Of a DNA stretch of 64,000 bases, positions 1 through 64,000 are shown in pieces. The stretch covers positions 677 through 64,676 of the forward strand of contig JAZNCG010000029.1 of the NCBI GenBank assembly GCA_045587405.1, read 5' to 3'. Source of the stretch: Ructibacterium sp. Its GTDB lineage: Bacteria > Bacillota > Clostridia > Monoglobales > Monoglobaceae. Every line of letters starts with the position of its first letter. The stretch's first letter is position 1. A program made the translations under genes and the position numbers. The notes under the pieces were generated by a model. It was not told the origin of the DNA and did not search any database. It worked only from the letters and a program-made list of their open reading frames with translations.

Positions 1-16
1 CCGGGATAAGGTACTG

Positions 17-976
17 ATGTTGATAGACCCGGAAGCGAGGGCTAAAGCTGAATCCCAAAAGCTCTTCAGATACAGGTACACCCGTTTCATGGAACTCAAG
101 GACAATGCCGGCACAAAGAGGGTATATGCCTTTACACTCCGCAAGCTCGAAGCTTTTGACCCGAAGCTCTCGATACGCAAGTTCGAGGACATCACAAAGG
201 ATTACCTGCAAGACTTCGAGGCGTTCTGTGCGAAGACCGAAAAGAAGAACAGCCGGAACATCCACCTGCGAAACATCAGGACTGTCTTCAATGATGCCAT
301 AGATTCAAACATAACCTCATCATATCCATTCAGGAAATACTCCCTGAAGCCTGAACCGACAAAGAAGAAAGCTCTGACGGCTGAACAGCTCCGCAAGCTC
401 GCCAACTACGAATGTGAGCCATATCAGGAGCAGTACCGTGACATATTCCTGTTGATGTTCATGCTCAGGGGTATCAATGCTGGTGATTTGTTCCTCGCAA
501 AAGACCGGGACATCTTCGAGGGGCGTTTCGATTACAGGAGAAACAAGGTCGGCACTCTCTTCTCTGTAAAGCTTGAGCCTGAAGCAATCGAAATCATCAG
601 GAAATACAAAGGGAAAGAATGGCTGCTGAATCCGCTTGACACATATTCCGCATACCTCGACTATCTGCACCACTTCAATGACGGCCTGAAAGAGATTGGA
701 AGACCTCTCGGCAAGAAAGGAAAGGTACTCGGCAAAGGGATATTTCCTGAACTCAGCTCGAATTGGGCGAGACATACATGGGCCACAATAGCATCAAAGA
801 TTGATATTCCAAAGGATGTCATCAGCCGGAGCCTCGGACATGGTACCGGGCTGGCAGTTACGGATATTTACATAGATTTTGACAACTCGAAGGTGGATGA
901 TGCCAACAGAAAGGTGATTGACTATGTTCTCTATGGTAAGGATTACCGAGTAAATCAGGCGAGTAACGCCAAGTGA
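17..976 (+). CDS. int: Tyrosine recombinase / phage integrase (probably 5'-truncated by the window)
   Basis: SAM-like N-terminal part, catalytic R (LRGIN), ARHTWAT, LGH and Y (VTDIY) motifs. Confidence 0.93.
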   Translation: MLIDPEARAKAESQKLFRYRYTRFMELKDNAGTKRVYAFTLRKLEAFDPKLSIRKFEDITKDYLQDFEAFCAKTEKKNSRNIHLRNIRTVFNDAIDSNITSSYPFRKYSLKPEPTKKKALTAEQLRKLANYECEPYQEQYRDIFLLMFMLRGINAGDLFLAKDRDIFEGRFDYRRNKVGTLFSVKLEPEAIEIIRKYKGKEWLLNPLDTYSAYLDYLHHFNDGLKEIGRPLGKKGKVLGKGIFPELSSNWARHTWATIASKIDIPKDVISRSLGHGTGLAVTDIYIDFDNSKVDDANRKVIDYVLYGKDYRVNQASNAK

Positions 977-1008
977 ATTTATTTATATATAAATTAAGTT
1001 GAGGATTA

Positions 1009-1040
1009 TTTGTTTATTTATAGATAAATAACTACATTTG
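1009..1040 (+). promoter_or_regulatory. Bacteroidetes housekeeping promoter for ORF 1067-1276
   Basis: TTTG (1009-1012), 20-nt spacer, TACATTTG (1033-1040) matches the -33/-7 consensus. Confidence 0.7.
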
Positions 1041-1066
1041 TAATGCTGATATAGTTCTATGATAGT

Positions 1067-1276
1067 ATGACAACACGCACGATTTACGAGGTTGATGGCT
1101 ACCTTGACGAGTTCGCTGAACCTGAAGAGAGAGTGACCAGACCAACCGAAAAGCAGGCTCTGACCGCTGCCAAGAAGATGACACAGAAATACGCCTATGT
1201 CGAAGTTTCAGCCCAGCAGATAACCGAAGATGGCGACTACATCGAGGGCAAAGTGATTCAAGCCTACCGCAGTTAA
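1067..1276 (+). CDS. Small hypothetical protein (accessory/early gene)
   Basis: 69-aa ORF behind a consensus promoter, followed by a GGGGCGA/TCGCCCC hairpin. Confidence 0.7.
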   Translation: MTTRTIYEVDGYLDEFAEPEERVTRPTEKQALTAAKKMTQKYAYVEVSAQQITEDGDYIEGKVIQAYRS

Positions 1277-1348
1277 AAAGGTTAAGGGGCGAGACCTCCA
1301 AAATGAAAGTTCGCCCCAAAGTTTCACCCATTGAAACCCGATTGCCTT

Positions 1349-1426
1349 ATGTATCGCAAGAGCATTTGGAAGATTTGGAGATTCCGCATTGAGTTCTCTG
1401 TGACACTCAATTTCAGACTTCTCTAA
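1349..1426 (+). CDS. 25-aa basic/hydrophobic peptide MYRKSIWKIWRFRIEFSVTLNFRLL (possible type I toxin)
   Basis: Manual translation; flanked by hairpins, with an antisense promoter downstream. Confidence 0.4.
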   Translation: MYRKSIWKIWRFRIEFSVTLNFRLL

Positions 1427-1569
1427 ATCTCAGGGGTAAGGGCTGGCACTCTTACCCCGTCGGGTTTTGATAATGCAAAGATATGAATAAATCCCAATTC
1501 TCCAACACTTCAAATCAGGCAGAACCGAGGGAGTAGGATTCTGCCGAATTTCTCACTCGCTGTACATTT

Positions 1570-1640
1570 TTGCACAAAATCCCCGTTTTCTGGAACAAAA
1601 TCCGCTTTTCGTGGAACAAAAATGTACAATCTTGGAACAA
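1570..1640 (+). repeat. TGGAACAA motif repeated with 21-bp period
   Basis: TGGAACAA at 1591, 1612 and 1633; TTGCACAA at 1570. Confidence 0.65.
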
Positions 1641-1662
1641 TCCACCTGCAAATTAGAACACA

Positions 1663-2175
1663 TCAGATAAACCTCCGCACGATGGTAAAGATGGTCTTCC
1701 TATATTTCAGAGCCAGCAGCAGGAGCATAGCCCAAAAACCCATCATCTGCGTTTCCTGCCACCATGTGAGGTCTCTCGGCACTTCCACCTCTACCGGGTA
1801 AGGCTTCGGCACTTCCACCTCCCTATCACGATAAACAATGCTGTCCTTGCTGTGGACAGGAGTTTTGGTCGGTACCGGCACATCTCCAGCTTTGTTGCTC
1901 AAGGTATGGTGCAATGTTCCCGTGCTATCTATGCTTGCATCACTCACGGCAAAATCAGTCTCAAGATGTGAAGTCGATTCCTTTGTCTTGTTGCTGACAT
2001 CCTGTTTCGGCACAGGTACCTTGAGGGTGTCATGAATGAAGACAGTTTCAACTCTGGTCACAATCTTCACACTATCCCTGACTGACGGAGAAGCCGGAGG
2101 GAGATTCTTTGCTGCCCCACATGAGAGGAGCAGAAAGGACATCAGGATAAATATGAGCTTTCTCATGGCCATCAT
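1663..2175 (-). CDS. Lipoprotein with C-terminal TM helix; probable unimolecular spanin
   Basis: Lipobox LLSC, Pro/beta-rich middle, C-terminal hydrophobic helix, downstream of endolysin. Confidence 0.7.
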   Translation of the reverse strand: MMAMRKLIFILMSFLLLSCGAAKNLPPASPSVRDSVKIVTRVETVFIHDTLKVPVPKQDVSNKTKESTSHLETDFAVSDASIDSTGTLHHTLSNKAGDVPVPTKTPVHSKDSIVYRDREVEVPKPYPVEVEVPRDLTWWQETQMMGFWAMLLLLALKYRKTIFTIVRRFI

Positions 2176-2178
2176 ATA

Positions 2179-2772
2179 TTAGAGCTTCAGTCCGTCAGCT
2201 GTCGGCTCTACAGTCGCACCTGTTCCGGGGTCTTTGCTGGATGGATAGGGATTAGGAGTACCGAGCCTCTTCAGGTCCATGCCGAGCCACATCACGGCTT
2301 CCTGAAGCTTTGTTACCGCAAGGCTGCGTTCCCTGCTTGCCGGAAGAGCCTTGACCTGCTGAATGTGCTGGTCGATGTCCTTTCTGAGCTGTTTGTCTGC
2401 AACGACCTCATCTTCATGAGACATCGCTTCCTGCTGGCCATCTGCTTCTATAATCTCACAGACAGGGCAGCCGTTCTCTTCGTGACCGATACAACGGAAT
2501 TTTCCGTCTTCGGTTTCAAATTCTTCACCGACCTTCAGCTCCGGGTACTCAAAAACATGTTCCGCAAGTCCCAGCATTATAAGGCGGTCTGCCAAGTTGC
2601 TGCGATACACCACCATGCCGGAATACTGACAGTGCATTGCTGACAGCATCTTTTCTGACAGTTCAGCTCTCTTCTCTTCCATTTCGGGGGCATTAAGGAA
2701 ATGCTCCAACTTCGTTGTTCTCTCGTTGAGTTCCTTGAACTCTTCAATCATTCTTTTCTGATATTTTTCCAT
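2179..2772 (-). CDS. Two-domain hypothetical protein: crAss001_48-like N-terminus plus Acb2/Tad1-like helical hairpin
   Basis: N-terminal EKYQKRMIEEFKELNER..KL; C-terminal SRERSLAVTKLQEAVMWL. Confidence 0.5.
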   Translation of the reverse strand: MEKYQKRMIEEFKELNERTTKLEHFLNAPEMEEKRAELSEKMLSAMHCQYSGMVVYRSNLADRLIMLGLAEHVFEYPELKVGEEFETEDGKFRCIGHEENGCPVCEIIEADGQQEAMSHEDEVVADKQLRKDIDQHIQQVKALPASRERSLAVTKLQEAVMWLGMDLKRLGTPNPYPSSKDPGTGATVEPTADGLKL

Positions 2773-2794
2773 AATAAATCTTGGTTTTAAGTTG

Positions 2795-3301
2795 TTAATC
2801 CTGTTGAAATGTAAAGCTGTTTGCTCTTCTCATCCAGCCCTTGCGGTACTTCGGATGCGCTTTGCCTGTGTCAAACAGCTTCTTGTAATAAGCTATCCTC
2901 GCTTCCTTGATGCTGTCAAAGACAAACTTTGCATCATCACGGTCAAGAGCTGCGAAAGTCTGCTTGCCGACAATACCGTCAGCCTTCAGACCGAATCGCT
3001 TCTGAATGTTCCTAATGGCATTGTAGCCTGAATGAACATGCCAATCTACCATTATCTCAGCCACTGACTGATTGCGAATCCTGTCACCCTGACATCTGTT
3101 CCAGAACTTCTTCATGATGAAAGTCCATTCACCGTCAGTGATGTTCCGCAGGTCTTCCTTGGTCTTGTGCTGCCCGAAATAATGTCGGTATGTACTGAGG
3201 GTCACTCCCATATTGGTAGCCCCTCCGGGGTCGTCCGGGTCATCGACCCACCCACCCTCATAATCCTTGAGAGTGGGCTTGTAAAGGTCAAATCGTGCCA
3301 T
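2795..3301 (-). CDS. Endolysin, glycoside hydrolase family 108 with peptidoglycan-binding domain
   Basis: EGG..DDPDDPGGATNMGVT motif; ADGIVG binding motif; GWMRR end. Confidence 0.92.
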   Translation of the reverse strand: MARFDLYKPTLKDYEGGWVDDPDDPGGATNMGVTLSTYRHYFGQHKTKEDLRNITDGEWTFIMKKFWNRCQGDRIRNQSVAEIMVDWHVHSGYNAIRNIQKRFGLKADGIVGKQTFAALDRDDAKFVFDSIKEARIAYYKKLFDTGKAHPKYRKGWMRRANSFTFQQD

Positions 3302-3920
3302 AAGTCTTCAGTTCAGGAAGTATGTGCTGAATGTAGTCGGCTGCCTCACAGAGATGTTTTCGGAGTTCGACAGGCTGAAGCTCGCCATCATGAGTATATT
3401 CAACGAAGATGTTACCTATCCACTTGTGGTCGTAGTCTGACAGCTTCTTGATGACGGCCATCCGGCTCCCGTTGGTTGTCAGGATTGCTCTTGCTTTGGT
3501 ATCTTTGACCTCGGTCTCGATGTCCTTATAGAAAAGAAAATCCCGTGTCGCCAACTCAGAAGCAAACGAAGCCACCTCTGACATCGGCATGTTCTGAATC
3601 ACGGGCGACATCGGTGAAACTCCGTCACCCTTTACCTCCATGCTGATTGACAGGTATTCGTTTGTCGTCAGAGGATGAGGTTGAACGATATACACCCGTT
3701 CCGCTCCCAAATCCTCAAGAAGATGCCACAGCTTGCCGTATATCTTCGCCCTGCACTCACTACTCTTATGAGCTTTCTGAGCTATCTTCCGCTTGTGGTC
3801 CTCGATTTCCAGCTTTGTCTTCTCGTCCTTGCTCTTCTGATTGTAGTTAAACCAGCCAAGCATAATAGCCTGAACGAGACCGAAAAAGCCACACACTATA
3901 ACTGCTATATGCTCCCCCAT
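3288..3920 (-). CDS. Putative holin: one N-terminal TM plus a large soluble domain
   Basis: Hydrophobic N-terminus; overlaps the endolysin start. Confidence 0.55.
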   Translation of the reverse strand: MGEHIAVIVCGFFGLVQAIMLGWFNYNQKSKDEKTKLEIEDHKRKIAQKAHKSSECRAKIYGKLWHLLEDLGAERVYIVQPHPLTTNEYLSISMEVKGDGVSPMSPVIQNMPMSEVASFASELATRDFLFYKDIETEVKDTKARAILTTNGSRMAVIKKLSDYDHKWIGNIFVEYTHDGELQPVELRKHLCEAADYIQHILPELKTYGTI

Positions 3921-3931
3921 ATTCGTTCCTC

Positions 3932-4300
3932 CTATTCAGTTACAGGTGCATAGGCTGCATCGACAGCTTCCTCGACAGCCTTCCTCTCTTTCAGGAAGTC
4001 CACATAGGCATCAATGGCAGCTGTCGCTTTCTCGCCCGTGAAAATACCCTCCTTTGCGGAGTTGTAGTCGTTCATGAGCTTCTGCTCAACCCCATTGCCC
4101 CAGAGTGCGTTGATTACCGCCTCAGTTGTCGTTTTAGGGCTTCCGTTCTCCACCCACACCTCATAGTATTCGTATGACTTCTCTTCCTCTCCCTCCGGAT
4201 TCTTGCGAGTGACCTCCTCAAAATCCCAGCGGAAGATATGCACTCCCGTCTTATGCTGCTCTAAGATGGGAAGCATGATGTTGCTGTTTGATTTGTTCAT
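3932..4300 (-). CDS. Hypothetical phage protein (possible tail-fibre chaperone)
   Basis: 122-aa ORF overlapping the RT 3' end by 50 nt. Confidence 0.6.
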   Translation of the reverse strand: MNKSNSNIMLPILEQHKTGVHIFRWDFEEVTRKNPEGEEEKSYEYYEVWVENGSPKTTTEAVINALWGNGVEQKLMNDYNSAKEGIFTGEKATAAIDAYVDFLKERKAVEEAVDAAYAPVTE

Positions 4301-5306
4301 AAATCTTCGGTCTTAAAATTTTACATGTTAAACGGTCTGAATCACTGTATTTAGCCCAGCCGAGCCATGATGCAATCCGCATCTTGTATTGCCTGTCATC
4401 AAGGTCTGTCCGATGCTTCAGCTTCGCACAAGCCTTGCAGAAATTCTTCTTGATTCCCTTGCGGATTCTTGTTTCACAGTGGTAGAATACAAAGCCCACG
4501 AAGTCAAGACCTCTACCGCTCTTGTCTCTGTGATTCTCCGCAATCCTGAACACCTGCCAATTACCTTTCATCTCAAGCTTCAGCTCGTTACGCAGGTACT
4601 CGGCACATTCCACCTGCAACTGATGACATTCCTCCTTTGTCCGTGCGAATATCACGATGTCATCCGCATACCTGAAGTAATGCTTGACCTTTTTCCCCTC
4701 CTTCAGCCAATGGTCGAAATAGGTGAGGTAGAGGTTTGCGAAATACTGTGACAGATAGTTTCCGATTGGAATACCATCTGCGCTGTCGATAATCTCATCA
4801 AGCAGCCACAGCAGTTCCGGGTCCTTAATCTTTCTGCGGATTATCATCTTCAATATCTCATGGTCTATTGACGGATAGAACTTGCGGATGTCGAACTTCA
4901 GACACCACCTCGTAGCCTCTCGGTCACGGATAATCTTCTGAACATTCTTTCGACAGCCACCTATGCCCCTGCCGTCAATGCAGGAGTATGAATCAGATGT
5001 GAACACCTTCATCCAAATAGGTTTCAGGACATTCATTATTGCGTGATGTACTATCCTGTCAGGATAATACGGGAGCCTGTAGATAAGTCTTTCTTTCGGC
5101 TCGAAGATTGTGAATACATCATAATCCGATGTCTTAAATGTGTGATTCTTCAGAGCTTCATGCAAATTCAGGATATTAGCTTCCCTATCCCTATCATGAT
5201 GCCTTACGCCATAGGTCTTCAGCTTGCCCTTACGGGCGTTCATGTCCGCAAGCTGCAAGTTCTCTACAGATATAATCTGCTGGTATAGATTTCCTATGCG
5301 TTTCAT
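4251..5306 (-). CDS. DGR reverse transcriptase
   Basis: YFRYADD catalytic motif, GIPIGNYLSQ DGR signature, adjacent TR/VR pair. Confidence 0.97.
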   Translation of the reverse strand: MKRIGNLYQQIISVENLQLADMNARKGKLKTYGVRHHDRDREANILNLHEALKNHTFKTSDYDVFTIFEPKERLIYRLPYYPDRIVHHAIMNVLKPIWMKVFTSDSYSCIDGRGIGGCRKNVQKIIRDREATRWCLKFDIRKFYPSIDHEILKMIIRRKIKDPELLWLLDEIIDSADGIPIGNYLSQYFANLYLTYFDHWLKEGKKVKHYFRYADDIVIFARTKEECHQLQVECAEYLRNELKLEMKGNWQVFRIAENHRDKSGRGLDFVGFVFYHCETRIRKGIKKNFCKACAKLKHRTDLDDRQYKMRIASWLGWAKYSDSDRLTCKILRPKIYEQIKQQHHASHLRAA

Positions 5307-5410
5307 TGTTTGCTTTTCTTAGTCGGAGTCTTCGGTTTCCCTACCAACACCTTTCTGAACAACTATTTTTCACCAAGAGGTGAGGCCCTTGTCTGTGTTT
5401 GTAATTTTCT

Positions 5411-5527
5411 AAAGCTAAGCTGAGAGCCGATGTTCGCATTCGTATTCGAGGGAGCGTTATTCGAGTTCGAGTAAGCGAGACCGGCATTCGCCCTGTTATT
5501 CGCATTACCGCCAAACAAAACAGCCCT
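5411..5527 (-). ncRNA. DGR template repeat (TR)
   Basis: Intergenic, 117 nt, 10 AAY codons in the target frame; differs from 5981-6097 only at TR adenines. Confidence 0.96.
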
Positions 5528-5551
5528 CAGACAAGCAGCCTTTTTTATCCT

Positions 5552-5905
5552 TTACTCGAAGTAATATCTGTTTCCCTGTCTTCTCAGAGTGACCCTGCGA
5601 GGAAACTTGTTCAGCTCTTTAATCTTCTTCAGGACATACAGAATGTCCGCACTGCCTGTAAAGACCTTTCGGGCTGATGATTCAGGGTCATTCAGATTAT
5701 CCTTGATTTTGAATATCGTCCGTCCCGTCTTACCTTCCGCCTTGCTGAATTTGGTCGGCACATCCTCGATGAAGTCAATCACCCAGAAAGTCATATTTAC
5801 CAATTCGCTCTGCTTTTTCTCGGAGCAGTTGAAATACCGGCTGTTCTCATCTCTTGGGATATTCAAGAAATCGAGGGAGCCATCATCTTCTCTAACATTT
5901 TCCAT
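5552..5905 (-). CDS. DGR accessory-position protein (not obviously Avd)
   Basis: Lies between target gene and TR; 117 aa with a beta-rich pattern. Confidence 0.7.
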   Translation of the reverse strand: MENVREDDGSLDFLNIPRDENSRYFNCSEKKQSELVNMTFWVIDFIEDVPTKFSKAEGKTGRTIFKIKDNLNDPESSARKVFTGSADILYVLKKIKELNKFPRRVTLRRQGNRYYFE

Positions 5906-5943
5906 GTTTCAAATTCGTTTGCTGTTAATAGTGGATTTCGTGA

Positions 5944-5960
5944 GGGGGCATAAAGCCCCC
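5944..5960 (-). promoter_or_regulatory. Hairpin downstream of VR1 (DGR target-recognition stem-loop)
   Basis: GGGGGC-tttat-GCCCCC, 20 nt 3' of the VR. Confidence 0.7.
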
Positions 5961-5971
5961 GTGAGTTCGGA

Positions 5972-7315
5972 TTACGGAATAAAGCAAAGCCGAGAGCCGA
6001 AGTACGCAATCGTATTCGAGGGAGCGTAATGCGAGTGCGAGTAAGCGAGACCGGCACCCGCCCCGCCATTCGCATTACCGCCAAACAAAACAGCCCTTAT
6101 GCCTGTGTTTGCTACATAGTGGTAATCTGACCAATAGGAAGTAGAGCCTGCACCAACTTCAGAAGCCATTATCTCACCCTTGCTGCCAAAGATGAGTTTC
6201 TTTACATAGCCCTCAGTACCTGCCTCTTTACCGATGTTAGCCCAGCCGGATATCGAAGTGTCGCCAGCTGCAAACTTGGCAGGGTCATCGGTGGTGTACA
6301 CCGTTCTGTCTGTCACACTTGCTGCATCTACTCTGATACCATCAAGGAACTTCCAGATGTGACCGAAAGGCAACTCAATACCCCTGTACCGGTTGACATG
6401 CACAAGGCTGTCGGATGTTACGAGGGTTACGCCATTGTTCACATATTCAGATGCAGATACATTGACCTCACCTGAATCATCACCGAGGGCGTTGCTGGTA
6501 CCTGTTATTACGAATGGATAATATCCGTTGAAAGCTTCCCAATTCGATACATTGGTAACGCCTGTGCCGAGACCTCCCTGACGGAATCCGTTTGCATCTC
6601 TTGAGGTGTTCACTGCTGCCTGAGAGTTGCGGTTTGCATACTCAATCATGTAGAGCCAGAAGATAACCTTGTACTGCTCGTAAGGCAGGATATTCCACTT
6701 CGTATTGGCTGTATTTCTCTTTCTCGCAGCTGTACGGAACGCAGTCATAGAGGTTGCAGTGGTCGGCTTCACTCCAGCGATAGAACAGAGTTTTCCGTTA
6801 GCATCCCTGTACGCCTCATAAGCTCCCACATAGAATCTTGGGATGTAATGTGCGCCCTCGAAATAATCAAGAGAAACAAGGGCATTTCTGTTGCGGATGT
6901 CTCCCGAATAAGCTTGGTCCGGGAATCTCCACCATGCACCCGGAATCTCCACCATGACCTGTCCCTTTGCACCTGAAAGGTCGTGGTCTTCCCATCCTCC
7001 TGAAAGGTACTCCACAACATTTCCGTCATCATCGAGAAGACATCCACGCATGAGAGATTGCACCGGCAGGGTCTGGTGCATCTTGGCGTTTCCGACACGC
7101 AAGAGTGCAACCTGACCAGCTGTGAAAGCCGGATTTGTCACGGTACCTGTAAACCACTGCACACCGTAACACTTATCTGCTCCTTTGAACATCGCAGAAG
7201 CATCAAAGGCTGAAGGCTCGCCCGTTGTAGGGTCGAACAATACCAATGCCTTTCCTGTCAAAGCATCTTCTGAAGATGCCACAGTCAAATCTTTTACATC
7301 AAATTCTGTTGCCAT
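5972..7315 (-). CDS. DGR target 1: tail-tip receptor-binding protein with C-terminal C-type-lectin-like fold
   Basis: Ends RAVLFGG...FGSRLCFIP, containing VR1; follows the large tail protein. Confidence 0.88.
   Translation of the reverse strand: MATEFDVKDLTVASSEDALTGKALVLFDPTTGEPSAFDASAMFKGADKCYGVQWFTGTVTNPAFTAGQVALLRVGNAKMHQTLPVQSLMRGCLLDDDGNVVEYLSGGWEDHDLSGAKGQVMVEIPGAWWRFPDQAYSGDIRNRNALVSLDYFEGAHYIPRFYVGAYEAYRDANGKLCSIAGVKPTTATSMTAFRTAARKRNTANTKWNILPYEQYKVIFWLYMIEYANRNSQAAVNTSRDANGFRQGGLGTGVTNVSNWEAFNGYYPFVITGTSNALGDDSGEVNVSASEYVNNGVTLVTSDSLVHVNRYRGIELPFGHIWKFLDGIRVDAASVTDRTVYTTDDPAKFAAGDTSISGWANIGKEAGTEGYVKKLIFGSKGEIMASEVGAGSTSYWSDYHYVANTGIRAVLFGGNANGGAGAGLAYSHSHYAPSNTIAYFGSRLCFIP
5981..6097 (-). 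repeat. DGR variable repeat VR1
   Basis: 13 mismatches to TR over 117 nt, all at TR adenines. Confidence 0.96.
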
Positions 7316-7333
7316 ATTATTATGTATTAAGGA

Positions 7334-10300
7334 TTATTCATTATTTGATAACACCATGACTGAAACTTCTGGTTTAACTACATTGCCATCTTCCTGAATG
7401 TCTTCTTCGGTAGAACTCTTAACCATTGCGTAAGATGCAGCTGCTGCTGCCTGTTGTGTCGGGCTAATCCAATCCGATGTACTTATAATTTGGAACAAGA
7501 AACCTCCGGCATTCCAAGAATCATCATCTGCAATCACTACATCGAAATAGGTCAAAGTCTTCCCTTGCTCTGTACTATATTCATTACCTTTTCCACAAAG
7601 GCAAGCATATAGATTGTTTGGTGCAGATGTAATAGCTCCACCTGAAACAGTAATGAGCTGAGGAGTAAGCATTACATGAAAATTCGACACATCTGAGAAA
7701 TACATCGGGAGGTAAATCCTATATTTTCCGGTACTATCAAGTATCTTGATAGTCCAATTCTCAGAAAGGCCTGTCGTCATCAGTTCAGCTGACCACAGTT
7801 TTTCAAGATAAGGTGACTGCGGAACAAATATCCCCTGAAACAAAACATTCAATGGCATACCATAATATCCTACGGTCAGCACATTCTGACGATTAAGAAC
7901 AATCCAGCCGTAGAAAACTTTTTCTGTGCCATATCCCAAGAGAACAATGCACTCACGGGAAATCATCAACTGACTATGTTGTCTGCCGTTTTCATAGAAA
8001 TACTTTCCACTTGGGGCTTTCAAGAAAGTTCTACCATAAGCTATCGTGCCTCCCCACTTGTAGTTTGCAAGCCTGATTACACGACCTGAGTTTTCTGGGC
8101 CCCATGAAAAATCATCTGAGCTGATTTCATATCCGTCTTTATTGGATTCCGATGTAGAACTTGAAGCGGTAGTTTTCGGCAGCACTACATTGTCATGTTT
8201 AACAGAATCTGCTTCATTCCCATCGAAAACATTGACAGGCTTGCACTCTAAAGCAACCGCAGATTGTGAGCCTGTAGATGTCTCATACACAGCTTGTCCG
8301 TTAAAAGGTTCTTCAACAGCAGTATAACAGTATGAAACAACTCCCGAATCTGAATAGTTCGCCCACGCATAACGGCCATTCATGTCGCCTGCCGGATAAC
8401 GATGATACACCTTGCCATTACCACTATGTTTAATGTCATAAGAACGCCACAAAACAAACGGAGAGCAGAGTGAGCCTTTGACCTTCACATCATTAAATTC
8501 CCCTTCATTAAAGACACCTTGCTCAGCCTGTATTCTTCCATCTTCAAGAATCTGAGCTTTTCCGTCTTTAGTGAACATCCGTTTAGTAATGAGATTCTCT
8601 GTATCAATCAGGTTTGTTCTTATGTGACCATTCTCAATTATCGTATTCCCATTTTCCTCCGCTTCCTTAACCATTTCGGCATAGTCTGCATATCCGATTT
8701 TACGAGCTATTTCATCAAGGGCCACGACATTGGCATTTTCAGCTTTCTTGGAAGCATAGTATTTCTGCGAGTTGTCAATCAGGATAGTCTGAGCATCATA
8801 GTAGGCAGCAAAGAGCCTTGCGAGCTTTTCACGGTCAAATCCATCCGTTGAACCGACATTATAAAGTTCATTCTCATCAAGGAAGTCACGCAGATTGTAG
8901 TATGCAGCTCTGAAGCTGTCCATACCCCTGTAATTGAAAGTAAGGGATTTGCCATTAAAGGTCAATTTCTTACCGTTGAATGTCAGGGTTACTGCTTCAC
9001 CAACAGTGTAGCCGGATGCTGCGATGATGTCAATAGTGGTCTGGTATGAGCCTGTAGAGCCTATCTTATCGAAGCAAGGATAACCGTTTATCTTCTCCCA
9101 TTCTGTCCTGATGTAAGACTTCTCAGCTTCATCAAGAACATGGTCATTGTTCATTCTCTCGATAGCTTCCCTTGTACTCTGAATCTGCTCTTGCAGGTTG
9201 GTCACAGTCTCCTTGTATGCCCCCTCAAGGAACTCTTCGAGAGCTTTGTCATCGGTGTACTTCACTTTCTTGACCCAATGAGACTTGTTGTAAGAGCCTG
9301 AATCCTTGGTAGAGACCATCAAGTCGCCCACAGAAGCCTCGGACGGCATATCTGAAGAAGATGTATCATTCCCGATTATCCACATGTCATTTTCATGATA
9401 TGAGGTAGGCTTGTTCACGAACAGAGAAGCTTTACCGTCTATCTGGTCAAACAACTCATTCGGGATATTCTTCTGCACCCACTTGTATGTATTATCTACA
9501 AACTGCCACCAAGCTGTTTTCATCGAGGCTATTCCGCTGATGGCCGTGCGGGATGTATTCAGCCACATATCGCCCACATGGGCTTTCTTAACCTCGGTAG
9601 TCAACCACTCGGAAGCTGGGTCTGATGACTGAACGAAAGACATAGCTTTGCCGTCAATCTGACTTCTCAAGGTTTTCACGGTGTCAGCATATTCTCCTGT
9701 GATGAAGGTCTGCAATGCACTATCATCGGTATAGCGGACAAACTTCTTCCAATGAGCTGCGGAATAGGTTTCGCTTGTTGCTGTAGCTATGAGTATGTCG
9801 CCCGGCACGCAATCAGCAGGCACATCACCGGCTGTCAAGCCCTCTTCCATTATCCACATATCCCTTGCCTTGTAGTTCTTAGGCTTGCTCACATAGATAG
9901 AGTTCTTTCCGTCAATCTCATCGAAGATAGCCTTTGGCACAGGGGATTGCTCCCAATAGTATTTTGTACCGTCATACCTGTATATCGCAGTTGCTCCAGC
10001 TTCAACGCCTGAAATATCACTATCTGAAGAGTTCCACCACATGTCGGACACATGCTTTGCCTTGACCTCATCTGTGGTCCAGCTTGCAGCAGGGTCAGTC
10101 TTCTGTACATAAGTCTCCGCCTTTTCATCCAAGGAAGCCTTGAGACCTGCAATTTCTTCAGCATAATCGCCCTGAATGAACTGATTGAGAGTGTCCTTTG
10201 CACTCATGTCGGCATAGTAATACTGAGCATTTTCAAGAAGCTTTTCCTGTGCATCGTAATATGCCGTGAAGAGGGAGGACATCTTCAGACGGTCATATCC

Positions 10301-13300
10301 CTCTGTCATGCTGCTGTCATACAGCCTCATATCTGCAAGGTACTGACGGAGGTTGAGATATGTCACCTTGAAATCCTCAATGCCGAGATGGTTGAACTCC
10401 AGCTTTTTGCCGTTGAATACGAGGGCCTTTCCATTGAAAGTAAGCAACACATCCTGTCCTGATTTATATCCGGCTTTCTCCACCATCTCAAGTGTTGAAA
10501 TATATGAGCCGGTAGAGCCTACAGTCACAAGAGACGGGATGCCGTTGATATTCTCCCACAAAGTTCTGATGTAGGATTTCTCTGTAGAATCCAGCACCTT
10601 GTCATTGTTCATGCCATCAAGGATTTGGCTTGTGTTCTGTGCGTGAGCCTGAAGGTCAGAAATGGCGTTCTCGATGCTATCCATGTCAAGCTCGGAAGCA
10701 TCATTCAGGACAGGCACTCGCTGGCTGTCTATCACGACATCACCCTCCTTGAGCCTGAAATCCACATATTCGGTATTCTTGCCGACAGCAACTGCACCGT
10801 TATAGGCAGTCTCAACACCGTCCGAAAGCTGATATGTCAGGGCCTTTGCAGAAGATTCCACAGCTGGCTCATTACCCACAACCTTGAAAGCCTTACAGGT
10901 TACAGATTCAGGTACCAGACCACCTTTCCAAGTCCTCTTGACAACCGTTACGGATGGCTCTATGAAATATATCACAGCAGCTGCACCGTCCACGCCTTCA
11001 GCTTTCACGCCCGTATCTCTGTCACCTATCCACCAATTACCATTAGCTCCGACTTCAGGAGTGAGACCATCATCTCCATTCTTGCCATCTGTACCTTCAG
11101 CCTTTATTCCTGTATTCTCTCCTGCGATGTACCAATAGCCGTCAGCTTTGATTTCAGGAGTATTGCCGGATGCTCCCGTATCACCCTTGGCACCTGTCTT
11201 TCCGGCTCTGACCTTTGATATGGTCATGGTGATAATAAGTGTAGGGCAATCCGCTTTTGATGCTGTAACCTCTACCGTAGCATTGTCAGCTGTCAGCGAT
11301 GTGAGTGAGACTATTCCGCTATTATAGGAAGCATCACAGCCGACACATTTCAGTGTGACAGTCCAGCCACTCTGCAAAGTCGCACCGTAGAATATCTGCA
11401 CCTGAGTATATGGCAGTGTTCCGACAACATTTCCGTCCACATCGCAAGCCACAGAGCAATTCTGATTTGTCAGCAGAATTGTATATGGAGTGCGATTCTT
11501 AACCTCAGTCTCCAGCTCTTCATATTCTTCAAAATCTTTCAGACCTGTCGAGCCTTTGCCAATAGTCACCTTACCGTTGACTTCCACGCCATTCTTTCCG
11601 AAGCGAATGTACTCTGCCCCGTCAGCTGTTGACATATTGAAATAGCCTGTAACGAGGTCAAAATAATTGATGCCATCCTGAGAAACCACCCTGTCGGTGG
11701 TAACTCTTCCCGGAAGAATCTCGGTATATCCGAACATCTGAGCGAATGACCGGGTATTCTCATATTCGCTGTTGAGAAGTCCAACAAGAAGATGATAATA
11801 TCCTGTCACCTCATCCATTCCGATGGCCGTTTCCGACAGCATGAACGAGCCGGATTCGTTTGTCTTGCTTACCTTGGCATAGACATAGTATTTCTTGCTT
11901 GCATCTGCGAGCTGGCCACTCTTAAACTGCGGTATATCCCAGAACTTATATTCTGAAGCTTTATGTTGAGACGACAGCCCACTGATGCCGATAGTCATGT
12001 GCTGGAGAATGGCTGCACCGCCCGTAAGTCCTCCCGAAATCCTCAGCACTTTTGTTGTACCGTCAAATGAAATGGTGAAGTTACCGTCAGCGACAGGAGC
12101 AGTCTTGTTTGTCACGAAGCGGAACTGAAGACTTTCATCACCAGCGATGAGCTGCATAGTCTCAACAGACACAGGATTTATCGCAGATGAGTAGTTTGTC
12201 AGAGCTGATTCAAGCATCTCAGCTGTCTCTTTCAGGTCACGCCATCTTCTCTTCGAGAACTGCACAGCTTCGGCATGTCTCTTCTCCCTGACGACCTCTT
12301 CAGCTTTGTATTCGTTCAATTCCGTCACGATTGAAGATGAGACCGAGGAATTTGACAGGGTCAGTTCCGGGTAATGAGGCTTGTTCAGGTATGTCTTTAT
12401 GCCGATAATCCTGATTTTCTCAGGTGTGGTAAGAAACTGCGTATCAGAAAAAGAGACCAGACCGCCCAGAATGAGCTTGGGAGAAACGACATTCCACCTC
12501 TCTGCTGCCCACTTGCCGTCAAGCACGCCATCAAAAGTAAATCTCGCATCTTCATTCTCATACATATATCTGACAGCTTCCTTGAACATATCCCATGAAG
12601 CTCCCGTCTTGCTGTCGTTGTCACAGATGTACGCAGGTGGCAGAGTGCATCCGAAGATGATGTACTCATCTCCAGCTTGAGCCTTGAAGGTCTCGTTTGG
12701 CATTATCTGACCGTCAATCTCCTGCGGAACAATCTTGAATGTCCTTGTATCGTGGTCATAGCCGTTCTCATCTATGTCAAATTCCCTTCCGGCAAGCATA
12801 CCCGTCTGAAACTGCACGGTCATCATCTCACCTGTAATCTGACAGTCGTTGTAATTGAGAGCAAGAGGAATAGAAGAATCCCTGAAGTCGTAGAAGTTCT
12901 TATCGGCATCTACAGCGACCCACTCTGACACCTTTCCAACCCTTTTCGGATAGGATTGCGTAGTATCAAAGCTGTCTTCAGGTGCGAGTTCTGACTGCAC
13001 TTTGTCGTTTCTCCTGATGCTTAATCCCTCTGCATCTGTAACATATTGACGGCTGTTCGCTATGCTGAAATTCGCTTCGCCCTCGAAGTGCTGGCCATCA
13101 TAACGGATGGTCTGATTCTTTGGCAGAAGCAGGGTCTTGTTTCCATAGGTCGAATAGTCGATATTCCTTTCACCACCCTGCACAAACAGGATGTCAAAGG
13201 CGAGAGAATTATCATAGTTCGACCTGCCGAGACCGGGAAGAAATCCGTTGCCCTTGCCGTATGACAACTCCAATGGGTCGGTACTGTTGAACTGCACCTT

Positions 13301-13807
13301 TCCGAGGTGTATCTCCTTTCCCCTGATGTACCATTCTGTCTCGAATGTCTCTGCAAGTGTATCAAGGACTTCATCGAGATAATTGTGATTGAAAGAAATC
13401 ATCTTCTCTGAAGCTGTGATGCAGTTGCCCACAGTCCATCCGGCATTTCTCTTGTTGATGTTATCCACAATCATCTTGAGGTACTCTTGAGGCTTTGCCA
13501 TCATATCGAACTTGAGACGGCCATCTACGGTGTTCCTGAACTTGTACAGCCCCAGCCTGCCACCGTCCGATTGCATCGTGATAGTGTAGGCATATTTGCG
13601 AGTTCCGTTCTTGACAAAGTTCTCCGGCTTCAAGAGATAGTATGTAGTACCCTCAAAGGTACAGTAAGCACCTACAGGAATATCAAGGAATCCCGGATAT
13701 TCAAAGGTAAGTTCGAGAGTGTCGATGCTCTTGACCGCCACATTTACATAGGCGTTGTCATCAGGCTGAATCTCTATGGATGTGTCGTTGTAGTAAATCT
13801 TTATCAT
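7334..13807 (-). CDS. Large tail/baseplate-fibre (host specificity) protein
   Basis: 2157 aa after the distal tail gene; collagen-like G-x-x stretch, GNWWIG repeats, internal duplications. Confidence 0.85.
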   Translation of the reverse strand: MIKIYYNDTSIEIQPDDNAYVNVAVKSIDTLELTFEYPGFLDIPVGAYCTFEGTTYYLLKPENFVKNGTRKYAYTITMQSDGGRLGLYKFRNTVDGRLKFDMMAKPQEYLKMIVDNINKRNAGWTVGNCITASEKMISFNHNYLDEVLDTLAETFETEWYIRGKEIHLGKVQFNSTDPLELSYGKGNGFLPGLGRSNYDNSLAFDILFVQGGERNIDYSTYGNKTLLLPKNQTIRYDGQHFEGEANFSIANSRQYVTDAEGLSIRRNDKVQSELAPEDSFDTTQSYPKRVGKVSEWVAVDADKNFYDFRDSSIPLALNYNDCQITGEMMTVQFQTGMLAGREFDIDENGYDHDTRTFKIVPQEIDGQIMPNETFKAQAGDEYIIFGCTLPPAYICDNDSKTGASWDMFKEAVRYMYENEDARFTFDGVLDGKWAAERWNVVSPKLILGGLVSFSDTQFLTTPEKIRIIGIKTYLNKPHYPELTLSNSSVSSSIVTELNEYKAEEVVREKRHAEAVQFSKRRWRDLKETAEMLESALTNYSSAINPVSVETMQLIAGDESLQFRFVTNKTAPVADGNFTISFDGTTKVLRISGGLTGGAAILQHMTIGISGLSSQHKASEYKFWDIPQFKSGQLADASKKYYVYAKVSKTNESGSFMLSETAIGMDEVTGYYHLLVGLLNSEYENTRSFAQMFGYTEILPGRVTTDRVVSQDGINYFDLVTGYFNMSTADGAEYIRFGKNGVEVNGKVTIGKGSTGLKDFEEYEELETEVKNRTPYTILLTNQNCSVACDVDGNVVGTLPYTQVQIFYGATLQSGWTVTLKCVGCDASYNSGIVSLTSLTADNATVEVTASKADCPTLIITMTISKVRAGKTGAKGDTGASGNTPEIKADGYWYIAGENTGIKAEGTDGKNGDDGLTPEVGANGNWWIGDRDTGVKAEGVDGAAAVIYFIEPSVTVVKRTWKGGLVPESVTCKAFKVVGNEPAVESSAKALTYQLSDGVETAYNGAVAVGKNTEYVDFRLKEGDVVIDSQRVPVLNDASELDMDSIENAISDLQAHAQNTSQILDGMNNDKVLDSTEKSYIRTLWENINGIPSLVTVGSTGSYISTLEMVEKAGYKSGQDVLLTFNGKALVFNGKKLEFNHLGIEDFKVTYLNLRQYLADMRLYDSSMTEGYDRLKMSSLFTAYYDAQEKLLENAQYYYADMSAKDTLNQFIQGDYAEEIAGLKASLDEKAETYVQKTDPAASWTTDEVKAKHVSDMWWNSSDSDISGVEAGATAIYRYDGTKYYWEQSPVPKAIFDEIDGKNSIYVSKPKNYKARDMWIMEEGLTAGDVPADCVPGDILIATATSETYSAAHWKKFVRYTDDSALQTFITGEYADTVKTLRSQIDGKAMSFVQSSDPASEWLTTEVKKAHVGDMWLNTSRTAISGIASMKTAWWQFVDNTYKWVQKNIPNELFDQIDGKASLFVNKPTSYHENDMWIIGNDTSSSDMPSEASVGDLMVSTKDSGSYNKSHWVKKVKYTDDKALEEFLEGAYKETVTNLQEQIQSTREAIERMNNDHVLDEAEKSYIRTEWEKINGYPCFDKIGSTGSYQTTIDIIAASGYTVGEAVTLTFNGKKLTFNGKSLTFNYRGMDSFRAAYYNLRDFLDENELYNVGSTDGFDREKLARLFAAYYDAQTILIDNSQKYYASKKAENANVVALDEIARKIGYADYAEMVKEAEENGNTIIENGHIRTNLIDTENLITKRMFTKDGKAQILEDGRIQAEQGVFNEGEFNDVKVKGSLCSPFVLWRSYDIKHSGNGKVYHRYPAGDMNGRYAWANYSDSGVVSYCYTAVEEPFNGQAVYETSTGSQSAVALECKPVNVFDGNEADSVKHDNVVLPKTTASSSTSESNKDGYEISSDDFSWGPENSGRVIRLANYKWGGTIAYGRTFLKAPSGKYFYENGRQHSQLMISRECIVLLGYGTEKVFYGWIVLNRQNVLTVGYYGMPLNVLFQGIFVPQSPYLEKLWSAELMTTGLSENWTIKILDSTGKYRIYLPMYFSDVSNFHVMLTPQLITVSGGAITSAPNNLYACLCGKGNEYSTEQGKTLTYFDVVIADDDSWNAGGFLFQIISTSDWISPTQQAAAAASYAMVKSSTEEDIQEDGNVVKPEVSVMVLSNNE

Positions 13808-13810
13808 GTC

Positions 13811-14740
13811 TTACTCTCCTTCGTATAGGCAGATATTGAGTTTGAATTGGCACCAGATGGAATTGTCGGGTAACTTTGCGAACTCTTCCACATTTTGGCT
13901 CTTGTAGTAGAATTTGTGCTGTTTACCGTTGTAAGTCAGAATCCTGCCTGACGGCTGGACCAGCTTACTCAAGAAGTTCAGGTATTTTTCCCAGAACAAA
14001 GGAGGACAGCTCGCCCTTATCAAGATAGGAATTGAAACATCCTTTTTGTCAAGTTTCACAACACCTGAATCATATTGCTGTCCTTGAACATGAGCTGAAG
14101 AAATCTTCAGATTCTCCTTGATTACAGGCTGGCTCTCAAGAGCGACTTTCGCACCTTCAAGTGGCATCGCTCCATAGAGGGCAATGTCATCTCCGTCAAG
14201 CAACATCCCCAAGCTGCGGACATTTACGACAGAATTAGCACCGAGACCATCGTCAAAGTCTGTGAATATCAACAGGGATTCATTGAAAATAAGCTGTCTG
14301 CCGTTGAATGTCAGATAAACATTTTCACCCTTATAGCTCACGAACTGCGAAAGGAAGTTACCGTCAAATGAGACATTCATCGTCATTGTCGCAAGTGTTC
14401 CGACATATTTCAGATTCGTGATGCTGTTGAACCTGATTATCGCTGTAACACCTATCTCCTTGAAATAGAACTCATGGTAAACTTCTCTATTCAGAAACTC
14501 GCAGAACGCATCAAATCCCACAGGATACCGCTGACAGGAAATAAGGATGCTGAAGTTATCTTTGGCTGCAAGCACCGGATTAAGCAGGTCAGGCTCCACA
14601 CCGTTTTCCTCTGGCCAATCAACACATTTGACCTCTTTCAGTGCCGGGTACTGCACAAGATGTTTATAACCTCCCAAGCCTATTCTGATTCCGTAAGCCT
14701 TGAAGACATCCACGCCATCTATGTAAAGTCTATCTGTCAT
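13811..14740 (-). CDS. Distal tail-like protein
   Basis: Directly after tape measure; DWPEENGVEPDL motif. Confidence 0.65.
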   Translation of the reverse strand: MTDRLYIDGVDVFKAYGIRIGLGGYKHLVQYPALKEVKCVDWPEENGVEPDLLNPVLAAKDNFSILISCQRYPVGFDAFCEFLNREVYHEFYFKEIGVTAIIRFNSITNLKYVGTLATMTMNVSFDGNFLSQFVSYKGENVYLTFNGRQLIFNESLLIFTDFDDGLGANSVVNVRSLGMLLDGDDIALYGAMPLEGAKVALESQPVIKENLKISSAHVQGQQYDSGVVKLDKKDVSIPILIRASCPPLFWEKYLNFLSKLVQPSGRILTYNGKQHKFYYKSQNVEEFAKLPDNSIWCQFKLNICLYEGE

Positions 14741-17700
14741 TATCGTTTGATTGTTACACCGTTCTTGTTGATTGAGCTGAGTTCACTCTTCACAGCGGAC
14801 AAATCCGCTCTCATGGCAGCCGTTTCAGAAGCTATCGAGGTGGTATCTTCATGGATTCCCTGCACTTCTCTGAGGATGCTTGCTGTATTGCTGATGAGTG
14901 CCATGTGCTGGGCTTTCATGGATTTCACGCCCTCATTTATCTCGAATGTATGACCCTGCATGGTGGTCAGTCTTGCGTTCTGATAGTCCACACTATCCTG
15001 ACTTGCGGTGATTCCGGATTTTATCGCTCCCCGTCTATCATCGTCAGGTTCTTCCTCTTCAATGTTTGTTGCCGTGACACCTAAGCTCTGAATAACGCCA
15101 TTTGCAGCATCACCTAACTGCTCCGCCTGTTTTACAAGCTGGTCATAATATGCTGTCGCTCCCTGCACATCACCGGCTTTGAGATATTCAAACATCTGGG
15201 CCTGAGCTTCATCATTGAACACCTGCGTCATCAGCATGTTCTTGAGCATATCTTTGGCAAAGGATTTTGCAAAGTCATTGGAGATTTCAGACAGGTCAGT
15301 GATAGCCGAACCTGTTTCATCGAATGATTCGAGCCACTTATCCGCAATGAGTTCCGCACTATTACCCATCATTCCCTCAAGATAGCCTTGCATCTCTTCA
15401 AGGGTAGCATAATAGGCTTCCCAACTCTCCAGAAGATTATTCACAAGATTATCCTGCTCATCAGACAGACCCTCACCATAAGCTTGATACCATGCTTCGA
15501 GTTTATCTGTATCAAGCATACCTTCTTCATCCATGAAATCCTGAAGAGAAGCGATATTGAGATTGTCGTTGCCTGTTCCCCAGAACTTCTGCCAACCGCT
15601 TCGCATGTCGGACACAAGAGCCATGTCACCCGTGTTGTAGAGTTCCTTGACCTTATCACGGTATTTCTTGGAGAAAGTCGCCCAACCTGAAGACTGCTGG
15701 GTAAAGTCAAATTGGTCTTTGAAATCCCATCCTGTCCCTTTCTCCATTTCCTTTTTAAGGGATGTTATCTGTTCTTCAGCAAGTTTTACATTCTCCTGAA
15801 ATTCACCCCACTTGTCAATATCAAAGATATTGCTGTGACTGTCTCTCCTTTCCTGAGCATTGATTTCCTCCAGAGCAAAAGCATATTCACGGGCAGCCTG
15901 TGCAGCAGCTTCATTTGCAGCCTTATTCTCTTCTATGGCTGATGTAAAGAACTGAACAACCTGAATAGCAGCTGACACGATTGCAAGGATTGCACTTGCT
16001 TTCTCAGCTGCACTTGCAGCTTTCCCGATGGCCGTGATACCATTTGCCACCCCAATAGCTGCTGTTGCTATCGAGCCTATGCCGGACAACATCTGTCCTG
16101 CCATCCCCGGAATAATGTCACCGAGTTCAGAGAACTTATCGGCTGATTCGCTTAGTACACCGTTCAGGTCAGCCCAGCTCACAGTGGATTCCTTGACACC
16201 GTTATCGACTTTCAGAGTCTTGAGCTGCTCTTTGAGTTTTGCGACTTCTGCTCTCGCCCTCGTCAGTTCATCGGATTCAACGCCTGAAAGGTCAAGTTTC
16301 TGCAATTCAGCTTCTGCTTCAGCGAGCATCACCTCCAGCTGTTTTACGGTCTTATCGGCAAGAGACCCAATGAATATCTGAAACTCCGCATCGCTTTCCA
16401 TATATTGAACGGCAAGGGCATCTTTAGCTTCTTCAGCTTTCTTGATGGCTAAATCGACATTCTCCTGAGAGAAATCGCCCTTGAATGAGCCGTCACTATT
16501 CTTCATCAGGGCAAGTTCAGCATTGAGTTCATCGTCAATCTGCTTCTTCGCCTGAGCATAAGTCCTGTATTTATCGAGAAGTTCGGACAAAAGTTCTTCC
16601 TCTGCCTTGACCCTCTCGTTCTGTGCTGCCTTATATTCGCCACTCGTAGCAACATTCAGAAGAATCATCTGAGGGTTGTTCTCTTCATCAAAGACAAATC
16701 CCTCATCGCTTCCATTATGGGTAGCTTTATATTGTTCTCGCTGCTGGTTTTCAATCTCTCTCTTCTGGTCCTCATAGTTGCGTTTGATTTCCTGTTTGCG
16801 TTTCTCATAGTTGGCACGAATCTGAGCCATGCTCTTCTCCATACCCTCATCCATAGCTTCAATCTCGGAATCCGAAATCTCCGCATTGGTATCTTCCATC
16901 AGCCGGGACATCTCACGGGCAAAATCCTGCTGCCACTTGAGATATTTGTCATTGGCAGTCTTGACTTTCTCATCCTTTTTGTCCGTCTTGCCGTATTCTT
17001 TACCGGAAAGATTCTTATATTTCTTCTCAAGTTCATCAAGTTCCTTTCTCTTGCTTTCGAGGTCCTTGATTTCAGTATCTGTCAGACCTGAAGATGCTGC
17101 CTTTGATTCCAAGGCTTTTATCGCAGCTTTCGCTTCAGTAATCTGCTTTGTCACCTCCTGTAAGGTAGTGACCTGCTCTTCCTCAGCCTGTTTTCCAGCA
17201 TCGCTGACTTTCTTCATGGAGCCGGAATACCCAGATGCAAAATCCTCAAAGGCTTTCTCTGCGAACTGCAAATCGCCCTGAGCTTCCTTGAAATCCCAAA
17301 TGTGACTATAGAGCTTGCCCAGCGTGCGAGAGGACATGCTGTCACCGCCATATTTCTTGTAAGTCTCAAGGAACTTATTGTAGATTTCCTGCGGATTCTG
17401 GAATTTGGCGAACTTGCTCATATACCTCTGCATCTCGGAGGTAAAAGCACCTTGCTGCTTCTGTGAAAGACCGCTGTCAGCAAGAATACCTGTCCTGAAG
17501 AATCCCCACAGGTCAGCTTCCTCGTTGTTATAGGCGGTCTGCTTTTCCCCGACCATCTGTTCTTTGAGCTGGGCGAGGTACTTCGCTTCGATGCTGGCCG
17601 TCAGGCTGTCATAAGCAGAAGACAAATCCTTGACAGAAGCTGTCTCGGCAATCATGTTATCAAGATAATCCCCATATCGGGCATTGATAGTCTGAATAGC

Positions 17701-18987
17701 CTTTGCTTTCTCTTCTTTCGAGGATTTTTCATTTTTGGCTACCTTCATCAGCTCGTCAAGCTGATTCTTTTCAGCCTCTATCTGGGTTTCTGCTTCTCCA
17801 GCTGTGCGGATAGCTTCTTTCTGCTTCTTATTGAATGAAGCGAGAGCTGCAATGAGACCGACAACAGCGGAAGCGATTGCAATGAAGATGTTCGCTTTCA
17901 TCGCAGTATTAAGAGCCACCTGCTGAGCTGTGGTCTTTGCTATTGTCCTACCGAAAGCTTGCTGAACTGCCGTCATCAGTCCAAGCTCCTTGCGGTACAT
18001 CATCACAAGCTGGATATTCTCTTTCAGCTTGCTCATCTTCTCAATCGCATACACAGCGAGCATCGCTGCTTTATATGCTCCGTAAGTGGCAATCAGCCCC
18101 ATGATAGCCTTGCCGATAGCTTCGTAGTGGTCGAGCATCCATGAAGCTGCTTCGATACCCTTTGAAGCTGTGTCCTCAATCCTTGAGCCGAGGTCATTGA
18201 GCATCATGTCAAAACTATCCGAAAGGTTAGATAACTGACCGGCAAGGGTCTTTGACTGCTCTTGCATGAGGTTGTAGAACTTTCCTCCCTCGTCAGTCAT
18301 GCTCCACAGGGCTTTCTTGATGTCCTCGAAGCCGACCTTACCCTCTGAACACATGCCGAGGATTTCATCTTTCGCCACTCCGAACTGCTTCGCCAGCTCT
18401 TCAGCGATTGGAATACCTCGACCCATGAACTGATACATATCCTTTGACAGCACCTTACCCTGTGTCATTGTGGTACCGAAGAGATATGCCATGTCGCCTA
18501 AAGGAATGTTCAATGCTGCTGCAATGTTTCCAAGACGGATTATTGTCTCGTTCACCTCTTCAGCAGCGACACCATAGGCAAGCAAAGACTTGGCACCTGA
18601 AGCCACATCCATGAGTTCAAACGGAGTGGTAGCAGCGGTCTTGACCATCTGACCCATGAGGGCATTTGTCTTTTCCTCGCTCTTCAGCATTGTGTTGAAA
18701 GCGATTTCAAGCTTCTGCATCTCACCCCTTATCTGGATTGACTTATTGAGGAATCCGGCTGCCTCACGAAACGCAAAAGCACCGGCAATGACCTTTCCGA
18801 TGTTGCCGATGGATTTCTCAATCTTGCCGGATTCGTTCTGTATGATACGGCTCATGGCAGTCATGCTCTGACCTCCACGATGTGCTTCAGTGGAAACACC
18901 TCTCATCTTATTCTTGAGGTCTTCATAAGCTTTCTGAGCTTGCTTTGTGTCCGCTGTTGCAACGGATTTCATTCTACCTTTTGCCAT
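14740..18987 (-). CDS. Tape measure protein
   Basis: 1415 aa, Ala-rich and helical; tape-measure N-terminal motifs (TPFEL, GIPIAEELAK, GQLSNL.D). Confidence 0.93.
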   Translation of the reverse strand: MAKGRMKSVATADTKQAQKAYEDLKNKMRGVSTEAHRGGQSMTAMSRIIQNESGKIEKSIGNIGKVIAGAFAFREAAGFLNKSIQIRGEMQKLEIAFNTMLKSEEKTNALMGQMVKTAATTPFELMDVASGAKSLLAYGVAAEEVNETIIRLGNIAAALNIPLGDMAYLFGTTMTQGKVLSKDMYQFMGRGIPIAEELAKQFGVAKDEILGMCSEGKVGFEDIKKALWSMTDEGGKFYNLMQEQSKTLAGQLSNLSDSFDMMLNDLGSRIEDTASKGIEAASWMLDHYEAIGKAIMGLIATYGAYKAAMLAVYAIEKMSKLKENIQLVMMYRKELGLMTAVQQAFGRTIAKTTAQQVALNTAMKANIFIAIASAVVGLIAALASFNKKQKEAIRTAGEAETQIEAEKNQLDELMKVAKNEKSSKEEKAKAIQTINARYGDYLDNMIAETASVKDLSSAYDSLTASIEAKYLAQLKEQMVGEKQTAYNNEEADLWGFFRTGILADSGLSQKQQGAFTSEMQRYMSKFAKFQNPQEIYNKFLETYKKYGGDSMSSRTLGKLYSHIWDFKEAQGDLQFAEKAFEDFASGYSGSMKKVSDAGKQAEEEQVTTLQEVTKQITEAKAAIKALESKAASSGLTDTEIKDLESKRKELDELEKKYKNLSGKEYGKTDKKDEKVKTANDKYLKWQQDFAREMSRLMEDTNAEISDSEIEAMDEGMEKSMAQIRANYEKRKQEIKRNYEDQKREIENQQREQYKATHNGSDEGFVFDEENNPQMILLNVATSGEYKAAQNERVKAEEELLSELLDKYRTYAQAKKQIDDELNAELALMKNSDGSFKGDFSQENVDLAIKKAEEAKDALAVQYMESDAEFQIFIGSLADKTVKQLEVMLAEAEAELQKLDLSGVESDELTRARAEVAKLKEQLKTLKVDNGVKESTVSWADLNGVLSESADKFSELGDIIPGMAGQMLSGIGSIATAAIGVANGITAIGKAASAAEKASAILAIVSAAIQVVQFFTSAIEENKAANEAAAQAAREYAFALEEINAQERRDSHSNIFDIDKWGEFQENVKLAEEQITSLKKEMEKGTGWDFKDQFDFTQQSSGWATFSKKYRDKVKELYNTGDMALVSDMRSGWQKFWGTGNDNLNIASLQDFMDEEGMLDTDKLEAWYQAYGEGLSDEQDNLVNNLLESWEAYYATLEEMQGYLEGMMGNSAELIADKWLESFDETGSAITDLSEISNDFAKSFAKDMLKNMLMTQVFNDEAQAQMFEYLKAGDVQGATAYYDQLVKQAEQLGDAANGVIQSLGVTATNIEEEEPDDDRRGAIKSGITASQDSVDYQNARLTTMQGHTFEINEGVKSMKAQHMALISNTASILREVQGIHEDTTSIASETAAMRADLSAVKSELSSINKNGVTIKR

Positions 18988-18989
18988 AT

Positions 18990-19268
18990 CTATTTGAACA
19001 TTGCTAAGATGATTTCATTATTTGCTGGGTCGTTGGCATCAATTACCTTCTTCCCATTCTGTGTGTTGGAGTTCTTTGACTTATAGCTTGGGAGTGTCGC
19101 TCCGTACAGGATTATATTTGCGTAGCTGACCTCATACACAGCATAGTCGAATGTAACTCCGAAAGCCTTGACAAAGCTGGCTACTACTGCCCAGGGGCTG
19201 TCGTTTTTGTCACTTTCGTCGGCTTTGTCACCTGAATCCCTTCGAGGAAAGTGATAACTGCGAAAAAA
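18990..19268 (-). CDS. -1 frameshift extension of the tail assembly chaperone (gpGT-like)
   Basis: T_TTT_TTC slippery site at 19262-19268; -1 frame open to a TAG just before the TMP ATG (..NDSPWAVVASF..SYANIILYGATLPSY..). Confidence 0.75.
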   Translation of the reverse strand, partial: FFRSYHFPRRDSGDKADESDKNDSPWAVVASFVKAFGVTFDYAVYEVSYANIILYGATLPSYKSKNSNTQNGKKVIDANDPANNEIILAMFK

Positions 19269-19642
19269 TCCTGTGCGCCCATTGCATTGACCATTGTTAC
19301 AAAACCATCATTTATATCTTCGAGGGTGCAGTGGTCAAGGATTTCACGCATCAGGCGTGTCTTCTGGAAGTTCCCGAACAAGGATTTGAGCTTCTTCGCC
19401 CCAAGAATGAAGATGGCCAGTACCTCAGCAATGAAAACGGCATCTTTAGAATCCCTCAAAGTATCTTCCACGAATGTATCTTCTGAGGTGTTCAGCTTCT
19501 TGCCGGAGGCTATGGCTTCCGACACAAGTACCAGAGTTCCGAATGTCGGACGAGGGGCATTATATGAGTTACGACCAATCTTTATCGGAATTGGTCGCTG
19601 TGTCAAAGTCTCTGAGACCTTTGTTTCTGTCTTTTTGCTCAT
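19184..19642 (-). CDS. Tail assembly chaperone (gpG-like)
   Basis: Between major tail and TMP; contains the slippery site. Confidence 0.8.
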   Translation of the reverse strand: MSKKTETKVSETLTQRPIPIKIGRNSYNAPRPTFGTLVLVSEAIASGKKLNTSEDTFVEDTLRDSKDAVFIAEVLAIFILGAKKLKSLFGNFQKTRLMREILDHCTLEDINDGFVTMVNAMGAQDFFAVITFLEGIQVTKPTKVTKTTAPGQ

Positions 19643-19660
19643 AAGGTCATGTCATTTAAT

Positions 19661-19735
19661 TGGTTGCCATCTCAGGAATCGAACCCGACACACCCGAAAG
19701 ACTGACTGAGAACGGATGCTGCACCAAGCATGGCA
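19661..19735 (-). ncRNA. tRNA-like element with degenerate D and anticodon arms
   Basis: Acceptor TGCCAT/ATGGCA, T-arm TCGGG-TTCGATT-CCTGA, encoded ACCA end. Confidence 0.55.
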
Positions 19736-19790
19736 TTGTGCCGTCATTTGACCCTGACGGCTGGGGCGTTGAGAAATTTAACGAGGTTAA

Positions 19791-20303
19791 TTACTCGAAA
19801 TCCTTTCCGGAGCCTGTGATGGTATAGCCATCTGTATCGTCACCTGTAACAGTGAGGACACCTCTCTTGACCATCTTACTGCCGTCAGCCGGTTCAAGAG
19901 CAGTAAAGTGGAACTCGTCCACGATACCCTCCTTTGAATTGAAAGTGGAATCAAGGACACTTACTGAAGACCTGTCTATAACGACACCCATTGCAGCTCT
20001 GTTTTTTGGAACAATAGCAAGAGAGAACTCACTATCTACAACACCATTGATATGGGTGATGTTAGAATTTTTACTCTCTGCTACACGAAGCTGGTACTTT
20101 GCGAGGTAGCTGTTAGCAAGCTGCATTGCAGCTTCAAGCTTTCCTCCCTCTGTTTTAGCTTCCAGCTTCTCGCCCTCCGAAGGCTCAACTGTGGTCGATT
20201 GGTCCACAGGTTTCGGCTCTTTCTTGTAGGTGGTATCTCCTGCCTTTTTCACATAGGCATCGCACTCACCCCATGCGAGAACTATTGATGTGTTTTCAGC
20301 CAT
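19791..20303 (-). CDS. Major tail tube protein
   Basis: Position and size; LAWG..EGEKLEAKTEGG pattern. Confidence 0.75.
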   Translation of the reverse strand: MAENTSIVLAWGECDAYVKKAGDTTYKKEPKPVDQSTTVEPSEGEKLEAKTEGGKLEAAMQLANSYLAKYQLRVAESKNSNITHINGVVDSEFSLAIVPKNRAAMGVVIDRSSVSVLDSTFNSKEGIVDEFHFTALEPADGSKMVKRGVLTVTGDDTDGYTITGSGKDFE

Positions 20304-20314
20304 AGTATTGATAT

Positions 20315-20713
20315 TTATTCGTTAATAATCCTGAGTTTGAGTTGATTACTGATGCAATGAAAATTGACATCATTAACTTTCTGACATTCCTGCTCGTCCA
20401 TGTTCAGGATATAGTTGTCTTTGACGATAGTCTCGAAGAAATCAAAACAAAGTCTGCCCAGCTCACGGAGCCTGACTGTGTTCTCGATATAGTCATCCTC
20501 CCTCTTGATGTCGGGAACATACAGGTTCACATTTACGGAGAAGCTCTGAATTTCAGATGCTGAACGGGCGACAACGGAAATCACGACATCCTCAAGTTGC
20601 GAGTTTACAGGGCGAGGTACTTTATAAACCTTGCCGGTCACTCTTTTCGGGATGTCTGAAGCTTTGATGAGCTTATAAATCAAATCCTTGATTTCTATGT
20701 CTGTGTACTTCAT
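20315..20713 (-). CDS. Tail terminator/completion protein
   Basis: Synteny; VNVNLYVPD motif. Confidence 0.6.
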   Translation of the reverse strand: MKYTDIEIKDLIYKLIKASDIPKRVTGKVYKVPRPVNSQLEDVVISVVARSASEIQSFSVNVNLYVPDIKREDDYIENTVRLRELGRLCFDFFETIVKDNYILNMDEQECQKVNDVNFHCISNQLKLRIINE

Positions 20714-20720
20714 TTCAGTT

Positions 20721-21146
20721 TCAGAGTTTTGCTATTTTTTCTTCAAGCATTATTGTCGCTGATGCAAGGACATCCTGATTCAGGACAGATTCGACATAAA
20801 CTGCGTAATCAACGCCAGCAACGACTATGAGAACAATGTCATCGGGATATTGGCTTGCAAGTTCCTTTGCGAATCTCTGACCTTCAGAGCTGCCGTCCTG
20901 ACCGCTCTTCACGACTTCAAATCCGCCCATGTGAACTATCTCGCCATTCTGGACAACACAGAAGCCTATAGATGAACAGAGGTTGCCCGTCCTGCTCCTG
21001 TATTCCCATTTCCCCCTCGCTATCTTGTATGCTTCAAGTCCCAGATTCCTGAACTCTTCCACAATGGAATCGAGCCAATCATCATAGCACTCATCTACAT
21101 AGTCAAGAAGCTCATCGAGACCTTCAACAGAAATCCCCGTCTTCAT
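20721..21146 (-). CDS. Neck/tail completion protein (HK97 gp10-like)
   Basis: RTGNLCSSIG and VAGVDYAVYVE motifs. Confidence 0.7.
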   Translation of the reverse strand: MKTGISVEGLDELLDYVDECYDDWLDSIVEEFRNLGLEAYKIARGKWEYRSRTGNLCSSIGFCVVQNGEIVHMGGFEVVKSGQDGSSEGQRFAKELASQYPDDIVLIVVAGVDYAVYVESVLNQDVLASATIMLEEKIAKL

Positions 21147-21472
21147 ACATAAATCGTTTCATGAAGCTGGGACCTGTGAAATCCTTTCACCTCGAACTCT
21201 CTGCCGACCTGACTGCCGTTCTCATCATAGAGCTTGATTCTATCACCGAAACGGATTGTACGGCTGGTGTCGATGTCGAGATAAATGGTGTAGGAATAGA
21301 CATAGTTAGTTCCGTCCGGCAAAGGCAGCACCCTTGCCTGTCCGTTAGGCTCATATCGACATGGAACGGTGACCACATCCGAATCCTGAGAAGCGGAGTA
21401 CTCGCCCGTTTCTTCATTGAATTGAGCTACGGACTTGGTAAGTGTGAGCTTATGGGGTCTGAATCTAATCAT
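21143..21472 (-). CDS. Head closure/stopper protein
   Basis: Synteny; beta-rich, 109 aa. Confidence 0.55.
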   Translation of the reverse strand: MIRFRPHKLTLTKSVAQFNEETGEYSASQDSDVVTVPCRYEPNGQARVLPLPDGTNYVYSYTIYLDIDTSRTIRFGDRIKLYDENGSQVGREFEVKGFHRSQLHETIYV

Positions 21473-21483
21473 GTCTGAAAATC

Positions 21484-21801
21484 CTACAGGAATGTTACTT
21501 TAGGTCTCTTGGTCAGTTCGTCCTTTATTCCGAGTTCCTTACATTGATGCCTGTAGTAATCCGTGATGGCTTCCCTCTGAGCTTTGGATATGCTCATAGA
21601 GCCTTCAGAGATTGACTGTGGCATAATCAGGAGCTTCGGGATTGATTTGACGACTGCCCTGTTCACCGTGTCGAAATTGGATGATGTGACTTCATCGGAG
21701 GCTGTCAGATTATGCTTCAGAGTTACCTCCAAAACAAAAGCTTCTGACAACCTCACACCGAAGTCCTCAAACTGTCCTTTTATGTAGTCCGAAACAGTCA
21801 T
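21484..21801 (-). CDS. Head-tail adaptor protein
   Basis: Follows capsid gene; SISEGSMSIS motif. Confidence 0.65.
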   Translation of the reverse strand: MTVSDYIKGQFEDFGVRLSEAFVLEVTLKHNLTASDEVTSSNFDTVNRAVVKSIPKLLIMPQSISEGSMSISKAQREAITDYYRHQCKELGIKDELTKRPKVTFL

Positions 21802-21806
21802 GATGA

Positions 21807-22901
21807 TTAACCAGCGAAAGATGAAAGGTCGATGAGACCCATTCTGTTAGAACGGTTAACATCCACAATCCAATCGCATCCGTACTCTACGAAACGACCC
21901 TCTTTGGTGCGCTCTGTGGCGATAAAGAGACCGTTTTCCTGCTCCGTATAAGCCTTTGAAGCAATCTTGTCAGAAAGCTCGTAAGGTCTGTGGTAGCGGA
22001 GATGTCCTATCTTCGCATTAGGAAGAAGGGCAATCTTTCCGTCAGGAACGGCATTGATTGCGTTCTGGTCCTGCATGTTGATATAGACATCCTTGAGACG
22101 AATCTGGAAAGGAATCTGAAGAGATGTGAACACCTGATTTACCACATCTGGTGAAATAAGGCTCTGGCTGGCACCGACTTCCACACTCGCAACCTTCGTG
22201 ATGAAGTTATCCTTGAACTCCTTACATCCTGCGATGTAGTTCATATAGGTTGTACGGTTCATCTCCATGATTGTAGCATCAGAGCCAGCCTGACGGAGTG
22301 TCGGCACAGCTTTGATGAGGTAAGAGATGAAAGTGTCCTTTACATCCGCTGTAGGAACAAAGAGGTTCTTATTCTTCTTGAACGGAAGCTGAATAGTGTT
22401 GATTTTCACACCATTTTCATCTGCCTTGCTGCGGACTTCTGCCTTACCGGTGAACTTGAGGTCGTTGAGCATCAAGTCCATTCTCTTGTGAGGTGCAAGG
22501 GCACACTGACGGAAATCGTCAACAAGGAAGTTGATAACATCCTCCATAGCCTGCTGGTTGCCAAGCAGGTTGAGGGTATCGACAAGCTCCTGAAGTCTTG
22601 CAAGACGGTCATTGTCCATCTGGTAAGCTTCTCCGAGGTAGCCGACCTCGCCCTGTCCCTTTGACATTGCGTGGCGTTTCCTGATAGGCTTGTTCGCATT
22701 CTTGTCGATGAATGAACCGACTACGACAGCCGTCTGATTACCGATGTAAGTCTTGAATGTTCCGTCAGGATTTGTCCTCATAGGGTCGAGGTAGTCCATC
22801 CAGTCGATGCGGTCTGCTTCTGCGAGAGTTACCATCGCCCTGTTAATCACCACATTCAGAAATGCGGGATTTGAAAGAATTGAATCTATTGTATAAGTCA
22901 T
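21807..22901 (-). CDS. Major capsid protein
   Basis: 364 aa, after scaffold and decoration genes. Confidence 0.8.
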   Translation of the reverse strand: MTYTIDSILSNPAFLNVVINRAMVTLAEADRIDWMDYLDPMRTNPDGTFKTYIGNQTAVVVGSFIDKNANKPIRKRHAMSKGQGEVGYLGEAYQMDNDRLARLQELVDTLNLLGNQQAMEDVINFLVDDFRQCALAPHKRMDLMLNDLKFTGKAEVRSKADENGVKINTIQLPFKKNKNLFVPTADVKDTFISYLIKAVPTLRQAGSDATIMEMNRTTYMNYIAGCKEFKDNFITKVASVEVGASQSLISPDVVNQVFTSLQIPFQIRLKDVYINMQDQNAINAVPDGKIALLPNAKIGHLRYHRPYELSDKIASKAYTEQENGLFIATERTKEGRFVEYGCDWIVDVNRSNRMGLIDLSSFAG

Positions 22902-22915
22902 AGCTCACTCCTTTT

Positions 22916-23488
22916 TTACACGAACATGAAACGGGATGTGAGAGAAGTCTTGTCGGCTTCTGTCACAGGGATATAAAGTTCTTTCTCCTGAATCTCGTAT
23001 GCACGGTAAAGGGCTGTGACGGTTGCACCGGTCTCAACCTTTGTGCGAGCATAGTTCAGGGCATTAGCGGTCTTCACCACCTTGCCAGCTGCATCTGATT
23101 CGTAGAGAATTGCTCCGAGGGCAATATCTGCTGTGGTCGCTGTAACAGTCAGGACATCGTATGCCTCGTTTGAGGTATCGACCTTGCTGACGGTCACGAT
23201 ATTGCTTTCTGAAACTGCATAGGTGCCAGCCTTTGCAAAGCTGTTCTTCTGCACCTTGATGGATGTCGCTCCTTCCGCTGCTGCTTCAACCACCTTCAGA
23301 CGATTGACCAGAGAAGCCTTGCGGTTTGCAAAGTCAATGTGAAGAGGGGCAAGCACAGGAAGATGAGAGCCAGCCGGAAGCCCTGCTGTCTCAAGATTGA
23401 AACCACCCTGAGAACGATAGCCGGAATCAACCGCATAAAGCTCCTTCTCGACATCAAAGTTGTCTTCGTAAACTACACCTGTTGCCAT
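22916..23488 (-). CDS. Head decoration protein
   Basis: Between scaffold and capsid; beta-rich. Confidence 0.6.
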   Translation of the reverse strand: MATGVVYEDNFDVEKELYAVDSGYRSQGGFNLETAGLPAGSHLPVLAPLHIDFANRKASLVNRLKVVEAAAEGATSIKVQKNSFAKAGTYAVSESNIVTVSKVDTSNEAYDVLTVTATTADIALGAILYESDAAGKVVKTANALNYARTKVETGATVTALYRAYEIQEKELYIPVTEADKTSLTSRFMFV

Positions 23489-23511
23489 AATTGCTTTGAT
23501 TGGTTAGGATT

Positions 23512-24186
23512 TTACTTTTTCCGCATCTGCTCTGTTGTCTCCTGTGCGGATTTCAGGAGCGGGTCTTCGGTTTCATCGCCACCGTCACCCCCAACATCCG
23601 GCTTGTGACTGCCTGAATGATTCTGGTTAGCCACAGCCTGCTCGTCATCTTTATAGGACTGCTCCACTGTCTCAGCAAAAGCCTTGACCTCGTCCTCATC
23701 CTTGAATGACCTGCCGTTGATGATTGGTGAATAGAAAGACTTGCGTACACCCTTTTCTTCGAGGATTGCTGTGAGAGTGTTCTGGAATCCCGACTGCTTT
23801 GTAGCTTCATCACTTTCGTTGAATCGCTTCATGATGGCTTCATTCTGCTCACGGAGTTCCTTTGCCCACTCAGGCTCTTCCTCATTTGTTTTGTTCTCAG
23901 GTTGCTTGTTTTGAGGTGCGCCCCCTGTAATCTTTTCTCCGTCTTTCAGACCATGCTTTGTCTCATAATCTGCAACCGCCCTTGCGCTTGCAGTGATTAC
24001 AGCTTGGTTTGCCCTGAAATCCGAATAGGATTCTACCACCTGCTGAACTGTGACTGCTTCAACAGCAGCTGCCACATCTTCAGCCTTTGCCGTATCCTTG
24101 GCGAGTTTCCTTGCCATAGGCTCCAACATTTTTGCATCTACCCCAGCAAACTTCTGTTGTAGTGCTTCGAGGAATGTTCTGAACAT
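23512..24186 (-). CDS. Capsid scaffolding protein
   Basis: Acidic coiled coil with EEPEWAK motif; minus-strand TATTTTTG -7 box at 24227-24234. Confidence 0.7.
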   Translation of the reverse strand: MFRTFLEALQQKFAGVDAKMLEPMARKLAKDTAKAEDVAAAVEAVTVQQVVESYSDFRANQAVITASARAVADYETKHGLKDGEKITGGAPQNKQPENKTNEEEPEWAKELREQNEAIMKRFNESDEATKQSGFQNTLTAILEEKGVRKSFYSPIINGRSFKDEDEVKAFAETVEQSYKDDEQAVANQNHSGSHKPDVGGDGGDETEDPLLKSAQETTEQMRKK

Positions 24187-24395
24187 ATCTGATATTGTTA
24201 TTGATTAGTCACTTCTGTGATTGTGGCAAAAATACAAGGATGAAATCCTTTGGATTTGGCTTTACATGATTGGTTGGTGAATGTGTGACAGATATTCACG
24301 GATTTGTCTGAAAAAGAGATGACCGCACCTCGATAGAGACACGGCCATCAACAACAAACAAAAGAAAATGAAATGCCCGATGATTGCGGACTTTT

Positions 24396-25910
24396 CTATT
24401 TTTCAGGGTTTTCAGCTGGCTTCTCAGCCGGATTATTCTGATTGGCAACAGGATTCTTCGCCTGCTGTTCCTTTTCAATCTGGGCTATCTCTTCTTCTAC
24501 TTGGTCAGTCATGCCGATGAAGATGATACCGCTCTTCTGTGACATGAATCCAGCTTCCTTTGCCTTTGTCGCATCTTCGATTCTCTCTCTGAGATTGTCG
24601 ATAGTGAACGGATTTATCTTCACGGTCAGCTCTATAGATTCAGAAGCTGATTTCAAAGCAGGGCAGATGGAGCCTGTCGCTGCCACAAGGAAATTGTATC
24701 TTCTCTGAAAGAACTCGCCCAGAACTTCTCCGTGATTATCCACTGCAAGGTGTGTAGCCATGAACATGTATTTGAAAGAGACACCTGATGCGACCTGTCC
24801 GATGTTCTTCATGTTCTCGAAAGTGATTCTCGGAGTGTCCGTCATTCCATAGATGTTCTCGAACAGGGTGGTAATCTCCAGCTTTATAGCTTCAGGGGTC
24901 TGGTCCCATGTGAGGTAGTAAGCATCTGCATCATCCTCGACCTTAATCATCCTGCGCCTTTCATCCTGACTGCCACGACCAGCTTCGCCCGACAGTTCAC
25001 CCTTGAGGATGAGGTAAGGGAAGAAATGATAGTCGATGCAGTCAGCATAATCCGAAAGTGTCATCTCCAGCTTCCGTCTCATGGACCTGATATTGTGGCA
25101 AAGGCTTCTGTCACGATAGCCATAGATGCACGGGAGTTTCGGGAGCTTGTGTGCAAAGCTCTTTTCAGGAACTAAAGTCCACACACCATCTGCCTGCTTC
25201 CACACAAAGACATCCGTAGCTGTGACGGTCTGGAAATAGGTGACGGTCTTTCTACCTGTCAGTGTGTATTCGGTCTTGGTGTACTGACGGCTCTGTGCCA
25301 CATAGTCACCGGATTCATCAAAGAAAGGGTACAGAGTATCGCCCCTGAAAGGCGACCATATAACGCACCGCAGCTTGCTCTCCGGCTTGGTGTTTCCGAA
25401 AAGGCTCTTGAGCTTCGCTGCCACTTTCGCCCAGAATCCTGTGTCCTGCTTCTTGTACCAATACTCCACGACCTCCTGCTCCGCAAACCATGAACGGGCA
25501 ATCTTCTTGTTCTGATAGCGGATTTTATTGTCTCTGTTGATTGTCTGAATGACAGAGTACAGGTCATCTTCTTTGCTGTTGTTCGCCTTGTAGTCAAGAG
25601 TGAGGTCTTTGCCTACTGTGAAAGCAGTGTGAATGTTGACAATCTCCTGCTCGATAGGCAGGGCGATTCTGTTCACATCTTCCTCCTGATATACGGCTGG
25701 CTTGATAATCTTGCCATTCTCGGCCACCACAGACTCAGAGATGAGTACACGCCTTTTCTTACGGATTGCAGGATTCATAACCTCATGTTTGTCCGGGTCC
25801 CACTCGCTGCGGAGTTCCTTGACATTCGGCAGAGGTGTCGTTCTGTGTTTCTTGAGCAGCTGGATTTTTATGTTGATGTCTTCAACTGCAAGGATTTCTT
25901 CAAGTGTCAT
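24396..25910 (-). CDS. Portal protein (SPP1-like)
   Basis: 504 aa after TerL; YLTW and SGVSFKY motifs. Confidence 0.88.
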   Translation of the reverse strand: MTLEEILAVEDINIKIQLLKKHRTTPLPNVKELRSEWDPDKHEVMNPAIRKKRRVLISESVVAENGKIIKPAVYQEEDVNRIALPIEQEIVNIHTAFTVGKDLTLDYKANNSKEDDLYSVIQTINRDNKIRYQNKKIARSWFAEQEVVEYWYKKQDTGFWAKVAAKLKSLFGNTKPESKLRCVIWSPFRGDTLYPFFDESGDYVAQSRQYTKTEYTLTGRKTVTYFQTVTATDVFVWKQADGVWTLVPEKSFAHKLPKLPCIYGYRDRSLCHNIRSMRRKLEMTLSDYADCIDYHFFPYLILKGELSGEAGRGSQDERRRMIKVEDDADAYYLTWDQTPEAIKLEITTLFENIYGMTDTPRITFENMKNIGQVASGVSFKYMFMATHLAVDNHGEVLGEFFQRRYNFLVAATGSICPALKSASESIELTVKINPFTIDNLRERIEDATKAKEAGFMSQKSGIIFIGMTDQVEEEIAQIEKEQQAKNPVANQNNPAEKPAENPEK

Positions 25911-25933
25911 ATCTGTAACTGTTTTATTGATGA

Positions 25934-27118
25934 TTATCTGAATGTTCCTGATGGTACTCCTGTTTTCTTCGAGTGCTTACCCATAAGCTCTTCAAGGCAG
26001 ACATAGCGAACACCGTCAAGAATGTGGTTGAAGTCATCTACAGGCTCATTCAGCCACTTTCCTGTGCTGTCCTGCTGATAGGTATAGTTCTTCAGCTCCT
26101 TGATTGCGTTCACTGAACGGGATGTCACATAGATTTTCTGACAGCTCTTCATGAAGTCAATACCAGCGACCACAGACCCAGCGAATTTCTTGACCGGCTT
26201 GATTTTCAGACCTCCATCTTTCAACTCCTTCACCATGCGAGGGTCGGCTGATTCACTGATGATTTTGTAAGGTGACAGCATCTTCTTTCCGGCTTTGATG
26301 ATGTCTCTTGTCGTCATCTCGGTCTGATAGAACTTCTCATCTATGTACAGGCAGTTTTTATAAAATCCTACTTCAGCAGCAGCTGTCGGGTCATGAGTAA
26401 ATCCGAAGTCAAGACAATTCCATCTCTTTGTAACCCAAGGAGGGATGTCGCCCTCGATAATCTCCCAATTCGAGAAAATCTGCCCCTCGATTGTCGCCCT
26501 CAAGCCGAGACCATAAATCTTCCATTTCCTGATGTCAACAGTACCGTTGGCATAGTTCTCTTCTGTCGGCTCATAAGACAGGATTTTCCGTCTTGAGTTG
26601 TCAGGGATGAAAGGATTATCCAGCATCGTAGAGTGGTCATAATAGCAGTCTGTACGGGTGCAGACTGAATCATAAATCCAATGCTCTTCAGCTGACGGGT
26701 TATAGTCGAGAATACTGAAACGGGATGTTCGCTGCTCCATCTGGTCGAAGTCATCTTTTGATGCTTCCATAGCCTCGTTTATCCAGATTATGTCAGCTGT
26801 GAGACCGTGCAGCTTCTGAGTGTCGTCAAGTCCTATGAACTCGAATACTGTTGAAGCCAGCCGGATAGTCTTTACGGTCTTGTTTATCTTGCAGAACGGC
26901 AGCAGCCCCAAGTTCAGAAGAATCAGGTTGAAGTCGTTCCAGATTGTCGAAGCAATCCATGTTCCTTTCTTACGGGCAATGACAACACGGGTCGGCAAGG
27001 TCGGATTCGAGAGAGCATAGCTGATGAAGAACTGAATAATCGAATATGTCTTTGAACTTCGGGAGCCTCCCTCAAAGACAAAGACACGGTATGACCCCTG
27101 CTGTAAGGCAGACATCAA
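25934..27118 (-). CDS. terL: Terminase large subunit (PBSX/SPP1-type)
   Basis: Walker A GGSRSSKT, Walker B WINEA, nuclease DFGF..DP and NHILDGVRY. Confidence 0.93.
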   Translation of the reverse strand: MMSALQQGSYRVFVFEGGSRSSKTYSIIQFFISYALSNPTLPTRVVIARKKGTWIASTIWNDFNLILLNLGLLPFCKINKTVKTIRLASTVFEFIGLDDTQKLHGLTADIIWINEAMEASKDDFDQMEQRTSRFSILDYNPSAEEHWIYDSVCTRTDCYYDHSTMLDNPFIPDNSRRKILSYEPTEENYANGTVDIRKWKIYGLGLRATIEGQIFSNWEIIEGDIPPWVTKRWNCLDFGFTHDPTAAAEVGFYKNCLYIDEKFYQTEMTTRDIIKAGKKMLSPYKIISESADPRMVKELKDGGLKIKPVKKFAGSVVAGIDFMKSCQKIYVTSRSVNAIKELKNYTYQQDSTGKWLNEPVDDFNHILDGVRYVCLEELMGKHSKKTGVPSGTFR

Positions 27119-27155
27119 TCTCGCCAGAATAGGCGTTCCGTTTATGGTCAGTTCG

Positions 27156-27773
27156 TTATTGGCTCGGCTTCTTGAATTTCTCCTGTAACTCCAAGTCGGA
27201 TTTCTGATTGTAGGTTATTCGCAGATTGACAACTGACGGAAGCTCCTTCGCCTTTGCTTCAGCTGCTTCAGCTTCAGCCTGCTTGTGACGGAGGATATTT
27301 TCACGCCATTCATCATCATGGTTGTAAAGCATTGTGGCAAGTGCCTGCATGTTCGGGGCAAGCTCCATCTCCTGAGTGGATATAAGCTCATCATCTGTCA
27401 ATGTGCCGTCCTGTAGCCGGATTCTCTGCTTTGTTGTGGTCTTTACAGTTCGCTGTCCCAGAGCCATCTGAAAGTAAGTGGAACGGGCCATCTGCATGAG
27501 GGTGCTTCGCCCGTGCGCTAAGGCTTGACATAACTGTTTGCTTCGGTCAGTCGGCTCTCCATTCTTTTTTTTCTCATTCTTGAATCGGCTAAAAGTCTCA
27601 GGCGTAAGACTTTCCCCATATTTTTTTTGCAATTCATAAGCAATCGAAGAATCTGAATATCCCATAGAAGCAAGCTCCTGAACGACTTGATAAAATTCAG
27701 GATTATCGTAATCAAATTTGGGCGGTCTGCCTACCTTTGACTGCTTTTTCTCTTTTTTTTGTTTGCTTCCCAT
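27156..27773 (-). CDS. terS: Terminase small subunit
   Basis: GRPPKFD N-terminus, HTH, immediately upstream of TerL. Confidence 0.7.
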   Translation of the reverse strand: MGSKQKKEKKQSKVGRPPKFDYDNPEFYQVVQELASMGYSDSSIAYELQKKYGESLTPETFSRFKNEKKKNGEPTDRSKQLCQALAHGRSTLMQMARSTYFQMALGQRTVKTTTKQRIRLQDGTLTDDELISTQEMELAPNMQALATMLYNHDDEWRENILRHKQAEAEAAEAKAKELPSVVNLRITYNQKSDLELQEKFKKPSQ

Positions 27774-27903
27774 AGAAATAAATCGGCATTACAGCCTATC
27801 TGACGAGTGATTTATATAAATATATAATTATATATATTATTTATGATAATAGACTTTGGGATATATAATATTCAACTCTTGTGTATGCGTGCGTGTGGGT
27901 CGC

Positions 27904-28650
27904 TTATTCGATGAGTTCGATTCGTTCCGCAAAGACATCTCCGTTTATGAACTTATCTGTCGGCTCATATCCAAACCTTGACATAAATTCCATCTTCGCT
28001 TCTCTTGAGGTAAATGACAGGGTTATGAAGCTGTCCGCTTCCGCTGCTTTCTCTTCGGCTTTCTCCCTTATCTGAGCCTTTGCCTGTTTCACGGCTTCTT
28101 TCTTCTGTTCGTTCAGTTCTTCCACAGGTCTCTGCATTTCCTCAATGTCCTGCTTCATCACATCCACCTTCGGGACATCTATCTTCACGCCAAAGACAGC
28201 AAGGTCAAGATTCGAGAAGCCGGCTCGCTTGGGGTCTATCTGATTCAGCAGCACCTTGACTTTTGGCTCGTTCCATTTTCCCTGAGCCGATGGGTTGTTC
28301 ATGAAGAAGTTGATTTCTATCTCCGTCTTCTGGTCAACATCTATAAGCTCGACCTTGACAGGGTAATCATTCTCAGGATAGTGCGCCATGTCATCGAGAA
28401 GGGCTATCTTCTGATGTCCTGACACGATTGTATATCCCGTCTGCTTGTTCACGATTATACCACCGAGAAGACCGAAATCTTTCAAGCCTCTCTTCAGGGT
28501 CTTTTTCGCATTTTCATCTATCTCACGGGGATTGTAGTCTGCCGGATGAATCTCTGAACGCATCAAGGTCACTGTCTCTGATGCTGTCAATATGAATTGC
28601 AGCCATTCAGGTATTCCACCTGCTTCAGCTGCCTGTGATTTCTTTGCCAT
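27904..28650 (-). CDS. ParB/Srx-like N-terminal domain protein
   Basis: HPADYNPR, IIVN..TG..IVSGHQ motifs. Confidence 0.85.
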   Translation of the reverse strand: MAKKSQAAEAGGIPEWLQFILTASETVTLMRSEIHPADYNPREIDENAKKTLKRGLKDFGLLGGIIVNKQTGYTIVSGHQKIALLDDMAHYPENDYPVKVELIDVDQKTEIEINFFMNNPSAQGKWNEPKVKVLLNQIDPKRAGFSNLDLAVFGVKIDVPKVDVMKQDIEEMQRPVEELNEQKKEAVKQAKAQIREKAEEKAAEADSFITLSFTSREAKMEFMSRFGYEPTDKFINGDVFAERIELIE

Positions 28651-28720
28651 ATATTTCTATTATTCTTGATTCTATGTTTAATCCTTAATAAACTCTGGAG
28701 ATATAATAATATATATTATA

Positions 28721-29410
28721 TTACTCTTCCCCTCGGTGTTCAGCTTTGTAGAGTATTATTTCAGCCTGTGGAAAGGCTTCGAGAATCTTCTTGAGGTCTT
28801 CCGGGTAATGCTGACGGAGGTACAGGAAACATTCTTCACTGAATGTCAGGCCCTGCGACTTCTGCCGTGTGGAGTACCGGACAGGCTCCGGCAATCTGTT
28901 CTGCTTCAGATACGCCAGCACCTCATTGTTGCCCCACCTTGACAACGGATATACATTCTTCGTCTTGGGGTGAATCGCCTGAAGCTCGTACTCTTTGCCC
29001 TTCAGCATTATGCCCCTGTTCATGTTGTCAGACTGCTTCATTCCGTACAGGCAGTAATCTATGCCGAACTTCAGACGGCAATTCTCTGCCACATCGCTGA
29101 ACTTCATCAGTTTCACATCCGGCTGGGGCTGACAGTACAGACCTGTTTTCAGGGTATAGGTGAGATTCCAATGTGGCACTTCATGAAACTCCACATTCGG
29201 ATATCTCAGCTTGGAATACTCTATGTACTTGTTGATGTGTTCCAGACCTTTCACAAAGTACATATACACACAAACCACTCTCCTGAAGTGCGGAGCAACA
29301 AGGTCGAGAAGAGCGATGCTGTCCTTGCCTGCACTATAGAAGAGAATGACTGAATCCGTCTTCTGACGGACCCAGTCAAGGACTGCTTGGGTATGTTCCC
29401 TGTTTGTCAT
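28721..29410 (-). CDS. PAPS-reductase-like (PP-loop) protein
   Basis: YSAGKDS PP-loop, GMKQSD..R and YPLSRW motifs. Confidence 0.85.
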   Translation of the reverse strand: MTNREHTQAVLDWVRQKTDSVILFYSAGKDSIALLDLVAPHFRRVVCVYMYFVKGLEHINKYIEYSKLRYPNVEFHEVPHWNLTYTLKTGLYCQPQPDVKLMKFSDVAENCRLKFGIDYCLYGMKQSDNMNRGIMLKGKEYELQAIHPKTKNVYPLSRWGNNEVLAYLKQNRLPEPVRYSTRQKSQGLTFSEECFLYLRQHYPEDLKKILEAFPQAEIILYKAEHRGEE

Positions 29411-29413
29411 GGC

Positions 29414-29572
29414 TTAACCTGCTGCCAAACCAAGACCACTACGGAGGTCACGATACACCGTTCTGCGAGATACATATCTTCCACCATGCGAGAGCGCACC
29501 GCCTGAAGATGTACTCAGTCCACGCCTACCACCTCGGTAGCCGGATGTCGAATAGGTACTTCTGTTTCCCAT
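29414..29572 (-). CDS. 52-aa Gly/Arg/Ser-rich basic peptide
   Basis: Manual translation MGNRSTYSTSGYRGGRRGLSTSSGGALSHGGRYVSRRTVYRDLRSGLGLAAG; fills the gap between operon genes. Confidence 0.7.
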   Translation of the reverse strand: MGNRSTYSTSGYRGGRRGLSTSSGGALSHGGRYVSRRTVYRDLRSGLGLAAG

Positions 29573-29592
29573 AACGCACTGAATTAAAAAGG

Positions 29593-30000
29593 TTAAACAT
29601 TGGAATCTATGATTGCACCCAGCTTGTAGTCAATCTGAGCGGAAACATATTCTTTGCCCTTGTACTTGTACACCCTTGCATAGGTGTTCCCCTTGTCGTC
29701 CTCTTCTGTGAGGATGAAGATTTCAGCCTCCTTGACAGCCACGACAACCTCCGGGCTGCCGGACTTATCTGCCGTCTTCAGACGGAGTGCATCATATTTG
29801 AGAGGTCTGACATCTATCTCAACCTCATCAGGAACTTCATCATAGGTCTTGTACACCTTTGAAGGGTCGGATTTGTCGAAATACTCGATGTACTTCTGAG
29901 ATGTCTGTGGGCGGATTTCTCTTGTAATGGTGGTCTTCTCGCCCGATACCACCTCGGCAAGCTGCTCTGGCTTCACCGTCAAAGTCAAAATTTCTTTCAT
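29593..30000 (-). CDS. ASCH-domain protein
   Basis: LTLTV...SGEKTTITREIRP motif. Confidence 0.7.
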   Translation of the reverse strand: MKEILTLTVKPEQLAEVVSGEKTTITREIRPQTSQKYIEYFDKSDPSKVYKTYDEVPDEVEIDVRPLKYDALRLKTADKSGSPEVVVAVKEAEIFILTEEDDKGNTYARVYKYKGKEYVSAQIDYKLGAIIDSNV

Positions 30001-30027
30001 TTCTTTTGCTGTTTATGGTGTAAGTTG

Positions 30028-30101
30028 TTGCAGGGGCAGGCATCGAACCTGCGACCTCAGCCAAAGCCACGGCTGCGAGCTGCCAACTGCTCTACCCTGC
30101 G
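30028..30101 (-). ncRNA. Initiator-tRNA-like element with aberrant anticodon loop
   Basis: Cloverleaf: CGCAGGG acceptor with C1:A72, D-arm GAGC/GCTC, stem CAGCC/GGCTG around 8-nt GTGGCTTT, T-arm GCAGG-TTCGATG-CCTGC. Confidence 0.7.
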
Positions 30102-30110
30102 GTGTAGGTG

Positions 30111-30118
30111 CAAAAGTA
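30111..30118 (-). promoter_or_regulatory. -7 box of the putative late-operon promoter
   Basis: TACTTTTG fits TAnnTTTG, about 10 nt before the tRNA-like element. Confidence 0.6.
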
Positions 30119-30280
30119 TCGACAAAGGGCAGGGCTTCAGGTCTTTGACCTGACCTTATTCGTGAATAACGCCCGTATATTCACCGATTAAAGCCGAACA
30201 GGGGCAAGACAAAAAGAAGATAGGGCAAAGCCTGTAAGACCTTGCCCCGCCCGAATGGGTGCGCCCGATTGGGCTGTGTG

Positions 30281-30796
30281 TCAGATGAAATTCAGATTTG
30301 AGTAGAAGCAATCGCTATAGCGAACATAATTGCCGAACATCTTTATATTACCCTTGTCTGTTATAAATGCGAATCGTGACCCACCGATAACGCCCGAAAC
30401 TGCCTTTTTGAATTTGCCCGAATTGATACCGCTGCACTCTATCTCAGGCAGAAGAACATTTCTGAAAGCCGTTTCGCTGTCTGTCATGTCACCGTCAGGC
30501 ACAAGCGACAAAACGCCATTATGAGCGAAAGAAACGCCCGTGTTTTCATCTCTGAACGGGTGACAGTTCGCAAGCCTTATGCTGCCATGCGTGGCAAATC
30601 TGAAATGAATCACTGCCGGCACCTCTGATTTTGCCACACTTTGAAGCTCTTTATAAAACCGCTTAAAGCTCATTGACTTGAAGACCTTGCCAGGCACTGC
30701 GAAGCCGAAGCCGTCTGGGTTTCTCTTTGCACATCTTGAAATGATTTCGTAAGGGGGCAACTGTGCCCCCTGTGGCTTTACTATGATTATACACAT
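30281..30796 (-). CDS. Class II glutamine amidotransferase
   Basis: N-terminal Cys (MC), NPDGFG, HFRFATHG, HPF, AHNG, TDSE motifs. Confidence 0.92.
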   Translation of the reverse strand: MCIIIVKPQGAQLPPYEIISRCAKRNPDGFGFAVPGKVFKSMSFKRFYKELQSVAKSEVPAVIHFRFATHGSIRLANCHPFRDENTGVSFAHNGVLSLVPDGDMTDSETAFRNVLLPEIECSGINSGKFKKAVSGVIGGSRFAFITDKGNIKMFGNYVRYSDCFYSNLNFI

Positions 30797-30816
30797 AACT
30801 GATATATATTTAATTA

Positions 30817-31737
30817 TTAAAACACCTCAAAGACCTCTTTTCTACCCTTGTAGAATGATTTCAGACGGTTTGTCAAAAAAGGCAATTCGTCTATTGTCGT
30901 TGCTGTCAAAGGCTCTTCACTGCTCAGGCTGTACTGTAAGAAGCAACTCAGAAACTCAACCCAATTTCTAATTTTCTCGAAATTTGTCGTACCGTTGTGC
31001 TGTCTGAACTCTATCGTTTTATGAGTGTTGTACGCCATTGCATTGACCTTGAAATATCTGTCATTATCAAAGCCATAGAGCTGTATCTCTCGAATCGTAT
31101 CACAGTCGCCCCCTCTCAGCCTTTCTGCGACCTGTGCCATGCCTTTGCAGTATGTGTTATTTCGCCTGCTGTTTGGCATGAAGCTGTCGATTATTGGCTC
31201 TATAGCTGCATAGTTCATGATAATGCGCTGATACTGCTTTACAGTGAACTTTGAAGCCCCGAAATGAACATGAAGACCGCAAGACCTGTTAACCTGTGCC
31301 CCTGCTTCATTTATAACCTCGCAAACAGTCTTCAGGCTGTCAAGGTTTCGCAAGATTGGCGAAACTACCTCACAGCTGTTCGAGCCTGTAATCGAGCTGT
31401 CTGAACCGAGTTTGTAAGATGTCTTGCTGTCGTGATGATTGTAGCCTGATATATGAGCCTGAAGACCTCTTCTTTCAATCGCTGCCCTGACCGCCTCTCT
31501 GTCGATGTTGAAACATTCGATTTCAACGCCTATAGTAAAACGCCTTGCCCCTCTTGGGGTTGCAGATGTTAAGGCTGCCCCCCCCTGTGACATGAGCTGC
31601 ACACCTCTAACCTGATTGTAGAAAGTGTTAGCTTCATAGACTGTACATTTCAATTCGTTGCAAAGCCTGTGAATCTTGCTTGCCTTTGTACCTCTGTCAA
31701 GAACTATCGCCTTAACCTCGTCAAAAAATGTAGCCAT
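30817..31737 (-). CDS. Amidoligase (COOH-NH2 ligase, Amidoligase_2 family)
   Basis: GVEIEC, D.SI, EVVSP, SCGLHVH, TIEFRQH motifs. Confidence 0.9.
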   Translation of the reverse strand: MATFFDEVKAIVLDRGTKASKIHRLCNELKCTVYEANTFYNQVRGVQLMSQGGAALTSATPRGARRFTIGVEIECFNIDREAVRAAIERRGLQAHISGYNHHDSKTSYKLGSDSSITGSNSCEVVSPILRNLDSLKTVCEVINEAGAQVNRSCGLHVHFGASKFTVKQYQRIIMNYAAIEPIIDSFMPNSRRNNTYCKGMAQVAERLRGGDCDTIREIQLYGFDNDRYFKVNAMAYNTHKTIEFRQHNGTTNFEKIRNWVEFLSCFLQYSLSSEEPLTATTIDELPFLTNRLKSFYKGRKEVFEVF

Positions 31738-31750
31738 ATCTTTGTTTTGT

Positions 31751-32068
31751 TTAGTTGTTAAACTCTCTGCAATTCGCTATTGTCTGAGGCTTGAAATACA
31801 TGTCTCTTTCAACTTTGAGACAGCCCCAAACTCTAAGGCTTTCAAGCTGTGAAAGGGTGAAATAGCCATATTCTTTTTCACCTGCATTGTCAATCACCCC
31901 AAAAAATTCATAGTCGTTTGTGCCTATCTTGTTAGCTTCAAGCACATACCATGTGTAATTTGCAAGAAAGAACTTGCAGATGATTGTAGCTTCTTTCTTT
32001 TTGCCATCTTGTGAATAGATAGGGTACTTTGCTAATCTGTTAGCGATTTCTTTTGTAATGAGTTTCAT
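31751..32068 (-). CDS. DUF2958-like protein
   Basis: KFF..TWYVLE, EYGYFTLSQLE, VERDMYF motifs. Confidence 0.75.
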   Translation of the reverse strand: MKLITKEIANRLAKYPIYSQDGKKKEATIICKFFLANYTWYVLEANKIGTNDYEFFGVIDNAGEKEYGYFTLSQLESLRVWGCLKVERDMYFKPQTIANCREFNN

Positions 32069-32115
32069 AATGCTGTACTTTATTATTATTTATATATATC
32101 TTCATTTTGTTTCTG

Positions 32116-32223
32116 CAAATGTAGATATAAATAAATTAACATGCAAGTATTTTTCAAAAATAATTTATACAAATCTTAATTTTATAGAAAAATTTGCATT
32201 TATAAATAAAGTGCGTATATTTG
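32116..32223. promoter_or_regulatory. Divergent promoters (amidoligase operon / HTH gene)
   Basis: Minus-strand TACATTTG at 32116-32123; plus-strand TTTG 32193-32196, 19 nt, TATATTTG 32216-32223. Confidence 0.7.
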
Positions 32224-32249
32224 CACAACTTTTATAATAATTTAGATTT

Positions 32250-32534
32250 ATGAACATTTTAGAGACAGTAAAACAGATTTGCAGGGTCAGGGGCATGTCT
32301 CTTGCTGATGTCGCCTTGAAAATGGGTGTACCTGCTTCTTCTTTATCTCAGATATTGAGAGGCAACCCCACACTTTCAAAACTCAACGACATAGCCAACG
32401 CCCTAAATGTGCCGGTAGCTGAACTGCTCGCAGAAGGCAGCACCAGAGCGCAGGTAGAGTGTCCGCACTGTGGCAAGACATTCCCACTCGACATCAAGGC
32501 AGCCAAGGAGGTGCCGGCAGATGGAGAAGCCTAA
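32250..32534 (+). CDS. XRE-family HTH regulator with C-terminal CPHCG zinc knuckle
   Basis: GNPTLSKL..IANALNV and CPHCGK motifs. Confidence 0.88.
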   Translation: MNILETVKQICRVRGMSLADVALKMGVPASSLSQILRGNPTLSKLNDIANALNVPVAELLAEGSTRAQVECPHCGKTFPLDIKAAKEVPADGEA

Positions 32535-32946
32535 CAGACAAAACACTCTGTATCTCCCAATCAAGCAGGTCTTCTTTGATGAGATTGTAGCTGGTACCAA
32601 GAAAGTGGAATACCGGGAAATCAAAGAGGGTGTGACAGCGAACAAATACCTGATTAAGGATGATATGACCGGGTATAAGCTCAACCCTGAAAATGTCGAT
32701 GACCCTGAAGGTACCTATTTCATTGACGACTACAACGACGGCAAGTTCCCTTTCCTGCCGAGACAGTACAAATACCTGAACTTGGCTGTAGGCTATGCCA
32801 AAGAGAGAGACACGGCCATCGTAGAAGTGACGGGCTTTTCATTCACGCCCCACATGATAAGAAACGACAAACATGGCAATCCGTGCTATGCGTTCTGGAC
32901 CATCAACATTCATCTGGGGCAGGTCGTCACAGTTCACCGCAAGTAA
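32521..32946 (+). CDS. ASCH-domain protein
   Basis: LYLPIKQVFFDEIVAGTKKVEYREIK; start set at MEKPN. Confidence 0.8.
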   Translation: MEKPNRQNTLYLPIKQVFFDEIVAGTKKVEYREIKEGVTANKYLIKDDMTGYKLNPENVDDPEGTYFIDDYNDGKFPFLPRQYKYLNLAVGYAKERDTAIVEVTGFSFTPHMIRNDKHGNPCYAFWTINIHLGQVVTVHRK

Positions 32947-32955
32947 GACAGACAC

Positions 32956-32998
32956 AGAAAAAAGCCGAGCAGCATCAGAGCTGTTCGGCTTCTTTCAT
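32956..32998. terminator. Bidirectional intrinsic terminator
   Basis: AAGCCGAGCAGC / GCTGTTCGGCTT stem with A/T flanks, between convergent genes. Confidence 0.7.
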
Positions 32999-33011
32999 CA
33001 TGTCGCGCCTG

Positions 33012-33440
33012 TTACAGGTCAGAGAGATATGCGTCTATCTTCTCAAGGGCAAGATTGCACTCGTTTCTGAACTCAGGATATGTCTCATACCAAGACACGG
33101 AGGTAGAACGCATCTTGTACAGGGCGGTACTCGCACTTATTCCGAGAGCTGTGGCGATGGAGCTGCGAAGTTCCTTGTTGATTCTACCTCCAAGAAGAGA
33201 AGCTGGAGAGTACAGATACAACACTATGAACAGGAACTGCTTGTTATTGCTGGTACCGTCAGCCTTGAAGCCGGATTCAGCAGCGATTTCAACATATCTG
33301 TCGTGAATAGCCACAATGAGCGACAGGTCTTTCATCTTTGGAGCAAAGACCTGTGCGAACTGCACATTTGCTTCAGCTGCCCTGATACAGGCATCTTTCA
33401 ATTCCTTGACGGTGTTGATAAATGGCACTAACTTGTTCAT
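33012..33440 (-). CDS. Hypothetical phage protein (possible late transcription regulator)
   Basis: Last gene of the early/middle operon; helical. Confidence 0.55.
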   Translation of the reverse strand: MNKLVPFINTVKELKDACIRAAEANVQFAQVFAPKMKDLSLIVAIHDRYVEIAAESGFKADGTSNNKQFLFIVLYLYSPASLLGGRINKELRSSIATALGISASTALYKMRSTSVSWYETYPEFRNECNLALEKIDAYLSDL

Positions 33441-33451
33441 ATCTTCAGGAT

Positions 33452-33976
33452 TTATCTTCGTTTATTGATTCTTGTCGGTATCTTCGCATGGTCCCATGCC
33501 AGCAGAGCAGCATCCCTCTTTTCCTGATTGGTCTGTTTCGTCCAGCCCGTCAGCTCGACAAACTCTTCATGAGTTATCTTCCCGTCCTTGCCTTTCCACA
33601 GATTGAAGCCGTGAAACTGAAGCGACAGAGGTCTCTTCTCAACGACCTCGATTCCCCAATGACGGCACATTTCAATAATCTTCTTTCCGGTCTCATGATT
33701 AGCCCCCACATCCTTTGCTATCTTCTCCCCTCGATTGCCATAATATCCGTGATAGTTGCTCTTGAGATTCAGCCATCCGGCTTCCACCACAACACACAGA
33801 GATTTCTTCGCAACCCTTTCCGCATAGTCTCGATGGTACATCAGGAACTCCAGCAGTTCAGGGAAAGTCAATGTCTGAAGAGACATGAACTTGAGCAGTG
33901 TCGTATCAAGAAGTGCGACACCGCTCTTTTCCCTGTCAGGGTCAATGCCGATAATGATGTCAGCTCTGTTCTTCAT
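33452..33976 (-). CDS. RuvC-like Holliday junction resolvase
   Basis: IIGIDPD..KSGVA, VVEAGW and RDAALLA RNase H-fold motifs. Confidence 0.72.
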   Translation of the reverse strand: MKNRADIIIGIDPDREKSGVALLDTTLLKFMSLQTLTFPELLEFLMYHRDYAERVAKKSLCVVVEAGWLNLKSNYHGYYGNRGEKIAKDVGANHETGKKIIEMCRHWGIEVVEKRPLSLQFHGFNLWKGKDGKITHEEFVELTGWTKQTNQEKRDAALLAWDHAKIPTRINKRR

Positions 33977-34330
33977 CGCTTTCGCCCCTGATTGATGTGT
34001 AGATTCCAATGCACAACCACTCAAATTCAAGCTCACGGCTGTGCATGTTGATGTTGATAGACGGAATCAGGCTCCAGAACTTGAAGTCTATATCCACATT
34101 GGTAGTAATTGTTAATCTCTTTCTATTCATAGCAGTTTTAATTATGGCGAAATCGCCTGTTTAACATCAGAACAATGTCGGGTTACATTCCCCGGCAGAA
34201 TACCGGGCAAGCATGGTGTCTAACTCCTGTTCAAGAGCCTTTGCCTGCTTCAGGGCTTCCTTTGACCTCGTCTTGAAATACAACCGCTGAGCATCACGCA
34301 CCTGCATAGCCTTTTTGATTATTGCATCTT

Positions 34331-35200
34331 TCATAATTCAATTCCAAAATAATTCTCAAGATATTTCTTGGTATCTAAATCGTTAAAGAACATACCCCCC
34401 CCCATTTTTATTTTATAATCCTCATAGCTGTCACAGAACAGATTGTGAAAAACAATGTTATAAGCATTGCCAAATTTCTTGTGTGATTCAGCATTGGGAT
34501 GAGTATCTAACCATTTCTGAGCTGACTTAATCAGCCTCTTCAGCAGCTTCGGGTACTTCAGATAATCTTTCACTCCATTATCAGACTGCAAAGGACAGCC
34601 GAGACAGCCCAAACGCCTTTCTACATGGAAGTTTCCCTGTTCATCATAATACAGAGGGTGACAGGTGATTCCCCGTTCCTTGACAAACCTCTCCACATCA
34701 CTGTCCGTCCAATCCAAAATAGGAAGATAGAGCTTGACCCTTTCACTCTTCGAGTACACCCTGCAAATCTCCGGCTCGCTATATCGTTTCGCTCTCTTGG
34801 TACTTTCCGACCTCCGGATTCCTTGTACAGCTCTGTCAAGCACCTTGTATTCCTTGAGGTGAGAGCAGCATGTCCTCGCTCTGCGTGTCGGACAGCCTGA
34901 CATTTCCACGACTTCAAAGAACTTCATTTTTGGTGGCAAGATTTCAACTCCCTTGCTTCTGACATGGCGAATTGTACCCGGTGGGTCAATAGTGGTATTC
35001 TTGTAGATTGCCCGGAATGGAATACCGGCCATCTTTGCCAGCTCAAGAATGACATCAGAATCCTTTCCACCCGAATATGATATTTCTATCGGACCATCTT
35101 GAGGAATGTTTTTAAGCAGCCGGATTGCCCGTGCTTTCTTTTTCTCATATTTGGCAAGTTCATCTTCCTCGACTTGCATGAAATCGTCTGTTTCTTTCAT
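34331..35200 (-). CDS. PAPS-reductase family protein with Fe-S cysteines
   Basis: SGGKDS, TCC..LKE, GIRRSES..R, RLGCLGCP motifs. Confidence 0.88.
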   Translation of the reverse strand: MKETDDFMQVEEDELAKYEKKKARAIRLLKNIPQDGPIEISYSGGKDSDVILELAKMAGIPFRAIYKNTTIDPPGTIRHVRSKGVEILPPKMKFFEVVEMSGCPTRRARTCCSHLKEYKVLDRAVQGIRRSESTKRAKRYSEPEICRVYSKSERVKLYLPILDWTDSDVERFVKERGITCHPLYYDEQGNFHVERRLGCLGCPLQSDNGVKDYLKYPKLLKRLIKSAQKWLDTHPNAESHKKFGNAYNIVFHNLFCDSYEDYKIKMGGGMFFNDLDTKKYLENYFGIEL

Positions 35201-35289
35201 TTTCTTGACCTCCTTTTCCTTGGTTTACGCATCTGAGCAGTTAATCTCCGAGCCTCCGGGAATATAGTGACCGCAGTCCATACATCGTT

Positions 35290-35595
35290 TTATTTCTTGC
35301 ATAGTATCTCTCCTTCTCGTTTTAATTGCACACACGCCAGATACAGGGCATCTATCAGTTCTTTAGAACGCCATTTCCTCGATTCTCCCGACTTGAAAGC
35401 ACTGTATATGACGACCCATTCAATAAGTTCAGTTCTAATGACAGGACATATCAGGAAGTCTATCAAGTCGCCTATGGAGTAGTCGCCCGGATATGCTATC
35501 CATGCTCCACCATTCGGGATATACACATCGGCAGGCTCCGGAAAGCCCAGCCTCTTGAGATGTGCAGTCTGATTATGGTCTGTAAATTTCTTCAT
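35290..35595 (-). CDS. Hypothetical protein
   Basis: MKKFTDHNQ ORF overlapping the upstream gene's stop. Confidence 0.55.
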   Translation of the reverse strand: MKKFTDHNQTAHLKRLGFPEPADVYIPNGGAWIAYPGDYSIGDLIDFLICPVIRTELIEWVVIYSAFKSGESRKWRSKELIDALYLACVQLKREGEILCKK

Positions 35596-35956
35596 CTTTG
35601 TTTCTCTCATAATGTTCACATCCCTCGGACACTCTCGGCATGGCAACCCATCCATCATTACACAAGGCATCCTGCCAACCCTCCCACATGTGCTTACTAT
35701 TGTAAAGCAGTTCACCTGAATGTCCGCATTTATGTTTATCAAAATACTTTTCTGCATCGGCTGAATATGGGTATTCACCACATACGACAGCTTTATGCTG
35801 TTCGATTTCATCCTGATAGTGACGGCACGAATAGCACAGACAGATGTTGCAAGGATTCTTCTTGCAGCTCTTTTCATGAGCTATCATAGCTGGCTTCGTT
35901 TTGCTGACCTTTCCGCAGAACTCACATTCAAATGTTGGTTTATCGTAAATTTTCAT
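35573..35956 (-). CDS. Cys-rich zinc-finger-like hypothetical protein
   Basis: CEFCGK...HEKSC and further Cys pairs. Confidence 0.65.
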   Translation of the reverse strand: MKIYDKPTFECEFCGKVSKTKPAMIAHEKSCKKNPCNICLCYSCRHYQDEIEQHKAVVCGEYPYSADAEKYFDKHKCGHSGELLYNSKHMWEGWQDALCNDGWVAMPRVSEGCEHYERNKDEEIYRP

Positions 35957-36402
35957 CTTCTACCTTTTTGAAAGTTCGCTTGATTCCCCTTTTCGCCCAA
36001 GAGTGACACTCCAGCTGTATCTTCGTGCCATCGCATAGAGGATATTGACCTGCACTTTTCGGAGGGCGTGCCCTGAAGATATCGCAATCCCTACAGCTCC
36101 AATCTTCAGGGTTTTCTTCACGCACCTCTTCATATTTGATTCCGTTGAGTTCAATCATCGCTGTGGTACTTGCTGACTTCATGGCCATAGTTGAATTCCG
36201 TGTTTTCCGAATCAAGCTCTACCCGGTATTTGCGAAGCTGCTCCCATTGAGTTTGAAGCCATGTAGGGTCAAATAGAGGTTCATCATCTTCAAAGTAAAG
36301 CCACAGAGGGTTACTGAATGCTTCTTTGATTTTGGATTGTACCACCGAAAGAAAGACCAGAAGAGCAAGCAGTAGAATTATTATCATTGCTATCACTATC
36401 AT
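35940..36402 (-). CDS. Two small overlapping hypothetical ORFs (35940-36215 Cys-containing; 36151-36402 with N-terminal TM)
   Basis: ORF track and operon packing. Confidence 0.45.
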
Positions 36403-36782
36403 ACCTCACCCTCCTGTATTCTTTCACCCAGCTCTATGATGAACACATCATTAGACCCTGCGCCCCATTCCTTTTTACCTTTTCCAAATCTGATATTCTT
36501 GATTCTGAAGGTCATTGTCCGCTTGGTGTAGCCATAGCGGAACTTGACCGCATCGAACTTCTTGAACTTGCCGGGCTTGCTTGCCCCATAGGTGCAGAAG
36601 CATTGTCGGCACTTTGGGAAGATGTCATCAGCACATCCGTTTTTATCATTCCTGAAACATTCCATCAGGCGTTTTCTCCAGAATGGCTTATCTTCCCTGT
36701 ATTCCTCCAGCTTCTCGCCCCTTTCTATCATATCATACCACTTAGCTATCAGTGGCAGATGCAGGATTCTCATTTTCTCCAT
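36399..36782 (-). CDS. ASCH-domain protein
   Basis: LHLPLIAKWYDMIERGEKLEEYRE motif. Confidence 0.85.
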   Translation of the reverse strand: MEKMRILHLPLIAKWYDMIERGEKLEEYREDKPFWRKRLMECFRNDKNGCADDIFPKCRQCFCTYGASKPGKFKKFDAVKFRYGYTKRTMTFRIKNIRFGKGKKEWGAGSNDVFIIELGERIQEGEV

Positions 36783-36783
36783 A

Positions 36784-37119
36784 TCAAATATCTTTTTTTA
36801 ACCACACTTGGCTCGATTCCGCTTCAAAGCCCATTCTCTTATACCACTCTCTAACCCAATCGTCATGGTCACTTCGGAGAGATATTGAATTACAGCCCCA
36901 ATCTTTTGCACACTCAAAACACCAATTAAGAATGGATGTTGCACCACCTTGTTTTCTTATGCTTTCGTGAACATACAGGTCAGATATAACGGCTTCTTGC
37001 GGAGTATCGTTATAGAAGCTCAATCTACAAGAAACACGGCCATCATCAGAGAATACGAAAAGAACTTTGTAATCATCCCAAATTTGAGGGACGGAATTGA
37101 AATTGAATTTAGATTTCAT
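36784..37119 (-). CDS. GNAT-family acetyltransferase
   Basis: LYVHESIRKQGGAT acetyl-CoA motif and WYKRMGF. Confidence 0.85.
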   Translation of the reverse strand: MKSKFNFNSVPQIWDDYKVLFVFSDDGRVSCRLSFYNDTPQEAVISDLYVHESIRKQGGATSILNWCFECAKDWGCNSISLRSDHDDWVREWYKRMGFEAESSQVWLKKDI

Positions 37120-37801
37120 ACTTTACATTCCTTGCTTTATGTTCCTTTGATGCGTAGTGCTTTTGCCAACAAGAAGCGCATATCAGCTTACCTTCCCTCA
37201 CAAAGCCTTGTTCTCTTGGGTTAAAATGTTTGCCACATATAGGGCAAATCACTTGATTATATCTTTTCGCCATATCTATCCCTCCAACGGTTCAAACATT
37301 TTCAAAATATCAATACAGACATCTCGCTTGCCCAAATAAAATGGTTGGCGAAAGGAATCTCGATTTTCTTTATGATGCTGTGCCAACTTGTGATAGTGGT
37401 CTCGACATTCCTCAAGTTCTTTTTTGCTGATGGAGATATAGTCTCCATCAATCTTGTAATCTTGCAGTACCATTATCAGTCCTCCTTATATTTTGTCTCG
37501 AATTATCTTGCAGTAAGTTCCCTTTTCTGCGAAACATTTGCATTGATTTCTGTTGTAGTACCAGCATGTCAGGCACAGATTAAACTTTGCCATAGTCATT
37601 CCCTCCAATGTTTAACAATGAACTTCATTCTCTTGCGATAGCTCCTTATCTTGCGAAGCTCTGTTCCAACCCAAAGCAAATGTATCTTCAGCATCACTGT
37701 CCTATACTTCTGCATGGTTTCGCACAGATTGGCGACCTCTTTTGATAATGATTCCATACATATTTCTTTGCTAAAAATCAGACATGTTTTCTGCTCAAAA
37801 A

Positions 37802-38065
37802 TCAAAAGAAGTTATCCGGTGTCACATATCCGTATTCCTCCATTTCTTCCAGAGCATATCGCAACGGAAGCTCCATATTGCCATACACAAAACACAGGTA
37901 ATATGTGAAAGGCTCTTCAGCTGGGCACAGTTTGAGTTTCGGTTTGTCTCCCTCAAAGCGATGCCAGCACATCTTACTTTCAATCTCGGACATCTTACTT
38001 TGCAGCTCCTGCAAGTGGCTATCAGCCTCGGCTATCAAAGCCCTGAATTTGTTCATCTTTGCCAT
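37802..38065 (-). CDS. Hypothetical protein
   Basis: 87 aa, coupled to neighbours. Confidence 0.55.
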   Translation of the reverse strand: MAKMNKFRALIAEADSHLQELQSKMSEIESKMCWHRFEGDKPKLKLCPAEEPFTYYLCFVYGNMELPLRYALEEMEEYGYVTPDNFF

Positions 38066-38562
38066 TATTCTTTCCTTTTGAATCGTGCAATATCTTTATC
38101 CTCGAACATCCCGTGAGAGGGGAGCTTTCGCAAGGTCGTGAAGACCTTTGCAAAAGCTTTGTTATCCTTCACGGTCCTGTCAACATAGAGCATGAGCAGA
38201 CGGACAATCTCATTTGCATCATCGTTGAAGCCGTCATAGGCTTCAGGATTGCCGTCCGGATTATCCTCATCTCTTCCGATGCCCCATGTCGCATTTGCAA
38301 TCTGTGGGTCAATTCGGTTGTAGAAGTGGAATGAAGCAGCCTTGACAGCCTTGCAATAGTCATTCAGACCTGTCAAAAGCTCATTTTCTCCGGCTATCAG
38401 TCCATGTTTCCTAAACTCAGACTTTACTCTCCGATGTACATTCTCGACAATCGACTGACAGGCTGAAGCCACTATATACATCAGCTTCATTTCCTGCGGA
38501 ATGGTCGTCCTGTCGATGTCATCATGAATCGCCTTTCTCGTTTTTGCATCAACCGCTGCCAT
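38065..38562 (-). CDS. Hypothetical phage protein
   Basis: 165 aa, operon context. Confidence 0.65.
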   Translation of the reverse strand: MAAVDAKTRKAIHDDIDRTTIPQEMKLMYIVASACQSIVENVHRRVKSEFRKHGLIAGENELLTGLNDYCKAVKAASFHFYNRIDPQIANATWGIGRDEDNPDGNPEAYDGFNDDANEIVRLLMLYVDRTVKDNKAFAKVFTTLRKLPSHGMFEDKDIARFKRKE

Positions 38563-38568
38563 ACCGCA

Positions 38569-39180
38569 CTACTTTCTAATCAGGAGAAAATCAAGGAAAA
38601 TGTCAGCGAACTGCTTCGCTGCGTAGATGGCGAGGTCTCGTGTCTTAAAGCAAAGCCGAGAGCCGAAGGACGCAGGCGTACGCGAGGGAGCGTAAAGCGA
38701 GAGCGAGAAAGCGAGAACGGCAGGAAGACCATAGAGAGACATATCGACATCTGTTGGTACTTCATCGGAACACAATTCACCTTTTGTCGGCTTATGGTCA
38801 TATAGATAATACCAGACATAATAGACCGTAGTCTTGCAGTCTTGCGGATTCTCCCAGCCCTCATTAAGTGCTGCACAGATAATACGGCAGGCGAGGTAAG
38901 AAACTATGTCACAGGATTCTTTGTCGCTGATGGTACCTTCTTTCGTCATCATGTCACGGATAGCTATGTACTGCTTCACAAGCACATGATTATAGCCGAG
39001 GGCATTTAGGGCATCGTTGAAAGTCTTGATGCGTTCCGTCACGGGAACCTGAAGATTGGACTTGCCGAACATCTCTTCGAGAAGATTCTTGATGTAAGGA
39101 GTAACCTCATCATGGTTACTATGATAAGCTTGTCTTGCCTGTGCAAGGGCTGTTGCTGGGTTAAATGAGTTCTTTTCCAT
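38569..39180 (-). CDS. DGR target 2 (remote): non-structural phage protein with a near-C-terminal variable region
   Basis: ERIKTF..ALNEGW..GSRLCFKT family pattern; contains VR2. Confidence 0.85.
   Translation of the reverse strand: MEKNSFNPATALAQARQAYHSNHDEVTPYIKNLLEEMFGKSNLQVPVTERIKTFNDALNALGYNHVLVKQYIAIRDMMTKEGTISDKESCDIVSYLACRIICAALNEGWENPQDCKTTVYYVWYYLYDHKPTKGELCSDEVPTDVDMSLYGLPAVLAFSLSLYAPSRTPASFGSRLCFKTRDLAIYAAKQFADIFLDFLLIRK
38647..38716 (-). repeat. DGR variable repeat VR2
   Basis: 70 nt aligned without gaps to TR 5411-5480; 15 mismatches, all at TR adenines. Confidence 0.92.
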
Positions 39181-39202
39181 GTTGTTTTGTTGTTAGTAGT
39201 GA

Positions 39203-40322
39203 TTATTTGAACATTACTGTTATTCCATACCTATCTCTTTCTATTTCCACCCACTCTATTTCAACACCATAGTCATCTTTGACCGATTCCAATGCTGCTA
39301 TTAACATCTCGCTATCAATAGCTGAAATTCCATATCTTGGGGAATTGAGGTCATAGTCAAAAGATACAGATGTAGAGCCATGAGACCAGCCGAGAACATA
39401 GCCGTCTATTATCTCCTGCAACAAGCCTTTCACTGTATTCTGTTTCAGTTTATAAGCCCAAATCTTCTTGGCTATTGCCACCTTGATTCTAAAGATTATC
39501 TTTCTCATAAATAACTATACCTCCTTTCTTTCCTCGACCTTGAACACGGTCCAGATGAATGTCATCGGCTCAACAGCACATTGATAACCGGGAACAAATT
39601 CCCTCGTTTTGAAATAGTCCAAAAGTTTCTGCACGGTCTCTTCCCGTGTGAACTCAGCTTTATGGATATGGAACACTCCACCGTGTTCTCTCGACTGCTC
39701 TGAGCTGTCGATATTGAAGAGCTGCCTGAGTTCACTGATGGCCGTCTCTCTTGTGATTTCCTTTTTCTTTGATTGCGTTTTACTCATATTGTCAGAATAA
39801 TGTTTGGCTGTCGTAGATGTCCTTGTATTCGGATATTTGAGACAGCAGTTTCTTGCATTTGGCTATCAGGGCATCTGTACTCTCGACCTTTTCGCCATCG
39901 TCAGGCTCGTACCCTCCGTGATATTTCCTGATTCTTTCCATCTCCCGTTTCACATATTGCTCAACGATGCAAAGCTCATTGAAGACTGCTTCCTTTTCGG
40001 AGCCAAAGCTCTCTTTGTGCTTGAGAGAGACACCGCTGCCACCGCCCGAATGATTGACATTGTAATAGTGAGCTGCTATCCATTTCCCGTCAAGATTTAT
40101 GGCGGTCTTTATTTCCGCACACCAGCCGGACTTTCCAAACTCTATTTTGTTTGGATTCAGGCATATATCATTGATATTAAACTGAAAGCCATGAAGCTCT
40201 ACGACAGGTTCTCTTGAGCTATCGTTGGGATGTTCTTTGAGCCAAGCCCACCACTCTTCACGGGTAAATGTGCGTCCGAGTGCCAATGATGTAAAAAATA
40301 CTTCCTTGCTCATGGCCATCAT
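39203..40322 (-). CDS. Three hypothetical proteins (39203-39508, 39515-39787, 39792-40322)
   Basis: Tightly packed co-directional ORFs. Confidence 0.6.
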
Positions 40323-41251
40323 TCTTCAGCATCGAACAGTGATTCATCTTCACCCTCATTCTCTACCTGCACATCTTCCGGAACTTCGGCAGTTTCTTCC
40401 GCTTCTTCAGTATTTCTCTTGGTACGATAGGCTTCCGTATATTCCTTGCCGATAACTGCGGAACATTTCACCTTTGTGGCTGATGTGATATTGACCTGAA
40501 GGTCATCTTGAAGCATAGCGACTTCCAAAGCTGTCAGCTCTTTTTCCTTTGCTTCTTTCTTGAGCTGTTCACGGACATATTTCTCTATCTGAGTTTTGGC
40601 ATCATCCACATCCTTTGCATAAATCAGGAATCTGTAATCATCCTGTCTGTCTTCGTTGTAGATGACAGTAGTCTCAACGGAATAGAACGAATAAACGGCT
40701 TTCTTTTCCTCTTCGACCTCATCTTCAGGCTTCTCAACTCCATTGGCATCTTCCACCAGCTTTACGGTATCATCATCGAAGATAAAGATGTGATTCTTGA
40801 ACTCCTTTGCAGATGTGATTGAGAACACATGGTCATAGCGAAGCTCCACATAGTCCTCGACAATAGCCAACGCCTGAAAGATGTTCTGAGCCAACAGGAG
40901 AAACTTATGCTTCTTCAGGAGCTGTACGGTAACGCACCAAGGCTGAACGCCCCAGCCGGAGCCGAACTTTCCAAGTCTCTTCTGGTCTGAGACTTTAATC
41001 TCTGACAGGTCGCCAATCTGAAGGTGAAAGTTTATCACGGCCATCTGGTCCTCTTCGAGGTATGTTCCTCTTTGCAGGACTATCTCTGTCCGTTCAATCT
41101 CGATGACTTCGCCCGTATCTTTGTCGAGGAACTTTTCAGGCCACTTGCGGTAGAGGTTTTCAACGAGATATTTTCCTATCATCTGTTCCGGGTCAGTGGT
41201 AACGATGATGTTCTCATTCAGTTTTGTCTGAACTTTCTTTGCAGTTTCCAT
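40319..41251 (-). CDS. Acidic hypothetical phage protein
   Basis: 310 aa; DKDTGEVIEIER motif. Confidence 0.65.
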   Translation of the reverse strand: METAKKVQTKLNENIIVTTDPEQMIGKYLVENLYRKWPEKFLDKDTGEVIEIERTEIVLQRGTYLEEDQMAVINFHLQIGDLSEIKVSDQKRLGKFGSGWGVQPWCVTVQLLKKHKFLLLAQNIFQALAIVEDYVELRYDHVFSITSAKEFKNHIFIFDDDTVKLVEDANGVEKPEDEVEEEKKAVYSFYSVETTVIYNEDRQDDYRFLIYAKDVDDAKTQIEKYVREQLKKEAKEKELTALEVAMLQDDLQVNITSATKVKCSAVIGKEYTEAYRTKRNTEEAEETAEVPEDVQVENEGEDESLFDAEE

Positions 41252-41262
41252 GTGTCTATGAT

Positions 41263-43833
41263 TTAGTTATCCAATAATTCCAAGTCGATGACCTCTTCTT
41301 CAGCTTCGTAAGCCATGAAGTCGAACAGGGTAGGTGAGGTCGCTTCCATTTCCGCTTCCCTGAGATATTCAAGCCCGTCTTTCCAATAGTCTGCGTTCAG
41401 CTCTGTTGACAGACCTTTTCGCCCCATCTTTATAGCACAATACGGCACCGTCTGTATTCCTCCGAATGGGTCAAAGACCAAATCGCCTTTGTTCGAGTAC
41501 CGCTCTATCAGCCTTTCCACGATGTCAAGCTGGAGAGGACAGACATGCATCTGTAGGCACTTCTGCGACTGCCTTGAGTTGAGTGTCCGCATCCTTGTGA
41601 CATCATCCCAGATGTAAGGGCTTCGGCTTGACGGGTCAACGGCCATGAATGTCTTCGGCAGCTTGTCGTATGCTTCAAGTTCCTCGGCAAACGCCACATG
41701 GTCCTCGAAGTTGTAGAGGTGTTCTGCCGTGAACTTCCTGAAATATCTCCGGATGCCTCCTATATCCATGCTCTTGACATCGTTCATGGAGAGAAGCCTG
41801 TTACCGCTCGACTTCCAATCTGCGTGAGCATCAATCTGCCATCTTGCAAGGCTGTATTCCTCCTTTGCCTTGGTCACAGGCACATCGGCATAAGCCCTTG
41901 AGGTGTCTGTCGGAAGCTTGCGGAACAGCAGCACATATTCAGGACAGCCAACCCCCATCTTCGAGCCGTCTTTCCTCATTTCGGAGTAACCGAGCCTGTA
42001 GGTCTGATTGTTTTCCCTGACTACATCCGTGTCGATGGTGATGCGACCCATGTATCTGAAGCCGTGTCTGATGTAGTGGAACACGCACATGTCGCTGAAA
42101 GGGTCAATCGTAGGCATACCGTCACCTGTGGCATTTCCGAAAAGCACTCTATCCTTGACATGAACGCAGCACAATCTGCCCGGCTTGAGTATTCGCATGA
42201 GTTCAGGTGTCAGGTAGTCCATCTGCTTGAAAAATTCATCGTTGTCGGAGTTGAAGCCGAAATCGTTGTAGCTGGCAGTGTACTCATAGTGATTGCTGAA
42301 AGGCACGGAGGTCACAATCAGGTCAACGGAGTTGGCAGTCATCTGCATACACTCAAGCACATTGTCGTTGTTGATTGCGTAGTATGTTTCCCCCTTTGCT
42401 TCCTGTCTGAGCGAGAACATGTAACGCATGAGCTTCTGTTTCACATCGAGACCGAAAAGACCGTTTTTCCTGATGATGTCTGCCATCTTCTCCACCATCT
42501 TGTTGTGCTGCTCCCACTTCGCCATGAACGACTTGAAGATTTCAGCTTCGCTCTCTGCATAAACGAGGTACAGGTCAACGGGGTACTTCTGCATGAAGCG
42601 GTGGATTCGTGCGATAGCCTGAAACTTATCGTTGAATCTGTAGTCAATGAACATTATCGCCTTGTGGCAGTGATATTGGAAGTTCAGACCTTCACCGAGC
42701 ATCTCCGGCTTCGCTGCAAGATACTTGAGCTTTCCGTCCTTGAAGTCCATGATGTTCTGGTCGGCTTCCTCTTCATCCTGTGAGCCATATACAGCCTTGC
42801 AGCCCGGTATCGCCTTACAGAGTGCCTGTCTCTCATCTTCGAGGTCATGCCAAAGGAGGAAATGGTCATCTTTGTTCTCAGGTCTGTTGATAATCTCTAC
42901 CACACGGGCAATCTTATTGCTCATGCTGTCACGCCTTTCCCTCGCAGCCTGATTCAGACCGAGGGCAGCTTCACGGAACATCTTGCCCTGCCCGTCCTTA
43001 TCGGTACCGGCTGTCGAATGGTCAACACTTACGATTTCCTCATGCACTCGCAGTTCAGGAAGCTGGTAGCCTACATCGGGATAGCCGAGGTCAGAGGGCT
43101 TTGTGAGGAACAACGCCCATGTTGCGACCCATAGCCAGAACTCATTTTCCTTGTTGGGATATAGTGTCAGGTTGTTAGCCTTTGTGCTGTCTCTCTTGAA
43201 GAATCTTGTCAGAGCCTGCCCCGTGTCCATGATGCCGAGATAGCCGGAATAGTGGATAAGTTCTTTGAGCTTGTTAGGTGACGGGGTAGCTGTCGCCACA
43301 AAGCGGTACTTCACTTTCGAGAACAGGGGAAGAAACTCCTGAAATGTCTTCGTGCCGTAACTTCTGAGGACGGAAGCTTCGTCAAGTGATGTCGCTGTAA
43401 AATAGTCGGGGTCAATTCTCACGCCATCCTCGCCATCTCGCACCCTCTCGTAGTTGGTTATCATGATTGGGGTCGGGCAAGCCCTGACCTCTTCCATGTT
43501 ACGCACATAGGTCACATTCATGCCGAGGTGCTGTTCAGCCTGTGTAAGGAACTCCACGACAACCCTTTTAGGGCAGACGATGAGACCGTAGCCACCCTCA
43601 CGGGCGATGATTACTCTGAGGATTTCGAGCTGGGTCACTGTCTTCTGCATACCGAAGCTGCTGAAGATTGCCCTGCAACCACCGAGGACAGCCCACTTCA
43701 CCGTGTCACGGACATGTGGGAAGAGTGTCGGGGAAAGTTCGCTGTCGCTGACCTCGAAGCCTGTCTGAGAGCTGACGGCCATCTTGTTCTGCAAGAACTC
43801 ACGATATGGGATTTGTGTCTTATTCTGTGTCAT
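41263..43833 (-). CDS. SNF2-like helicase fused to an N4-C/N6-A DNA methyltransferase
   Basis: GMQKT, LDEAS, ATATP, GLNFQ helicase motifs; TSVPF and FDPFGG MTase motifs. Confidence 0.88.
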   Translation of the reverse strand: MTQNKTQIPYREFLQNKMAVSSQTGFEVSDSELSPTLFPHVRDTVKWAVLGGCRAIFSSFGMQKTVTQLEILRVIIAREGGYGLIVCPKRVVVEFLTQAEQHLGMNVTYVRNMEEVRACPTPIMITNYERVRDGEDGVRIDPDYFTATSLDEASVLRSYGTKTFQEFLPLFSKVKYRFVATATPSPNKLKELIHYSGYLGIMDTGQALTRFFKRDSTKANNLTLYPNKENEFWLWVATWALFLTKPSDLGYPDVGYQLPELRVHEEIVSVDHSTAGTDKDGQGKMFREAALGLNQAARERRDSMSNKIARVVEIINRPENKDDHFLLWHDLEDERQALCKAIPGCKAVYGSQDEEEADQNIMDFKDGKLKYLAAKPEMLGEGLNFQYHCHKAIMFIDYRFNDKFQAIARIHRFMQKYPVDLYLVYAESEAEIFKSFMAKWEQHNKMVEKMADIIRKNGLFGLDVKQKLMRYMFSLRQEAKGETYYAINNDNVLECMQMTANSVDLIVTSVPFSNHYEYTASYNDFGFNSDNDEFFKQMDYLTPELMRILKPGRLCCVHVKDRVLFGNATGDGMPTIDPFSDMCVFHYIRHGFRYMGRITIDTDVVRENNQTYRLGYSEMRKDGSKMGVGCPEYVLLFRKLPTDTSRAYADVPVTKAKEEYSLARWQIDAHADWKSSGNRLLSMNDVKSMDIGGIRRYFRKFTAEHLYNFEDHVAFAEELEAYDKLPKTFMAVDPSSRSPYIWDDVTRMRTLNSRQSQKCLQMHVCPLQLDIVERLIERYSNKGDLVFDPFGGIQTVPYCAIKMGRKGLSTELNADYWKDGLEYLREAEMEATSPTLFDFMAYEAEEEVIDLELLDN

Positions 43834-43854
43834 TTTCTGTCTGTTGTTTACTGA

Positions 43855-44325
43855 TTAAAATGCTGCATCATCTGCCGGGAGGTCTTCGCCCGGAGCCAGC
43901 CCTGCCGACTGACCTGTAGCCGGTCTCTGCTGATTCTGCTGGAGCTGTCTCGCCCCCTCAAGATTCTGACTGACCTGCTGCCTTTCCTGAGACCTGCTGC
44001 CTAACATCTGTAGGTTGGTGATTACGATTTCCGTGACATATCTCTTTTCGCCCTCTCTTGTGATGTAGTCTCTTGTGCGAAGTCTTCCCTCCACAGCTAT
44101 CTGACTGCCTTTGCGGACATATTTCTCGACCACTGTCGCATGTGGGCCGAAAGCCACAAGATTATGCCATTCCGTCTGCTCTTTCCATTCTCCTGAGCTG
44201 TCCTTGTACTGATTTGTCGTGGCAAGGCTTACCTGTGCTGCCTTTCTGCCTTGTCCGATGTCGCTGACCTGCGGGTCCCGACCTACATTTCCGAGTAGGG
44301 TCACATGATTTATGCTTGCTGCCAT
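43855..44325 (-). CDS. ssb: Single-stranded DNA-binding protein
   Basis: NHVTLLGNVGRDP, TEWH, KGSQIAVEGRLRTR, acidic tail. Confidence 0.95.
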   Translation of the reverse strand: MAASINHVTLLGNVGRDPQVSDIGQGRKAAQVSLATTNQYKDSSGEWKEQTEWHNLVAFGPHATVVEKYVRKGSQIAVEGRLRTRDYITREGEKRYVTEIVITNLQMLGSRSQERQQVSQNLEGARQLQQNQQRPATGQSAGLAPGEDLPADDAAF

Positions 44326-44618
44326 TGTTGTTCCTGTTGTTGATTACTGATTTCTTCTGTCGTTTCTGCATCTTCTGTCTGCGAGGTGTCTTCAGGCTCG
44401 ACAATCTCGAAATAGAAGTCATTGAGTGTTCTTCCTATCTTGAGCCGTCCCGATTCTTCGAGTTTTCGGGCTGTTTTAAGCAGTTTTTCGCCACTTTCGC
44501 CCCTCAGCCTATCCCTTACCTCCCTGAGCAGAGAAAAAGTCGGAAATCGCCTGTTTCTGATGTTTTCTTCTCGCATGGCGGTCACGACCTCCAGCATCTT
44601 TGTCTCTTCCTGTGTCAT
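44310..44618 (-). CDS. Small winged-helix-like hypothetical protein
   Basis: GRLKIGRTLND motif; follows rep gene. Confidence 0.55.
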   Translation of the reverse strand: MTQEETKMLEVVTAMREENIRNRRFPTFSLLREVRDRLRGESGEKLLKTARKLEESGRLKIGRTLNDFYFEIVEPEDTSQTEDAETTEEISNQQQEQQWQQA

Positions 44619-45592
44619 TTCTTCAGCGGTGTTTTAGAAAATTCGATTTTATAGCCGGGGAAGACATCATCAAGAAACTTCTGACCTTCCGGGTCTTCCT
44701 CGAAGTATTGCCTTATGTGCTTGTGGCAGTAGAAGACAGCCATCGGCACCTCTTGAATGAGCTTGAAGTCGTTGCGAGTGTCGAGGATGGCATATTCAAG
44801 CTCCGGATGTTCAGCCTGCACCTTGCCCCAGAGCAACCGCCACACATTCAGCATGAAATCAGGCAGACGACCTTTCCTGCATCTTTCATTCGCAGCCCAC
44901 TCTTCAGCGAGTGCCTTTCTCTCTGACGGAGTGGCAAACACGGTCTTTGTCGTTGTCGCTCTCCAGCTGTGCCTTTCGTTGTGCCGGATGAACTTCTGCA
45001 CCTCAGCTCTCGGATTGAACACATTAGCCCAGAAGAAAACCCTGTAGAAGTCGTTGCGTTCTGCCTGTTGCTCTTCCTTTGACAGAAGACTGAAGCTGAA
45101 GCCCTCGTGCGTGTGCGTGCGATTGTTATTTATACTTACAGTGTTGTTATTGTTGTTAATAGATATTCTATCATTATCCAACTTCTTAACTTCTTCTGCT
45201 ATTGCGTTTGTTGACCGTTTGTTAGTCGTTTGTTGGTCGTTTGTTACTTGATTGTTAGCTGTTTGTTGGTCTATACTTCCTATAGCTTGGTAACTTTCAT
45301 AATTACAAATAGTTACGAGGGTATATTTGTTTGTTGATTGTCTGTTGATTATTTGTGAGTTTTCGAGCTTTTCAAGGCAGGTGCGGATATTTTGAGCTGT
45401 TAGACCCGTCTTTTTTGAGAGTTCTGCAACTGTGGTAGCGAGCTGACCTCTTTGCAGCACAATGCCCTTCCACTTCCTGTCCTCGATGCTTGCGGACAGA
45501 AGCAGATGAATGAAGAGGTGTACCATCTTGGAATCAGTGTACCACTCCCATTCAAGGAACTTCCTGTGCAGTTTTATCCAGCCCACTACCAT
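44615..45592 (-). CDS. Phage replication initiator (replisome organizer)
   Basis: GWIKLHRK N-terminus, RGQ..T..ELS wHTH, TLVTICNY; internal iterons. Confidence 0.85.
   Translation of the reverse strand: MVVGWIKLHRKFLEWEWYTDSKMVHLFIHLLLSASIEDRKWKGIVLQRGQLATTVAELSKKTGLTAQNIRTCLEKLENSQIINRQSTNKYTLVTICNYESYQAIGSIDQQTANNQVTNDQQTTNKRSTNAIAEEVKKLDNDRISINNNNNTVSINNNRTHTHEGFSFSLLSKEEQQAERNDFYRVFFWANVFNPRAEVQKFIRHNERHSWRATTTKTVFATPSERKALAEEWAANERCRKGRLPDFMLNVWRLLWGKVQAEHPELEYAILDTRNDFKLIQEVPMAVFYCHKHIRQYFEEDPEGQKFLDDVFPGYKIEFSKTPLKK
45206..45271 (+). repeat. Six 11-bp tandem repeats (G[T/A]TTGTTnnnn); putative origin iterons
   Basis: GTTTGTTGACC, GTTTGTTAGTC, GTTTGTTGGTC, GTTTGTTACTT, GATTGTTAGCT, GTTTGTTGGTC. 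Confidence 0.75.
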
Positions 45593-45595
45593 AGC

Positions 45596-46006
45596 CTACT
45601 CCTCGCTTTCAAAGCCCTCCCATTTCAGACCGTTAATCATGCAGAGGTGGCGCATATACACCTCGTCAGGGTGAACATGGCGAGGGTTTCCACCCTCAAT
45701 CATCAGAGTGTGTCTGCCGTCAATGTTCAGTGTACTTACATGATATTCCCCGTTGATAACAAAGGCAGGGAAAACAAGCCTTTCGGTATGTGTCACGGCA
45801 TCAGATACCGCGATAAGGGTCACGCCCTCTTCCGGGAACTGAGCTGTCAGCTGGTCTCTATATTCAGGTTTAACCCTGTTATCTATCCAAGATTTGACAT
45901 TTCTTATGATGTCAAACTTACGACAGAAAGAAATACCGGTCTTTATAGGCTTGGAAAGCTTATAAAAACGCATTGTTGAGGTCTTATGTGTCAGTCTTGC
46001 TTTCAT
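45596..46006 (-). CDS. Hypothetical protein
   Basis: 136 aa, operon context. Confidence 0.55.
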   Translation of the reverse strand: MKARLTHKTSTMRFYKLSKPIKTGISFCRKFDIIRNVKSWIDNRVKPEYRDQLTAQFPEEGVTLIAVSDAVTHTERLVFPAFVINGEYHVSTLNIDGRHTLMIEGGNPRHVHPDEVYMRHLCMINGLKWEGFESEE

Positions 46007-46172
46007 TTCTGTATCGGTTGTTTCTTTTCGAGTTTCTTGACCAGCAACAAGGCACGACGACGGAGGTTGTATAAAGCCGTCTCGCTCATGTTGCTTCCCT
46101 TTTCAGGGTTAGCGAAGATGCTCAGCATCTCAATCGCTTCGTCTCTGTGCCTGTTGCTGATTTCGTACATGA

Positions 46173-47123
46173 TTATTTCTTTGTTTTGAGTAGGAATCTT
46201 CTCTGACCTGGAGCTGTCTTCATATAAGACTTGACCAGCTCTGGGTGGTCGGCTGCGTACTTGGCTGCATCGAACTTGCTCGAATCTTTACTCGACTTCC
46301 ATGTGGCGAGGGTCATACCCCTGTATGTAAGTGATTCCGCATCGCCCATGAATAGCTTCAGCTTCTCAGTCAGTTCATCCACAAGCTCGCCTGCCTTGCT
46401 TTCCGCATCTTTCGCTTCCAACAGCTTCACCACAAGGTCAGAGATGTCTTCTGTCGCTTCAAGGCTCTTTCCTGCTGCCGAGCGAGGGGAACGGAGCATG
46501 ATGTCTTCCACACTCGCACTTTCAGGCTCAGCATCACCGATGATGTAGTCAGTCCAGAACCTGTCGCACTCTTCCAGCATGAAAGCAAAGAAGTCAGGGT
46601 CAAAATCATAATTCTGATAGCCGAACTCTCTGCCCTGCGTGAGCCATGCAAGTGCGCCCTGATTCATTTCCGCTGTGCCGAGCTGGTACTGAAGCTGACA
46701 GAACCATGACTGCGGTATGCTGTCGGCATCTATCGACATCTGAGTTGTCTTGCACTCCAAAATGCCCTTGTTGTCGTTGCTGTGAGCCATGTTCGGGAGC
46801 CAGAATGTGCGGTCAGGAGAAACACGGAGATAGTCACGGCTGTCGTTCACTATCAGGAAGTCTTCAGCCGACCTCTTGATGATTTCCACGCCCGTCTCGT
46901 CAGCATAGAAGCACGCCACTGCATTTTCGAGGTAGTGACCTGCCCTCATGAAGAAGTTCTCTTCCTTTGGACCGTCAAGACCCTTCTTTCTACGCCAAAG
47001 CTGGTAAGGCGTTTCGTATGGGTTTACGCCCATGATGGTAGCGACTTCGGAAGAGCCGATACCGCCCTCTCGACCTTTCAGCCACTCGCTGCGGTCTTTG
47101 CATCTGATTACATGAATACTCAT
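46173..47123 (-). CDS. YqaJ-like viral recombinase exonuclease
   Basis: W..GR..GIGSSE, SPD, LECKT, CQLQYQL motifs. Confidence 0.92.
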   Translation of the reverse strand: MSIHVIRCKDRSEWLKGREGGIGSSEVATIMGVNPYETPYQLWRRKKGLDGPKEENFFMRAGHYLENAVACFYADETGVEIIKRSAEDFLIVNDSRDYLRVSPDRTFWLPNMAHSNDNKGILECKTTQMSIDADSIPQSWFCQLQYQLGTAEMNQGALAWLTQGREFGYQNYDFDPDFFAFMLEECDRFWTDYIIGDAEPESASVEDIMLRSPRSAAGKSLEATEDISDLVVKLLEAKDAESKAGELVDELTEKLKLFMGDAESLTYRGMTLATWKSSKDSSKFDAAKYAADHPELVKSYMKTAPGQRRFLLKTKK

Positions 47124-47380
47124 CGCCTGTTGAATTTATGGTGGAGATATGCTGCTTCTATAGCTTCTGCGAAATGGTCATTTGACTTCATCATAGTGGC
47201 GATGGAAGTAGCTAAATTGTTGGTAGTGCCACCGATACAACCGCCTATCATTCCTGCCCCATTCATACCACCTGTCTCAGTAGCAAGAATCACTATGGCA
47301 GTCTTTGTCTTATCTTCAGCTGCGAAAGATGCAGCTTCATTCACGATAGAGTGAATCTGATTGTTCAATTCTTTATCCAT
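47120..47380 (-). CDS. Hypothetical protein
   Basis: 86 aa between recombination genes. Confidence 0.55.
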   Translation of the reverse strand: MDKELNNQIHSIVNEAASFAAEDKTKTAIVILATETGGMNGAGMIGGCIGGTTNNLATSIATMMKSNDHFAEAIEAAYLHHKFNRR

Positions 47381-47407
47381 TTTCTTTTGTTTGTTGAGGG
47401 TTAATGA

Positions 47408-48331
47408 TTACATGTCAGCCGGAAACATTTCGCCTGTTTCCATGTCCACATTGGCAGGTGGGAGGTCATCATCGGAAGCCTGAGCCTGTGCGCCAGCCAT
47501 AGCTGCTGCGACCCTTTCCTTGGTCTTATCAGACTTGTCCTTGACCTGCTTCGCCATGCTTTCCTGCTTAGCCGGAATGGTGAAGGTCTCTTCTATCGTT
47601 GTCTGGCCGTCACGCAGGGAGTTCCACAGGCTGAGGAGGTTGACCACATGTTCAGCCGTCATATCTTCAACGGTCTCGACATTGATATGCTTGCAGAGCA
47701 TTTCCTTTGTCACGCCCACAAGGGCATAGGTCTTCAGCATGTTCGCCCTGCGCTGCTCAAGGTTGTTCGCAACCTGACCGATAGCCTTTTCCTTGATGCG
47801 CTTGTAAACAGGCTTGAAGATGGCAGGGGGTACGACTGCGAGAATGGCGTTACGCCTTGCGATAGCGGAAGCTGCATTGGTAGTGACATTCACCATGTCG
47901 TCAGAGAAACGATAGCCCTTGGAACTTGTCACCTTGCGCTGTACCGGCACGACCTGTGAGACATTGGTTTCAAGGTCGTGGCAAGCACCCTGAACTGTGA
48001 TGAACTTGCCGTCATCTGCTATGAGCATGGCAGCTATACGGAGGTTGCCCCATGATGATGCGATGATTTCAGCGAGACGGATAGACGGACCCTCGATGAT
48101 GGTCGGGCCGTCCTTGCCCTGTCTTTCGAGACGATAGAAGCAGCTTTCAGCCGTCTCTGTGTCTGCGGTGGCAAACATCTCGACCCTCATGAGGACTTTT
48201 GTAATCTGCTCAGGAGTGGAGTGCATCGGGTAGCTCTTGGCTGTCTTCACCTGAATGTCAATGTCAGCCCTGTTCATAGCTTCGAGGCTTTCTGCTGACT
48301 TGATGATGATTGGATTGTTGTTGTTTTCCAT
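47408..48331 (-). CDS. Probable single-strand annealing/recombination protein
   Basis: Upstream of YqaJ exonuclease; GPSIRLAE motif; acidic DMETGEMF tail. Confidence 0.6.
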   Translation of the reverse strand: MENNNNPIIIKSAESLEAMNRADIDIQVKTAKSYPMHSTPEQITKVLMRVEMFATADTETAESCFYRLERQGKDGPTIIEGPSIRLAEIIASSWGNLRIAAMLIADDGKFITVQGACHDLETNVSQVVPVQRKVTSSKGYRFSDDMVNVTTNAASAIARRNAILAVVPPAIFKPVYKRIKEKAIGQVANNLEQRRANMLKTYALVGVTKEMLCKHINVETVEDMTAEHVVNLLSLWNSLRDGQTTIEETFTIPAKQESMAKQVKDKSDKTKERVAAAMAGAQAQASDDDLPPANVDMETGEMFPADM

Positions 48332-48353
48332 TGTGATATTGTTTTATGAATGT

Positions 48354-48557
48354 TTACATGTTACTGACCGAGGAAAAGAGGCGTTTTATCTCGCTGCCGG
48401 AATAGACCTTGCGCCCGTCAGCCCTGACAGCGGAATCTATCTGCCCGTTTCTCTCATGCTTGTAGAGGGTGTTTCTGCATATCTTCAGCACCTCGCATGT
48501 CTTCATCACAGGGAAGAGGTCAGTATCGTTCACCTGTGGCATTGTGGTCGTCATCAT
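48354..48557 (-). CDS. Excisionase-like MerR-type HTH protein
   Basis: TCEVLKICRNTLYKH..G.I...RKVYSGSEI. Confidence 0.7.
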   Translation of the reverse strand: MMTTTMPQVNDTDLFPVMKTCEVLKICRNTLYKHERNGQIDSAVRADGRKVYSGSEIKRLFSSVSNM

Positions 48558-48808
48558 GGTCTCGCCCCTCCACCGCTCACGATTATTTCAGGCTTACGCC
48601 CGTTAGGTACATAAATACCCCTCTTAATCAGGATGCCTTTCACACCCATGAGGGTCAGACCGCTATCGTCTGCAATCTTCTGAATGAGCCGGTTTACAGC
48701 CACATCAGGATGCTGCGAATACATTTCAAGGAACTGCTCACAGATGCGGTCTTGGCGTTCATCTGTCGCCCTCTGTGCCGGAGTTCTCAAATCAATGTCT
48801 TTTTTCAT
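48554..48808 (-). CDS. Small HTH-like hypothetical protein
   Basis: IADDSGLTLMGVKGIL helix-turn-helix pattern. Confidence 0.55.
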   Translation of the reverse strand: MKKDIDLRTPAQRATDERQDRICEQFLEMYSQHPDVAVNRLIQKIADDSGLTLMGVKGILIKRGIYVPNGRKPEIIVSGGGARP

Positions 48809-48837
48809 ATTCTATATGGTTTTTATGATGATTCTGT

Positions 48838-48880
48838 GAAAAGGGGGGCAGGTGCTGCCCGTACATCTGCACCCCTCGTC
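48838..48880 (-). terminator. Intrinsic terminator inside the early operon
   Basis: GGGGTGCAGATG / CACCTGCCCCCC stem followed by TTTT on the minus strand. Confidence 0.55.
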
Positions 48881-48940
48881 AAACAACATTATTCACTATT
48901 TTGGTTTATGAAATCGGTATATATTGTCGGGCATCTTTTG

Positions 48941-49906
48941 TCAGCCGTCCAGCTGCTTCAGAAGATTCTTCAGACCTCTGCCGTCCCGAATGGTCTTGCC
49001 GGTAGCCCAGCCACTGTAAGGAAAGAACTTCACCGTCTTGCCCTTGTGGGTGAACTCTATTCGGGTGCCGTCTCTGTAGGTTATCTCATAGCCTCTGCCC
49101 TCAAGCTGTGCGACTGCATAGGCTATGCGTTCAGGCTCAAGCCGTGCCTGTCTCTCGGTGTCAAGTCGTGCCATATCTACATATATCTTTCTTCTCGCTC
49201 TCGTTCTGCCCTCTCTTCACAGGCATCGAGATATGCGTTATAATCCTCGTCCGCATCATAGTCCGGGTCTCTCTCAGGGTCTGCCGGGTGCATGTAAAAA
49301 TCTCGTTTCGGGTGCCAGCTCATAGCTCTCTGATATTATGGGTTTGTCTTCGGGGTTTTGTGCAGCGGTCTGGTACTGTGACCGCTGCCGTTCTCTCATT
49401 GCCCTGTAGCCCTCTTTCAGGCTCTCGAACTCTTCAGGCGTTAGTCTCATTCTTTTCAGATAGTTCGGGGTGCAGCCTTTCAAATAAGTCGCTGACCGCT
49501 ATAGCTGTCGGCAAGACTGCGACCATGTAAATGATATTGAAAAGGTACTGTACGCCCTGAGACTGACCGAAAACGGTCACCATGCTGTCTGTCACTGTGA
49601 TGTAGCCACATGCCAAGACTGCGACAAGGGCGAGGGCGTTGATGATTGCCTGCTGTCTGTGATTGCGTTTCATTGCCTGATATTTTAGAGGTTTACCGTT
49701 TCGCCTGTGGCAACTGTCGCCACTATTGCGATGTCGTGAAAATTGGGGCGTTTTGGGTCAAATTTCATGAGGTACAGGGTGCAGCCTGTCTCTATGCTCT
49801 TCTTTTGCATCGCTGCTGTCGCCTCTGCCTGTGACATGCCGTCAACAACTGCGACCCGTTCTCTCTGGGCTGCTGAATTGAGCTTCACGAACTGATATGT
49901 AGCCAT
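48941..49906 (-). CDS. Cluster of small early hypothetical ORFs (48941-49174, 49434-49673 membrane, 49685-49906)
   Basis: ORF track, co-directional. Confidence 0.55.
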
Positions 49907-49918
49907 GATTTCAGGGGT

Positions 49919-50239
49919 TTAGAGGGGTAAGACATTTGCAACCTTGAAGCATCTGAACTCTTGCCTTTCAGTGTCAAAATAGACCTGCACTGTAGGGTTT
50001 TTCAGTCGCCTGTCATTGCCCTCTATTGCCGGCATGAGTTCGCTCTTGAGTGTGCCGTATGCTTCTCTGATTGAGCCGTCAACTTTCTGATAATAGAATT
50101 TGACTATACCTTTGAGCATCTGCTTCTTTAACTTGAAGACCTGCCAAGCCTGTTTGAGAGCTTCAGAAAGCTCGAAGCCGTTTCGCTTGACGAACTGCCA
50201 AGCCATTTGCATGATAGTGCGTAAATCAGTCTTTTTCAT
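49919..50239 (-). CDS. SH3-like beta-barrel (WYL_2/DUF2693-like) protein
   Basis: VKFYYQKVDGSIREAYGTL and YFDTERQEFRCFK. Confidence 0.8.
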   Translation of the reverse strand: MKKTDLRTIMQMAWQFVKRNGFELSEALKQAWQVFKLKKQMLKGIVKFYYQKVDGSIREAYGTLKSELMPAIEGNDRRLKNPTVQVYFDTERQEFRCFKVANVLPL

Positions 50240-50260
50240 GTCGTCAGTCTTTAGAGGGGT

Positions 50261-50701
50261 TTAGATTGTTTCAAGTGAGTTTCTGAGGTCTGCGAGGGCT
50301 TTAGCTATCTTCTTTGCATTGCGAAGCACCTTTTGACCTGTTTCGCTTTCATAAGCCTGTTTTGATTCTTTTATAGAAGAATGTGAGAGAGCTTCAAAGC
50401 CCTGTGCCATCACTTCACATCTTTCAAGTTTTGCCATCATTGACTTGTAGTCGCTCTTGATAGCTCTTAAATAGGTTTCGTGTGTCATAGCTGTAGGGGT
50501 TTACTTCTGAAAATACTTTGTCATGTCTTCTACAGTGTAGTAGTCAGGCTCATAGATGCCCTGCTTTTTGTCTTCTACCTCAAGCACATTCTTTATATAA
50601 TCGTGTGCAGCTTCAGGCGTTGAGAACTTCTTTGAGGTGTAGGCTTCAGAATCGCCCTTCTCGACCTCTTCTCTAACGAAAATCATAAATACCTTTTTCA
50701 T
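50261..50701 (-). CDS. Two immediate-early hypothetical ORFs (50261-50488, 50501-50701)
   Basis: First genes after the leftward promoter. Confidence 0.65.
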
Positions 50702-50738
50702 CTTCTTTGTTGTTTGTTGTTGTTTGCTTTTCTTTTGT

Positions 50739-50777
50739 TATCTTTGAAACGAATTTCAAAACGACTTTGCAAAGGTA
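50739..50777. promoter_or_regulatory. Face-to-face lysogeny/lysis switch promoters
   Basis: Plus TATCTTTG at 50739-50746, minus TACCTTTG at 50770-50777. Confidence 0.65.
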
Positions 50778-50851
50778 AACAAAGTTTTCATATCTGCAAA
50801 CTATTTTGTGAAAAAGTTTACATTTTGTTTGCAAAAAAGTTTTTACGACCT

Positions 50852-51268
50852 ATGTACATAAATGTAAGTCAGAGATTTATACAGGTGATAGAACACCTGA
50901 AAGATAGTAAACAGCTCAAGAATCAAGCTGAATTAGTTACCATTTTAGAGGTTTCAAAGGGGTATGTTTCGCAGCTTGTAAACGGAACAAGAGAGCCAAG
51001 CGAGACAGTGGTTAGCAAATTAGTAAACTATTTTCCTGAGATTAACGCCCACTGGCTTTTTACCGGTGAAGGAGACATGCTGAACACTCAGCCGAAAAAT
51101 TCTCAGGTAATTGGGAACAACAGCGGAACAGCGATAAACGGAGACGGGACGGTAGTTCACCCAGCCGGAGACAGCCGGACCATAGAGCGGATGCAGAATC
51201 AGATAGACGAACTTCTCGCACAGAACGGAAAGCTCCTTGTCATCATTGACAGATTGACACAGAAATAA
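50852..51268 (+). CDS. CI-like XRE repressor (no S24 peptidase domain)
   Basis: HTH (ELVTILEVSKGYVSQLVNG) and INAHWLFTGEGDM; divergent from early genes. Confidence 0.85.
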   Translation: MYINVSQRFIQVIEHLKDSKQLKNQAELVTILEVSKGYVSQLVNGTREPSETVVSKLVNYFPEINAHWLFTGEGDMLNTQPKNSQVIGNNSGTAINGDGTVVHPAGDSRTIERMQNQIDELLAQNGKLLVIIDRLTQK

Positions 51269-51481
51269 ACTTCTCAAAGGGAATCTGAGAAGTACGGTCC
51301 CAAAGGGATATAGTGGCAGCAAAGACCGGCTAACGAGAGCGGAACTTATTCTTGAGATAGTTCACGATGTCGTTCAAGAGTACCAACAGCCATGCTCCCA
51401 ACAAAGACAATGACACTGCGATAAGTATTTCTGCAAACATCACCATAACAACACAAAATTAACACATAAATCCTTACAGTT

Positions 51482-51814
51482 ATGTCTTACTACCTCGACA
51501 AAGAAAAAGAAAGGCTCGAAGCTCTGAAGAAAGCTGGTCAGCCACAGGTCTGCAAGAGTGCAAAGGTACTCCGCACTATCGGTATCATTACACTTGTAGT
51601 CGGCTGCATCCTCGCTGTCACACTCTTCGGACTGACCTGCATGACAAACGGCAACCATTACGATTCAGAGTTTAATCCGCTCAGTCTCGCATGGCTCTTC
51701 GGTCTGTCAATGTCTTCAGTCGTGTTCTGGGCGTTTGCAAATTCCCTCGCATCCATAGATGAGAACATTTTCGAGCTTCGCAACCGCAAGCCGGAGGAAA
51801 AGAAGAATGAGTAA
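51482..51814 (+). CDS. Two-TM membrane protein (lysogen-expressed accessory)
   Basis: Two hydrophobic helices, co-oriented with the repressor. Confidence 0.65.
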   Translation: MSYYLDKEKERLEALKKAGQPQVCKSAKVLRTIGIITLVVGCILAVTLFGLTCMTNGNHYDSEFNPLSLAWLFGLSMSSVVFWAFANSLASIDENIFELRNRKPEEKKNE

Positions 51815-52043
51815 GATTTGCACAGCTGCGCTTCTCGCTTGGGAGAAATACATACCTGTAATGACCGAAGCAGAGCTGGAGATGCTGAAGAGCGGATATA
51901 CGGATTGGGATATACTGACTGTCGCAAGGTGGCAGCATCTTCGTGGGGTCAGGAAAATGCTCACAGAGGACAGAATCAAGACATCCATGCAGAAGTCGGC
52001 AAGAGAGGGAGGCGTGCAAATCAAGTGCAAAGAGACAAAATAG
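51807..52043 (+). CDS. Small hypothetical protein
   Basis: ATG overlaps the upstream gene's end. Confidence 0.4.
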   Translation: MSKICTAALLAWEKYIPVMTEAELEMLKSGYTDWDILTVARWQHLRGVRKMLTEDRIKTSMQKSAREGGVQIKCKETK

Positions 52044-52113
52044 GTCAATAATAATCAGGGGAAATCACTGAACAGCAGAGAGTTAGAAAAGCCCTTCAGC
52101 ATCGGTCTTGTTA

Positions 52114-52156
52114 CCTTCTAAGCTGTGGGTCTTGGGTTCGAATCCCAACCGAATCA
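52114..52156 (+). other. attR: 3' half of tRNA-Arg(TCT)
   Basis: CTTCTAA anticodon loop, GCTGT stem, T-arm TTGGG-TTCGAAT-CCCAA, CCGAATCA acceptor; 5' half absent. Confidence 0.88.
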
Positions 52157-52160
52157 CTTT

Positions 52161-52200
52161 AATCGACCTCTCAGATATCTGAGAGGTCGATTTTGTTTGT
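52161..52200 (+). terminator. tRNA terminator (perfect 32-bp palindrome plus T-tract)
   Basis: AATCGACCTCTCAGAT|ATCTGAGAGGTCGATT then TTGTTTGT. Confidence 0.85.
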
Positions 52201-52373
52201 TCTTTCCCCACATTTTCCCCACATTCGCAATTTAGTCCTTGGGAACGTTATGTTTTCATTGCACTTACAATATAACTCTTGCTATTTTGTTACCTACTAG
52301 TTAGTTTAGGGTAAAGAGCAAATGTGGATGCAAATCTTCAACTAATCTCTTTGTATATTGTGACTATATCCTA

Positions 52374-52736
52374 CTATAATACCATATCTACAAAGAGAAA
52401 GAATACCGCAGCAGGAACTAATGTCAAAGCACATATAACAAAGTAGTATATCCACATCAATAAGTCTGCAAGAAGTCCTTTAGACTCCTCAAGCACCACA
52501 CCCCAAAAATCTTTGTAAAGTACCTTTACATAATATCCTATCATAAATAGACATTCTAGCAACATGATTATTGCTGTAGCAGGAGAGATGCTTATCAACG
52601 CTAATATGCTTGCGGTAGCAAGCTGTACAAGGAATATCACCAAAGCACTTTTTAACGGTAGTTTAAAGCATCTAGCAGATGGGAGTTTGAAGCGGGTCAT
52701 ATAACCACAAACATCACCTTGAATTTCAGTCTTCAT
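52374..52736 (-). CDS. Small multi-TM membrane protein
   Basis: About three hydrophobic helices; start at MKTEIQ just after the ATPase stop. Confidence 0.6.
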   Translation of the reverse strand: MKTEIQGDVCGYMTRFKLPSARCFKLPLKSALVIFLVQLATASILALISISPATAIIMLLECLFMIGYYVKVLYKDFWGVVLEESKGLLADLLMWIYYFVICALTLVPAAVFFLFVDMVL

Positions 52737-52741
52737 AAATT

Positions 52742-55501
52742 CTATCGTTTTTTTAATAAATTTCTTATTAGTCTCATTGCATCTCCCAACACAAGCACAG
52801 GAAGAGTAATGAGCATGATCCACAGCCAGTCATTCAACGCCAACGGCGACACATTGAACATTCGACCAGCAAAATTAACTATAAGTATCTGACCTAAAAC
52901 TATCACAAGAGATATCCATAAAAATCCAGAACTGAACGACTCATTGACTGCACTTGGCCTTCTAAAGATATCTATACAATCAATCAAGAAACTTCTGTTT
53001 GTCCTATAGTATTTAGCATTGAACAGATTCCAGAACTGCAGCATGACGAATACAGAGAAGAATATACCCATTTCATATCCACTCAGATGCGCCTTAGTAT
53101 GAGTAAGATCTGCAAAACCGGAGACAAACAACTTTGCGGCATCAACAGTCAATAGATCCTTGACACATGTAATGTCTGTATGCCATAGTAACTGCCATAA
53201 TCCAGCCAAAGCGACAAAAAATATTGTTCCTATACCAATAATCCTATAGAGCATCTGTCTATTGATAATATGACTTTCCGGATTACGTGGCTTATCATTC
53301 AAAACTTTTCTATCTGCCGGTAACGAAGACAGAGCCATTGCCGCAAATGTATCCATGATAAGATTCACCCACAACATCTGAGTCACTGTTAGCGGTGAAT
53401 CCAATCCAATAAACGATCCAAGCAAAACAATCAGGCATGCGCAAAGGTTGATTGTCATCTGGAATATGATGAATCGCTGAATATTCAGATAAAGCGAACG
53501 ACCCCACATGATTGACTTGTTGATGCTCGAAAATGAGTTATCAATAATGGTAATATCACTCGCCTCCTTTGCTCTTGATGTGCCGTCACCCATTGATAGA
53601 CCTACCTGGGCCTTACTCAAGGCAGGTGCATCGTTTGTTCCATCTCCTGTTACAGCAACCACTTCTCCATTTGCCTGGAGTAGTGTAACCAATCGGGCCT
53701 TGTCATCTGGACGAGCACGGGAAATTATCTTGAAACTTGGATTCTTAAGAAGCCCACGAGCCTGGTCGTCAGTAAGTGCAGCGAACTCTGTACCTGTAAT
53801 CGTCACATTCTCTTCACCCTCTGCAATAAGACCAATCTGCTTACCTATCTCAATGGCTGTTCCAGGCGTATCACCTGTAACGATAATCACTCTTACTCCT
53901 GCATTATCCTTACATGTTTGAATAGCCTCCTTTACATCATCCCTGATAGGATCCGCTATACCTACAACTCCTAGGAATACTAAATCAGATGATGCACTCT
54001 CATCAATACTCTGAACTGCAAAGGCAAGAGTTCTCATCGCTTTAGACTGATACACCGCGAGAGTTTTGTGAACACGTTCAGCTGAAACACCTCCAGCAAC
54101 AGAATCGCACATCTCAAGCAAAATCTCCGGAGCACCTTTCACGAAACGAAGTTTAGTTTCATGATTCGGAAGTATTGCGGTTGTCTGCATTGATTTAGAC
54201 TCAGACGAGAATGGTACCTGCTCTACGACAGATGCGATATCTCTATATGATGTATATTCTACACCATTCTTATGCAACCATTTGATAAGTGCAACTTCTG
54301 TTGGATTACCAATTGATGTCAGTTTTCCGTCATGATCTCTGAACACCTCTGCTGTAGAATTTATTGCTATGTTCTGCTGAACATATCTGAATTCATCATC
54401 TCCTCCATATATGTCAGCCTCCATTACCATCATCTTATTCTTGGTAAGAGTTCCTGTCTTATCTGTACAGATTACTGTTGCCGCACCCATAGTTTCACAT
54501 GCGTGAAGCTTTCTCACAAGGTTATTCTCCTTAAGCATCCTCCGCATACTCAATGCGAGACTAACTGTAACGCTCATTGGGAGTCCCTCCGGAACTGCTA
54601 CTACGATAAGAGTAACAGCAATCATCACGGATGCAAGAATAAACTCAGCAATTTCAACAAAGCTGACACCCTCAGCAAAACCACCACTCACGGCATAGAA
54701 TATCAGACGGCCTACTACAATAAGTGATGCTATTACAAAACTTGCAGTAGAAATCCATCTTCCCAACTGCGAAAGTTGCTTATTGAGCGGAGTTTCTTCT
54801 GGCGTTCCTTCTTGAGTTATCGCAACACCTTTACCCTCTTCTGTATCCATACCTATGGCAGAGACACAGTACACTCCGTTTCCTTCTATCACTGTCGATC
54901 CGCGAAGCAGGAAGTTAGACCCATATGTTGCATCCGAATCAAATTCTGACTCTTCGGATGTCTTGTTTGCATAGAGTTCTCCAGTAAAGTTAGACTCATC
55001 GACCCTTAAAGATGTAGACTCAATAAGATATCCGTCTGCAGGGATTTCGTCTCCACTATCCAACTTCACAATATCATCAACTACAACGTCCTGCTTTGGT
55101 ATACTGATCCATCGAGGAGAAGAATTAGCAAGTCGTCTCCTAAGGACCTTAACCGGTCTTGAATCCTTCACTTTATTTAATACCTCAAACTCTTTCTCTG
55201 CTTTAAGCTCAAAGAAAAAACCCACCCCTGTCGCCAGAAGAAGAGCAACAAGCACACCAGACGGTTCAATCAAGATTGACCATCCTTTTGCCATATAGAT
55301 TACCTCATATACAGCTACTAGTACTGAGAAAAAGAATACAATAAGGAGAACGATGATTATCGGATCCTTGAATTTCTCAAGATATAACTTCCATAAAGGT
55401 TCACGCTCTGGCGGAGGAATTATATTCTTACCGATACCCTCCCTTACCTGAACAGAATCTTCAGAAAGACAACTCTTTCTATATGATTTACTTGTAGACA
55501 T
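52742..55501 (-). CDS. Type II (Ca2+-type) P-type ATPase
   Basis: DKTGT phosphorylation site, VPEGL, KGAPE, TGD, GDGTNDAPAL, QMLWVNLIMD. Confidence 0.95.
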   Translation of the reverse strand: MSTSKSYRKSCLSEDSVQVREGIGKNIIPPPEREPLWKLYLEKFKDPIIIVLLIVFFFSVLVAVYEVIYMAKGWSILIEPSGVLVALLLATGVGFFFELKAEKEFEVLNKVKDSRPVKVLRRRLANSSPRWISIPKQDVVVDDIVKLDSGDEIPADGYLIESTSLRVDESNFTGELYANKTSEESEFDSDATYGSNFLLRGSTVIEGNGVYCVSAIGMDTEEGKGVAITQEGTPEETPLNKQLSQLGRWISTASFVIASLIVVGRLIFYAVSGGFAEGVSFVEIAEFILASVMIAVTLIVVAVPEGLPMSVTVSLALSMRRMLKENNLVRKLHACETMGAATVICTDKTGTLTKNKMMVMEADIYGGDDEFRYVQQNIAINSTAEVFRDHDGKLTSIGNPTEVALIKWLHKNGVEYTSYRDIASVVEQVPFSSESKSMQTTAILPNHETKLRFVKGAPEILLEMCDSVAGGVSAERVHKTLAVYQSKAMRTLAFAVQSIDESASSDLVFLGVVGIADPIRDDVKEAIQTCKDNAGVRVIIVTGDTPGTAIEIGKQIGLIAEGEENVTITGTEFAALTDDQARGLLKNPSFKIISRARPDDKARLVTLLQANGEVVAVTGDGTNDAPALSKAQVGLSMGDGTSRAKEASDITIIDNSFSSINKSIMWGRSLYLNIQRFIIFQMTINLCACLIVLLGSFIGLDSPLTVTQMLWVNLIMDTFAAMALSSLPADRKVLNDKPRNPESHIINRQMLYRIIGIGTIFFVALAGLWQLLWHTDITCVKDLLTVDAAKLFVSGFADLTHTKAHLSGYEMGIFFSVFVMLQFWNLFNAKYYRTNRSFLIDCIDIFRRPSAVNESFSSGFLWISLVIVLGQILIVNFAGRMFNVSPLALNDWLWIMLITLPVLVLGDAMRLIRNLLKKR

Positions 55502-55576
55502 TATAGACTTATAGATTTATAAGCAAAAATATTCTATAATGCCATAATTAACACAAAGAATCCAAACGTTTGGTTT

Positions 55577-57034
55577 TTATATGCTAAGAGATTTCCAAAG
55601 TTTACTCTCTTTAATTTGAGTTAATTCAAAGTCCGATTCTTCAATAAAGAAAAGGGATGTATCCACAGGCAAGCAATATGACCTGCTTTGTTTGTCATAG
55701 TTGATACAATAACTTTCCTTACCCTGTAAATGCTTCACTGATACAAATCCGTTATTTATATAATTCTTTAGCGCACTTCGCTGTCTCAATATAGTAGAAA
55801 TATAATTCAGAAATGACGCTTCTGCAGGGTCTTTAGTAGATACGGAACTATATATGTTCAGAAGATTATAAATCAGCTTTGAATGGCCTGTATCATCACG
55901 CAACAACTCAGCTCTTAAGTTGTTTATATCCCAATTCGAAGACGATGTCGTTTCCTTGATTTCCTCTAAGCATTCTATTGCCTTCTCAAAACAGTCTTGA
56001 GACACACCCTTTTTACCATATCGAAGAAGAAGCAGGTATAATGTCTTGGCCTGAGGCGCCGAATCAAACTTTAGTTTTTGATTCTCTATATCCTTCAGGT
56101 AGAAGTCGAATTTCCAGTCAACAAGGACAGAACTTACAGTAGACGTTGCTGAACTTAAATGATCATATAGAAGACGATAATAGCCATCATATGCAAGTGT
56201 GGCATTGGGTGCCTCGATCTGAGTTACAAAATGAGTAATTCTCTTCTTGATTTCAGATGTCACATCAATGCATAGGAAATCAATACTACGCGACAATCTG
56301 CCATCATCGTTAAGTATTTCGCTTTCTTGAATTTTTATAGCCAGGAAAGCATCAAAGTTTACTTGTCCAGGGGACATGCCATATGAAGTGCAAAACGCAT
56401 TAAAGAACGCAACTGACGATGTTTTTGTTAGGGAGGCCTCTATGTCAACATCATCTGCCAACTCATTTGAAGGCAGAATATAACTCATAGACTTCTGAAG
56501 CAGGGTAATATCTATCTTTTGCTTAATCTGCGGGAGATAGAATAGTTGCAGGCCGACATCATTCAAAGCCTTACTTATCAAGAGATTCTCAAACTTATCA
56601 TCTAAGACTTCCCTAGCTGAATTACACTTGGATTTTTCTAGATATACTATCTGTTCTGAAGAGCATTCAGCATCTGTACCACTTACCGAGACGACATTCA
56701 CGCAATCACAAGACTCGCTTGATAGAGCCATTTTTATAGAGCCATACAATAGTTGTTCGCGCTTGTCTACATCCACATCTACCCCTACCATTGCCTCAAG
56801 AGACTCCATTATAGACTCTTTAGTTTCTGAATCTAGGGTTCTAAGGGCACACATAGAGTCTTGAAGAGACATGTAATGAATCATATCTAATTCTTCCTTA
56901 GATACATTCAGTTCTCCCTGGAGAGAATTCAGCAACGCAACCTCATTACCATGAATCTGCTTGTCAGCTTTAGCCAAATCCACAGCAAGTTTAAAGACTG
57001 CACGCTTTTGAATTTGATTTAGAAGCCCCATCAT
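55577..57034 (-). CDS. Protein with TerB-like N-terminal domain and uncharacterised C-terminus
   Basis: DLAKADKQIHGNEVALL and MVGVDVDVDKREQ TerB-type acidic motifs. Confidence 0.6.
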   Translation of the reverse strand: MMGLLNQIQKRAVFKLAVDLAKADKQIHGNEVALLNSLQGELNVSKEELDMIHYMSLQDSMCALRTLDSETKESIMESLEAMVGVDVDVDKREQLLYGSIKMALSSESCDCVNVVSVSGTDAECSSEQIVYLEKSKCNSAREVLDDKFENLLISKALNDVGLQLFYLPQIKQKIDITLLQKSMSYILPSNELADDVDIEASLTKTSSVAFFNAFCTSYGMSPGQVNFDAFLAIKIQESEILNDDGRLSRSIDFLCIDVTSEIKKRITHFVTQIEAPNATLAYDGYYRLLYDHLSSATSTVSSVLVDWKFDFYLKDIENQKLKFDSAPQAKTLYLLLLRYGKKGVSQDCFEKAIECLEEIKETTSSSNWDINNLRAELLRDDTGHSKLIYNLLNIYSSVSTKDPAEASFLNYISTILRQRSALKNYINNGFVSVKHLQGKESYCINYDKQSRSYCLPVDTSLFFIEESDFELTQIKESKLWKSLSI

Positions 57035-57051
57035 ATCTCACACCAAAATCA

Positions 57052-57920
57052 TTAAATTTTCCAAAATGCATATGAGAATCTTGACTCTAATGAATCTTCG
57101 ATATCATCCGACAAATTGGAGAAGAAATCCATTCCTGCTATCTTCTCGATTTCATCAACTGAACAAGAATAGCTTCTTAGAGAGCGAGGGGCTGGTTCAT
57201 TCTTAAAGTAGAATCCAATACTCTCATACTTTTCACCTTGCTTTACTAGCAGAACCTTAAAGAAAGCATCAGGTACAACAACATTTGACTCTCCTATTGT
57301 TCCATACTTGCCGTCTTCTATTATAGAACCGCAAACAATATTTATAGATGTGTAATCATTTGTCAAATCCCTACATTTTTCTTCAAGAATACGCCACCTT
57401 CCACCATTAAGATCCGGATTCTGAGGGCATATATTTGATAGATAACAGGATTCATACATTGCTGACTCACTCCATTTCATATCACCAGCTGGTGCCATAT
57501 GACCTTTATCCCAACCTGAATATTTATAATCCTGAAGTGTTGCCTGATTGCCTTTTACTTCTGGATCCTGAAAAAAACTTTTTCTCTTGGTACCTGACCA
57601 GCCGCCTCGCTACGTGTCAGTTCATATGAAACCCAGTTGGGGATTCTTTTGCTTTCATTATATGAGAGTGTATAGCCTTCTCTTGTTATAATCTGCCCCT
57701 TACTCCCATTAATGATTATCGGCAATCCATACAATGCGCCCTCCAACAATTCGGGAGCTGGTTGTTGATTATAAACATCAGTTTGACTCTGTTCTGTCTC
57801 CGGAGGCGGTTGAATAGGCTGCACCTGCTGCCTGTTACTTATTGAAACATCAATAAATAATCCGAGCAGCAGGGCTTCAATAACAGCCCCAATAGCCAGA
57901 ATCCATTTAGAAGGCGTCAT
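57052..57920 (-). pseudogene. Membrane-anchored DNA/RNA non-specific endonuclease (NucA/EndA-like) split by a frameshift
   Basis: N-terminal TM plus PNWVSYEL in one frame; DKGHMAP, SNICPQ and LNGGRW in the -1 frame; break at the T7 tract 57571-57577. Confidence 0.85.
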
Positions 57921-57926
57921 ATCGTA

Positions 57927-58280
57927 TTACTTTAGAAGCTCTTCTATTGTGCCTATAATCTCATTTATACCACTCTTGACTTGGTCTACGGTTGTCGAAG
58001 CAGTTTTCTTGATCATTATAGCATTTATCTTCGTATTGAGTTCATCAACATGATACCTTTCCTCTGGTGTCATATCCAATGAGAACTGAGTATATTCGGT
58101 TCTCAATAATTCATATGAGCTCTCTGCCATCTGCCATTCCTCAGCAGAGAACGTTGAATGATTCTCAATTATATTAACTGCTATACGCTCGTACCTTTCC
58201 AGATATTTATCTTTCTCGGATTTACAGGCGGTAAACGCTATACAACATACAGCCAGACAAAGAAGGATTACTCTTTTCAT
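57927..58280 (-). CDS. Helical lipoprotein
   Basis: Lipobox FTAC. Confidence 0.75.
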   Translation of the reverse strand: MKRVILLCLAVCCIAFTACKSEKDKYLERYERIAVNIIENHSTFSAEEWQMAESSYELLRTEYTQFSLDMTPEERYHVDELNTKINAIMIKKTASTTVDQVKSGINEIIGTIEELLK

Positions 58281-58283
58281 ACG

Positions 58284-61200
58284 CTATTTCTTTAATAAAC
58301 TTATCTCATCAGTAGACATTCCAACAATCTGTAATAAGGTAATTTTATCATCTGTATTTGTTGCACATAGAGTCGGCTCCTGTTGGAAATTATGCTTACA
58401 CAACTCATTCCACTTAGAACGTTCAGATTCAAGAGAAGCAGACAAGAATAAGAGCTTACAATTAGTATTTCTAGAATCACGGCTTTCAATCACAGATTCT
58501 TTTCTTACAAATGCATCAGACTTCTTATCCATTTGCTGGAGCAATTCATTGACATCAGTGTATCTGCGGTCAACATACGGATAATTTTCCTCACCCACCA
58601 CATGCTTGTAAATAGAAAAGCCCTTCAATCTTGACCATAATGCGTTGATTAATGTCTCTTTAAGAGTATTCTTGAACTTAATTATCTGATCTTCACTTAT
58701 ATTGTACTGATTCTTGAACATTGAAGACAACCTAATCTCCTTAGTTATACTATCTTTCTGTTCTTCAAAGTATGAATCAAGACATGGGTTAGATATCAAT
58801 GACAGGAACGGTTCTCTATTCATTGGCTCAATCTTCACACTTTCCTCTTCTTCAGCACGCCAAACCTTAAGATTACCGACATACGATTTCATACCGTTAT
58901 ACTTAGTATGAAGATTCTTTGACAATTTGGAAAGAGAGTCAATAATCATACCGGCCACATGGGTCTTGATATGTATTATATCTATCTCCCTAGACCTCTT
59001 TGTTATCTCGTCAGTTATTCTGTCTAATCGATGTTTGTAATCCTCATCCAGATCCACTCTCTTATGTTTCCTTTGTTTAGACCACAAAGCGAAGACGAGA
59101 GAGCCTACGACTAACAAACCGTAAACGATATAACTTACAGTACTAAATAACACATCCTCTACTGATTCACTATACGAGCACACTAAAATAAATGTCAACA
59201 GGATAGTTGCAACCACACCCCAGAACACCCATTTTGTAACCTTAGTTTCCTTATCAAAAGCCTCAAGCTGCACAGTACGCTCTTCATGAACACGTCCCTT
59301 TGAAGAATGCAAGTCGCGTGTTTCCATTTCAAGACGCTTAATAGATCCGTCGCAAATAGAATTTCTCGTCGCATTGTTTCCAAGAAGCTGCGTCAAAGTA
59401 TTATATTCAACCGTTTTTGCACTGAATTTGGTACTGAGTGTTGCCAGATTTACCTTTTCTTCCTCTATAAGATTCTTCAATATCGCTGCCTTAATCTGGG
59501 AGTTTGACATATCGAATGATATTGTTGTCTTATTGTCCTTTCCTCCCACCGTGAGTTTATTGTCTGAAATCTGAGTAATAATACAAGCAATATTCATCAA
59601 ACTCGGATCAGCTATGTAAGAATATGGTATATAGCAATATCCTCTATCACCAAATCTTGTTCCCCATGAATTCCTTACAATGAAGATCTTCTCCTCCTCA
59701 CTGTATCCACAGAGAATCATCGCATGATTTCCACTTTCCCCAGCAATCTCTTCAAAGGTTGGTCGAGAAATGAATCCCTCTACTGGTTCGAATGAGTCAT
59801 AAATCTTCAATGATATTGCTACAGGGTATCCCTCAGAAATTGCTGATTTTATATCTTCAAGGGTACCCTTTACATTCAACGCCTTAATTATCTTGTTACT
59901 CTGTGCATCATCATAGGCCTCTTGCGAAGGATTTATATCTAATGTTTCCGAATACGGACAGAAACGTTCATGGCAAACACCCTTATCAGTAATTGAAGAT
60001 ATTACTTCAAAGAGAGAACTTCCTGTATCTTCTTTCTCCTTACTGTTGGCTTTGCGCACATTATAGTAAACAAAGCTCTCACTCAAATCTGGCTCGCTTA
60101 TACTATTCCTTTTAAGGATATATTCGAAAATACCGACAATTGAGAATGCAGAACATGCACCAATTTCACCCTGATCTTTAATCGTAGTAAAGAACGGTCT
60201 CAAATCCACCTTTGTAGGAAGATTTGTCTTTGGAACATAATCCTCAGAACAAGGAATTTCAGTAACATTCGCCTGCAGCTGGTACGTTTTACCCTCAAAA
60301 ACAAAACCTTCACGAGTTAATCTCTTCTGGCTTTCAGTATTATCTTTTATTAAAACCTCTACCCCCTCTAATTCCTCTGACTTATGACGAATGTAATTTG
60401 AAGACTCCCTCATCCTAACCTTGATCGCCTTCACATCATCTATAATCGCACTCGCAGATGCCACTGCTGTCTTTGCTGAACCTGAAAGTGCTGCATATTT
60501 TGCAATAACCTCCTTCTCAGTCTTCTCTGTGTTCTCCGTACCTGCTTCGGCATTTTCAGAGGCAGATTTCGGATACAGTGCAGCCAAATTATTGTTCAAT
60601 TGCACGAACAGATCAAGCACCTCTCTTGCACAGTCATCTATTACAAGCTGGCGTTTATTGAACATATATCCAGTCAAGAGATCATCATCCTCACCTAAAA
60701 GCTGGGCCAACGTTGCCTTCTTCTCTGGCAAGGATAAATTATCATCATCCACAAAAGACTGAAATACATCTGTCAAACGTGCGATCTCCGCTTGCAGTTC
60801 AGGATGTATCTGTGCGATAATCTCATCCTGATGTACACCCCTGTCAAGCCTTTCCTTTACCGACTTATTATAGAATGATGTGAAAACATCTACATTCTCC
60901 TTAAGAATCTTCTGAACGATTTGAGAAACCTTGTTTACGTCCACTTCTTCTTGAAGGACCTTCTCCCTATCAAGAATATTGATATATGCCTTATGCAAGA
61001 GATATTGCACAAAGTAATACTTATCAAAGCTTAGAACAGAGAGGCCTAGTGCATGTATCAATCTATCTTCCGACTCTGCAGCAGGATTAAATAGTTCCTG
61101 GTAATGATTCAAGGAAAGAAGAGTATATTCTCCAATGATTCTCACAAAAGACTCCGGCACAAGATCCAATGCAATTCCTGTAGAGTTACAGTTCTGCAAT

Positions 61201-61799
61201 AGGACTGCATGCGCTATCTGTCTCTGAGTTTTATTGAACTCGATGATTTCATTGATGGTCTTCTTAGTCTGTTGCTGGTACTCATTTACCTTAAGAGGCA
61301 ACAAGTCGACCTCTTTCTCGAACAGATAGGCAAGATCATATGGAAGCAACAAAAGGTCAACATTGTAGTTCTGCGGAATTGAATTTATTGCTCCTAAAAA
61401 CTCCTTGATTATTGACCAACACTTTGCATCATATGTCTGCAAATGAAAACACACATGCAATGATGTAGAATCTCCAGGATTGTTAATCGTCACCTGACGA
61501 TTATACAATTCAGAGAAGAAACTCTTTAGATACTCGCTTCTACTTGCTGCAGGAATTCGATATTTCTCAACAGCCTTTACAGAGTATAAATTATCTATGC
61601 CTGCAACAAACGTGTTGGCATCATCTTGAACAGGTACAGCCTCATAAAAAATCGAATCTGCATCCTGTTTATTATCAAATAATATGGCACGGAAAAAGTC
61701 AGTAGACTTTTCCTTTCCATACTTAATGATATACTCCTGAATATTGCAAAGCACCTGCTCGGCATTGCTGCCGAGCAATATATGCACTGTGTGTCTCAT
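58284..61799 (-). CDS. Multidomain membrane protein with a papain-like (C1) cysteine peptidase
   Basis: VDLR..IKDQGEIGACSAF, HAMILCGY, IVRNSWG triad; coiled coils; two TM helices. Confidence 0.85.
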   Translation of the reverse strand: MRHTVHILLGSNAEQVLCNIQEYIIKYGKEKSTDFFRAILFDNKQDADSIFYEAVPVQDDANTFVAGIDNLYSVKAVEKYRIPAASRSEYLKSFFSELYNRQVTINNPGDSTSLHVCFHLQTYDAKCWSIIKEFLGAINSIPQNYNVDLLLLPYDLAYLFEKEVDLLPLKVNEYQQQTKKTINEIIEFNKTQRQIAHAVLLQNCNSTGIALDLVPESFVRIIGEYTLLSLNHYQELFNPAAESEDRLIHALGLSVLSFDKYYFVQYLLHKAYINILDREKVLQEEVDVNKVSQIVQKILKENVDVFTSFYNKSVKERLDRGVHQDEIIAQIHPELQAEIARLTDVFQSFVDDDNLSLPEKKATLAQLLGEDDDLLTGYMFNKRQLVIDDCAREVLDLFVQLNNNLAALYPKSASENAEAGTENTEKTEKEVIAKYAALSGSAKTAVASASAIIDDVKAIKVRMRESSNYIRHKSEELEGVEVLIKDNTESQKRLTREGFVFEGKTYQLQANVTEIPCSEDYVPKTNLPTKVDLRPFFTTIKDQGEIGACSAFSIVGIFEYILKRNSISEPDLSESFVYYNVRKANSKEKEDTGSSLFEVISSITDKGVCHERFCPYSETLDINPSQEAYDDAQSNKIIKALNVKGTLEDIKSAISEGYPVAISLKIYDSFEPVEGFISRPTFEEIAGESGNHAMILCGYSEEEKIFIVRNSWGTRFGDRGYCYIPYSYIADPSLMNIACIITQISDNKLTVGGKDNKTTISFDMSNSQIKAAILKNLIEEEKVNLATLSTKFSAKTVEYNTLTQLLGNNATRNSICDGSIKRLEMETRDLHSSKGRVHEERTVQLEAFDKETKVTKWVFWGVVATILLTFILVCSYSESVEDVLFSTVSYIVYGLLVVGSLVFALWSKQRKHKRVDLDEDYKHRLDRITDEITKRSREIDIIHIKTHVAGMIIDSLSKLSKNLHTKYNGMKSYVGNLKVWRAEEEESVKIEPMNREPFLSLISNPCLDSYFEEQKDSITKEIRLSSMFKNQYNISEDQIIKFKNTLKETLINALWSRLKGFSIYKHVVGEENYPYVDRRYTDVNELLQQMDKKSDAFVRKESVIESRDSRNTNCKLLFLSASLESERSKWNELCKHNFQQEPTLCATNTDDKITLLQIVGMSTDEISLLKK

Positions 61800-61806
61800 A
61801 GACTTA

Positions 61807-64000
61807 TTATAGATGTTTCTTTACGTAATCGAGCTCCAAAGTTATGAGCTCTCTGATTCTCTCAAATCCCTTTGCCTTTATCTGATCCTTTGTCATATTT
61901 ATCTGAGAATAAGCATTCAGATAATTGGCCTTCACATCAGATATTGTCTTCAAAACTGCCTCCTGGCCTTTTTGAGAAACAAGTGTCTCGATGATATCAG
62001 TAAATTCCTTTAAAATAACTGCTTTGTTTCTTCGGAATTCATCATAAGCCTCGTCTCTATACTTACCAAGATCTACCCAGTTATCATCAAGGGCATCTCC
62101 CAATTCCTGACTCTGGAACTGATATGTACCATTATCATTTCTCACAAGACCAAAGACAAATCCCTTAACCCACATTTCGAGAAGGTCATCATCAGAAGCT
62201 CGCTTAGGCTCGATTGCATATTCTTCCCTAACCATTCTTGTCAACATATTATTGTCAAAATGGCAGCTCACATTACAGTCTTCGTACTCTCTCTTATAAT
62301 CCTGAATTGCTGAGATAGAGTAAGCTGGCACAACACCTACCTGTCTGTAAATAATAATTCTATCATTCACCCCAATATTGGCAAAGTCAACATCTGCTGT
62401 TCCATGAATCTTACCCTTGAAATAATTATCCTTAAAGAGACGGCTTGTCGCCTTATTCGGTACTCCAACATAGAAACTATCTCTAGGATTTTCCTTTGGA
62501 GCATAACCTCTGTAGTTATAACGGAACAATGGCATAGACTTCTTGATAGACAGCTCTACAACATGCTTGAAGTCATCTTCAGACAATTTATCGATTATCT
62601 GATCAATTGTAGTCTCTGCCAAAGACTTTGCAACATGTGTTCTTGAGGTGTATTTAAGAAGCAATTCTTCTATTTCTTCAGATGACAACTCATTGAATCC
62701 ATAGATTTTACCTTCATTGATTAATGTCCTGACAAAATCCGAAATCTGGATATCCTCCTGCTTAACAGACACCTTGGACGCTGCTTCCAGAGCAAGGTCA
62801 ATCTGGAATGTACGAGAGGTCTTTCCTACGCTGTTCTGAAGTTTCGAAAGATCAGAAGTAAACTTTGTATAAAGTCCTTTCAATGCGCTATCAATAGCTT
62901 CAACTCTATCCTCAGCTGTCTTAAGCATTGAAATAATATTGTTAAATACTGTAAGTGCCGATGTTCTGCGGACTATTTCTCTCTGGCAGATCACAAGTTG
63001 TCTTACAGCGTCAGCAACATCTGTTGCTCTGTCTTCAAGCGTAGATGACTTTTTGAAAAATTTACCATCGTACTCCTTGAGATCAGCAACAGCTGTTTCC
63101 ATTGCTGTCTTCAATCTTGGTTCCTTTTCTACAAGTTCCTCCTTCTCCTTCTGCATTTCGCCAATGAAGAGATTTACCTGAGCACGGATACCTTCAATAA
63201 TTTTTGCGGCAGTAGAAACACCACACTCCTTGTTTATATTTGCTACCAAGAGTTCACGAAGTTCCTTCCTAACTCTTGATGTCAAGGTCGTAATCTTAGG
63301 TGACACGAATTCACCTGCCAACTGCTGAGCCGCAATATATTGCTGGATCTCAGGAGTTGGATTAGCATACTCGTTAATAGTGATATCATACTTTGGATTC
63401 TTATCAGCAATGAAATCAATAACGTGGTCATTATTATTGTTTTCACGGATATTCACTTTTTCAGAGTCAATCCAAGAGTTTACAATGACATCAATATCCT
63501 CACATGTATTCTGCAACCTCTCGATGAGACTCTTTGCTGCCTTGATTGAATAGATTTTGCTTATTGATGAGCTCTTATAGAGAATCTCACATACTCCCAT
63601 ACCTGCAGCCCATGCCTTTTTGTTCTCAATATCCATTGAGCCCTCTGCAATATTCTTCTCTAGGTTATCACTCACACTCGCTGATGCAGTGGATAACTCT
63701 CCAGCTGAGGTAACCAGAGCCAGACTTATCATCTCGGTCAATTCATCAATATGAGTATACGAATCATTATTCTCATTCTTATTATCAATGAAAACAACTG
63801 AATTGAATGGTCGCTCTTTTATCTCATAACTATCTCTTATGTACTCCAATTTGACAGGAGTAGACCCAATACCCATATGCATGAGATAGTCAAGATCCTG
63901 GATTGCACCATATGCATTTGGTGCAACTTTGGCCATACCTGAATTAGACATCGATTTGAAAACGTCCGGAAGAACCGCATAGCCTGTTAGTTTGCATCCC
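61807..64000 (-). CDS. Tubulin/FtsZ-like GTPase (Tubulin_2-type) with a long coiled-coil C-terminus; 5' end outside the window
   Basis: Frame open to the window edge: GYAVLPDVF..NAYGAIQDLD..PFNSVVFIDN. Confidence 0.75.
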   Translation of the reverse strand, partial: GCKLTGYAVLPDVFKSMSNSGMAKVAPNAYGAIQDLDYLMHMGIGSTPVKLEYIRDSYEIKERPFNSVVFIDNKNENNDSYTHIDELTEMISLALVTSAGELSTASASVSDNLEKNIAEGSMDIENKKAWAAGMGVCEILYKSSSISKIYSIKAAKSLIERLQNTCEDIDVIVNSWIDSEKVNIRENNNNDHVIDFIADKNPKYDITINEYANPTPEIQQYIAAQQLAGEFVSPKITTLTSRVRKELRELLVANINKECGVSTAAKIIEGIRAQVNLFIGEMQKEKEELVEKEPRLKTAMETAVADLKEYDGKFFKKSSTLEDRATDVADAVRQLVICQREIVRRTSALTVFNNIISMLKTAEDRVEAIDSALKGLYTKFTSDLSKLQNSVGKTSRTFQIDLALEAASKVSVKQEDIQISDFVRTLINEGKIYGFNELSSEEIEELLLKYTSRTHVAKSLAETTIDQIIDKLSEDDFKHVVELSIKKSMPLFRYNYRGYAPKENPRDSFYVGVPNKATSRLFKDNYFKGKIHGTADVDFANIGVNDRIIIYRQVGVVPAYSISAIQDYKREYEDCNVSCHFDNNMLTRMVREEYAIEPKRASDDDLLEMWVKGFVFGLVRNDNGTYQFQSQELGDALDDNWVDLGKYRDEAYDEFRRNKAVILKEFTDIIETLVSQKGQEAVLKTISDVKANYLNAYSQINMTKDQIKAKGFERIRELITLELDYVKKHL

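Follow-up and report, generated by a model that had tools for sequence, protein, structure and literature searches.

A terminase-linked cassette of ASCH-fold, basic peptide, PP-loop and ParB-like genes, and its co-occurrence with GGA/TCC-free DNA in Bacteroidota phages

Within the 64,000-nucleotide stretch of DNA analysed here (the window), four co-directional minus-strand open reading frames head the late, packaging operon of a prophage, directly before its terminase genes (Table 1), in the arrangement that the original prediction had described. In the direction of transcription they encode a protein with a predicted ASCH/PUA-like fold, a short basic peptide, a PP-loop enzyme and a ParB-like protein, and they are followed by terS, terL and, directly after terL, the portal gene. 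The gaps ASCH/peptide, peptide/PP-loop, PP-loop/ParB, ParB/terS and terS/terL measure 20, 3, 70, 130 and 37 nt, respectively. The four reading frames, their order and the linked zones free of the trinucleotide GGA/TCC were all confirmed. The prophage belongs to a phage type of gut Bacteroidota, and its cassette is the Bacteroidota version, containing the ASCH-fold protein and a glycine-ended peptide.

Table 1. Cassette, operon features and GGA/TCC-free zones, in window coordinates
Feature	Position	Strand	Basis or site count
Portal	24396-25910	minus	directly after terL in operon
terL, terminase large subunit, Terminase_3 family	25934-27118	minus	Pfam PF04466 2e-22, PF17288 6e-18
terS, terminase small subunit	27156-27773	minus	phrog_309 at 1.7e-13
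ParB/Srx-like N-domain protein, 248 aa, with coiled-coil and conserved C-terminal domain	27904-28650	minus	phrog_9353, phrog_620, phrog_498
PP-loop ATP pyrophosphatase, PAPS-reductase family, 229 aa, without Fe-S cysteines	28721-29410	minus	PF01507, phrog_424
Gly/Arg/Ser-rich basic peptide, 52 aa	29414-29572	minus	codon changes and alignment
Predicted ASCH/PUA-like fold protein, 135 aa	29593-30000	minus	phrog_625 and structural match
tRNA-like leader, initiator-type acceptor and D arm, aberrant 8-nt anticodon loop	30027-30101	minus	ARAGORN
Candidate late promoter, Bacteroides-type -7 motif TAnnTTTG	30111-30118	minus	motif match
GGA/TCC-free zone 1	29913-32462		0 sites, about 56 expected
GGA/TCC-free zone 2	49262-50984		0 sites, about 39 expected

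The assignment of the PP-loop enzyme to the PAPS-reductase family holds. It exceeds the gathering cut-off of Pfam PAPS_reduct (27.0 bits against 22.5, residues 21-174), and its ATP motif S-x-G-K-D-S is intact, with S26, G28, K29, D30 and S31 unchanged across six homologues (50-82% identity). Its best PHROG is phrog_424 (1e-21), and the IbrA-type phrog 2302 is matched at 1e-9; a search of the PDB with the protein sequence gave no match. The likeness to DndC that had been drawn for this enzyme was not borne out, as its sequence contains no CC...CxxC pattern and stays below the cut-off of every DndC and CysH model; nor was there an SspD or BrxP match above noise (BrxP: E 2.8e-4 across 30 residues only). 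In the 229 residues of the protein Pfam finds PAPS_reduct alone, with no DUF3440 after it. Judged by its sequence, the enzyme is neither DndC-like nor IbrA-like. A second PAPS-reductase, which does show the CC...CxxC pattern, is encoded elsewhere in the prophage (34331-35200).

The product of the last cassette gene is weakly recognised as ParB-like. The proposed identity agrees with its PHROG matches (phrog_9353 at 2e-63, phrog_620 and phrog_498 at 1e-14 to 1e-16, ParB-like families at 1.8e-14 and 1.2e-8) and with a PDB match to Spo0J (6sdk, E 0.0098), but the protein scores below the gathering cut-off of Pfam ParB_N (PF02195; 17.7 bits against 26.3) and its Box II reads G-H-Q-K, invariant in seven homologues, with lysine in place of the usual arginine. 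This arginine is required for NTP binding by ParB folds (bioRxiv 10.1101/2025.10.10.680097), and the protein of the cassette does not have it. Its AlphaFold model is of poor confidence (mean pLDDT 59.1). A possible likeness of the C-terminal domain to Pm86 ORF52 and BigBern1 gp60 is a weak lead (BLASTP not significant; hhalign E 0.011 and 0.052, with low probability). ParB folds are recurrently fused to DNA methyltransferases (phrog_498 and PADLOC MTase_II matches).

The first gene product can be called an ASCH protein by its predicted fold, while the sequence side of this identification failed: no Pfam or NCBIfam model was matched at E <= 0.01, including the family model PF04266, and the sole sequence-family match is phrog_625, a PHROG without assigned function. 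The AlphaFold model (pLDDT 93.6) is a small beta-barrel whose top structural match among 48,161 chains is the ASCH protein 3iuw_B (Z 8.7, rmsd 2.7, 76/80 residues); ZmASCH, YqfB, the TRIP4 ASCH domain and YTH domains come next with Z 5-6, and PUA chains were matched too. Foldseek against the pdb had given nothing at E <= 0.001 (ZmASCH: probability 0.9-0.97 with E > 0.1), and it was this wider search that settled the modelled fold. A paralogue of the gene, also assigned to phrog_625, lies on the plus strand at 32470-32946.

The TAnnTTTG motif upstream of the ASCH gene is the sole minus-strand match between 30118 and 24234, and just upstream of it (30222-30248) is a hairpin that resembles a terminator and ends in a T tail; over the whole window the motif occurs at chance level, and the promoter call is therefore suggestive only. 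ARAGORN reports the leader as tRNA-??? (ggct). It scores under the Rfam tRNA gathering score and lacks a 7-nt anticodon loop with CAU; homologous leaders of relatives L003, L008 and L028 are full tRNAs (55-59 bits). Read from the sequences, initiator features are present (unpaired 1:72, A11:U24, A73); position 1:72 is CxA in the window copy, and all relatives have CxA, UxU or AxA there apart from the CAT class (L003/L007), where U1:A72 is paired. In relatives, the start codon of the peptide gene is not AUG but a match to the anticodon of the initiator-type tRNA of the operon: GAC, AAC, AGU and GGU correspond to the start codons GUC, GUU, ACU and ACC. The window has a degenerate tRNA, and its peptide gene begins at ATG. 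Identity switches of initiator tRNA to valine and threonine are classical. The same anticodon/start-codon match characterizes the anticodon-switched initiator tRNAs that have been engineered (PMC11744186), whereas the pairs seen in the relatives are natural and phage-encoded. Two other ways of starting the peptide in relatives were rejected: a -1 frameshift at CCCTTTA, because the -1 frame hits TGA at once, and read-through from the ASCH gene, because the frame relation to that gene varies by lineage.

The peptide had been suspected to be a real, overlooked gene, and its codon changes confirm this. Synonymous changes outnumber non-synonymous ones between the window and relative L004 (27 to 10), between L008 and L068 (15 to 5) and between L068 and L071 (9 to 1), so that the 52-aa reading frame evolves as a protein. 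Annotation pipelines mostly overlook it or misplace its start; in Bacteroides phage BS-TP2 its counterpart is annotated as gp53. The sequence is low-complexity and predicted to be disordered. A complex prediction with the PP-loop enzyme and ParB scored 0.01 with an uncertain peptide fold, and carries no weight either way.

The original prediction also rested on stretches lacking GGA/TCC, and these are real. Zone 1 includes 88 nt at the 5' end of the ASCH gene together with the tRNA-like leader and the candidate late promoter; it further spans genes for GATase-like, amidoligase and DUF2958 proteins, the divergent promoters and the greater part of a gene for an XRE regulator. Zone 2 lies over the genetic switch and the beginning of the early operon, and a WYL_2 protein is encoded within it (49919-50239). 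Outside the voids, GGA/TCC sites are spaced 36 bp apart on average. Since the void is independent of frame and strand and extends across genes of variable content, its cause acts at the nucleic-acid level. A codon-level cause (depleted tRNA-Gly or tRNA-Ser) was rejected, as neither GGA nor TCC occurs there in any frame, on either strand or between genes.

It had been predicted that such voids accompany the cassette, and within Bacteroidota they do. In the window as well as in RAP44 (28653-29917) and BS-TP2 (28740-29475), the most improbable trinucleotide void is GGA/TCC, each time immediately upstream of the cassette. Among 13 dereplicated relatives, the median GGA/TCC density is 16.7 per kb in the 3 kb upstream, compared with 30.5 in the cassette and downstream DNA, and 10 have a gap of at least 450 bp upstream of the cassette. 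Such a gap was found in none of 20 Bacteroidales prophage loci with Terminase_3 that lack the cassette, and Hankyphage and B40-8, which also lack it, show no GGA/TCC-poor zone; the finding that would have spoken against the prediction, identical voids in phages without the cassette, was thus not encountered in these 22 Bacteroidales sequences. The homologous cassettes of Lactobacillus phage LR1 and Pasteurella phage Pm86 have no trinucleotide void. A different word, CCC/GGG, was noted as the one banned in other lineages. The link between cassette and void is supported and at the same time confounded by lineage: the carriers are related, so a different shared trait could cause the voids, and the association is not causal. 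Given that the purged DNA lies just upstream of the cassette, the latter is the best candidate for a reader or writer of the word.

Other words inform us about the state of this DNA. Thirty-seven of the 64 six-base palindromes, together with all GATC, ACGT and CTAG sites, are missing from the prophage. Palindrome avoidance this extreme is the pattern of unprotected DNA; it points to avoidance of sites and argues against blanket protection by modification. With 9 occurrences TCCGGA is not avoided, and the lack of GGATCC follows from that of GATC; these two palindromes are too few for a conclusion about protection. The replication genes downstream of the second void have normal GGA/TCC density, and a mark that blocks transcription would therefore need some further remedy.

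Several known systems share components or logic with the cassette. PP-loop ATP pyrophosphatases also occur in DndB/DndC, SspB/SspD and BREX type 4 (BrxP), and DndB of the Dnd system is ParB-like. Phosphorothioation marks words of 3-4 bases, e.g. NCTC or GAAG in Bacteroides (bioRxiv 10.1101/2024.06.03.597175). Unlike Dnd, the cassette has no DndA, DndD or DndE partners and its enzyme is devoid of the Fe-S cysteine set. ParB N-domains have been described in prophage-enriched fusions to DNA methyltransferases, ASCH and DUF3850, partners of nucleic-acid-modifying or PUA-like type (bioRxiv 10.1101/2025.10.10.680097). Here, in contrast, the parts are separate genes, the enzyme partner is a PP-loop protein and Box II has the sequence noted above. 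Late, self-limited marking of phage DNA and site-free entry regions are represented by Mu Mom, T5 first-step-transfer DNA and T7 gene 0.3. The logic is alike, a short word subject to a mark or vulnerability and early-acting DNA without that word; the differences are that the word is a non-palindromic trinucleotide, that there are two separate free zones and that the connection between enzyme and motif is putative.

As the best explanation of the whole we tentatively put forward, as a possibility that falls short of being probable, that the cassette belongs to the IbrA/IbrB-like class of accessory modules, which pair a PP-loop enzyme with a ParB fold, that it is expressed late, and that it produces a GGA/TCC-dependent mark or processing on phage DNA while the voids stay unmarked. 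Transcription of the operon would be driven by the motif at 30118 and run through the tRNA-like leader; the PP-loop enzyme would adenylate a substrate at the expense of ATP; and the ParB-fold protein, perhaps with the ASCH protein, would steer this chemistry to nucleic acid. We infer that the substrate would be DNA and the target GGA/TCC, that the glycine-terminated peptide may be a stoichiometric partner (a cofactor or the activated group), and that the phage DNA would be marked or processed late, just ahead of packaging. The two voids, which hold promoters and the opening genes of early or regulatory units, would then be regions kept unmarked for reading in the next cell. A far more specific version, a peptide-DNA hypermodification, we regard as a long shot: the peptide, its C-terminal glycine activated by the enzyme, would be joined covalently to phage DNA at GGA/TCC shortly before packaging under the guidance of the ParB-fold and ASCH proteins, word-free entry regions would escape, and in most relatives a private pair of initiator tRNA and start codon would gate the supply.

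The distribution of the module speaks for the explanation just given and is also relevant to a different reading, namely that it assists packaging without any covalent mark. The order from ASCH to portal is kept in 9 + 80 IMG/VR loci (33-100% identity), and the module precedes the terminase genes in cultured phages of Riemerella, Bacteroides, Lactobacillus, Pasteurella and Bifidobacterium; in RAP44, BS-TP2, LR1, JNU_P7, Pm86 and BigBern1 it invariably adjoins them. A position beside terS-terL that is conserved across phyla, retained even in loci L027-L056, whose terminase genes are of a different type, would suit a ParB-like nuclease or clamp that aids terS in locating or cleaving the packaging start, with the strongly basic, predicted disordered peptide as a protamine-like DNA condenser or a component inside the virion. 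The PP-loop enzyme would serve this process and the voids would be caused otherwise. It is not obvious, however, what an ATP-pyrophosphatase would do in packaging, the majority of phages of the same terminase family do without the module, and the invariant C-terminal glycine is left unexplained; we therefore consider this reading unlikely.

That glycine is the starting point of another proposal, which we judge to be just as doubtful. The peptide tail, G-L-x-x-G, has G48 and the C-terminal G52 invariant (alignment A4, 13 diverse homologues), and the PP-loop enzyme might activate this end, as with ubiquitin-like, Pup-like or microcin-C-like systems, yielding a tagged protein or a peptidyl-nucleotide effector that acts late, e.g. 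against the host or a defence, with the voids reflecting an unrelated host or phage activity. Small basic glycine-ended proteins between the PP-loop and ParB genes of Lactobacillus phages are in line with it, as are the dedicated initiator-type tRNA gating peptide translation in relatives and the amidoligase/GATase pair that often adjoins the cassette. On the other hand, the low-complexity peptide has no ubiquitin-like fold, many relatives lack the amidoligase pair, and Pm86 and RAP44 have no glycine-terminated partner.

Control of transcription is brought to mind by IbrA/IbrB of E. coli ECOR-9 and YbdN/YbdM, likewise pairs of a PAPS-reductase-family PP-loop and a ParB-fold protein in prophages, often by terminase genes; phage genes of this architecture have been annotated accordingly (PMC4490671), and the cassette stands at the start of the late operon. 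Yet it sits within the very operon to be activated, and Pm86, JNU_P7 and LR1 encode late regulators of their own (Q, ArpU and an ArpU-like ORF, respectively), which shows that the pair is not simply the late activator. The PP-loop protein also differs from IbrA in being short, without DUF3440 and closest to phrog_424 rather than 2302, and the cassette adds the ASCH protein, the glycine-terminated peptide and the upstream GGA/TCC-free zone. We find this role improbable. Least likely of these alternatives is that the ASCH protein and the PP-loop enzyme modify or mature the tRNA or tRNA-like leader of the operon, as TilS-type PP-loop enzymes do with anticodons: RNA is the usual ligand of ASCH/PUA folds, and most relatives have a tRNA gene immediately ahead of the ASCH gene, but the module occurs with no tRNA in RAP44, LR1 and several relatives, the enzyme is of the PAPS_reduct family and not the tRNA-modifying ATP_bind_3 type, and ParB would be left without a role.

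Few unexplained gene sets of temperate phages are as common as the PP-loop/ParB modules that adjoin terminase genes, and a full-text literature search combining PAPS reductase, ParB-like and terminase in phage returned nothing, or incidental matches only. Three handles on such a module come together here: a candidate target word, whose absence beside the cassette tracks the presence of the latter in Bacteroidota phages, a conserved glycine-ended peptide, and two cultured carriers, BS-TP2 on Bacteroides salyersiae and RAP44 on Riemerella. If the link holds, the cassette would represent a new way for phages to mark their DNA while keeping their entry genes readable.

Two stretches of the window are entirely free of GGA/TCC, which otherwise occurs 1766 times (one site per 36 bp): void 1 (29913-32462), with no sites over 2549 bp against ~56 expected, and void 2 (49262-50984), at the start of the early operon and genetic switch, with none over 1722 bp against ~39 expected. 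The voids named in the original prediction therefore exist; no comparable gap was found in the window for any other di-, tri- or tetranucleotide, and the host MAG holds no further GGA/TCC gap of this kind. One end of void 1 falls within the ASCH gene, 88 nt from its start; going upstream from there, the void spans the tRNA-like leader, the candidate late promoter, GATase-like, Amidoligase_2 and DUF2958 genes, divergent promoters and the greater part of an XRE regulator gene. The GATase/amidoligase pair (class II, 171 aa; 306 aa, 8e-37) occurs in some relatives only, and the void persists where the pair is absent.

Co-occurrence of such voids with the cassette (the ASCH, peptide, PP-loop and ParB-like genes), a check set beforehand, was observed in other phages. 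The most improbable trinucleotide void of Riemerella phage RAP44 is again GGA/TCC (28653-29917), starting 223 nt upstream of the ASCH-like gp34, while Bacteroides phage BS-TP2 has a void at 28740-29475, just before gp52, with GGAA missing up to 30838. GGA ranks first as a void among the 32 trinucleotide pairs in 36 of 78 further IMG/VR loci. The great majority of these loci have their largest GGA/TCC gap no more than ~3.3 kb upstream of the PP-loop gene, irrespective of the gene content there. Across 13 dereplicated clusters, the median density is 16.7 GGA/TCC sites per kb in the 3 kb upstream versus 30.5 per kb downstream, and 10 clusters have a gap of at least 450 bp. None of 20 prophage loci of the same bacterial order, with a Terminase_3 terL and no PP-loop, ParB or ASCH homologue, has such a gap in the 12 kb scanned, upstream of terL only; nor do Hankyphage and B40-8, scanned over their whole genomes. 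Phages LR1 and Pm86, whose PP-loop module lacks ASCH, show no notable trinucleotide void. This sample, whose void-positive phages are related lineages, shows a real association but no proof of cause. The strongest void of one relative is CCC/GGG (L025:492-1649; 1157 bp), over the PP-loop and ParB genes and not upstream of them.

The cassette is a version of a widespread module. The order ASCH-peptide-PP-loop-ParB-terS-terL-portal is kept in 9 IMG/VR loci retrieved with the ParB query and in 80 retrieved with the PP-loop query; at 90% identity, the cassette loci fall into 17 clusters. Among cultured phages, the core adjoins terminase genes in RAP44 (gp34-gp31), BS-TP2 (gp52-gp56, with ASCH annotated), Lactobacillus LR1 and JNU_P7, Pasteurella Pm86 and Bifidobacterium BigBern1. 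The loci L027-L056 retain the cassette despite terS/terL of a different type. Two relatives carry ~1.4 kb inserted between the PP-loop and ParB genes (L008:4614-6001 and L009:3865-5228).

In the window, the cassette forms one tight co-directional row with terS, terL and portal. The 229-aa protein matches Pfam PAPS_reduct (27 bits; cut-off 22.5) and phrog_424 (1e-21), and its PP-loop is invariant among homologues of 50-82% identity; the cysteines of DndC are absent, and a family model search gave no DndC match. The 248-aa protein is ParB-like chiefly through PHROG profiles (phrog_9353, 2e-63; ParB-like phrog_620, 1.8e-14), with a match to the N-terminal part of methyltransferase phrog_498 (6e-16); Pfam ParB_N stays under its cut-off, and the PDB yields Spo0J alone (E 0.0098). 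Box II of this protein is G-H-Q-K throughout the seven homologues. Its conserved C-terminal domain (27904-28050) weakly resembles free-standing proteins adjoining the PP-loop gene in Pm86 (L013:4671-5099; hhalign E 0.011) and BigBern1 (L015:1521-2156; E 0.052), and the ParB N-domain seems to be missing altogether from Pm86. The 135-aa protein has no match in Pfam or NCBIfam, but its predicted structure (pLDDT 93.6) best matches the ASCH protein 3iuw (Z 8.7; 48,161 chains), followed by a series of ASCH, PUA and YTH domains; its modelled ASCH identity is therefore confirmed at fold level only.

The early region encodes a second PAPS-reductase-family protein with a canonical SGGKDS loop, weak DndC and BrxP matches and a CC...CxxC pattern; the DndC-type cysteines of the prophage belong to this protein, not to that of the cassette. 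RAP44 likewise has a second copy (gp56), adjoining a methyltransferase. A GNAT acetyltransferase gene lies 1 nt from a 127-aa ORF.

Coordinates of features in the window and in compared loci (L-numbers)
Feature	Coordinates	Strand	Remarks
Portal	24396-25910	minus	
terL	25934-27118	minus	secure by family searches
terS	27156-27773	minus	secure by family searches
248-aa protein (ParB-like)	27904-28650	minus	
229-aa protein (PP-loop, PAPS_reduct)	28721-29410	minus	
52-aa ORF (peptide)	29414-29572	minus	
135-aa protein (ASCH fold)	29593-30000	minus	
tRNA-like element	30027-30101	minus	between promoter motif and ASCH gene
Bacteroides-type promoter motif TAnnTTTG	30111-30118	minus	motif match
Terminator-like hairpin	30222-30248		ends the upstream GATase/amidoligase unit
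GATase-like and Amidoligase_2 genes	30281-31737	minus	entirely in void 1
Second PAPS-reductase-family gene (289 aa)	34331-35200	minus	early region
127-aa ORF	36399-36782	minus	no family match
GNAT acetyltransferase gene	36784-37119	minus	
Example tRNAs of relatives	L008:3314-3387; L028:9087-9159; L063:9352-9426; L060:9108-9181; L003:3912-3984; L017 (BS-TP2):30195-30267		
Gly-ended basic proteins, Lactobacillus phages	L012:4544-4969 (LR1); L014:4663-5034, 5037-5459 (JNU_P7)		
Tandem peptide genes (example)	L029:9590-9817, 9846-9998		

The promoter motif is the sole minus-strand TAnnTTTG down to 24234, its frequency over the window being not above chance. Given this single motif and the tRNA-like element before the ASCH gene, it is reasonable to place the four genes at the head of the late operon, as proposed, except that the real first element is the tRNA-like leader. 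The latter has an 8-nt loop, scores under the Rfam threshold and looks like a relic or an element with another role. Its counterpart in relatives is a full tRNA (Rfam 55-59 bits) with a bacterial initiator acceptor arm, A11:U24 and A73; positions 1:72 are unpaired (CxA, UxU, AxA) in all classes but the CAT class (U1:A72). The anticodon varies, and the 5'-edge codon of the peptide ORF matches it: GAC with GTC (30 loci, straight after an in-frame TGA; L070 and L084, at codon 3; BS-TP2), AAC with GTT (6 loci), AGT with ACT (~30 loci, both tandem peptide genes), GGT with ACC (L060, both genes; ARAGORN output 'ggtg', the loop being assigned via alignment to the AGT class) and CAT with ATG (L003, L007). 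No in-frame ATG, GTG or TTG precedes the conserved N-terminal part of the peptide in tRNA-bearing relatives, although the other cassette genes have such codons. The peptide has an ATG start wherever the tRNA is missing or degenerate (the window, L004, L005, L022, L083 and L095). In BS-TP2 the GTC codon lies 11 codons upstream of the annotated ATG, and the annotated gp53 probably lacks its first 11 codons. Classical anticodon-switch work with Val and Thr provides precedent for such pairs. They are also known from engineered tRNAs (PMC11744186). The co-variation fits a phage-private pair of initiator tRNA and start codon; the peptide would thus be important enough in relatives for dedicated translational gating. 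Two relatives have pistol ribozymes (60-64 bits; L028:8055-8119 and L060:8624-8691) at ~0.4-1 kb upstream of their tRNA, and one has a c4-2 antisense RNA (L028:4449-4522).

The overlooked 52-aa peptide proved to have a genuine gene. Relatives carry homologous ORFs at this position (one annotated as gp53 in BS-TP2), substitutions are mainly synonymous (27 synonymous and 10 non-synonymous between the window and L004, 15 and 5 between L008 and L068, 9 and 1 between L068 and L071), and both remaining frames are stop-rich. Comparison of 13 diverse versions shows a variable, basic, Gly/Arg/Ser/Thr-rich body and an invariant Gly as final residue, within a G-L-x-x-G tail. Phages of the AGT-tRNA class (L027-L062) carry two tandem peptide genes between the ASCH and PP-loop genes, both Gly-ended and each with an ACT codon that matches the anticodon and lies in a shared short context. 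The longer Gly-ended basic proteins (123-141 aa) encoded between the PP-loop/PAPS-reductase-like and ParB-like genes of LR1 and JNU_P7 may be counterparts.

The original prediction saw in the cassette a packaging-coupled system placing a bulky, virion-specific modification at GGA/TCC. The genes and voids on which it was built are confirmed and the prediction itself is supported in part, but other observations speak against a mark that is protective, bulky and genome-wide. Throughout the prophage (to ~52.2-52.8 kb) there is not one GATC, ACGT or CTAG, CGCG occurs three times (window 1-52800), and 37 of the 64 six-base palindromes are missing from 50.5 kb, against an expectation of 3-29 occurrences each. 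Such a pattern is typical of DNA that owes its survival to the lack of sites. GGA/TCC density is normal in the early operon past void 2, so a mark that stops RNA polymerase would keep the replication genes from being transcribed as well. The cassette PP-loop enzyme, moreover, lacks DndC features. Modification at GGA/TCC may nevertheless be hypothesized, and our tentative preference is for a late-made module for DNA-directed marking or processing: the PP-loop enzyme would adenylate, the ParB-fold protein (and perhaps ASCH) would target nucleic acid, the peptide would act as partner or donor, and GGA/TCC-free zones would leave entry-critical DNA unmarked.

Should the basic peptide instead condense DNA, the cassette could be a packaging helper, which we consider rather unlikely; we give similarly little credence to a system centred on the peptide, in which activation of its terminal glycine yields the product and the voids have no connection with it. 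Transcription control of the IbrAB type is improbable: separate late regulators are encoded by Pm86 (Q antiterminator), JNU_P7 (ArpU) and LR1 (ArpU-like ORF), and the PP-loop/ParB pair is therefore not simply a late activator. Action on the operon's own tRNA, degenerate or absent in several loci, is highly improbable. The void association and the glycine-terminated peptide provide concrete, testable handles on the biochemistry of the module.

What the first reader, a model, noticed from the sequence alone, without database searches (positions are those of the whole stretch)
29916..32461. About 2.5 kb with no GGA or TCC trinucleotide on either strand
Line by line I found no GGA or TCC between the GGA at 29913-29915 and the TCC at 32462-32464. 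Roughly 60 would be expected from base composition, and both are frequent in the flanking genes. The void covers the late promoter, tRNA-like leader, GATase, amidoligase, DUF2958, divergent promoters and most of the HTH gene. Absence on both strands and in non-coding DNA points to a dsDNA-level constraint, not codon bias. Hypothesis: incoming virion DNA is modified (or attacked) at GGA/TCC, so genes transcribed before replication must lack the motif. This would be a sequence footprint of an undescribed modification/early-expression system.
Basis: partly seen in the sequence, partly recalled or inferred. Interest (0 to 1): 0.9.

Follow-up and report, generated by a model that had tools for sequence, protein, structure and literature searches.

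The report
GGA/TCC-free early operons in Bacteroidota phages
Two early operons of a gut Bacteroidota prophage contain no GGA or TCC on either strand, and related phages (two of them cultured) show the same gap, which points to an undescribed activity that recognises a 3-4 base site in phage DNA or RNA.

Summary
There is no GGA or TCC between 29913 and 32462, where about 70-77 are expected. A second void runs from 49262 to 50984. No other trinucleotide comes close, and the rest of the 1.8 Mb host assembly has no gap above 469 bp.

The window holds a temperate prophage (about 1-52.2 kb). Both voids are early or accessory operons that diverge from helix-turn-helix repressor genes.

Codon bias cannot explain this. 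From the protein sequences and the phage's own codon usage, 79 sites are expected and 0 are found.

The void is conserved. A Cryptobacteroides prophage has the same two voids. Dozens of Bacteroidales prophages avoid at least GGAR/YTCC, and so do the cultured phages RAP44 (Riemerella) and BS-TP2 (Bacteroides). Four Bacteroidota phages that lack the ASCH/PAPS-reductase/ParB-like module have no void.

In one sublineage only the sense strand lacks YTCC, and this flips with the direction of transcription. The constraint therefore acts through transcription or on the transcript.

The mechanism is unresolved. My best guess (0.35) is a lineage-encoded, site-specific DNA mark or nick. The rivals are a host or prophage defence that acts on DNA, and transcripts that resist a ribonuclease. 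I found no earlier description.

The parts
29916..32461 (.). Void 1: no GGA or TCC on either strand (2546 bp)
49265..50983 (.). Void 2: no GGA or TCC on either strand (1719 bp), at the genetic switch
30281..30796 (-). Class-II glutamine amidotransferase (GATase_4), last gene of the void-1 operon
   Evidence: PF13230, 4e-7
30817..31737 (-). Amidoligase_2 (carboxylate-amine ligase)
   Evidence: PF12224, 8e-37
31751..32068 (-). DUF2958 protein, first gene of the void-1 operon
   Evidence: PF11171, 2e-10
32250..32534 (+). Divergent Cro/CI-type HTH regulator. The first 212 nt lie in the void; the last 72 nt carry 4 sites.
32521..32946 (+). 141-aa ORF that overlaps the end of the HTH gene. It has an ASCH-like N-terminal motif. 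The void ends just before it.
   Evidence: the ASCH motif is read from the sequence
30027..30101 (-). tRNA-like element with an irregular anticodon loop, between the late promoter box and the first late gene, inside the void
30111..30118 (-). TAnnTTTG box (putative late promoter), inside the void
32116..32223 (.). Back-to-back TAnnTTTG boxes: 32123 and 32162 on the - strand for the operon, 32216 on the + strand for the HTH gene
29593..30000 (-). ASCH-domain protein, first gene of the late operon. Its first 88 nt lie in the void.
   Evidence: 36% identity, E 2e-24 to BS-TP2 gp52, annotated ASCH
28721..29410 (-). PAPS-reductase-like PP-loop protein (229 aa), part of the late module next to the terminase genes
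27904..28650 (-). ParB-N-like protein (248 aa), partner gene of the PAPS-reductase-like protein
   Evidence: annotated 'ParB-like nuclease' in RAP44 and BS-TP2
49434..50701 (-). Void-2 operon: five small ORFs (66, 75, 106, 73 and 79 aa), including WYL_2 at 49919-50239
50714..51268 (+). CI-like repressor (HTH_3 / Phage_CI_repr). The void covers its 5' part, up to 50983.
50739..50777 (.). Face-to-face TAnnTTTG boxes of the switch (50739 on +, 50777 on -)
34331..35200 (-). Second PAPS-reductase-like protein (289 aa). Its best defence-library match is BrxP. It lies outside the voids.
   Evidence: (BrxP 1.4e-11)
41263..43833 (-). SNF2 helicase fused to an N6/N4 DNA methyltransferase (856 aa), outside the voids

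Best explanation
The two voids are footprints of strong purifying selection. This selection keeps two repressor-controlled early or accessory operons free of the asymmetric site GGA(N)/(N)TCC. Its core in relatives is GGAR/YTCC. About 190-230 bp downstream of each promoter inside the voids is also kept free.

I think the site is most likely the target of a site-specific DNA backbone or base mark, or a nick made while the mark is installed. The candidate source is the module at the head of the late operon of this phage lineage, next to the terminase genes: an ASCH protein, a PAPS-reductase-type PP-loop enzyme related to BrxP/DndC, and a ParB-like protein. A mark or nick on the template strand would hinder host RNA polymerase. 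Operons that must be read at once from marked DNA would then have lost every site. Lineages that mark one strand would avoid the site in one orientation only.

Shown here: the void, the selection, its conservation, its link to the direction of transcription, and its co-occurrence with the module-bearing lineage.
Inferred: that a mark exists, that the module makes it, and that it hinders transcription.
For: 1. The avoidance is at nucleotide level. There are 0 sites against 79 expected from the same proteins with the phage's codon usage (lowest of 2000 simulations: 57). There are no GGA Gly codons, no TCC Ser codons, and no xxG|GAx or xxT|CCx codon junctions.

2. Selection persists through divergence.
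- L003 has a zero-site void of 2667 bp. Inside the void it differs from the window by 242 substitutions in 1527 nt. Random placement of those substitutions would create 16.6 sites on average, and zero sites arose in none of 5000 trials.
- The Cryptobacteroides prophage (G001) has exactly two GGAD voids, at the same two operons.
- Eleven void operons pooled: GGAA 0/166, GGAG 0/121, CTCC 0/77, TTCC 0/91.

3. The void follows the genes, not the map position. Where amidoligase-GATase lies downstream of the portal gene (for example L022, L024, L039, L042), it has its own void, and a second void stays next to the module.

4. There is a strand link. In L040 and L049 both divergent operons lack sense YTCC (2 sites in about 6.6 kb, against about 32 expected from the flanking genes). 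Sense GGAR is normal there (57 sites).

5. The void goes with the module-bearing lineage.
- Present in RAP44 (longest-gap score 27.5) and BS-TP2 (31.6). Both lack the amidoligase but carry ASCH-PAPS reductase-ParB directly beside the void.
- Absent (scores 8-10, the background level) from B40-8, Hankyphage, P. gingivalis phage018a (which has an amidoligase) and Elizabethkingia TCUEAP2 (which has a WYL_2 gene at 63% identity with 7 sites inside it).

6. The 289-aa PAPS-reductase-like protein matches BrxP best (1.4e-11).
- BrxP-type systems in gut Bacteroidales make single-strand phosphorothioates at short, degenerate, asymmetric 4-nt motifs (PMC12914056).
- ParB-like proteins activate phage DNA-modifying enzymes that have 2-3 nt specificity (PMC13229309).

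7. The avoided motif varies between lineages (GGAN, GGAD, GGAR; CCC/GGG in L026 and L028). This is what one expects of enzymes whose specificity diversifies.
Against: - No modification or nick has been observed, and I know of no evidence that phosphorothioates block bacterial RNA polymerase.
- Replication genes, which also have to be read from incoming DNA, carry normal site density.
- The module-bearing phages may form one lineage, so the association is not phylogenetically independent.
- L065 and L072 carry the module but show only weak avoidance of sense GGAG.
- For the strand-specific class (L040), a PAPS-reductase/ParB/TerL set was found only about 50 kb away, probably in a second prophage.
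- Lactobacillus phage LR1, which has a distant PAPS-reductase homologue, has no void.
- The other parts of a phosphorothioation system (a DndD/BrxC-type ATPase, a cysteine desulfurase) were not seen in the phage. The match of the 229-aa protein to BrxP is weak.
Confidence: 0.35

Rival explanations
1. The operons evade a DNA-level defence encoded by the host or by a resident prophage. This defence would nick, mark or bind incoming DNA at GGA(R)/(Y)TCC. Possible kinds are a phosphorothioate-sensing nickase, a BREX-type-4-like system, or a DarT-like ADP-ribosyltransferase. It would act without destroying the genome at once. Counter-defence operons that must be transcribed first (amidoligase-GATase, DUF2958, WYL_2) have purged the site.
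For: - The void genes are typical early accessory or counter-defence genes under their own repressors.
- Gut Bacteroidales have modification systems with short, asymmetric 3-4 nt motifs (PMC12914056).
- The L040-type phage shows avoidance without a module of its own in the 20 kb examined. It shares its host contig with a module-bearing prophage. This fits a factor supplied in trans by resident prophages.
- The strand-specific pattern fits damage to the template strand.
Against: - Four other Bacteroidota phages have no void. These include a Bacteroides fragilis phage, a B. dorei prophage, and a phage of Elizabethkingia, which as far as I know belongs to the same host family as Riemerella.
- The avoided core is nearly constant from gut Bacteroidales to Riemerella (order Flavobacteriales), whereas host defence specificities usually vary from strain to strain.
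- The 81%-complete host assembly has no PglZ and no PAPS-reductase gene outside the prophage. This is weak evidence.
- A local void does not protect the rest of the genome from a cutting enzyme.
Confidence: 0.25
2. The transcripts resist a ribonuclease. A sequence-specific endoribonuclease would cut RNA at YUCC and/or GGAR. It could be a host toxin or abortive-infection RNase, or a phage shut-off enzyme such as the ASCH proteins. Messages that must survive it have lost the sites, as ACA-less mRNAs escape MazF.
For: - The sense-strand-only avoidance flips with the direction of transcription in L040 and L049.
- Other loci show sense-only GGAR avoidance: L005, L077, L084, L032.
- From my own knowledge, not checked here: RNases are known that cut GGAG (T4 RegB) and YUCCU (MazF-mt3), and an ASCH protein with ssRNA ribonuclease activity has been described.
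- Two ASCH-like genes flank void 1.
Against: - In the window and most relatives both orientations are absent. That would need two RNases with exactly reverse-complementary specificity, including the R/Y degeneracy.
- The void covers the first 212 nt of the HTH gene and the first 270 nt of the CI-like gene. Their own transcripts carry sites further on, and the putative promoter boxes give no antisense transcript there.
- It also covers about 190 nt of the late transcript, whose remaining tens of kb are full of sites.
Confidence: 0.2
3. The void avoids a CRISPR protospacer-adjacent motif. It prevents spacers being acquired from, or aimed at, early-expressed regions.
For: - PAMs are 2-4 nt long and are read on either strand.
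- Early regions are the effective targets for some systems (PMC7515739).
Against: - Eleven natural Riemerella spacers match RAP44, and none has GGA or TCC next to its protospacer (PMC5006608).
- A DNA-cutting system kills the phage wherever it cuts, so a local void gives no benefit.
- The motif is the same across hosts that, as far as I know, carry different CRISPR types.
Confidence: 0.03
4. The void marks the first DNA to enter the cell, like the pre-early region of phage T5. The DNA injected first would lack sites for a host nuclease.
For: Void 1 lies directly upstream of the terminase genes. In the first headful this is roughly the last DNA packaged and the first injected. This is inference from the gene order.
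Against: - Void 2 is 17 kb away.
- The terminase is of the Terminase_3 type. I take this as headful packaging, which gives permuted ends.
- In L022, L024, L039 and L042 the amidoligase void sits downstream of the portal gene.
Confidence: 0.03
5. The void is a legacy of composition or of mutation. The cassettes would come from a donor with unusual composition, or a motif-specific mutator (for example a TCC-directed deaminase) would have eroded the sites, without selection on the sites themselves.
For: - The amidoligase segment is mosaic: 84% identity against 98% in the flanks.
- APOBEC leaves such footprints in the early genes of animal viruses (PMC8115780).
Against: - The expected deamination product TTC/GAA is not enriched: TTC is at 53 of 80 expected in void 1 and 51 of 54 in void 2.
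- The void is absolute, has sharp edges, and is kept at 40-60% protein identity in many lineages.
- Other k-mers are near normal.
Confidence: 0.05

Closest known systems
Restriction-site avoidance in phage genomes (classical palindrome avoidance)
   Same: A short DNA word is removed by selection. The same prophage also has no GATC and no ACGT over about 52 kb.
   Different: The classical case involves 4-6 bp palindromes removed from the whole genome. Here the word is an asymmetric 3-4-mer. It is removed completely from two operons only and is at normal density elsewhere. In some relatives it is removed from one strand relative to transcription.
Site-free early regions of T5 (pre-early, first-step-transfer DNA) and the strand bias of EcoP15I sites in T7 (my own knowledge, not checked here)
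   Same: Early-acting DNA, or one site orientation, is kept free of a restriction target so that early functions can act.
   Different: Those cases depend on the order of DNA entry, or on the need for two inverted sites. Here the void moves with the genes, occurs twice per genome, and its orientation follows the direction of transcription.
Phosphorothioate DNA modification by Dnd, Ssp and BREX type 4 systems (PMC12914056)
   Same: - These systems use short (3-4 nt), asymmetric, degenerate motifs, often on one strand only.
- They use PAPS-reductase-type enzymes (DndC, SspD, BrxP) and ParB-like partners.
- They are common in gut Bacteroidales.
- Their motifs are under-represented at gene boundaries.
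   Different: - No GGA/TCC motif is reported for them.
- The phage proteins are short, single-domain relatives (289 and 229 aa, against 779 aa for BrxP).
- The ATPase and sulphur-donor parts were not found in the phage.
- No modification has been shown here.
ParB-activated, sequence-specific phage DNA base modification (T-dioxygenases, PMC13229309)
   Same: A phage ParB-like protein is paired with a DNA-modifying enzyme that acts after replication on 2-3 nt contexts.
   Different: The enzyme class differs (Fe/2-oxoglutarate dioxygenase against PP-loop ATPase). The passages I searched in that paper mention no motif-free early operons.
MazF-resistant ACA-less transcripts and T4 RegB (which cuts GGAG) (my own knowledge)
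   Same: Transcripts escape a short-motif endoribonuclease by lacking the motif. GGAG and YUCC are known RNase motifs.
   Different: RNase escape is sense-strand only. In the window both strands are site-free, and so are promoter-proximal parts of other transcripts.
Amidoligase_2 plus class-II GATase cassette of phages and conjugative elements
   Same: Void 1 contains exactly this gene pair together with DUF2958.
   Different: The cassette is known, but as far as I could find its motif-free state is not. The void does not depend on it: RAP44 and BS-TP2 lack the cassette and still have voids.

Membership tests
Classical restriction-site avoidance | The avoided word is a 4-6 bp palindrome | tested here: not met
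   The word is GGA/TCC (core GGAR/YTCC), which is asymmetric
Classical restriction-site avoidance | The avoidance extends over the whole genome | tested here: not met
   Density is about 30 per kb outside the two voids
First-entering (T5 FST-like) site-free DNA | One site-free stretch at the end of the virion DNA that enters first | tested here: not met
   There are two voids 17 kb apart, and the void follows the amidoligase when it is relocated. Virion ends were not mapped.
CRISPR PAM avoidance | The avoided word equals the PAM that flanks natural protospacers | tested here: not met
   11 RAP44 protospacers have no GGA/TCC in their flanks. Other hosts were not tested.
RNase-resistant (motif-less) transcripts | The motif is absent from the sense strand of the transcript only | tested here: inconclusive
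   Met in L040, L049, L005, L077 and L084. Not met in the window, L003 or G001, where both strands are site-free.
Phosphorothioation systems (Dnd / Ssp / BREX type 4) | A PAPS-reductase-type PP-loop enzyme (DndC/SspD/BrxP) | tested here: met
   PF01507 is found twice. The 289-aa protein has BrxP as its best PADLOC match (1.4e-11). The DndC matches are weak.
Phosphorothioation systems (Dnd / Ssp / BREX type 4) | A partner ATPase (DndD/SspC/BrxC) and a sulphur donor (DndA/IscS/SspA) | tested here: not met
   Neither appeared among the 61 phage ORFs scanned against Pfam, ten of which were also run against PADLOC. A host IscS could serve, but this was not tested.
Phosphorothioation systems (Dnd / Ssp / BREX type 4) | Phosphorothioate present in the DNA at the motif | not testable with these tools
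   Needs LC-MS/MS or PT-seq on virion DNA
Amidoligase_2 / GAT-II cassette | Adjacent PF12224 and class-II GATase genes | tested here: met
   the adjacency is conserved in the gene tables and in most Bacteroidales loci
Temperate siphovirus-type prophage | Integrase, CI-like repressor, terminase and portal genes | tested here: met
   Phage_int_SAM_5, Phage_CI_repr, Terminase_3, SPP1 portal in relatives

The most novel reading that the evidence does not exclude
A widespread family of temperate Bacteroidota phages marks (or nicks) its own DNA at a 3-4 nt asymmetric site, about once every 36 bp. The mark would stop host RNA polymerase when it lies on the template strand. The pattern of site-free 'windows' would then be a hard-wired programme that decides which operons can be read from incoming DNA. 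This would be gene regulation and counter-defence written into motif absence, a mode not described for any phage.
Probability: 0.2. Interest if true: 0.95.

Novelty: new variant of a known kind. Interest (0 to 1): 0.8.

Why it matters
A complete, conserved exclusion of a three-base word implies an activity that reads GGA/TCC in nucleic acid. Very few biological activities with such short specificity are known, and I know of none for this word. It implies this for an abundant group of gut and animal-associated Bacteroidota phages.

The footprint gives an exact motif. It also gives a strand rule and two cultured model phages (RAP44 and BS-TP2). The responsible enzyme can therefore be sought directly.

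If the cause is a DNA mark, this would be a new phage epigenetic system with a built-in expression programme. If it is a defence or an RNase, it would be a new kind of short-motif immunity, and it would show that the amidoligase-GATase, DUF2958 and WYL_2 genes are its first-line counter-measures.

Local k-mer voids could also become a general way to find early or counter-defence operons, and the motifs of unknown nucleic-acid-targeting systems, by computation alone.

Tried and rejected
- Codon bias or amino-acid composition: rejected.
- Resemblance to the Shine-Dalgarno sequence: rejected. On the sense strand of eleven pooled void operons GAG (0.92) and AGG (0.75) are near normal, and GAGG and AAGG are not among the 26 most depleted 4-mers. 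Only words that contain GGA are removed.
- A general low-GC effect: rejected. The voids have 43-45% GC, like the rest of the phage.
- PAM avoidance: see the rivals.
- First-injected DNA: see the rivals.
- Deaminase footprint: the product TTC/GAA is not enriched.
- RNA evidence: contigs from three metatranscriptome runs and one possible RNA run cover the whole stretch 31001-51000 fairly evenly. They say nothing about which operons are expressed.
- Nucleotide search of the phage collection found only two short, weak matches. The single-protein scan of viral contigs found nothing.
- Host BREX: no PglZ, and no PAPS-reductase gene outside the prophage, in the 81%-complete assembly. This is not evidence of absence.
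- The 141-aa ORF next to the HTH gene is not related to the GIY-YIG nuclease at the same place in L040 and has no relative with a solved structure.
- Literature searches for motif-free early operons, and for the amidoligase cassette as a counter-defence, found no earlier description. Earlier notes of this scan hold the second void on this same window and nothing on other DNA.
- Not done: structure prediction and complex prediction for the PAPS-reductase/ParB pair. A pass would not have linked the pair to the motif.


Full report
**1. The observation**

The window has 1766 GGA/TCC sites, one per 36 bp. The longest gaps are 2549 bp (29913 to 32462) and 1722 bp (49262 to 50984). The third-longest is 294 bp, which is about what chance gives. 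I ranked all 32 trinucleotide pairs by the ratio of longest gap to mean spacing. GGA/TCC scores 70 and the next pair scores 19.6. From the density in the rest of the phage, the two voids should hold about 81 TCC and 49 GGA. They hold none, and no other trinucleotide comes close to such depletion. The whole 1.8 Mb assembly that contains the window has no other gap above 469 bp.

**2. What the window is**

Bases 1 to about 52.2 kb are a temperate prophage with 45-47% GC.
- An integrase gene lies at 17-976.
- Structural and packaging genes lie on the minus strand up to TerL (25934-27118).
- A late-operon head holds a ParB-like gene, a PAPS-reductase-like gene and an ASCH gene (27904-30000).
- Replication and recombination genes lie at 33-48 kb. 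They include SSB, a YqaJ exonuclease, an SNF2 helicase fused to an N6/N4 methylase, and a second PAPS-reductase-like gene.
- A CI-like repressor gene lies at 50714-51268.

The host flank (52.7-64 kb) has about 39% GC. Relatives come from Bacteroidales genomes.

Void 1 is the minus-strand operon DUF2958, Amidoligase_2, GATase_4. It also takes in the back-to-back promoter region, the first 212 nt of a divergent HTH gene, the putative late promoter, a tRNA-like element, and the first 88 nt of the first late gene.

Void 2 is a minus-strand operon of five small ORFs, one of them WYL_2. It also takes in the face-to-face switch promoters and the 5' part of the CI-like gene.

**3. Selection, not composition**

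I re-coded the nine void coding sequences with the phage's own codon usage. This gives 79 sites on average, and at least 57 in every one of 2000 trials. The real sequences have none.
- GGA makes up 27% of Gly codons elsewhere and 0 of 59 in the voids.
- TCC makes up 15% of Ser codons elsewhere and 0 of 67 in the voids.
- A codon ending in G never precedes GAx (0 of 114).
- A codon ending in T never precedes CCx (0 of 29).

GC content in the voids is normal.

**4. Conservation**

- A metagenomic relative (L003; amidoligase 72% identical) has a zero-site void of 2667 bp with the same boundaries.
- Another relative (L001, 89%) has two sites in 2747 bp.
- Inside the void, the window and L003 differ at 242 of 1527 positions, against 2% difference in the flanks. 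Random placement of those changes would make 16.6 new sites on average, and none of 5000 trials gave zero.
- A Candidatus Cryptobacteroides prophage (G001; amidoligase 62%, WYL_2 66%) has exactly two voids in 60 kb, at the same two operons. There the word is GGAD/HTCC, and GGAC is tolerated.

I then looked at 80 loci found with an amidoligase profile.
- Most Bacteroidales prophages avoid at least GGAR/YTCC over 2-3.5 kb, where 15-39 sites are expected.
- Several avoid all GGAN: Alistipes L020, Rikenellaceae L045, Dysgonamonadaceae L089 and Tannerella L093.
- Cytophagales loci, where the amidoligase is not in a phage context, show nothing.

Tolerance runs GGAC > GGAT > GGAA and GGAG. Pooled over eleven void operons, GGAA is 0/166, GGAG 0/121, CTCC 0/77 and TTCC 0/91. 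SD-like words without GGA, such as GAGG and AAGG, show no marked depletion. Two Prevotellaceae loci (L026, L028) instead exclude CCC/GGG across the amidoligase gene.

**5. The void follows genes, not map position**

In L022, L024, L039 and L042 the amidoligase-GATase pair lies downstream of the portal gene. It carries its own void there, and a second void stays at the HTH/DUF2958/ASCH region just upstream of the PAPS-reductase gene.

**6. A strand rule**

In L040 (Lepagella muris) and L049 (Muribaculaceae), and likewise in L038 and L044, two divergent operons of about 1.8 and 4.9 kb both lack YTCC on their own sense strand. I counted 2 sites where about 32 are expected from the flanking genes. 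GGAR on the sense strand is normal there, with 57 sites. The asymmetry flips at the divergent promoter. Other loci avoid only sense GGAR: L005, L032, L077 and L084.

So the word is read in relation to transcription. Either the template strand must lack it, or the transcript must.

In the window both orientations are absent. The void also covers the first 231-232 nt of the two regulator transcripts and about 190 nt of the late transcript, measured from the putative promoter boxes. All three of these transcripts carry sites further on. An explanation that rests only on mRNA survival does not cover this.

**7. Which phages have it**

The 229-aa PAPS-reductase-like protein has homologues in cultured phages.
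- Riemerella phage RAP44 has no amidoligase. Its strongest trinucleotide void is again GGA/TCC (28653-29917, score 27.5, against a background of 12.5 or less). It covers the WYL_2-like and anti-repressor genes just upstream of the PAPS-reductase/ParB/terminase genes. A TTCC void also lies over the switch region.
- Bacteroides phage BS-TP2 has a GGAR/YTCC void (score 31.6). It runs from a divergent HTH gene, through small ORFs, into the ASCH gene that precedes PAPS-reductase/ParB/terminase.

Four Bacteroidota phages without this module have longest GGA-type gaps at background level (about 8-10).
- B40-8.
- Hankyphage p00.
- P. gingivalis phage018a, which has an amidoligase.
- Elizabethkingia phage TCUEAP2, whose WYL_2 gene is 63% identical to the window's and contains seven GGA/TCC sites.

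Lactobacillus phage LR1, which has only a distant PAPS-reductase homologue, also has none.

The void therefore goes with a phage lineage that carries ASCH, PAPS-reductase and ParB-like genes. It does not go with the amidoligase, with WYL_2, or with Bacteroidota hosts in general.

Three caveats apply.
- The lineage may be monophyletic, so the association is not independent.
- L065 and L072 carry the module and show only weak avoidance of sense GGAG.
- For L040, the only module found lies about 50 kb away, probably in a second prophage.

**8. What the module might be**

- The 289-aa PAPS-reductase-like protein matches BrxP best (1.4e-11). The 229-aa one matches it weakly.
- The ParB-like protein resembles the N-terminal part of ParB-methylase fusions.
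- The first late gene is an ASCH protein.

BrxP-type systems of gut Bacteroidales install single-strand phosphorothioates at short, degenerate, asymmetric motifs (PMC12914056). ParB-like proteins activate phage DNA-modifying enzymes that have 2-3 nt specificity (PMC13229309). These are precedents, not proof. No ATPase or sulphur-donor partner was found in the phage, and no modification has been measured.

**9. Interpretation**

Firm: there is strong, ongoing selection against an asymmetric 3-4 nt word in specific repressor-controlled early or accessory operons and in the stretches next to their promoters. This selection is tied to the direction of transcription and is shared by a widespread phage lineage.

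Most likely cause (0.35): a site-specific DNA mark or nick made by the lineage itself, which hinders reading of the template strand. Operons that must be read at once from marked DNA would have lost the site. One-strand and two-strand marking would explain the one-orientation and two-orientation classes with a single principle.

The main weakness is that the replication genes keep their sites.

Rivals:
- A DNA-level defence from the host or a resident prophage (0.25).
- RNase-resistant transcripts (0.2).
- PAM avoidance, entry order, and mutational legacy (0.05 or less each).

**10. Novelty**

Site avoidance and site-free early DNA are known ideas. My searches found no description of a complete, local exclusion of an asymmetric trinucleotide that is linked to transcription strand and conserved from gut Bacteroidales phages to Riemerella phages. 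I class it as a new variant of a known kind. It would be categorically new if the transcription-blocking self-mark turns out to be real.

Noticed in passing
window 1-52800: The prophage has no GATC up to 52817 and no ACGT up to 52245. The host assembly as a whole is also poor in both (878 GATC and 266 ACGT in 1.8 Mb). The flank at 52.8-64 kb has 34 GATC and 19 ACGT, about 6 and 11 times the assembly's average density. That flank may itself be foreign, or the contig may be mis-binned.
   Followed up: partly
window 4251-5387: A reverse transcriptase gene (RVT_1, 4251-5306) lies next to an Rfam RT-17 RNA (5306-5387, minus strand, 53.8 bits).
   Followed up: partly
window 41263-43833: An 856-aa fusion of an SNF2-type helicase with an N6/N4 DNA methyltransferase lies among the replication genes. 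Its target motif is unknown. It gives weak matches to the BrxHII and DpdE helicases.
   Followed up: partly
window 31491-32412 and 50178-50983: There are secondary voids of CCG/CGG (921 and 805 bp) in the promoter-proximal halves of both GGA voids. The same is seen in L001, L003 and L009 (632-1087 bp). On the sense strand of pooled void operons, CCG is at 0.4 of expectation.
   Followed up: partly
window 51071-51227: Just outside void 2, the 3' part of the CI-like gene carries ten plus-strand GGA in about 160 nt, mostly 7-20 nt apart. This is well above the average density.
   Followed up: no
L026 9650-10835; L028 9658-10836: In two Prevotellaceae prophages the amidoligase gene excludes CCC/GGG (about 1.2 kb, about 30 expected) instead of GGA. 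The avoided word has changed.
   Followed up: partly
window 30027-30101: ARAGORN calls a tRNA-like cloverleaf with a four-base 'anticodon' (ggct). It lies between the putative late promoter box and the first late gene. It has no Rfam match.
   Followed up: no
window 50262-50513: One public run (X12) holds a variant in which 250 bp are replaced by 8 letters. The missing stretch covers the 75-aa ORF of the void-2 operon, so that ORF is dispensable.
   Followed up: no
L017 (JAFVSB010000158.1): A 1.5 kb contig encodes amidoligase and DUF2958 proteins 100% identical to the window's and an HTH protein 98% identical. It is filed under a 'Clostridia bacterium' MAG from sheep colon. This is probably a binning error, since all other relatives are Bacteroidales.
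   Followed up: no
G002:C11 (Lepagella muris), about 140-158 kb of the contig: A second prophage-like region lies about 40-55 kb from the L040 element. It has HTH, WYL_2, DUF2958, ASCH, PAPS-reductase, ParB and TerL genes and its own small GGAR/YTCC void at the HTH/WYL_2 genes.
   Followed up: partly
window 49919-50239 and relatives: The WYL_2 (Sm-like SH3 barrel) protein is 60-66% identical between phages of gut Bacteroidales, Riemerella and Elizabethkingia. That is unusually conserved for a small early phage protein.
   Followed up: partly

What the first reader, a model, noticed from the sequence alone, without database searches (positions are those of the whole stretch)
38569..39180. Second, remote DGR target 33 kb from the retroelement, in a non-structural gene
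38647-38716 aligns without gaps to TR 5411-5480. All 15 mismatches fall on TR adenines (15 of 17 changed), and all 53 non-A positions are identical. It is read in the same frame as VR1 (TR LAYSNSNNAPSNTNANIGSQLSF; VR1 LAYSHSHYAPSNTIAYFGSRLCF; VR2 LAFSLSLYAPSRTPASFGSRLCF). Both VRs share the 3' end CGGCTTTGCTTT, against TR CAGCTTAGCTTT (IMH/IMH*-like). The 203-aa protein sits in the replication/middle operon, has no signal peptide and continues 25 aa past the VR. One TR therefore appears to hypermutate both a virion adhesin and an intracellular protein, possibly a diversified binder of host defence factors.
Basis: partly seen in the sequence, partly recalled or inferred. Interest (0 to 1): 0.9.

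Follow-up and report, generated by a model that had tools for sequence, protein, structure and literature searches.

The report
Remote second DGR target, non-structural gene
This gut phage's mutagenic retroelement rewrites its tail protein and also a small, apparently cytoplasmic protein encoded 33 kb away among the early replication genes; the site is real and actively diversified, but the same protein family was already reported as a distal target in Bacteroides phages and its function is still unknown.

Summary
VR2 is 38646-38724 on the minus strand, 79 nt. It differs from the TR at 17 adenines and at one private non-A change. Chance is excluded: P is about 2e-13 for mismatches falling only on adenines.

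The refuting test failed. Seventeen near-identical proteins from other metagenomes carry 17 different VR2 haplotypes. They are 23% identical at the 10 TR-adenine codons and 97.8% identical elsewhere. In contigs of four public runs, every variable VR2 site is a TR adenine.

The 203-aa target belongs to phrog_11581. Its relatives in 29 of 30 tested IMG/VR phage records, and in cultured phage BI-TP1, also match a TR beside an RT with almost only adenine mismatches. The gene always lies in the recombination, replication or DNA-modification module.

This is not new in kind. Benler 2021 described this distal, non-structural target in Quimbyvirus (LoVEphage group). Dahlman 2025 found four more prophage species, and Cornuault 2019 showed experimentally that a second VR is diversified in phage Shimadzu. 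This scan has also reported it on at least eight other genomes.

Function is inferred from context only. No solved structure, C-type lectin folds included, matched a good model. Verdict: new member of a known kind, moderate interest.

The parts
38569..39180 (-). Target gene 2: 203-aa protein P0001 of family phrog_11581, with no Pfam domain
   Evidence: ORF and translation. phrog_11581 E 3.4e-36 over residues 16-203. No Pfam hit. 556 or more homologues of about 200 aa.
38646..38724 (-). VR2, 79 nt, codons 153-178. It has 17 mismatches to the TR at adenines and one private non-A change at 38717.
   Evidence: Natural variation occurs only at TR-adenine sites.
38646..38666 (-). Invariant 3' block of VR2. 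It is identical in VR1 and differs from the TR at two adenines (38652, 38657). This is IMH-like against IMH* in the TR.
   Evidence: BI-TP1 shows the same pattern.
38604..38621 (-). Perfect 7-bp stem with a 4-nt loop, 25 nt 3' of VR2, inside codons AAKQFA. It is a possible target-recognition hairpin.
   Evidence: Such hairpins are not enriched across the family, so its role is uncertain.
5410..5527 (-). Template repeat (TR), 118 nt
4251..5306 (-). DGR reverse transcriptase, 351 aa. It is intact and carries the IGNYLSQ and YADD motifs.
   Evidence: PF00078 E 3e-18 and phrog_1423 E 2.7e-119.
5552..5905 (-). 117-aa accessory-slot gene between VR1 and the TR (phrog_19665). It has no Pfam match, Avd included.
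5980..6097 (-). VR1, 118 nt, 13 mismatches to the TR, all at adenines
5972..7315 (-). Target gene 1: 447-aa tail protein (phrog_5302), downstream of the tape measure gene and a 2157-aa distal tail protein

Best explanation
VR2 is a genuine, currently active second target of the window's single DGR.

Inferred mechanism. The RT (4251-5306) copies the TR RNA into adenine-mutagenised cDNA. That cDNA acts in trans on any site carrying the shared 3' recognition block, here about 21 nt, identical in VR1 and VR2, possibly helped by a nearby hairpin. At VR2 the homology is only 79 nt. The cDNA therefore rewrites 10 codons (153, 158, 160, 162, 163, 167-169, 171, 172) in a surface loop of a 203-aa soluble protein.

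The protein. It belongs to phrog_11581, a large family specific to Bacteroidota phages. This is the same family as the distal DGR target of Quimbyvirus/LoVEphage. The gene is co-transcribed with the early recombination, replication and DNA-modification genes. The most likely role is a cytoplasmic protein with variable binding specificity, used inside the infected or lysogenic cell in phage-host or phage-phage conflict. It could be an anti-defence binder or an adaptor to a host factor.

What is shown: the TR/VR relation, adenine-only natural hypervariation, family-wide co-occurrence with an RT and TR, and the non-structural gene context.

What is inferred: cDNA homing in trans, cytoplasmic location, and the ligand-binding and conflict role.

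My odds: real and active DGR target 0.95; non-structural and intracellular about 0.7; specifically anti-defence about 0.3.
For: TR/VR2 relation: 15 of 15 mismatches fall at adenines over 70 nt, and 17 of 18 over 79 nt. P is 1.9e-13.

Natural variation: there are 17 distinct VR2 haplotypes in 17 proteins that are 89-96% identical to P0001. Identity is 23% at the 10 TR-A codons and 97.8% elsewhere. The residue sets are those reachable by changing A only, for example NTC giving I/F/L/V and NCG giving T/A/S. DNA of seven contigs varies only at A sites. In contigs of four runs from four studies, all 13 variable VR2 sites are TR adenines. Contigs break inside VR2, and run X1 holds two alleles.

Family: phrog_11581 E 3.4e-36. 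There are 484 relatives in IMG/VR. An RT 55-72% identical to P0003 is present in 33 of 41 records, and in 25 of 28 that are at least 90% complete. In 29 of 30 records a TR beside the RT matches the homologue's C-terminal DNA with almost only adenine mismatches. Cultured phage BI-TP1 gp84 has the same arrangement.

Context: YqaJ/RecE-like exonuclease, SSB, an SNF2 helicase-methyltransferase, an acetyltransferase and a PAPS reductase lie on the same strand. In relatives the gene sits between RecT or an SbcC-like protein and RecE or helicase loaders.

Literature: PMC8008677, PMC12629997 and bioRxiv 10.1101/575076.
Against: RT-dependence is not shown for this phage. Variation between samples proves past diversification, not its rate.

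The two alleles in run X1 could be two co-resident strains.

There is no proteomic, localisation or expression evidence. The RNA-library contig over the gene may be DNA carry-over.

No conserved partner or effector gene was found, and no domain fusion. Nothing therefore points to a particular ligand.

The downstream hairpin is not conserved in the family.

Two fairly complete RT-less records carry the gene without any TR. The protein is therefore not strictly dependent on diversification.
Confidence: 0.85

Rival explanations
1. The protein is a virion component encoded outside the structural module, such as a second adhesin, a decoration protein or an ejected protein. VR2 would then broaden adsorption like VR1.
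For: It carries the same TR-templated binding loop as the tail protein. One GenBank record, phage Versailles, labels the homologue 'tail protein'.
Against: In the window, in LoVEphage/BI-TP1 and in the roughly 50-kb IMG/VR group, the gene lies inside the recombination, replication or DNA-modification operon and on that operon's strand. The 'tail protein' label most likely comes from the TR-derived 39 residues, which are the only part that aligns with the tail target. There is no attachment-domain homology.
Confidence: 0.12
2. The protein is an intracellular host-range adaptor rather than an anti-defence factor. In this reading the variable loop recruits or neutralises a variable host replication or recombination protein. 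The phage could then replicate in the new hosts that the diversified tail lets it enter.
For: In relatives the gene is typically flanked by RecT, a RecE-like exonuclease and DnaD/DnaC-like helicase loaders. It is diversified from the same TR as the receptor-binding protein.
Against: In LoVEphage/BI-TP1 the neighbours are methyltransferases, a MutY-like protein and a tRNA ligase (PMC8008677). In the window they are small unknown ORFs and a helicase-methyltransferase. There is no direct evidence for any ligand.
Confidence: 0.25
3. The protein is a prophage-encoded sensor or exclusion factor expressed in lysogens. A diversified binder would recognise incoming competitor phages, analogous to the hypermutated antigen sensors of bacterial conflict systems.
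For: These are temperate phages: a repressor and switch lie at 49-51 kb, and some IMG/VR relatives are proviruses. Bacterial DGRs do diversify putative sensors (PMC10907252, listed).
Against: The gene sits mid-operon among lytic early genes, not beside the repressor. There is no fused or adjacent effector.
Confidence: 0.12
4. VR2 is a relic: a TR-like segment retained by descent that is no longer rewritten.
For: It matches only the 3' 79 nt of the TR. This copy has one non-A substitution, at 38717.
Against: There are 17 of 17 distinct haplotypes confined to A codons within an otherwise 97.8% identical gene. Sites vary only at adenines across four studies. Variation also reaches codon 153 at the 5' edge.
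Confidence: 0.03

Closest known systems
Distal second DGR target of Quimbyvirus / LoVEphage ('ORF 80/84', Benler et al. 2021, PMC8008677), found in four further double-VR prophage species by Dahlman et al. 2025 (PMC12629997)
   Same: It is the same protein family. The IMG/VR-type member P0154 is 37-42% identical over its full length to the LoVEphage, PV4-TP1 and BI-TP1 proteins, and P0001 is 28-29% identical. BI-TP1 gp84 fits the published description of the Quimbyvirus ORF by its neighbours. In both, one TR serves a tail target beside the RT and a roughly 200-aa gene far away in a non-structural module, with adenine-only variation.
   Different: The phage is different. It is a roughly 50-kb siphovirus-like genome with no nucleotide match in GenBank phages. 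VR2 is truncated to 79 of 118 nt. [quoted passage not shown] The gene is on the same strand as the DGR.
Roseburia phage Shimadzu VR2 in orf43/44 (Cornuault et al., bioRxiv 10.1101/575076)
   Same: A phage DGR has a tail VR1 and a second VR in a gene of unknown function. Both were shown experimentally to be rewritten, in 2% of reads in vitro and about 47% in mouse viromes. VR2 alleles were under weaker selection.
   Different: The host is a Firmicutes bacterium. Homology of orf43 to P0001 was not tested here. The family was found only in Bacteroides and Phocaeicola phages among GenBank phage records.
Bordetella phage BPP-1 DGR (mtd-avd-TR-brt)
   Same: Adenine-specific TR-to-VR transfer, an IMH-like 3' block that differs from the TR, a hairpin downstream of the VR, and an RT with IGxxxSQ and YxDD motifs (what the sequence shows).
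   Different: BPP-1 has a single target, adjacent to the RT, with the VR at the extreme C-terminus of a C-type lectin fold. Here there is a second target 33 kb away, 25 residues follow the VR, the accessory gene has no Pfam match (Avd included), and no lectin fold was detected.

Membership tests
DGR variable repeat / target gene | TR-VR pair whose mismatches fall at TR adenines | tested here: met
   15 of 15 over 70 nt and 17 of 18 over 79 nt. P is 1.9e-13.
DGR variable repeat / target gene | Intact DGR-type reverse transcriptase next to the TR | tested here: met
   P0003 matches PF00078 at E 3e-18 and phrog_1423 at E 2.7e-119. The IGNYLSQ and YADD motifs are visible in the translation.
DGR variable repeat / target gene | Natural hypervariation confined to TR-adenine codons | tested here: met
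   17 of 17 haplotypes are distinct, with 23% identity at those codons against 97.8% elsewhere. Contigs of four runs vary only at A sites.
DGR variable repeat / target gene | IMH at the VR 3' end that differs from IMH* of the TR | tested here: met
   The 21-nt 3' block is identical in VR1 and VR2. It has two fixed differences from the TR that never vary. BI-TP1 shows the same pattern. Function is inferred.
DGR variable repeat / target gene | Hairpin or cruciform just downstream of the VR | tested here: inconclusive
   Perfect stems lie 25 nt after VR2 and 20 nt after VR1. In 48 family genes, stems of 6 bp or more are no commoner there than in control windows, 12.5% against 11.3%.
DGR variable repeat / target gene | VR displayed on a C-type lectin fold | tested here: inconclusive
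   The model has pLDDT 84.6 and is mostly helical, with the VR loop disordered. No solved structure matched; the best Z is 5.0, from generic helical proteins. hhalign against the tail target aligns only the TR-templated 39 residues. Benler et al. report a lectin domain by HHpred (PMC8008677).
DGR variable repeat / target gene | RT-dependent mutagenic homing | not testable with these tools
   This needs an RT knockout in a cultured lysogen.
phrog_11581 / Quimbyvirus-type distal DGR target | Full-length profile match and homology to the LoVEphage/BI-TP1 protein | tested here: met
   phrog_11581 E 3.4e-36. tblastn to BI-TP1 and LoVEphage gives E 5e-11, and 3e-28 through the family member P0154.
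phrog_11581 / Quimbyvirus-type distal DGR target | Location in a non-structural early module, remote from the RT cassette | tested here: met
   33 kb from the TR, within the early operon. Relatives show the same.
phrog_11581 / Quimbyvirus-type distal DGR target | Cognate TR in the same genome | tested here: met
   Met in the window, in 29 of 30 IMG/VR records and in BI-TP1. Exceptions: two RT-less records.

The most novel reading that the evidence does not exclude
phrog_11581 may be a new, largely helical, non-lectin scaffold on which DGRs display a variable loop inside the cell. Bacteroidota phages would then run an intracellular, antibody-like repertoire that is co-diversified with the tail adhesin from one template. 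Its purpose would be to bind variable host defence or replication proteins, making it a second, post-entry host-range determinant.
Probability: 0.25. Interest if true: 0.75.

Novelty: new member of a known kind. Interest (0 to 1): 0.4.

Why it matters
This adds a well-documented case, from a phage lineage unlike LoVEphage, to a published but unexplained phenomenon: phage DGRs that also hypermutate a small non-structural protein.

The family-wide figures obtained here have one clear implication. There are 2,742 clusters at 50% identity. An RT is present in 25 of 28 near-complete genomes. A matching TR is present in 29 of 30 records. The gene always sits in the recombination or replication module. 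Together these indicate a conserved, dedicated second arm of these DGRs rather than an oddity.

The protein's ligand and role remain an open question. That question can be addressed in cultured relatives such as BI-TP1, PV4-TP1, the LoVEphage isolates and Versailles.

Tried and rejected
- Nucleotide search of the locus against GenBank phages found no match.
- A scan of IMG/VR for close relatives with the single protein found none. The alignment query worked.
- The records behind loci L005, L009 and L010 could not be searched for their TRs, because they are not held.
- Fold searches with two models (PDB Foldseek, VIA-align wide, ESM Atlas, BFVD) returned only the family's own uncharacterised phage proteins or generic helical matches with Z of 5.5 or less. 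No lectin fold appeared.
- A profile search against PDB sequences found nothing. The Atlas feature search found nothing usable.
- No Pfam domain was found in longer family members.
- No gene neighbour is conserved across all three phage groups.
- The dual-coding hairpin idea was tested across the family and not supported.
- All sequencing runs offered are Logan contigs, so per-read frequencies of VR2 variants could not be measured. The RNA-library contig over the gene cannot be told from DNA carry-over.
- Complex prediction was not used, because no specific partner is claimed.

Full report
**Observation.** The minus-strand segment 38647-38716 aligns without gaps to TR 5411-5480. There are 15 mismatches, all at TR adenines (15 of the 17 A), and 53 of 53 non-A positions are identical. 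The repeat finder and a search of the whole 1.8-Mb assembly give exactly three copies: TR 5410-5527, VR1 5980-6097 and VR2. VR2 scores E 1.1e-12. The chance that 15 mismatches all land on the 17 adenines of 70 positions is 1.9e-13. One correction applies. Homology continues to 38724, so VR2 is 79 nt. The extra stretch holds two more adenine changes (TR codon AAT) and one non-A change at 38717, which only this window's copy carries. VR2 therefore matches only the 3' two-thirds of the 118-nt TR.

**The retroelement.** The order on the minus strand is tail target (5972-7315, phrog_5302, VR1 at its end), a 117-aa gene with no Pfam match, Avd included (5552-5905), the TR, then the RT (4251-5306). 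The RT matches PF00078 and phrog_1423, and the IGNYLSQ and YADD motifs are visible in its translation. It closes a siphovirus-like late operon: small and large terminase, portal, major head protein, tape measure and a 2157-aa distal tail protein.

- A 90%-identity cluster of 147 sequences surrounds P0001.
- Seventeen near-identical proteins, P0001 among them (the others 89-96% identical to it), carry 17 different VR2 haplotypes.
- Pairwise identity is 23% at the ten codons that hold adenines in the TR (153, 158, 160, 162, 163, 167-169, 171, 172) and 97.8% elsewhere.
- The residues seen are those reachable by changing adenines only. Examples are I/F/L/V at the ATC codon, T/A/S at ACG and Y/F/C at TAC.
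- DNA of seven metagenomic contigs varies only at adenine sites.
- In contigs of four public runs from four studies, all 13 variable VR2 sites are TR adenines.
- Contigs break inside VR2, and run X1 holds two overlapping alleles. That suggests heterogeneity within one sample, although two co-resident strains are not excluded.

**Recognition block.** The last two TR adenines (38652, 38657) are changed identically in VR1 and VR2 and never vary. This fits an IMH in the VRs against an IMH* in the TR. BI-TP1 shows the same pattern. Perfect hairpins lie 25 nt after VR2 and 20 nt after VR1. Across 48 family genes, however, such stems are no commoner downstream of the VR than in control windows. I treat the hairpin as unproven.

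**The target protein.** P0001 has no Pfam domain. It matches phrog_11581, a family of unknown function, at E 3.4e-36. The family is large:
- more than 556 hits of about 200 aa;
- 2,742 clusters at 50% identity;
- 484 relatives in IMG/VR.

One 90% cluster holds 3,672 distinct sequences, which is itself a sign of hypervariation. Longer members carry no recognisable extra domain.

Among 41 viral records with a homologue, 33 encode an RT 55-72% identical to this one. The figure is 25 of 28 for records at least 90% complete. In 29 of 30 tested records, the homologue's C-terminal DNA matches two sites beside the RT. One of these behaves as the TR, with mismatches almost only at its adenines. Both 76-81-nt and 105-112-nt forms of VR2 occur. 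Two fairly complete records have the gene but neither an RT nor a TR.

**Context.** In the window, the gene lies mid-operon on the early strand. It is 6 nt from the next gene. The same operon holds a RecE-like exonuclease, phrog_3657, SSB, an SNF2 helicase-methyltransferase, an acetyltransferase and a PAPS reductase. In the roughly 50-kb IMG/VR group and in phage Versailles, the gene sits between RecT, SbcC-like, metallo-hydrolase or NinB genes and RecE-like exonuclease, DnaD/DnaC-like loader, helicase or replication-initiator genes. In BI-TP1 it sits among methyltransferases, a TIGR02757 protein and a tRNA ligase. No single neighbour is conserved across all groups. The N-terminus has no hydrophobic signal-like stretch.

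**Structure.** With 111 diverse sequences, AlphaFold2 gives pLDDT 84.6 and pTM 0.78. The fold is mostly helical. The 110-150 stretch is well-predicted but irregular, and the VR (154-171) is a low-confidence loop followed by two C-terminal helices. No solved structure matched. The best Z is 5.0, from generic helical proteins, and Foldseek found nothing at E of 0.001 or better. Only the family itself appears in the Atlas and in BFVD. Profile comparison with the tail target aligns only the 39 TR-templated residues. Whether the scaffold is a very divergent C-type lectin, as Benler et al. inferred by HHpred, or something else stays open.

**What is known already.**
- Benler et al. 2021 (PMC8008677) described the Quimbyvirus DGR as having two targets. 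One is structural. [quoted passage not shown] - The Quimbyvirus and LoVEphage papers each report their phage as about 95% identical to the same B. dorei CL03T12C01 prophage.
- BI-TP1 gp84 fits the published description of that ORF by its neighbours. It belongs to the family, and its VR matches the BI-TP1 TR with adenine-only mismatches.
- Dahlman et al. 2025 (PMC12629997) found four prophage species with a second, distal VR near counter-defence genes.
- Cornuault et al. (bioRxiv 10.1101/575076) showed experimentally that both VRs of Roseburia phage Shimadzu are rewritten.
- Roux et al. 2021 state that their survey could not detect remote targets.
- This scan has reported the same arrangement on at least eight other genomes, with the same verdict.

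**Verdict.** 'Intracellular binder of defence factors' remains an inference from neighbourhood. The main alternatives are an intracellular host-factor adaptor, a lysogen-expressed exclusion sensor and, less likely, a virion component. The finding is a new member of a known kind. Its value lies in the open functional question and in the family-wide regularity documented here.

Noticed in passing
window 39186-39540: In run X8 a 22-kb contig replaces this 353-nt stretch with 361 unrelated letters. The stretch covers the small ORFs just upstream of the VR2 gene. Related contigs carry ORFs of 92 and 110 aa there instead of 90 and 101 aa. This looks like a swappable cassette slot beside the target gene.
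   Followed up: no
IMG/VR loci L097, L103, L105-L108, L112, L116, L118, L119: About a third of the RT homologues in related phages show one in-frame TGA (or TAA) inside the match. This recalls the frameshifted, overlapping-ORF RT that Benler et al. described in Quimbyvirus.
   Followed up: no
window 5552-5905 (-): The gene in the accessory slot between VR1 and the TR (117 aa, phrog_19665) has no Pfam match, Avd included. BI-TP1 has no gene at all between its tail target and the TR.
   Followed up: partly
L129:5001-5582 (ON453897.1, Bacteroides phage Versailles): The family member is annotated 'tail protein' although it lies between NinB and the replisome organiser. The label probably comes from the TR-templated segment it shares with true tail targets.
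   Followed up: partly
L061 (G021) and L039 (G008): Two viral records, estimated 100% and 93% complete, carry a phrog_11581 gene but have no RT and no TR-like repeat. The protein can therefore persist without a cognate DGR.
   Followed up: partly
window 38604-38621 and 5931-5947: Perfect hairpins lie downstream of VR2 (7 bp) and VR1 (6 bp). BI-TP1 has a 7-bp stem at a similar place. Even so, the family as a whole shows no enrichment over control windows.
   Followed up: yes
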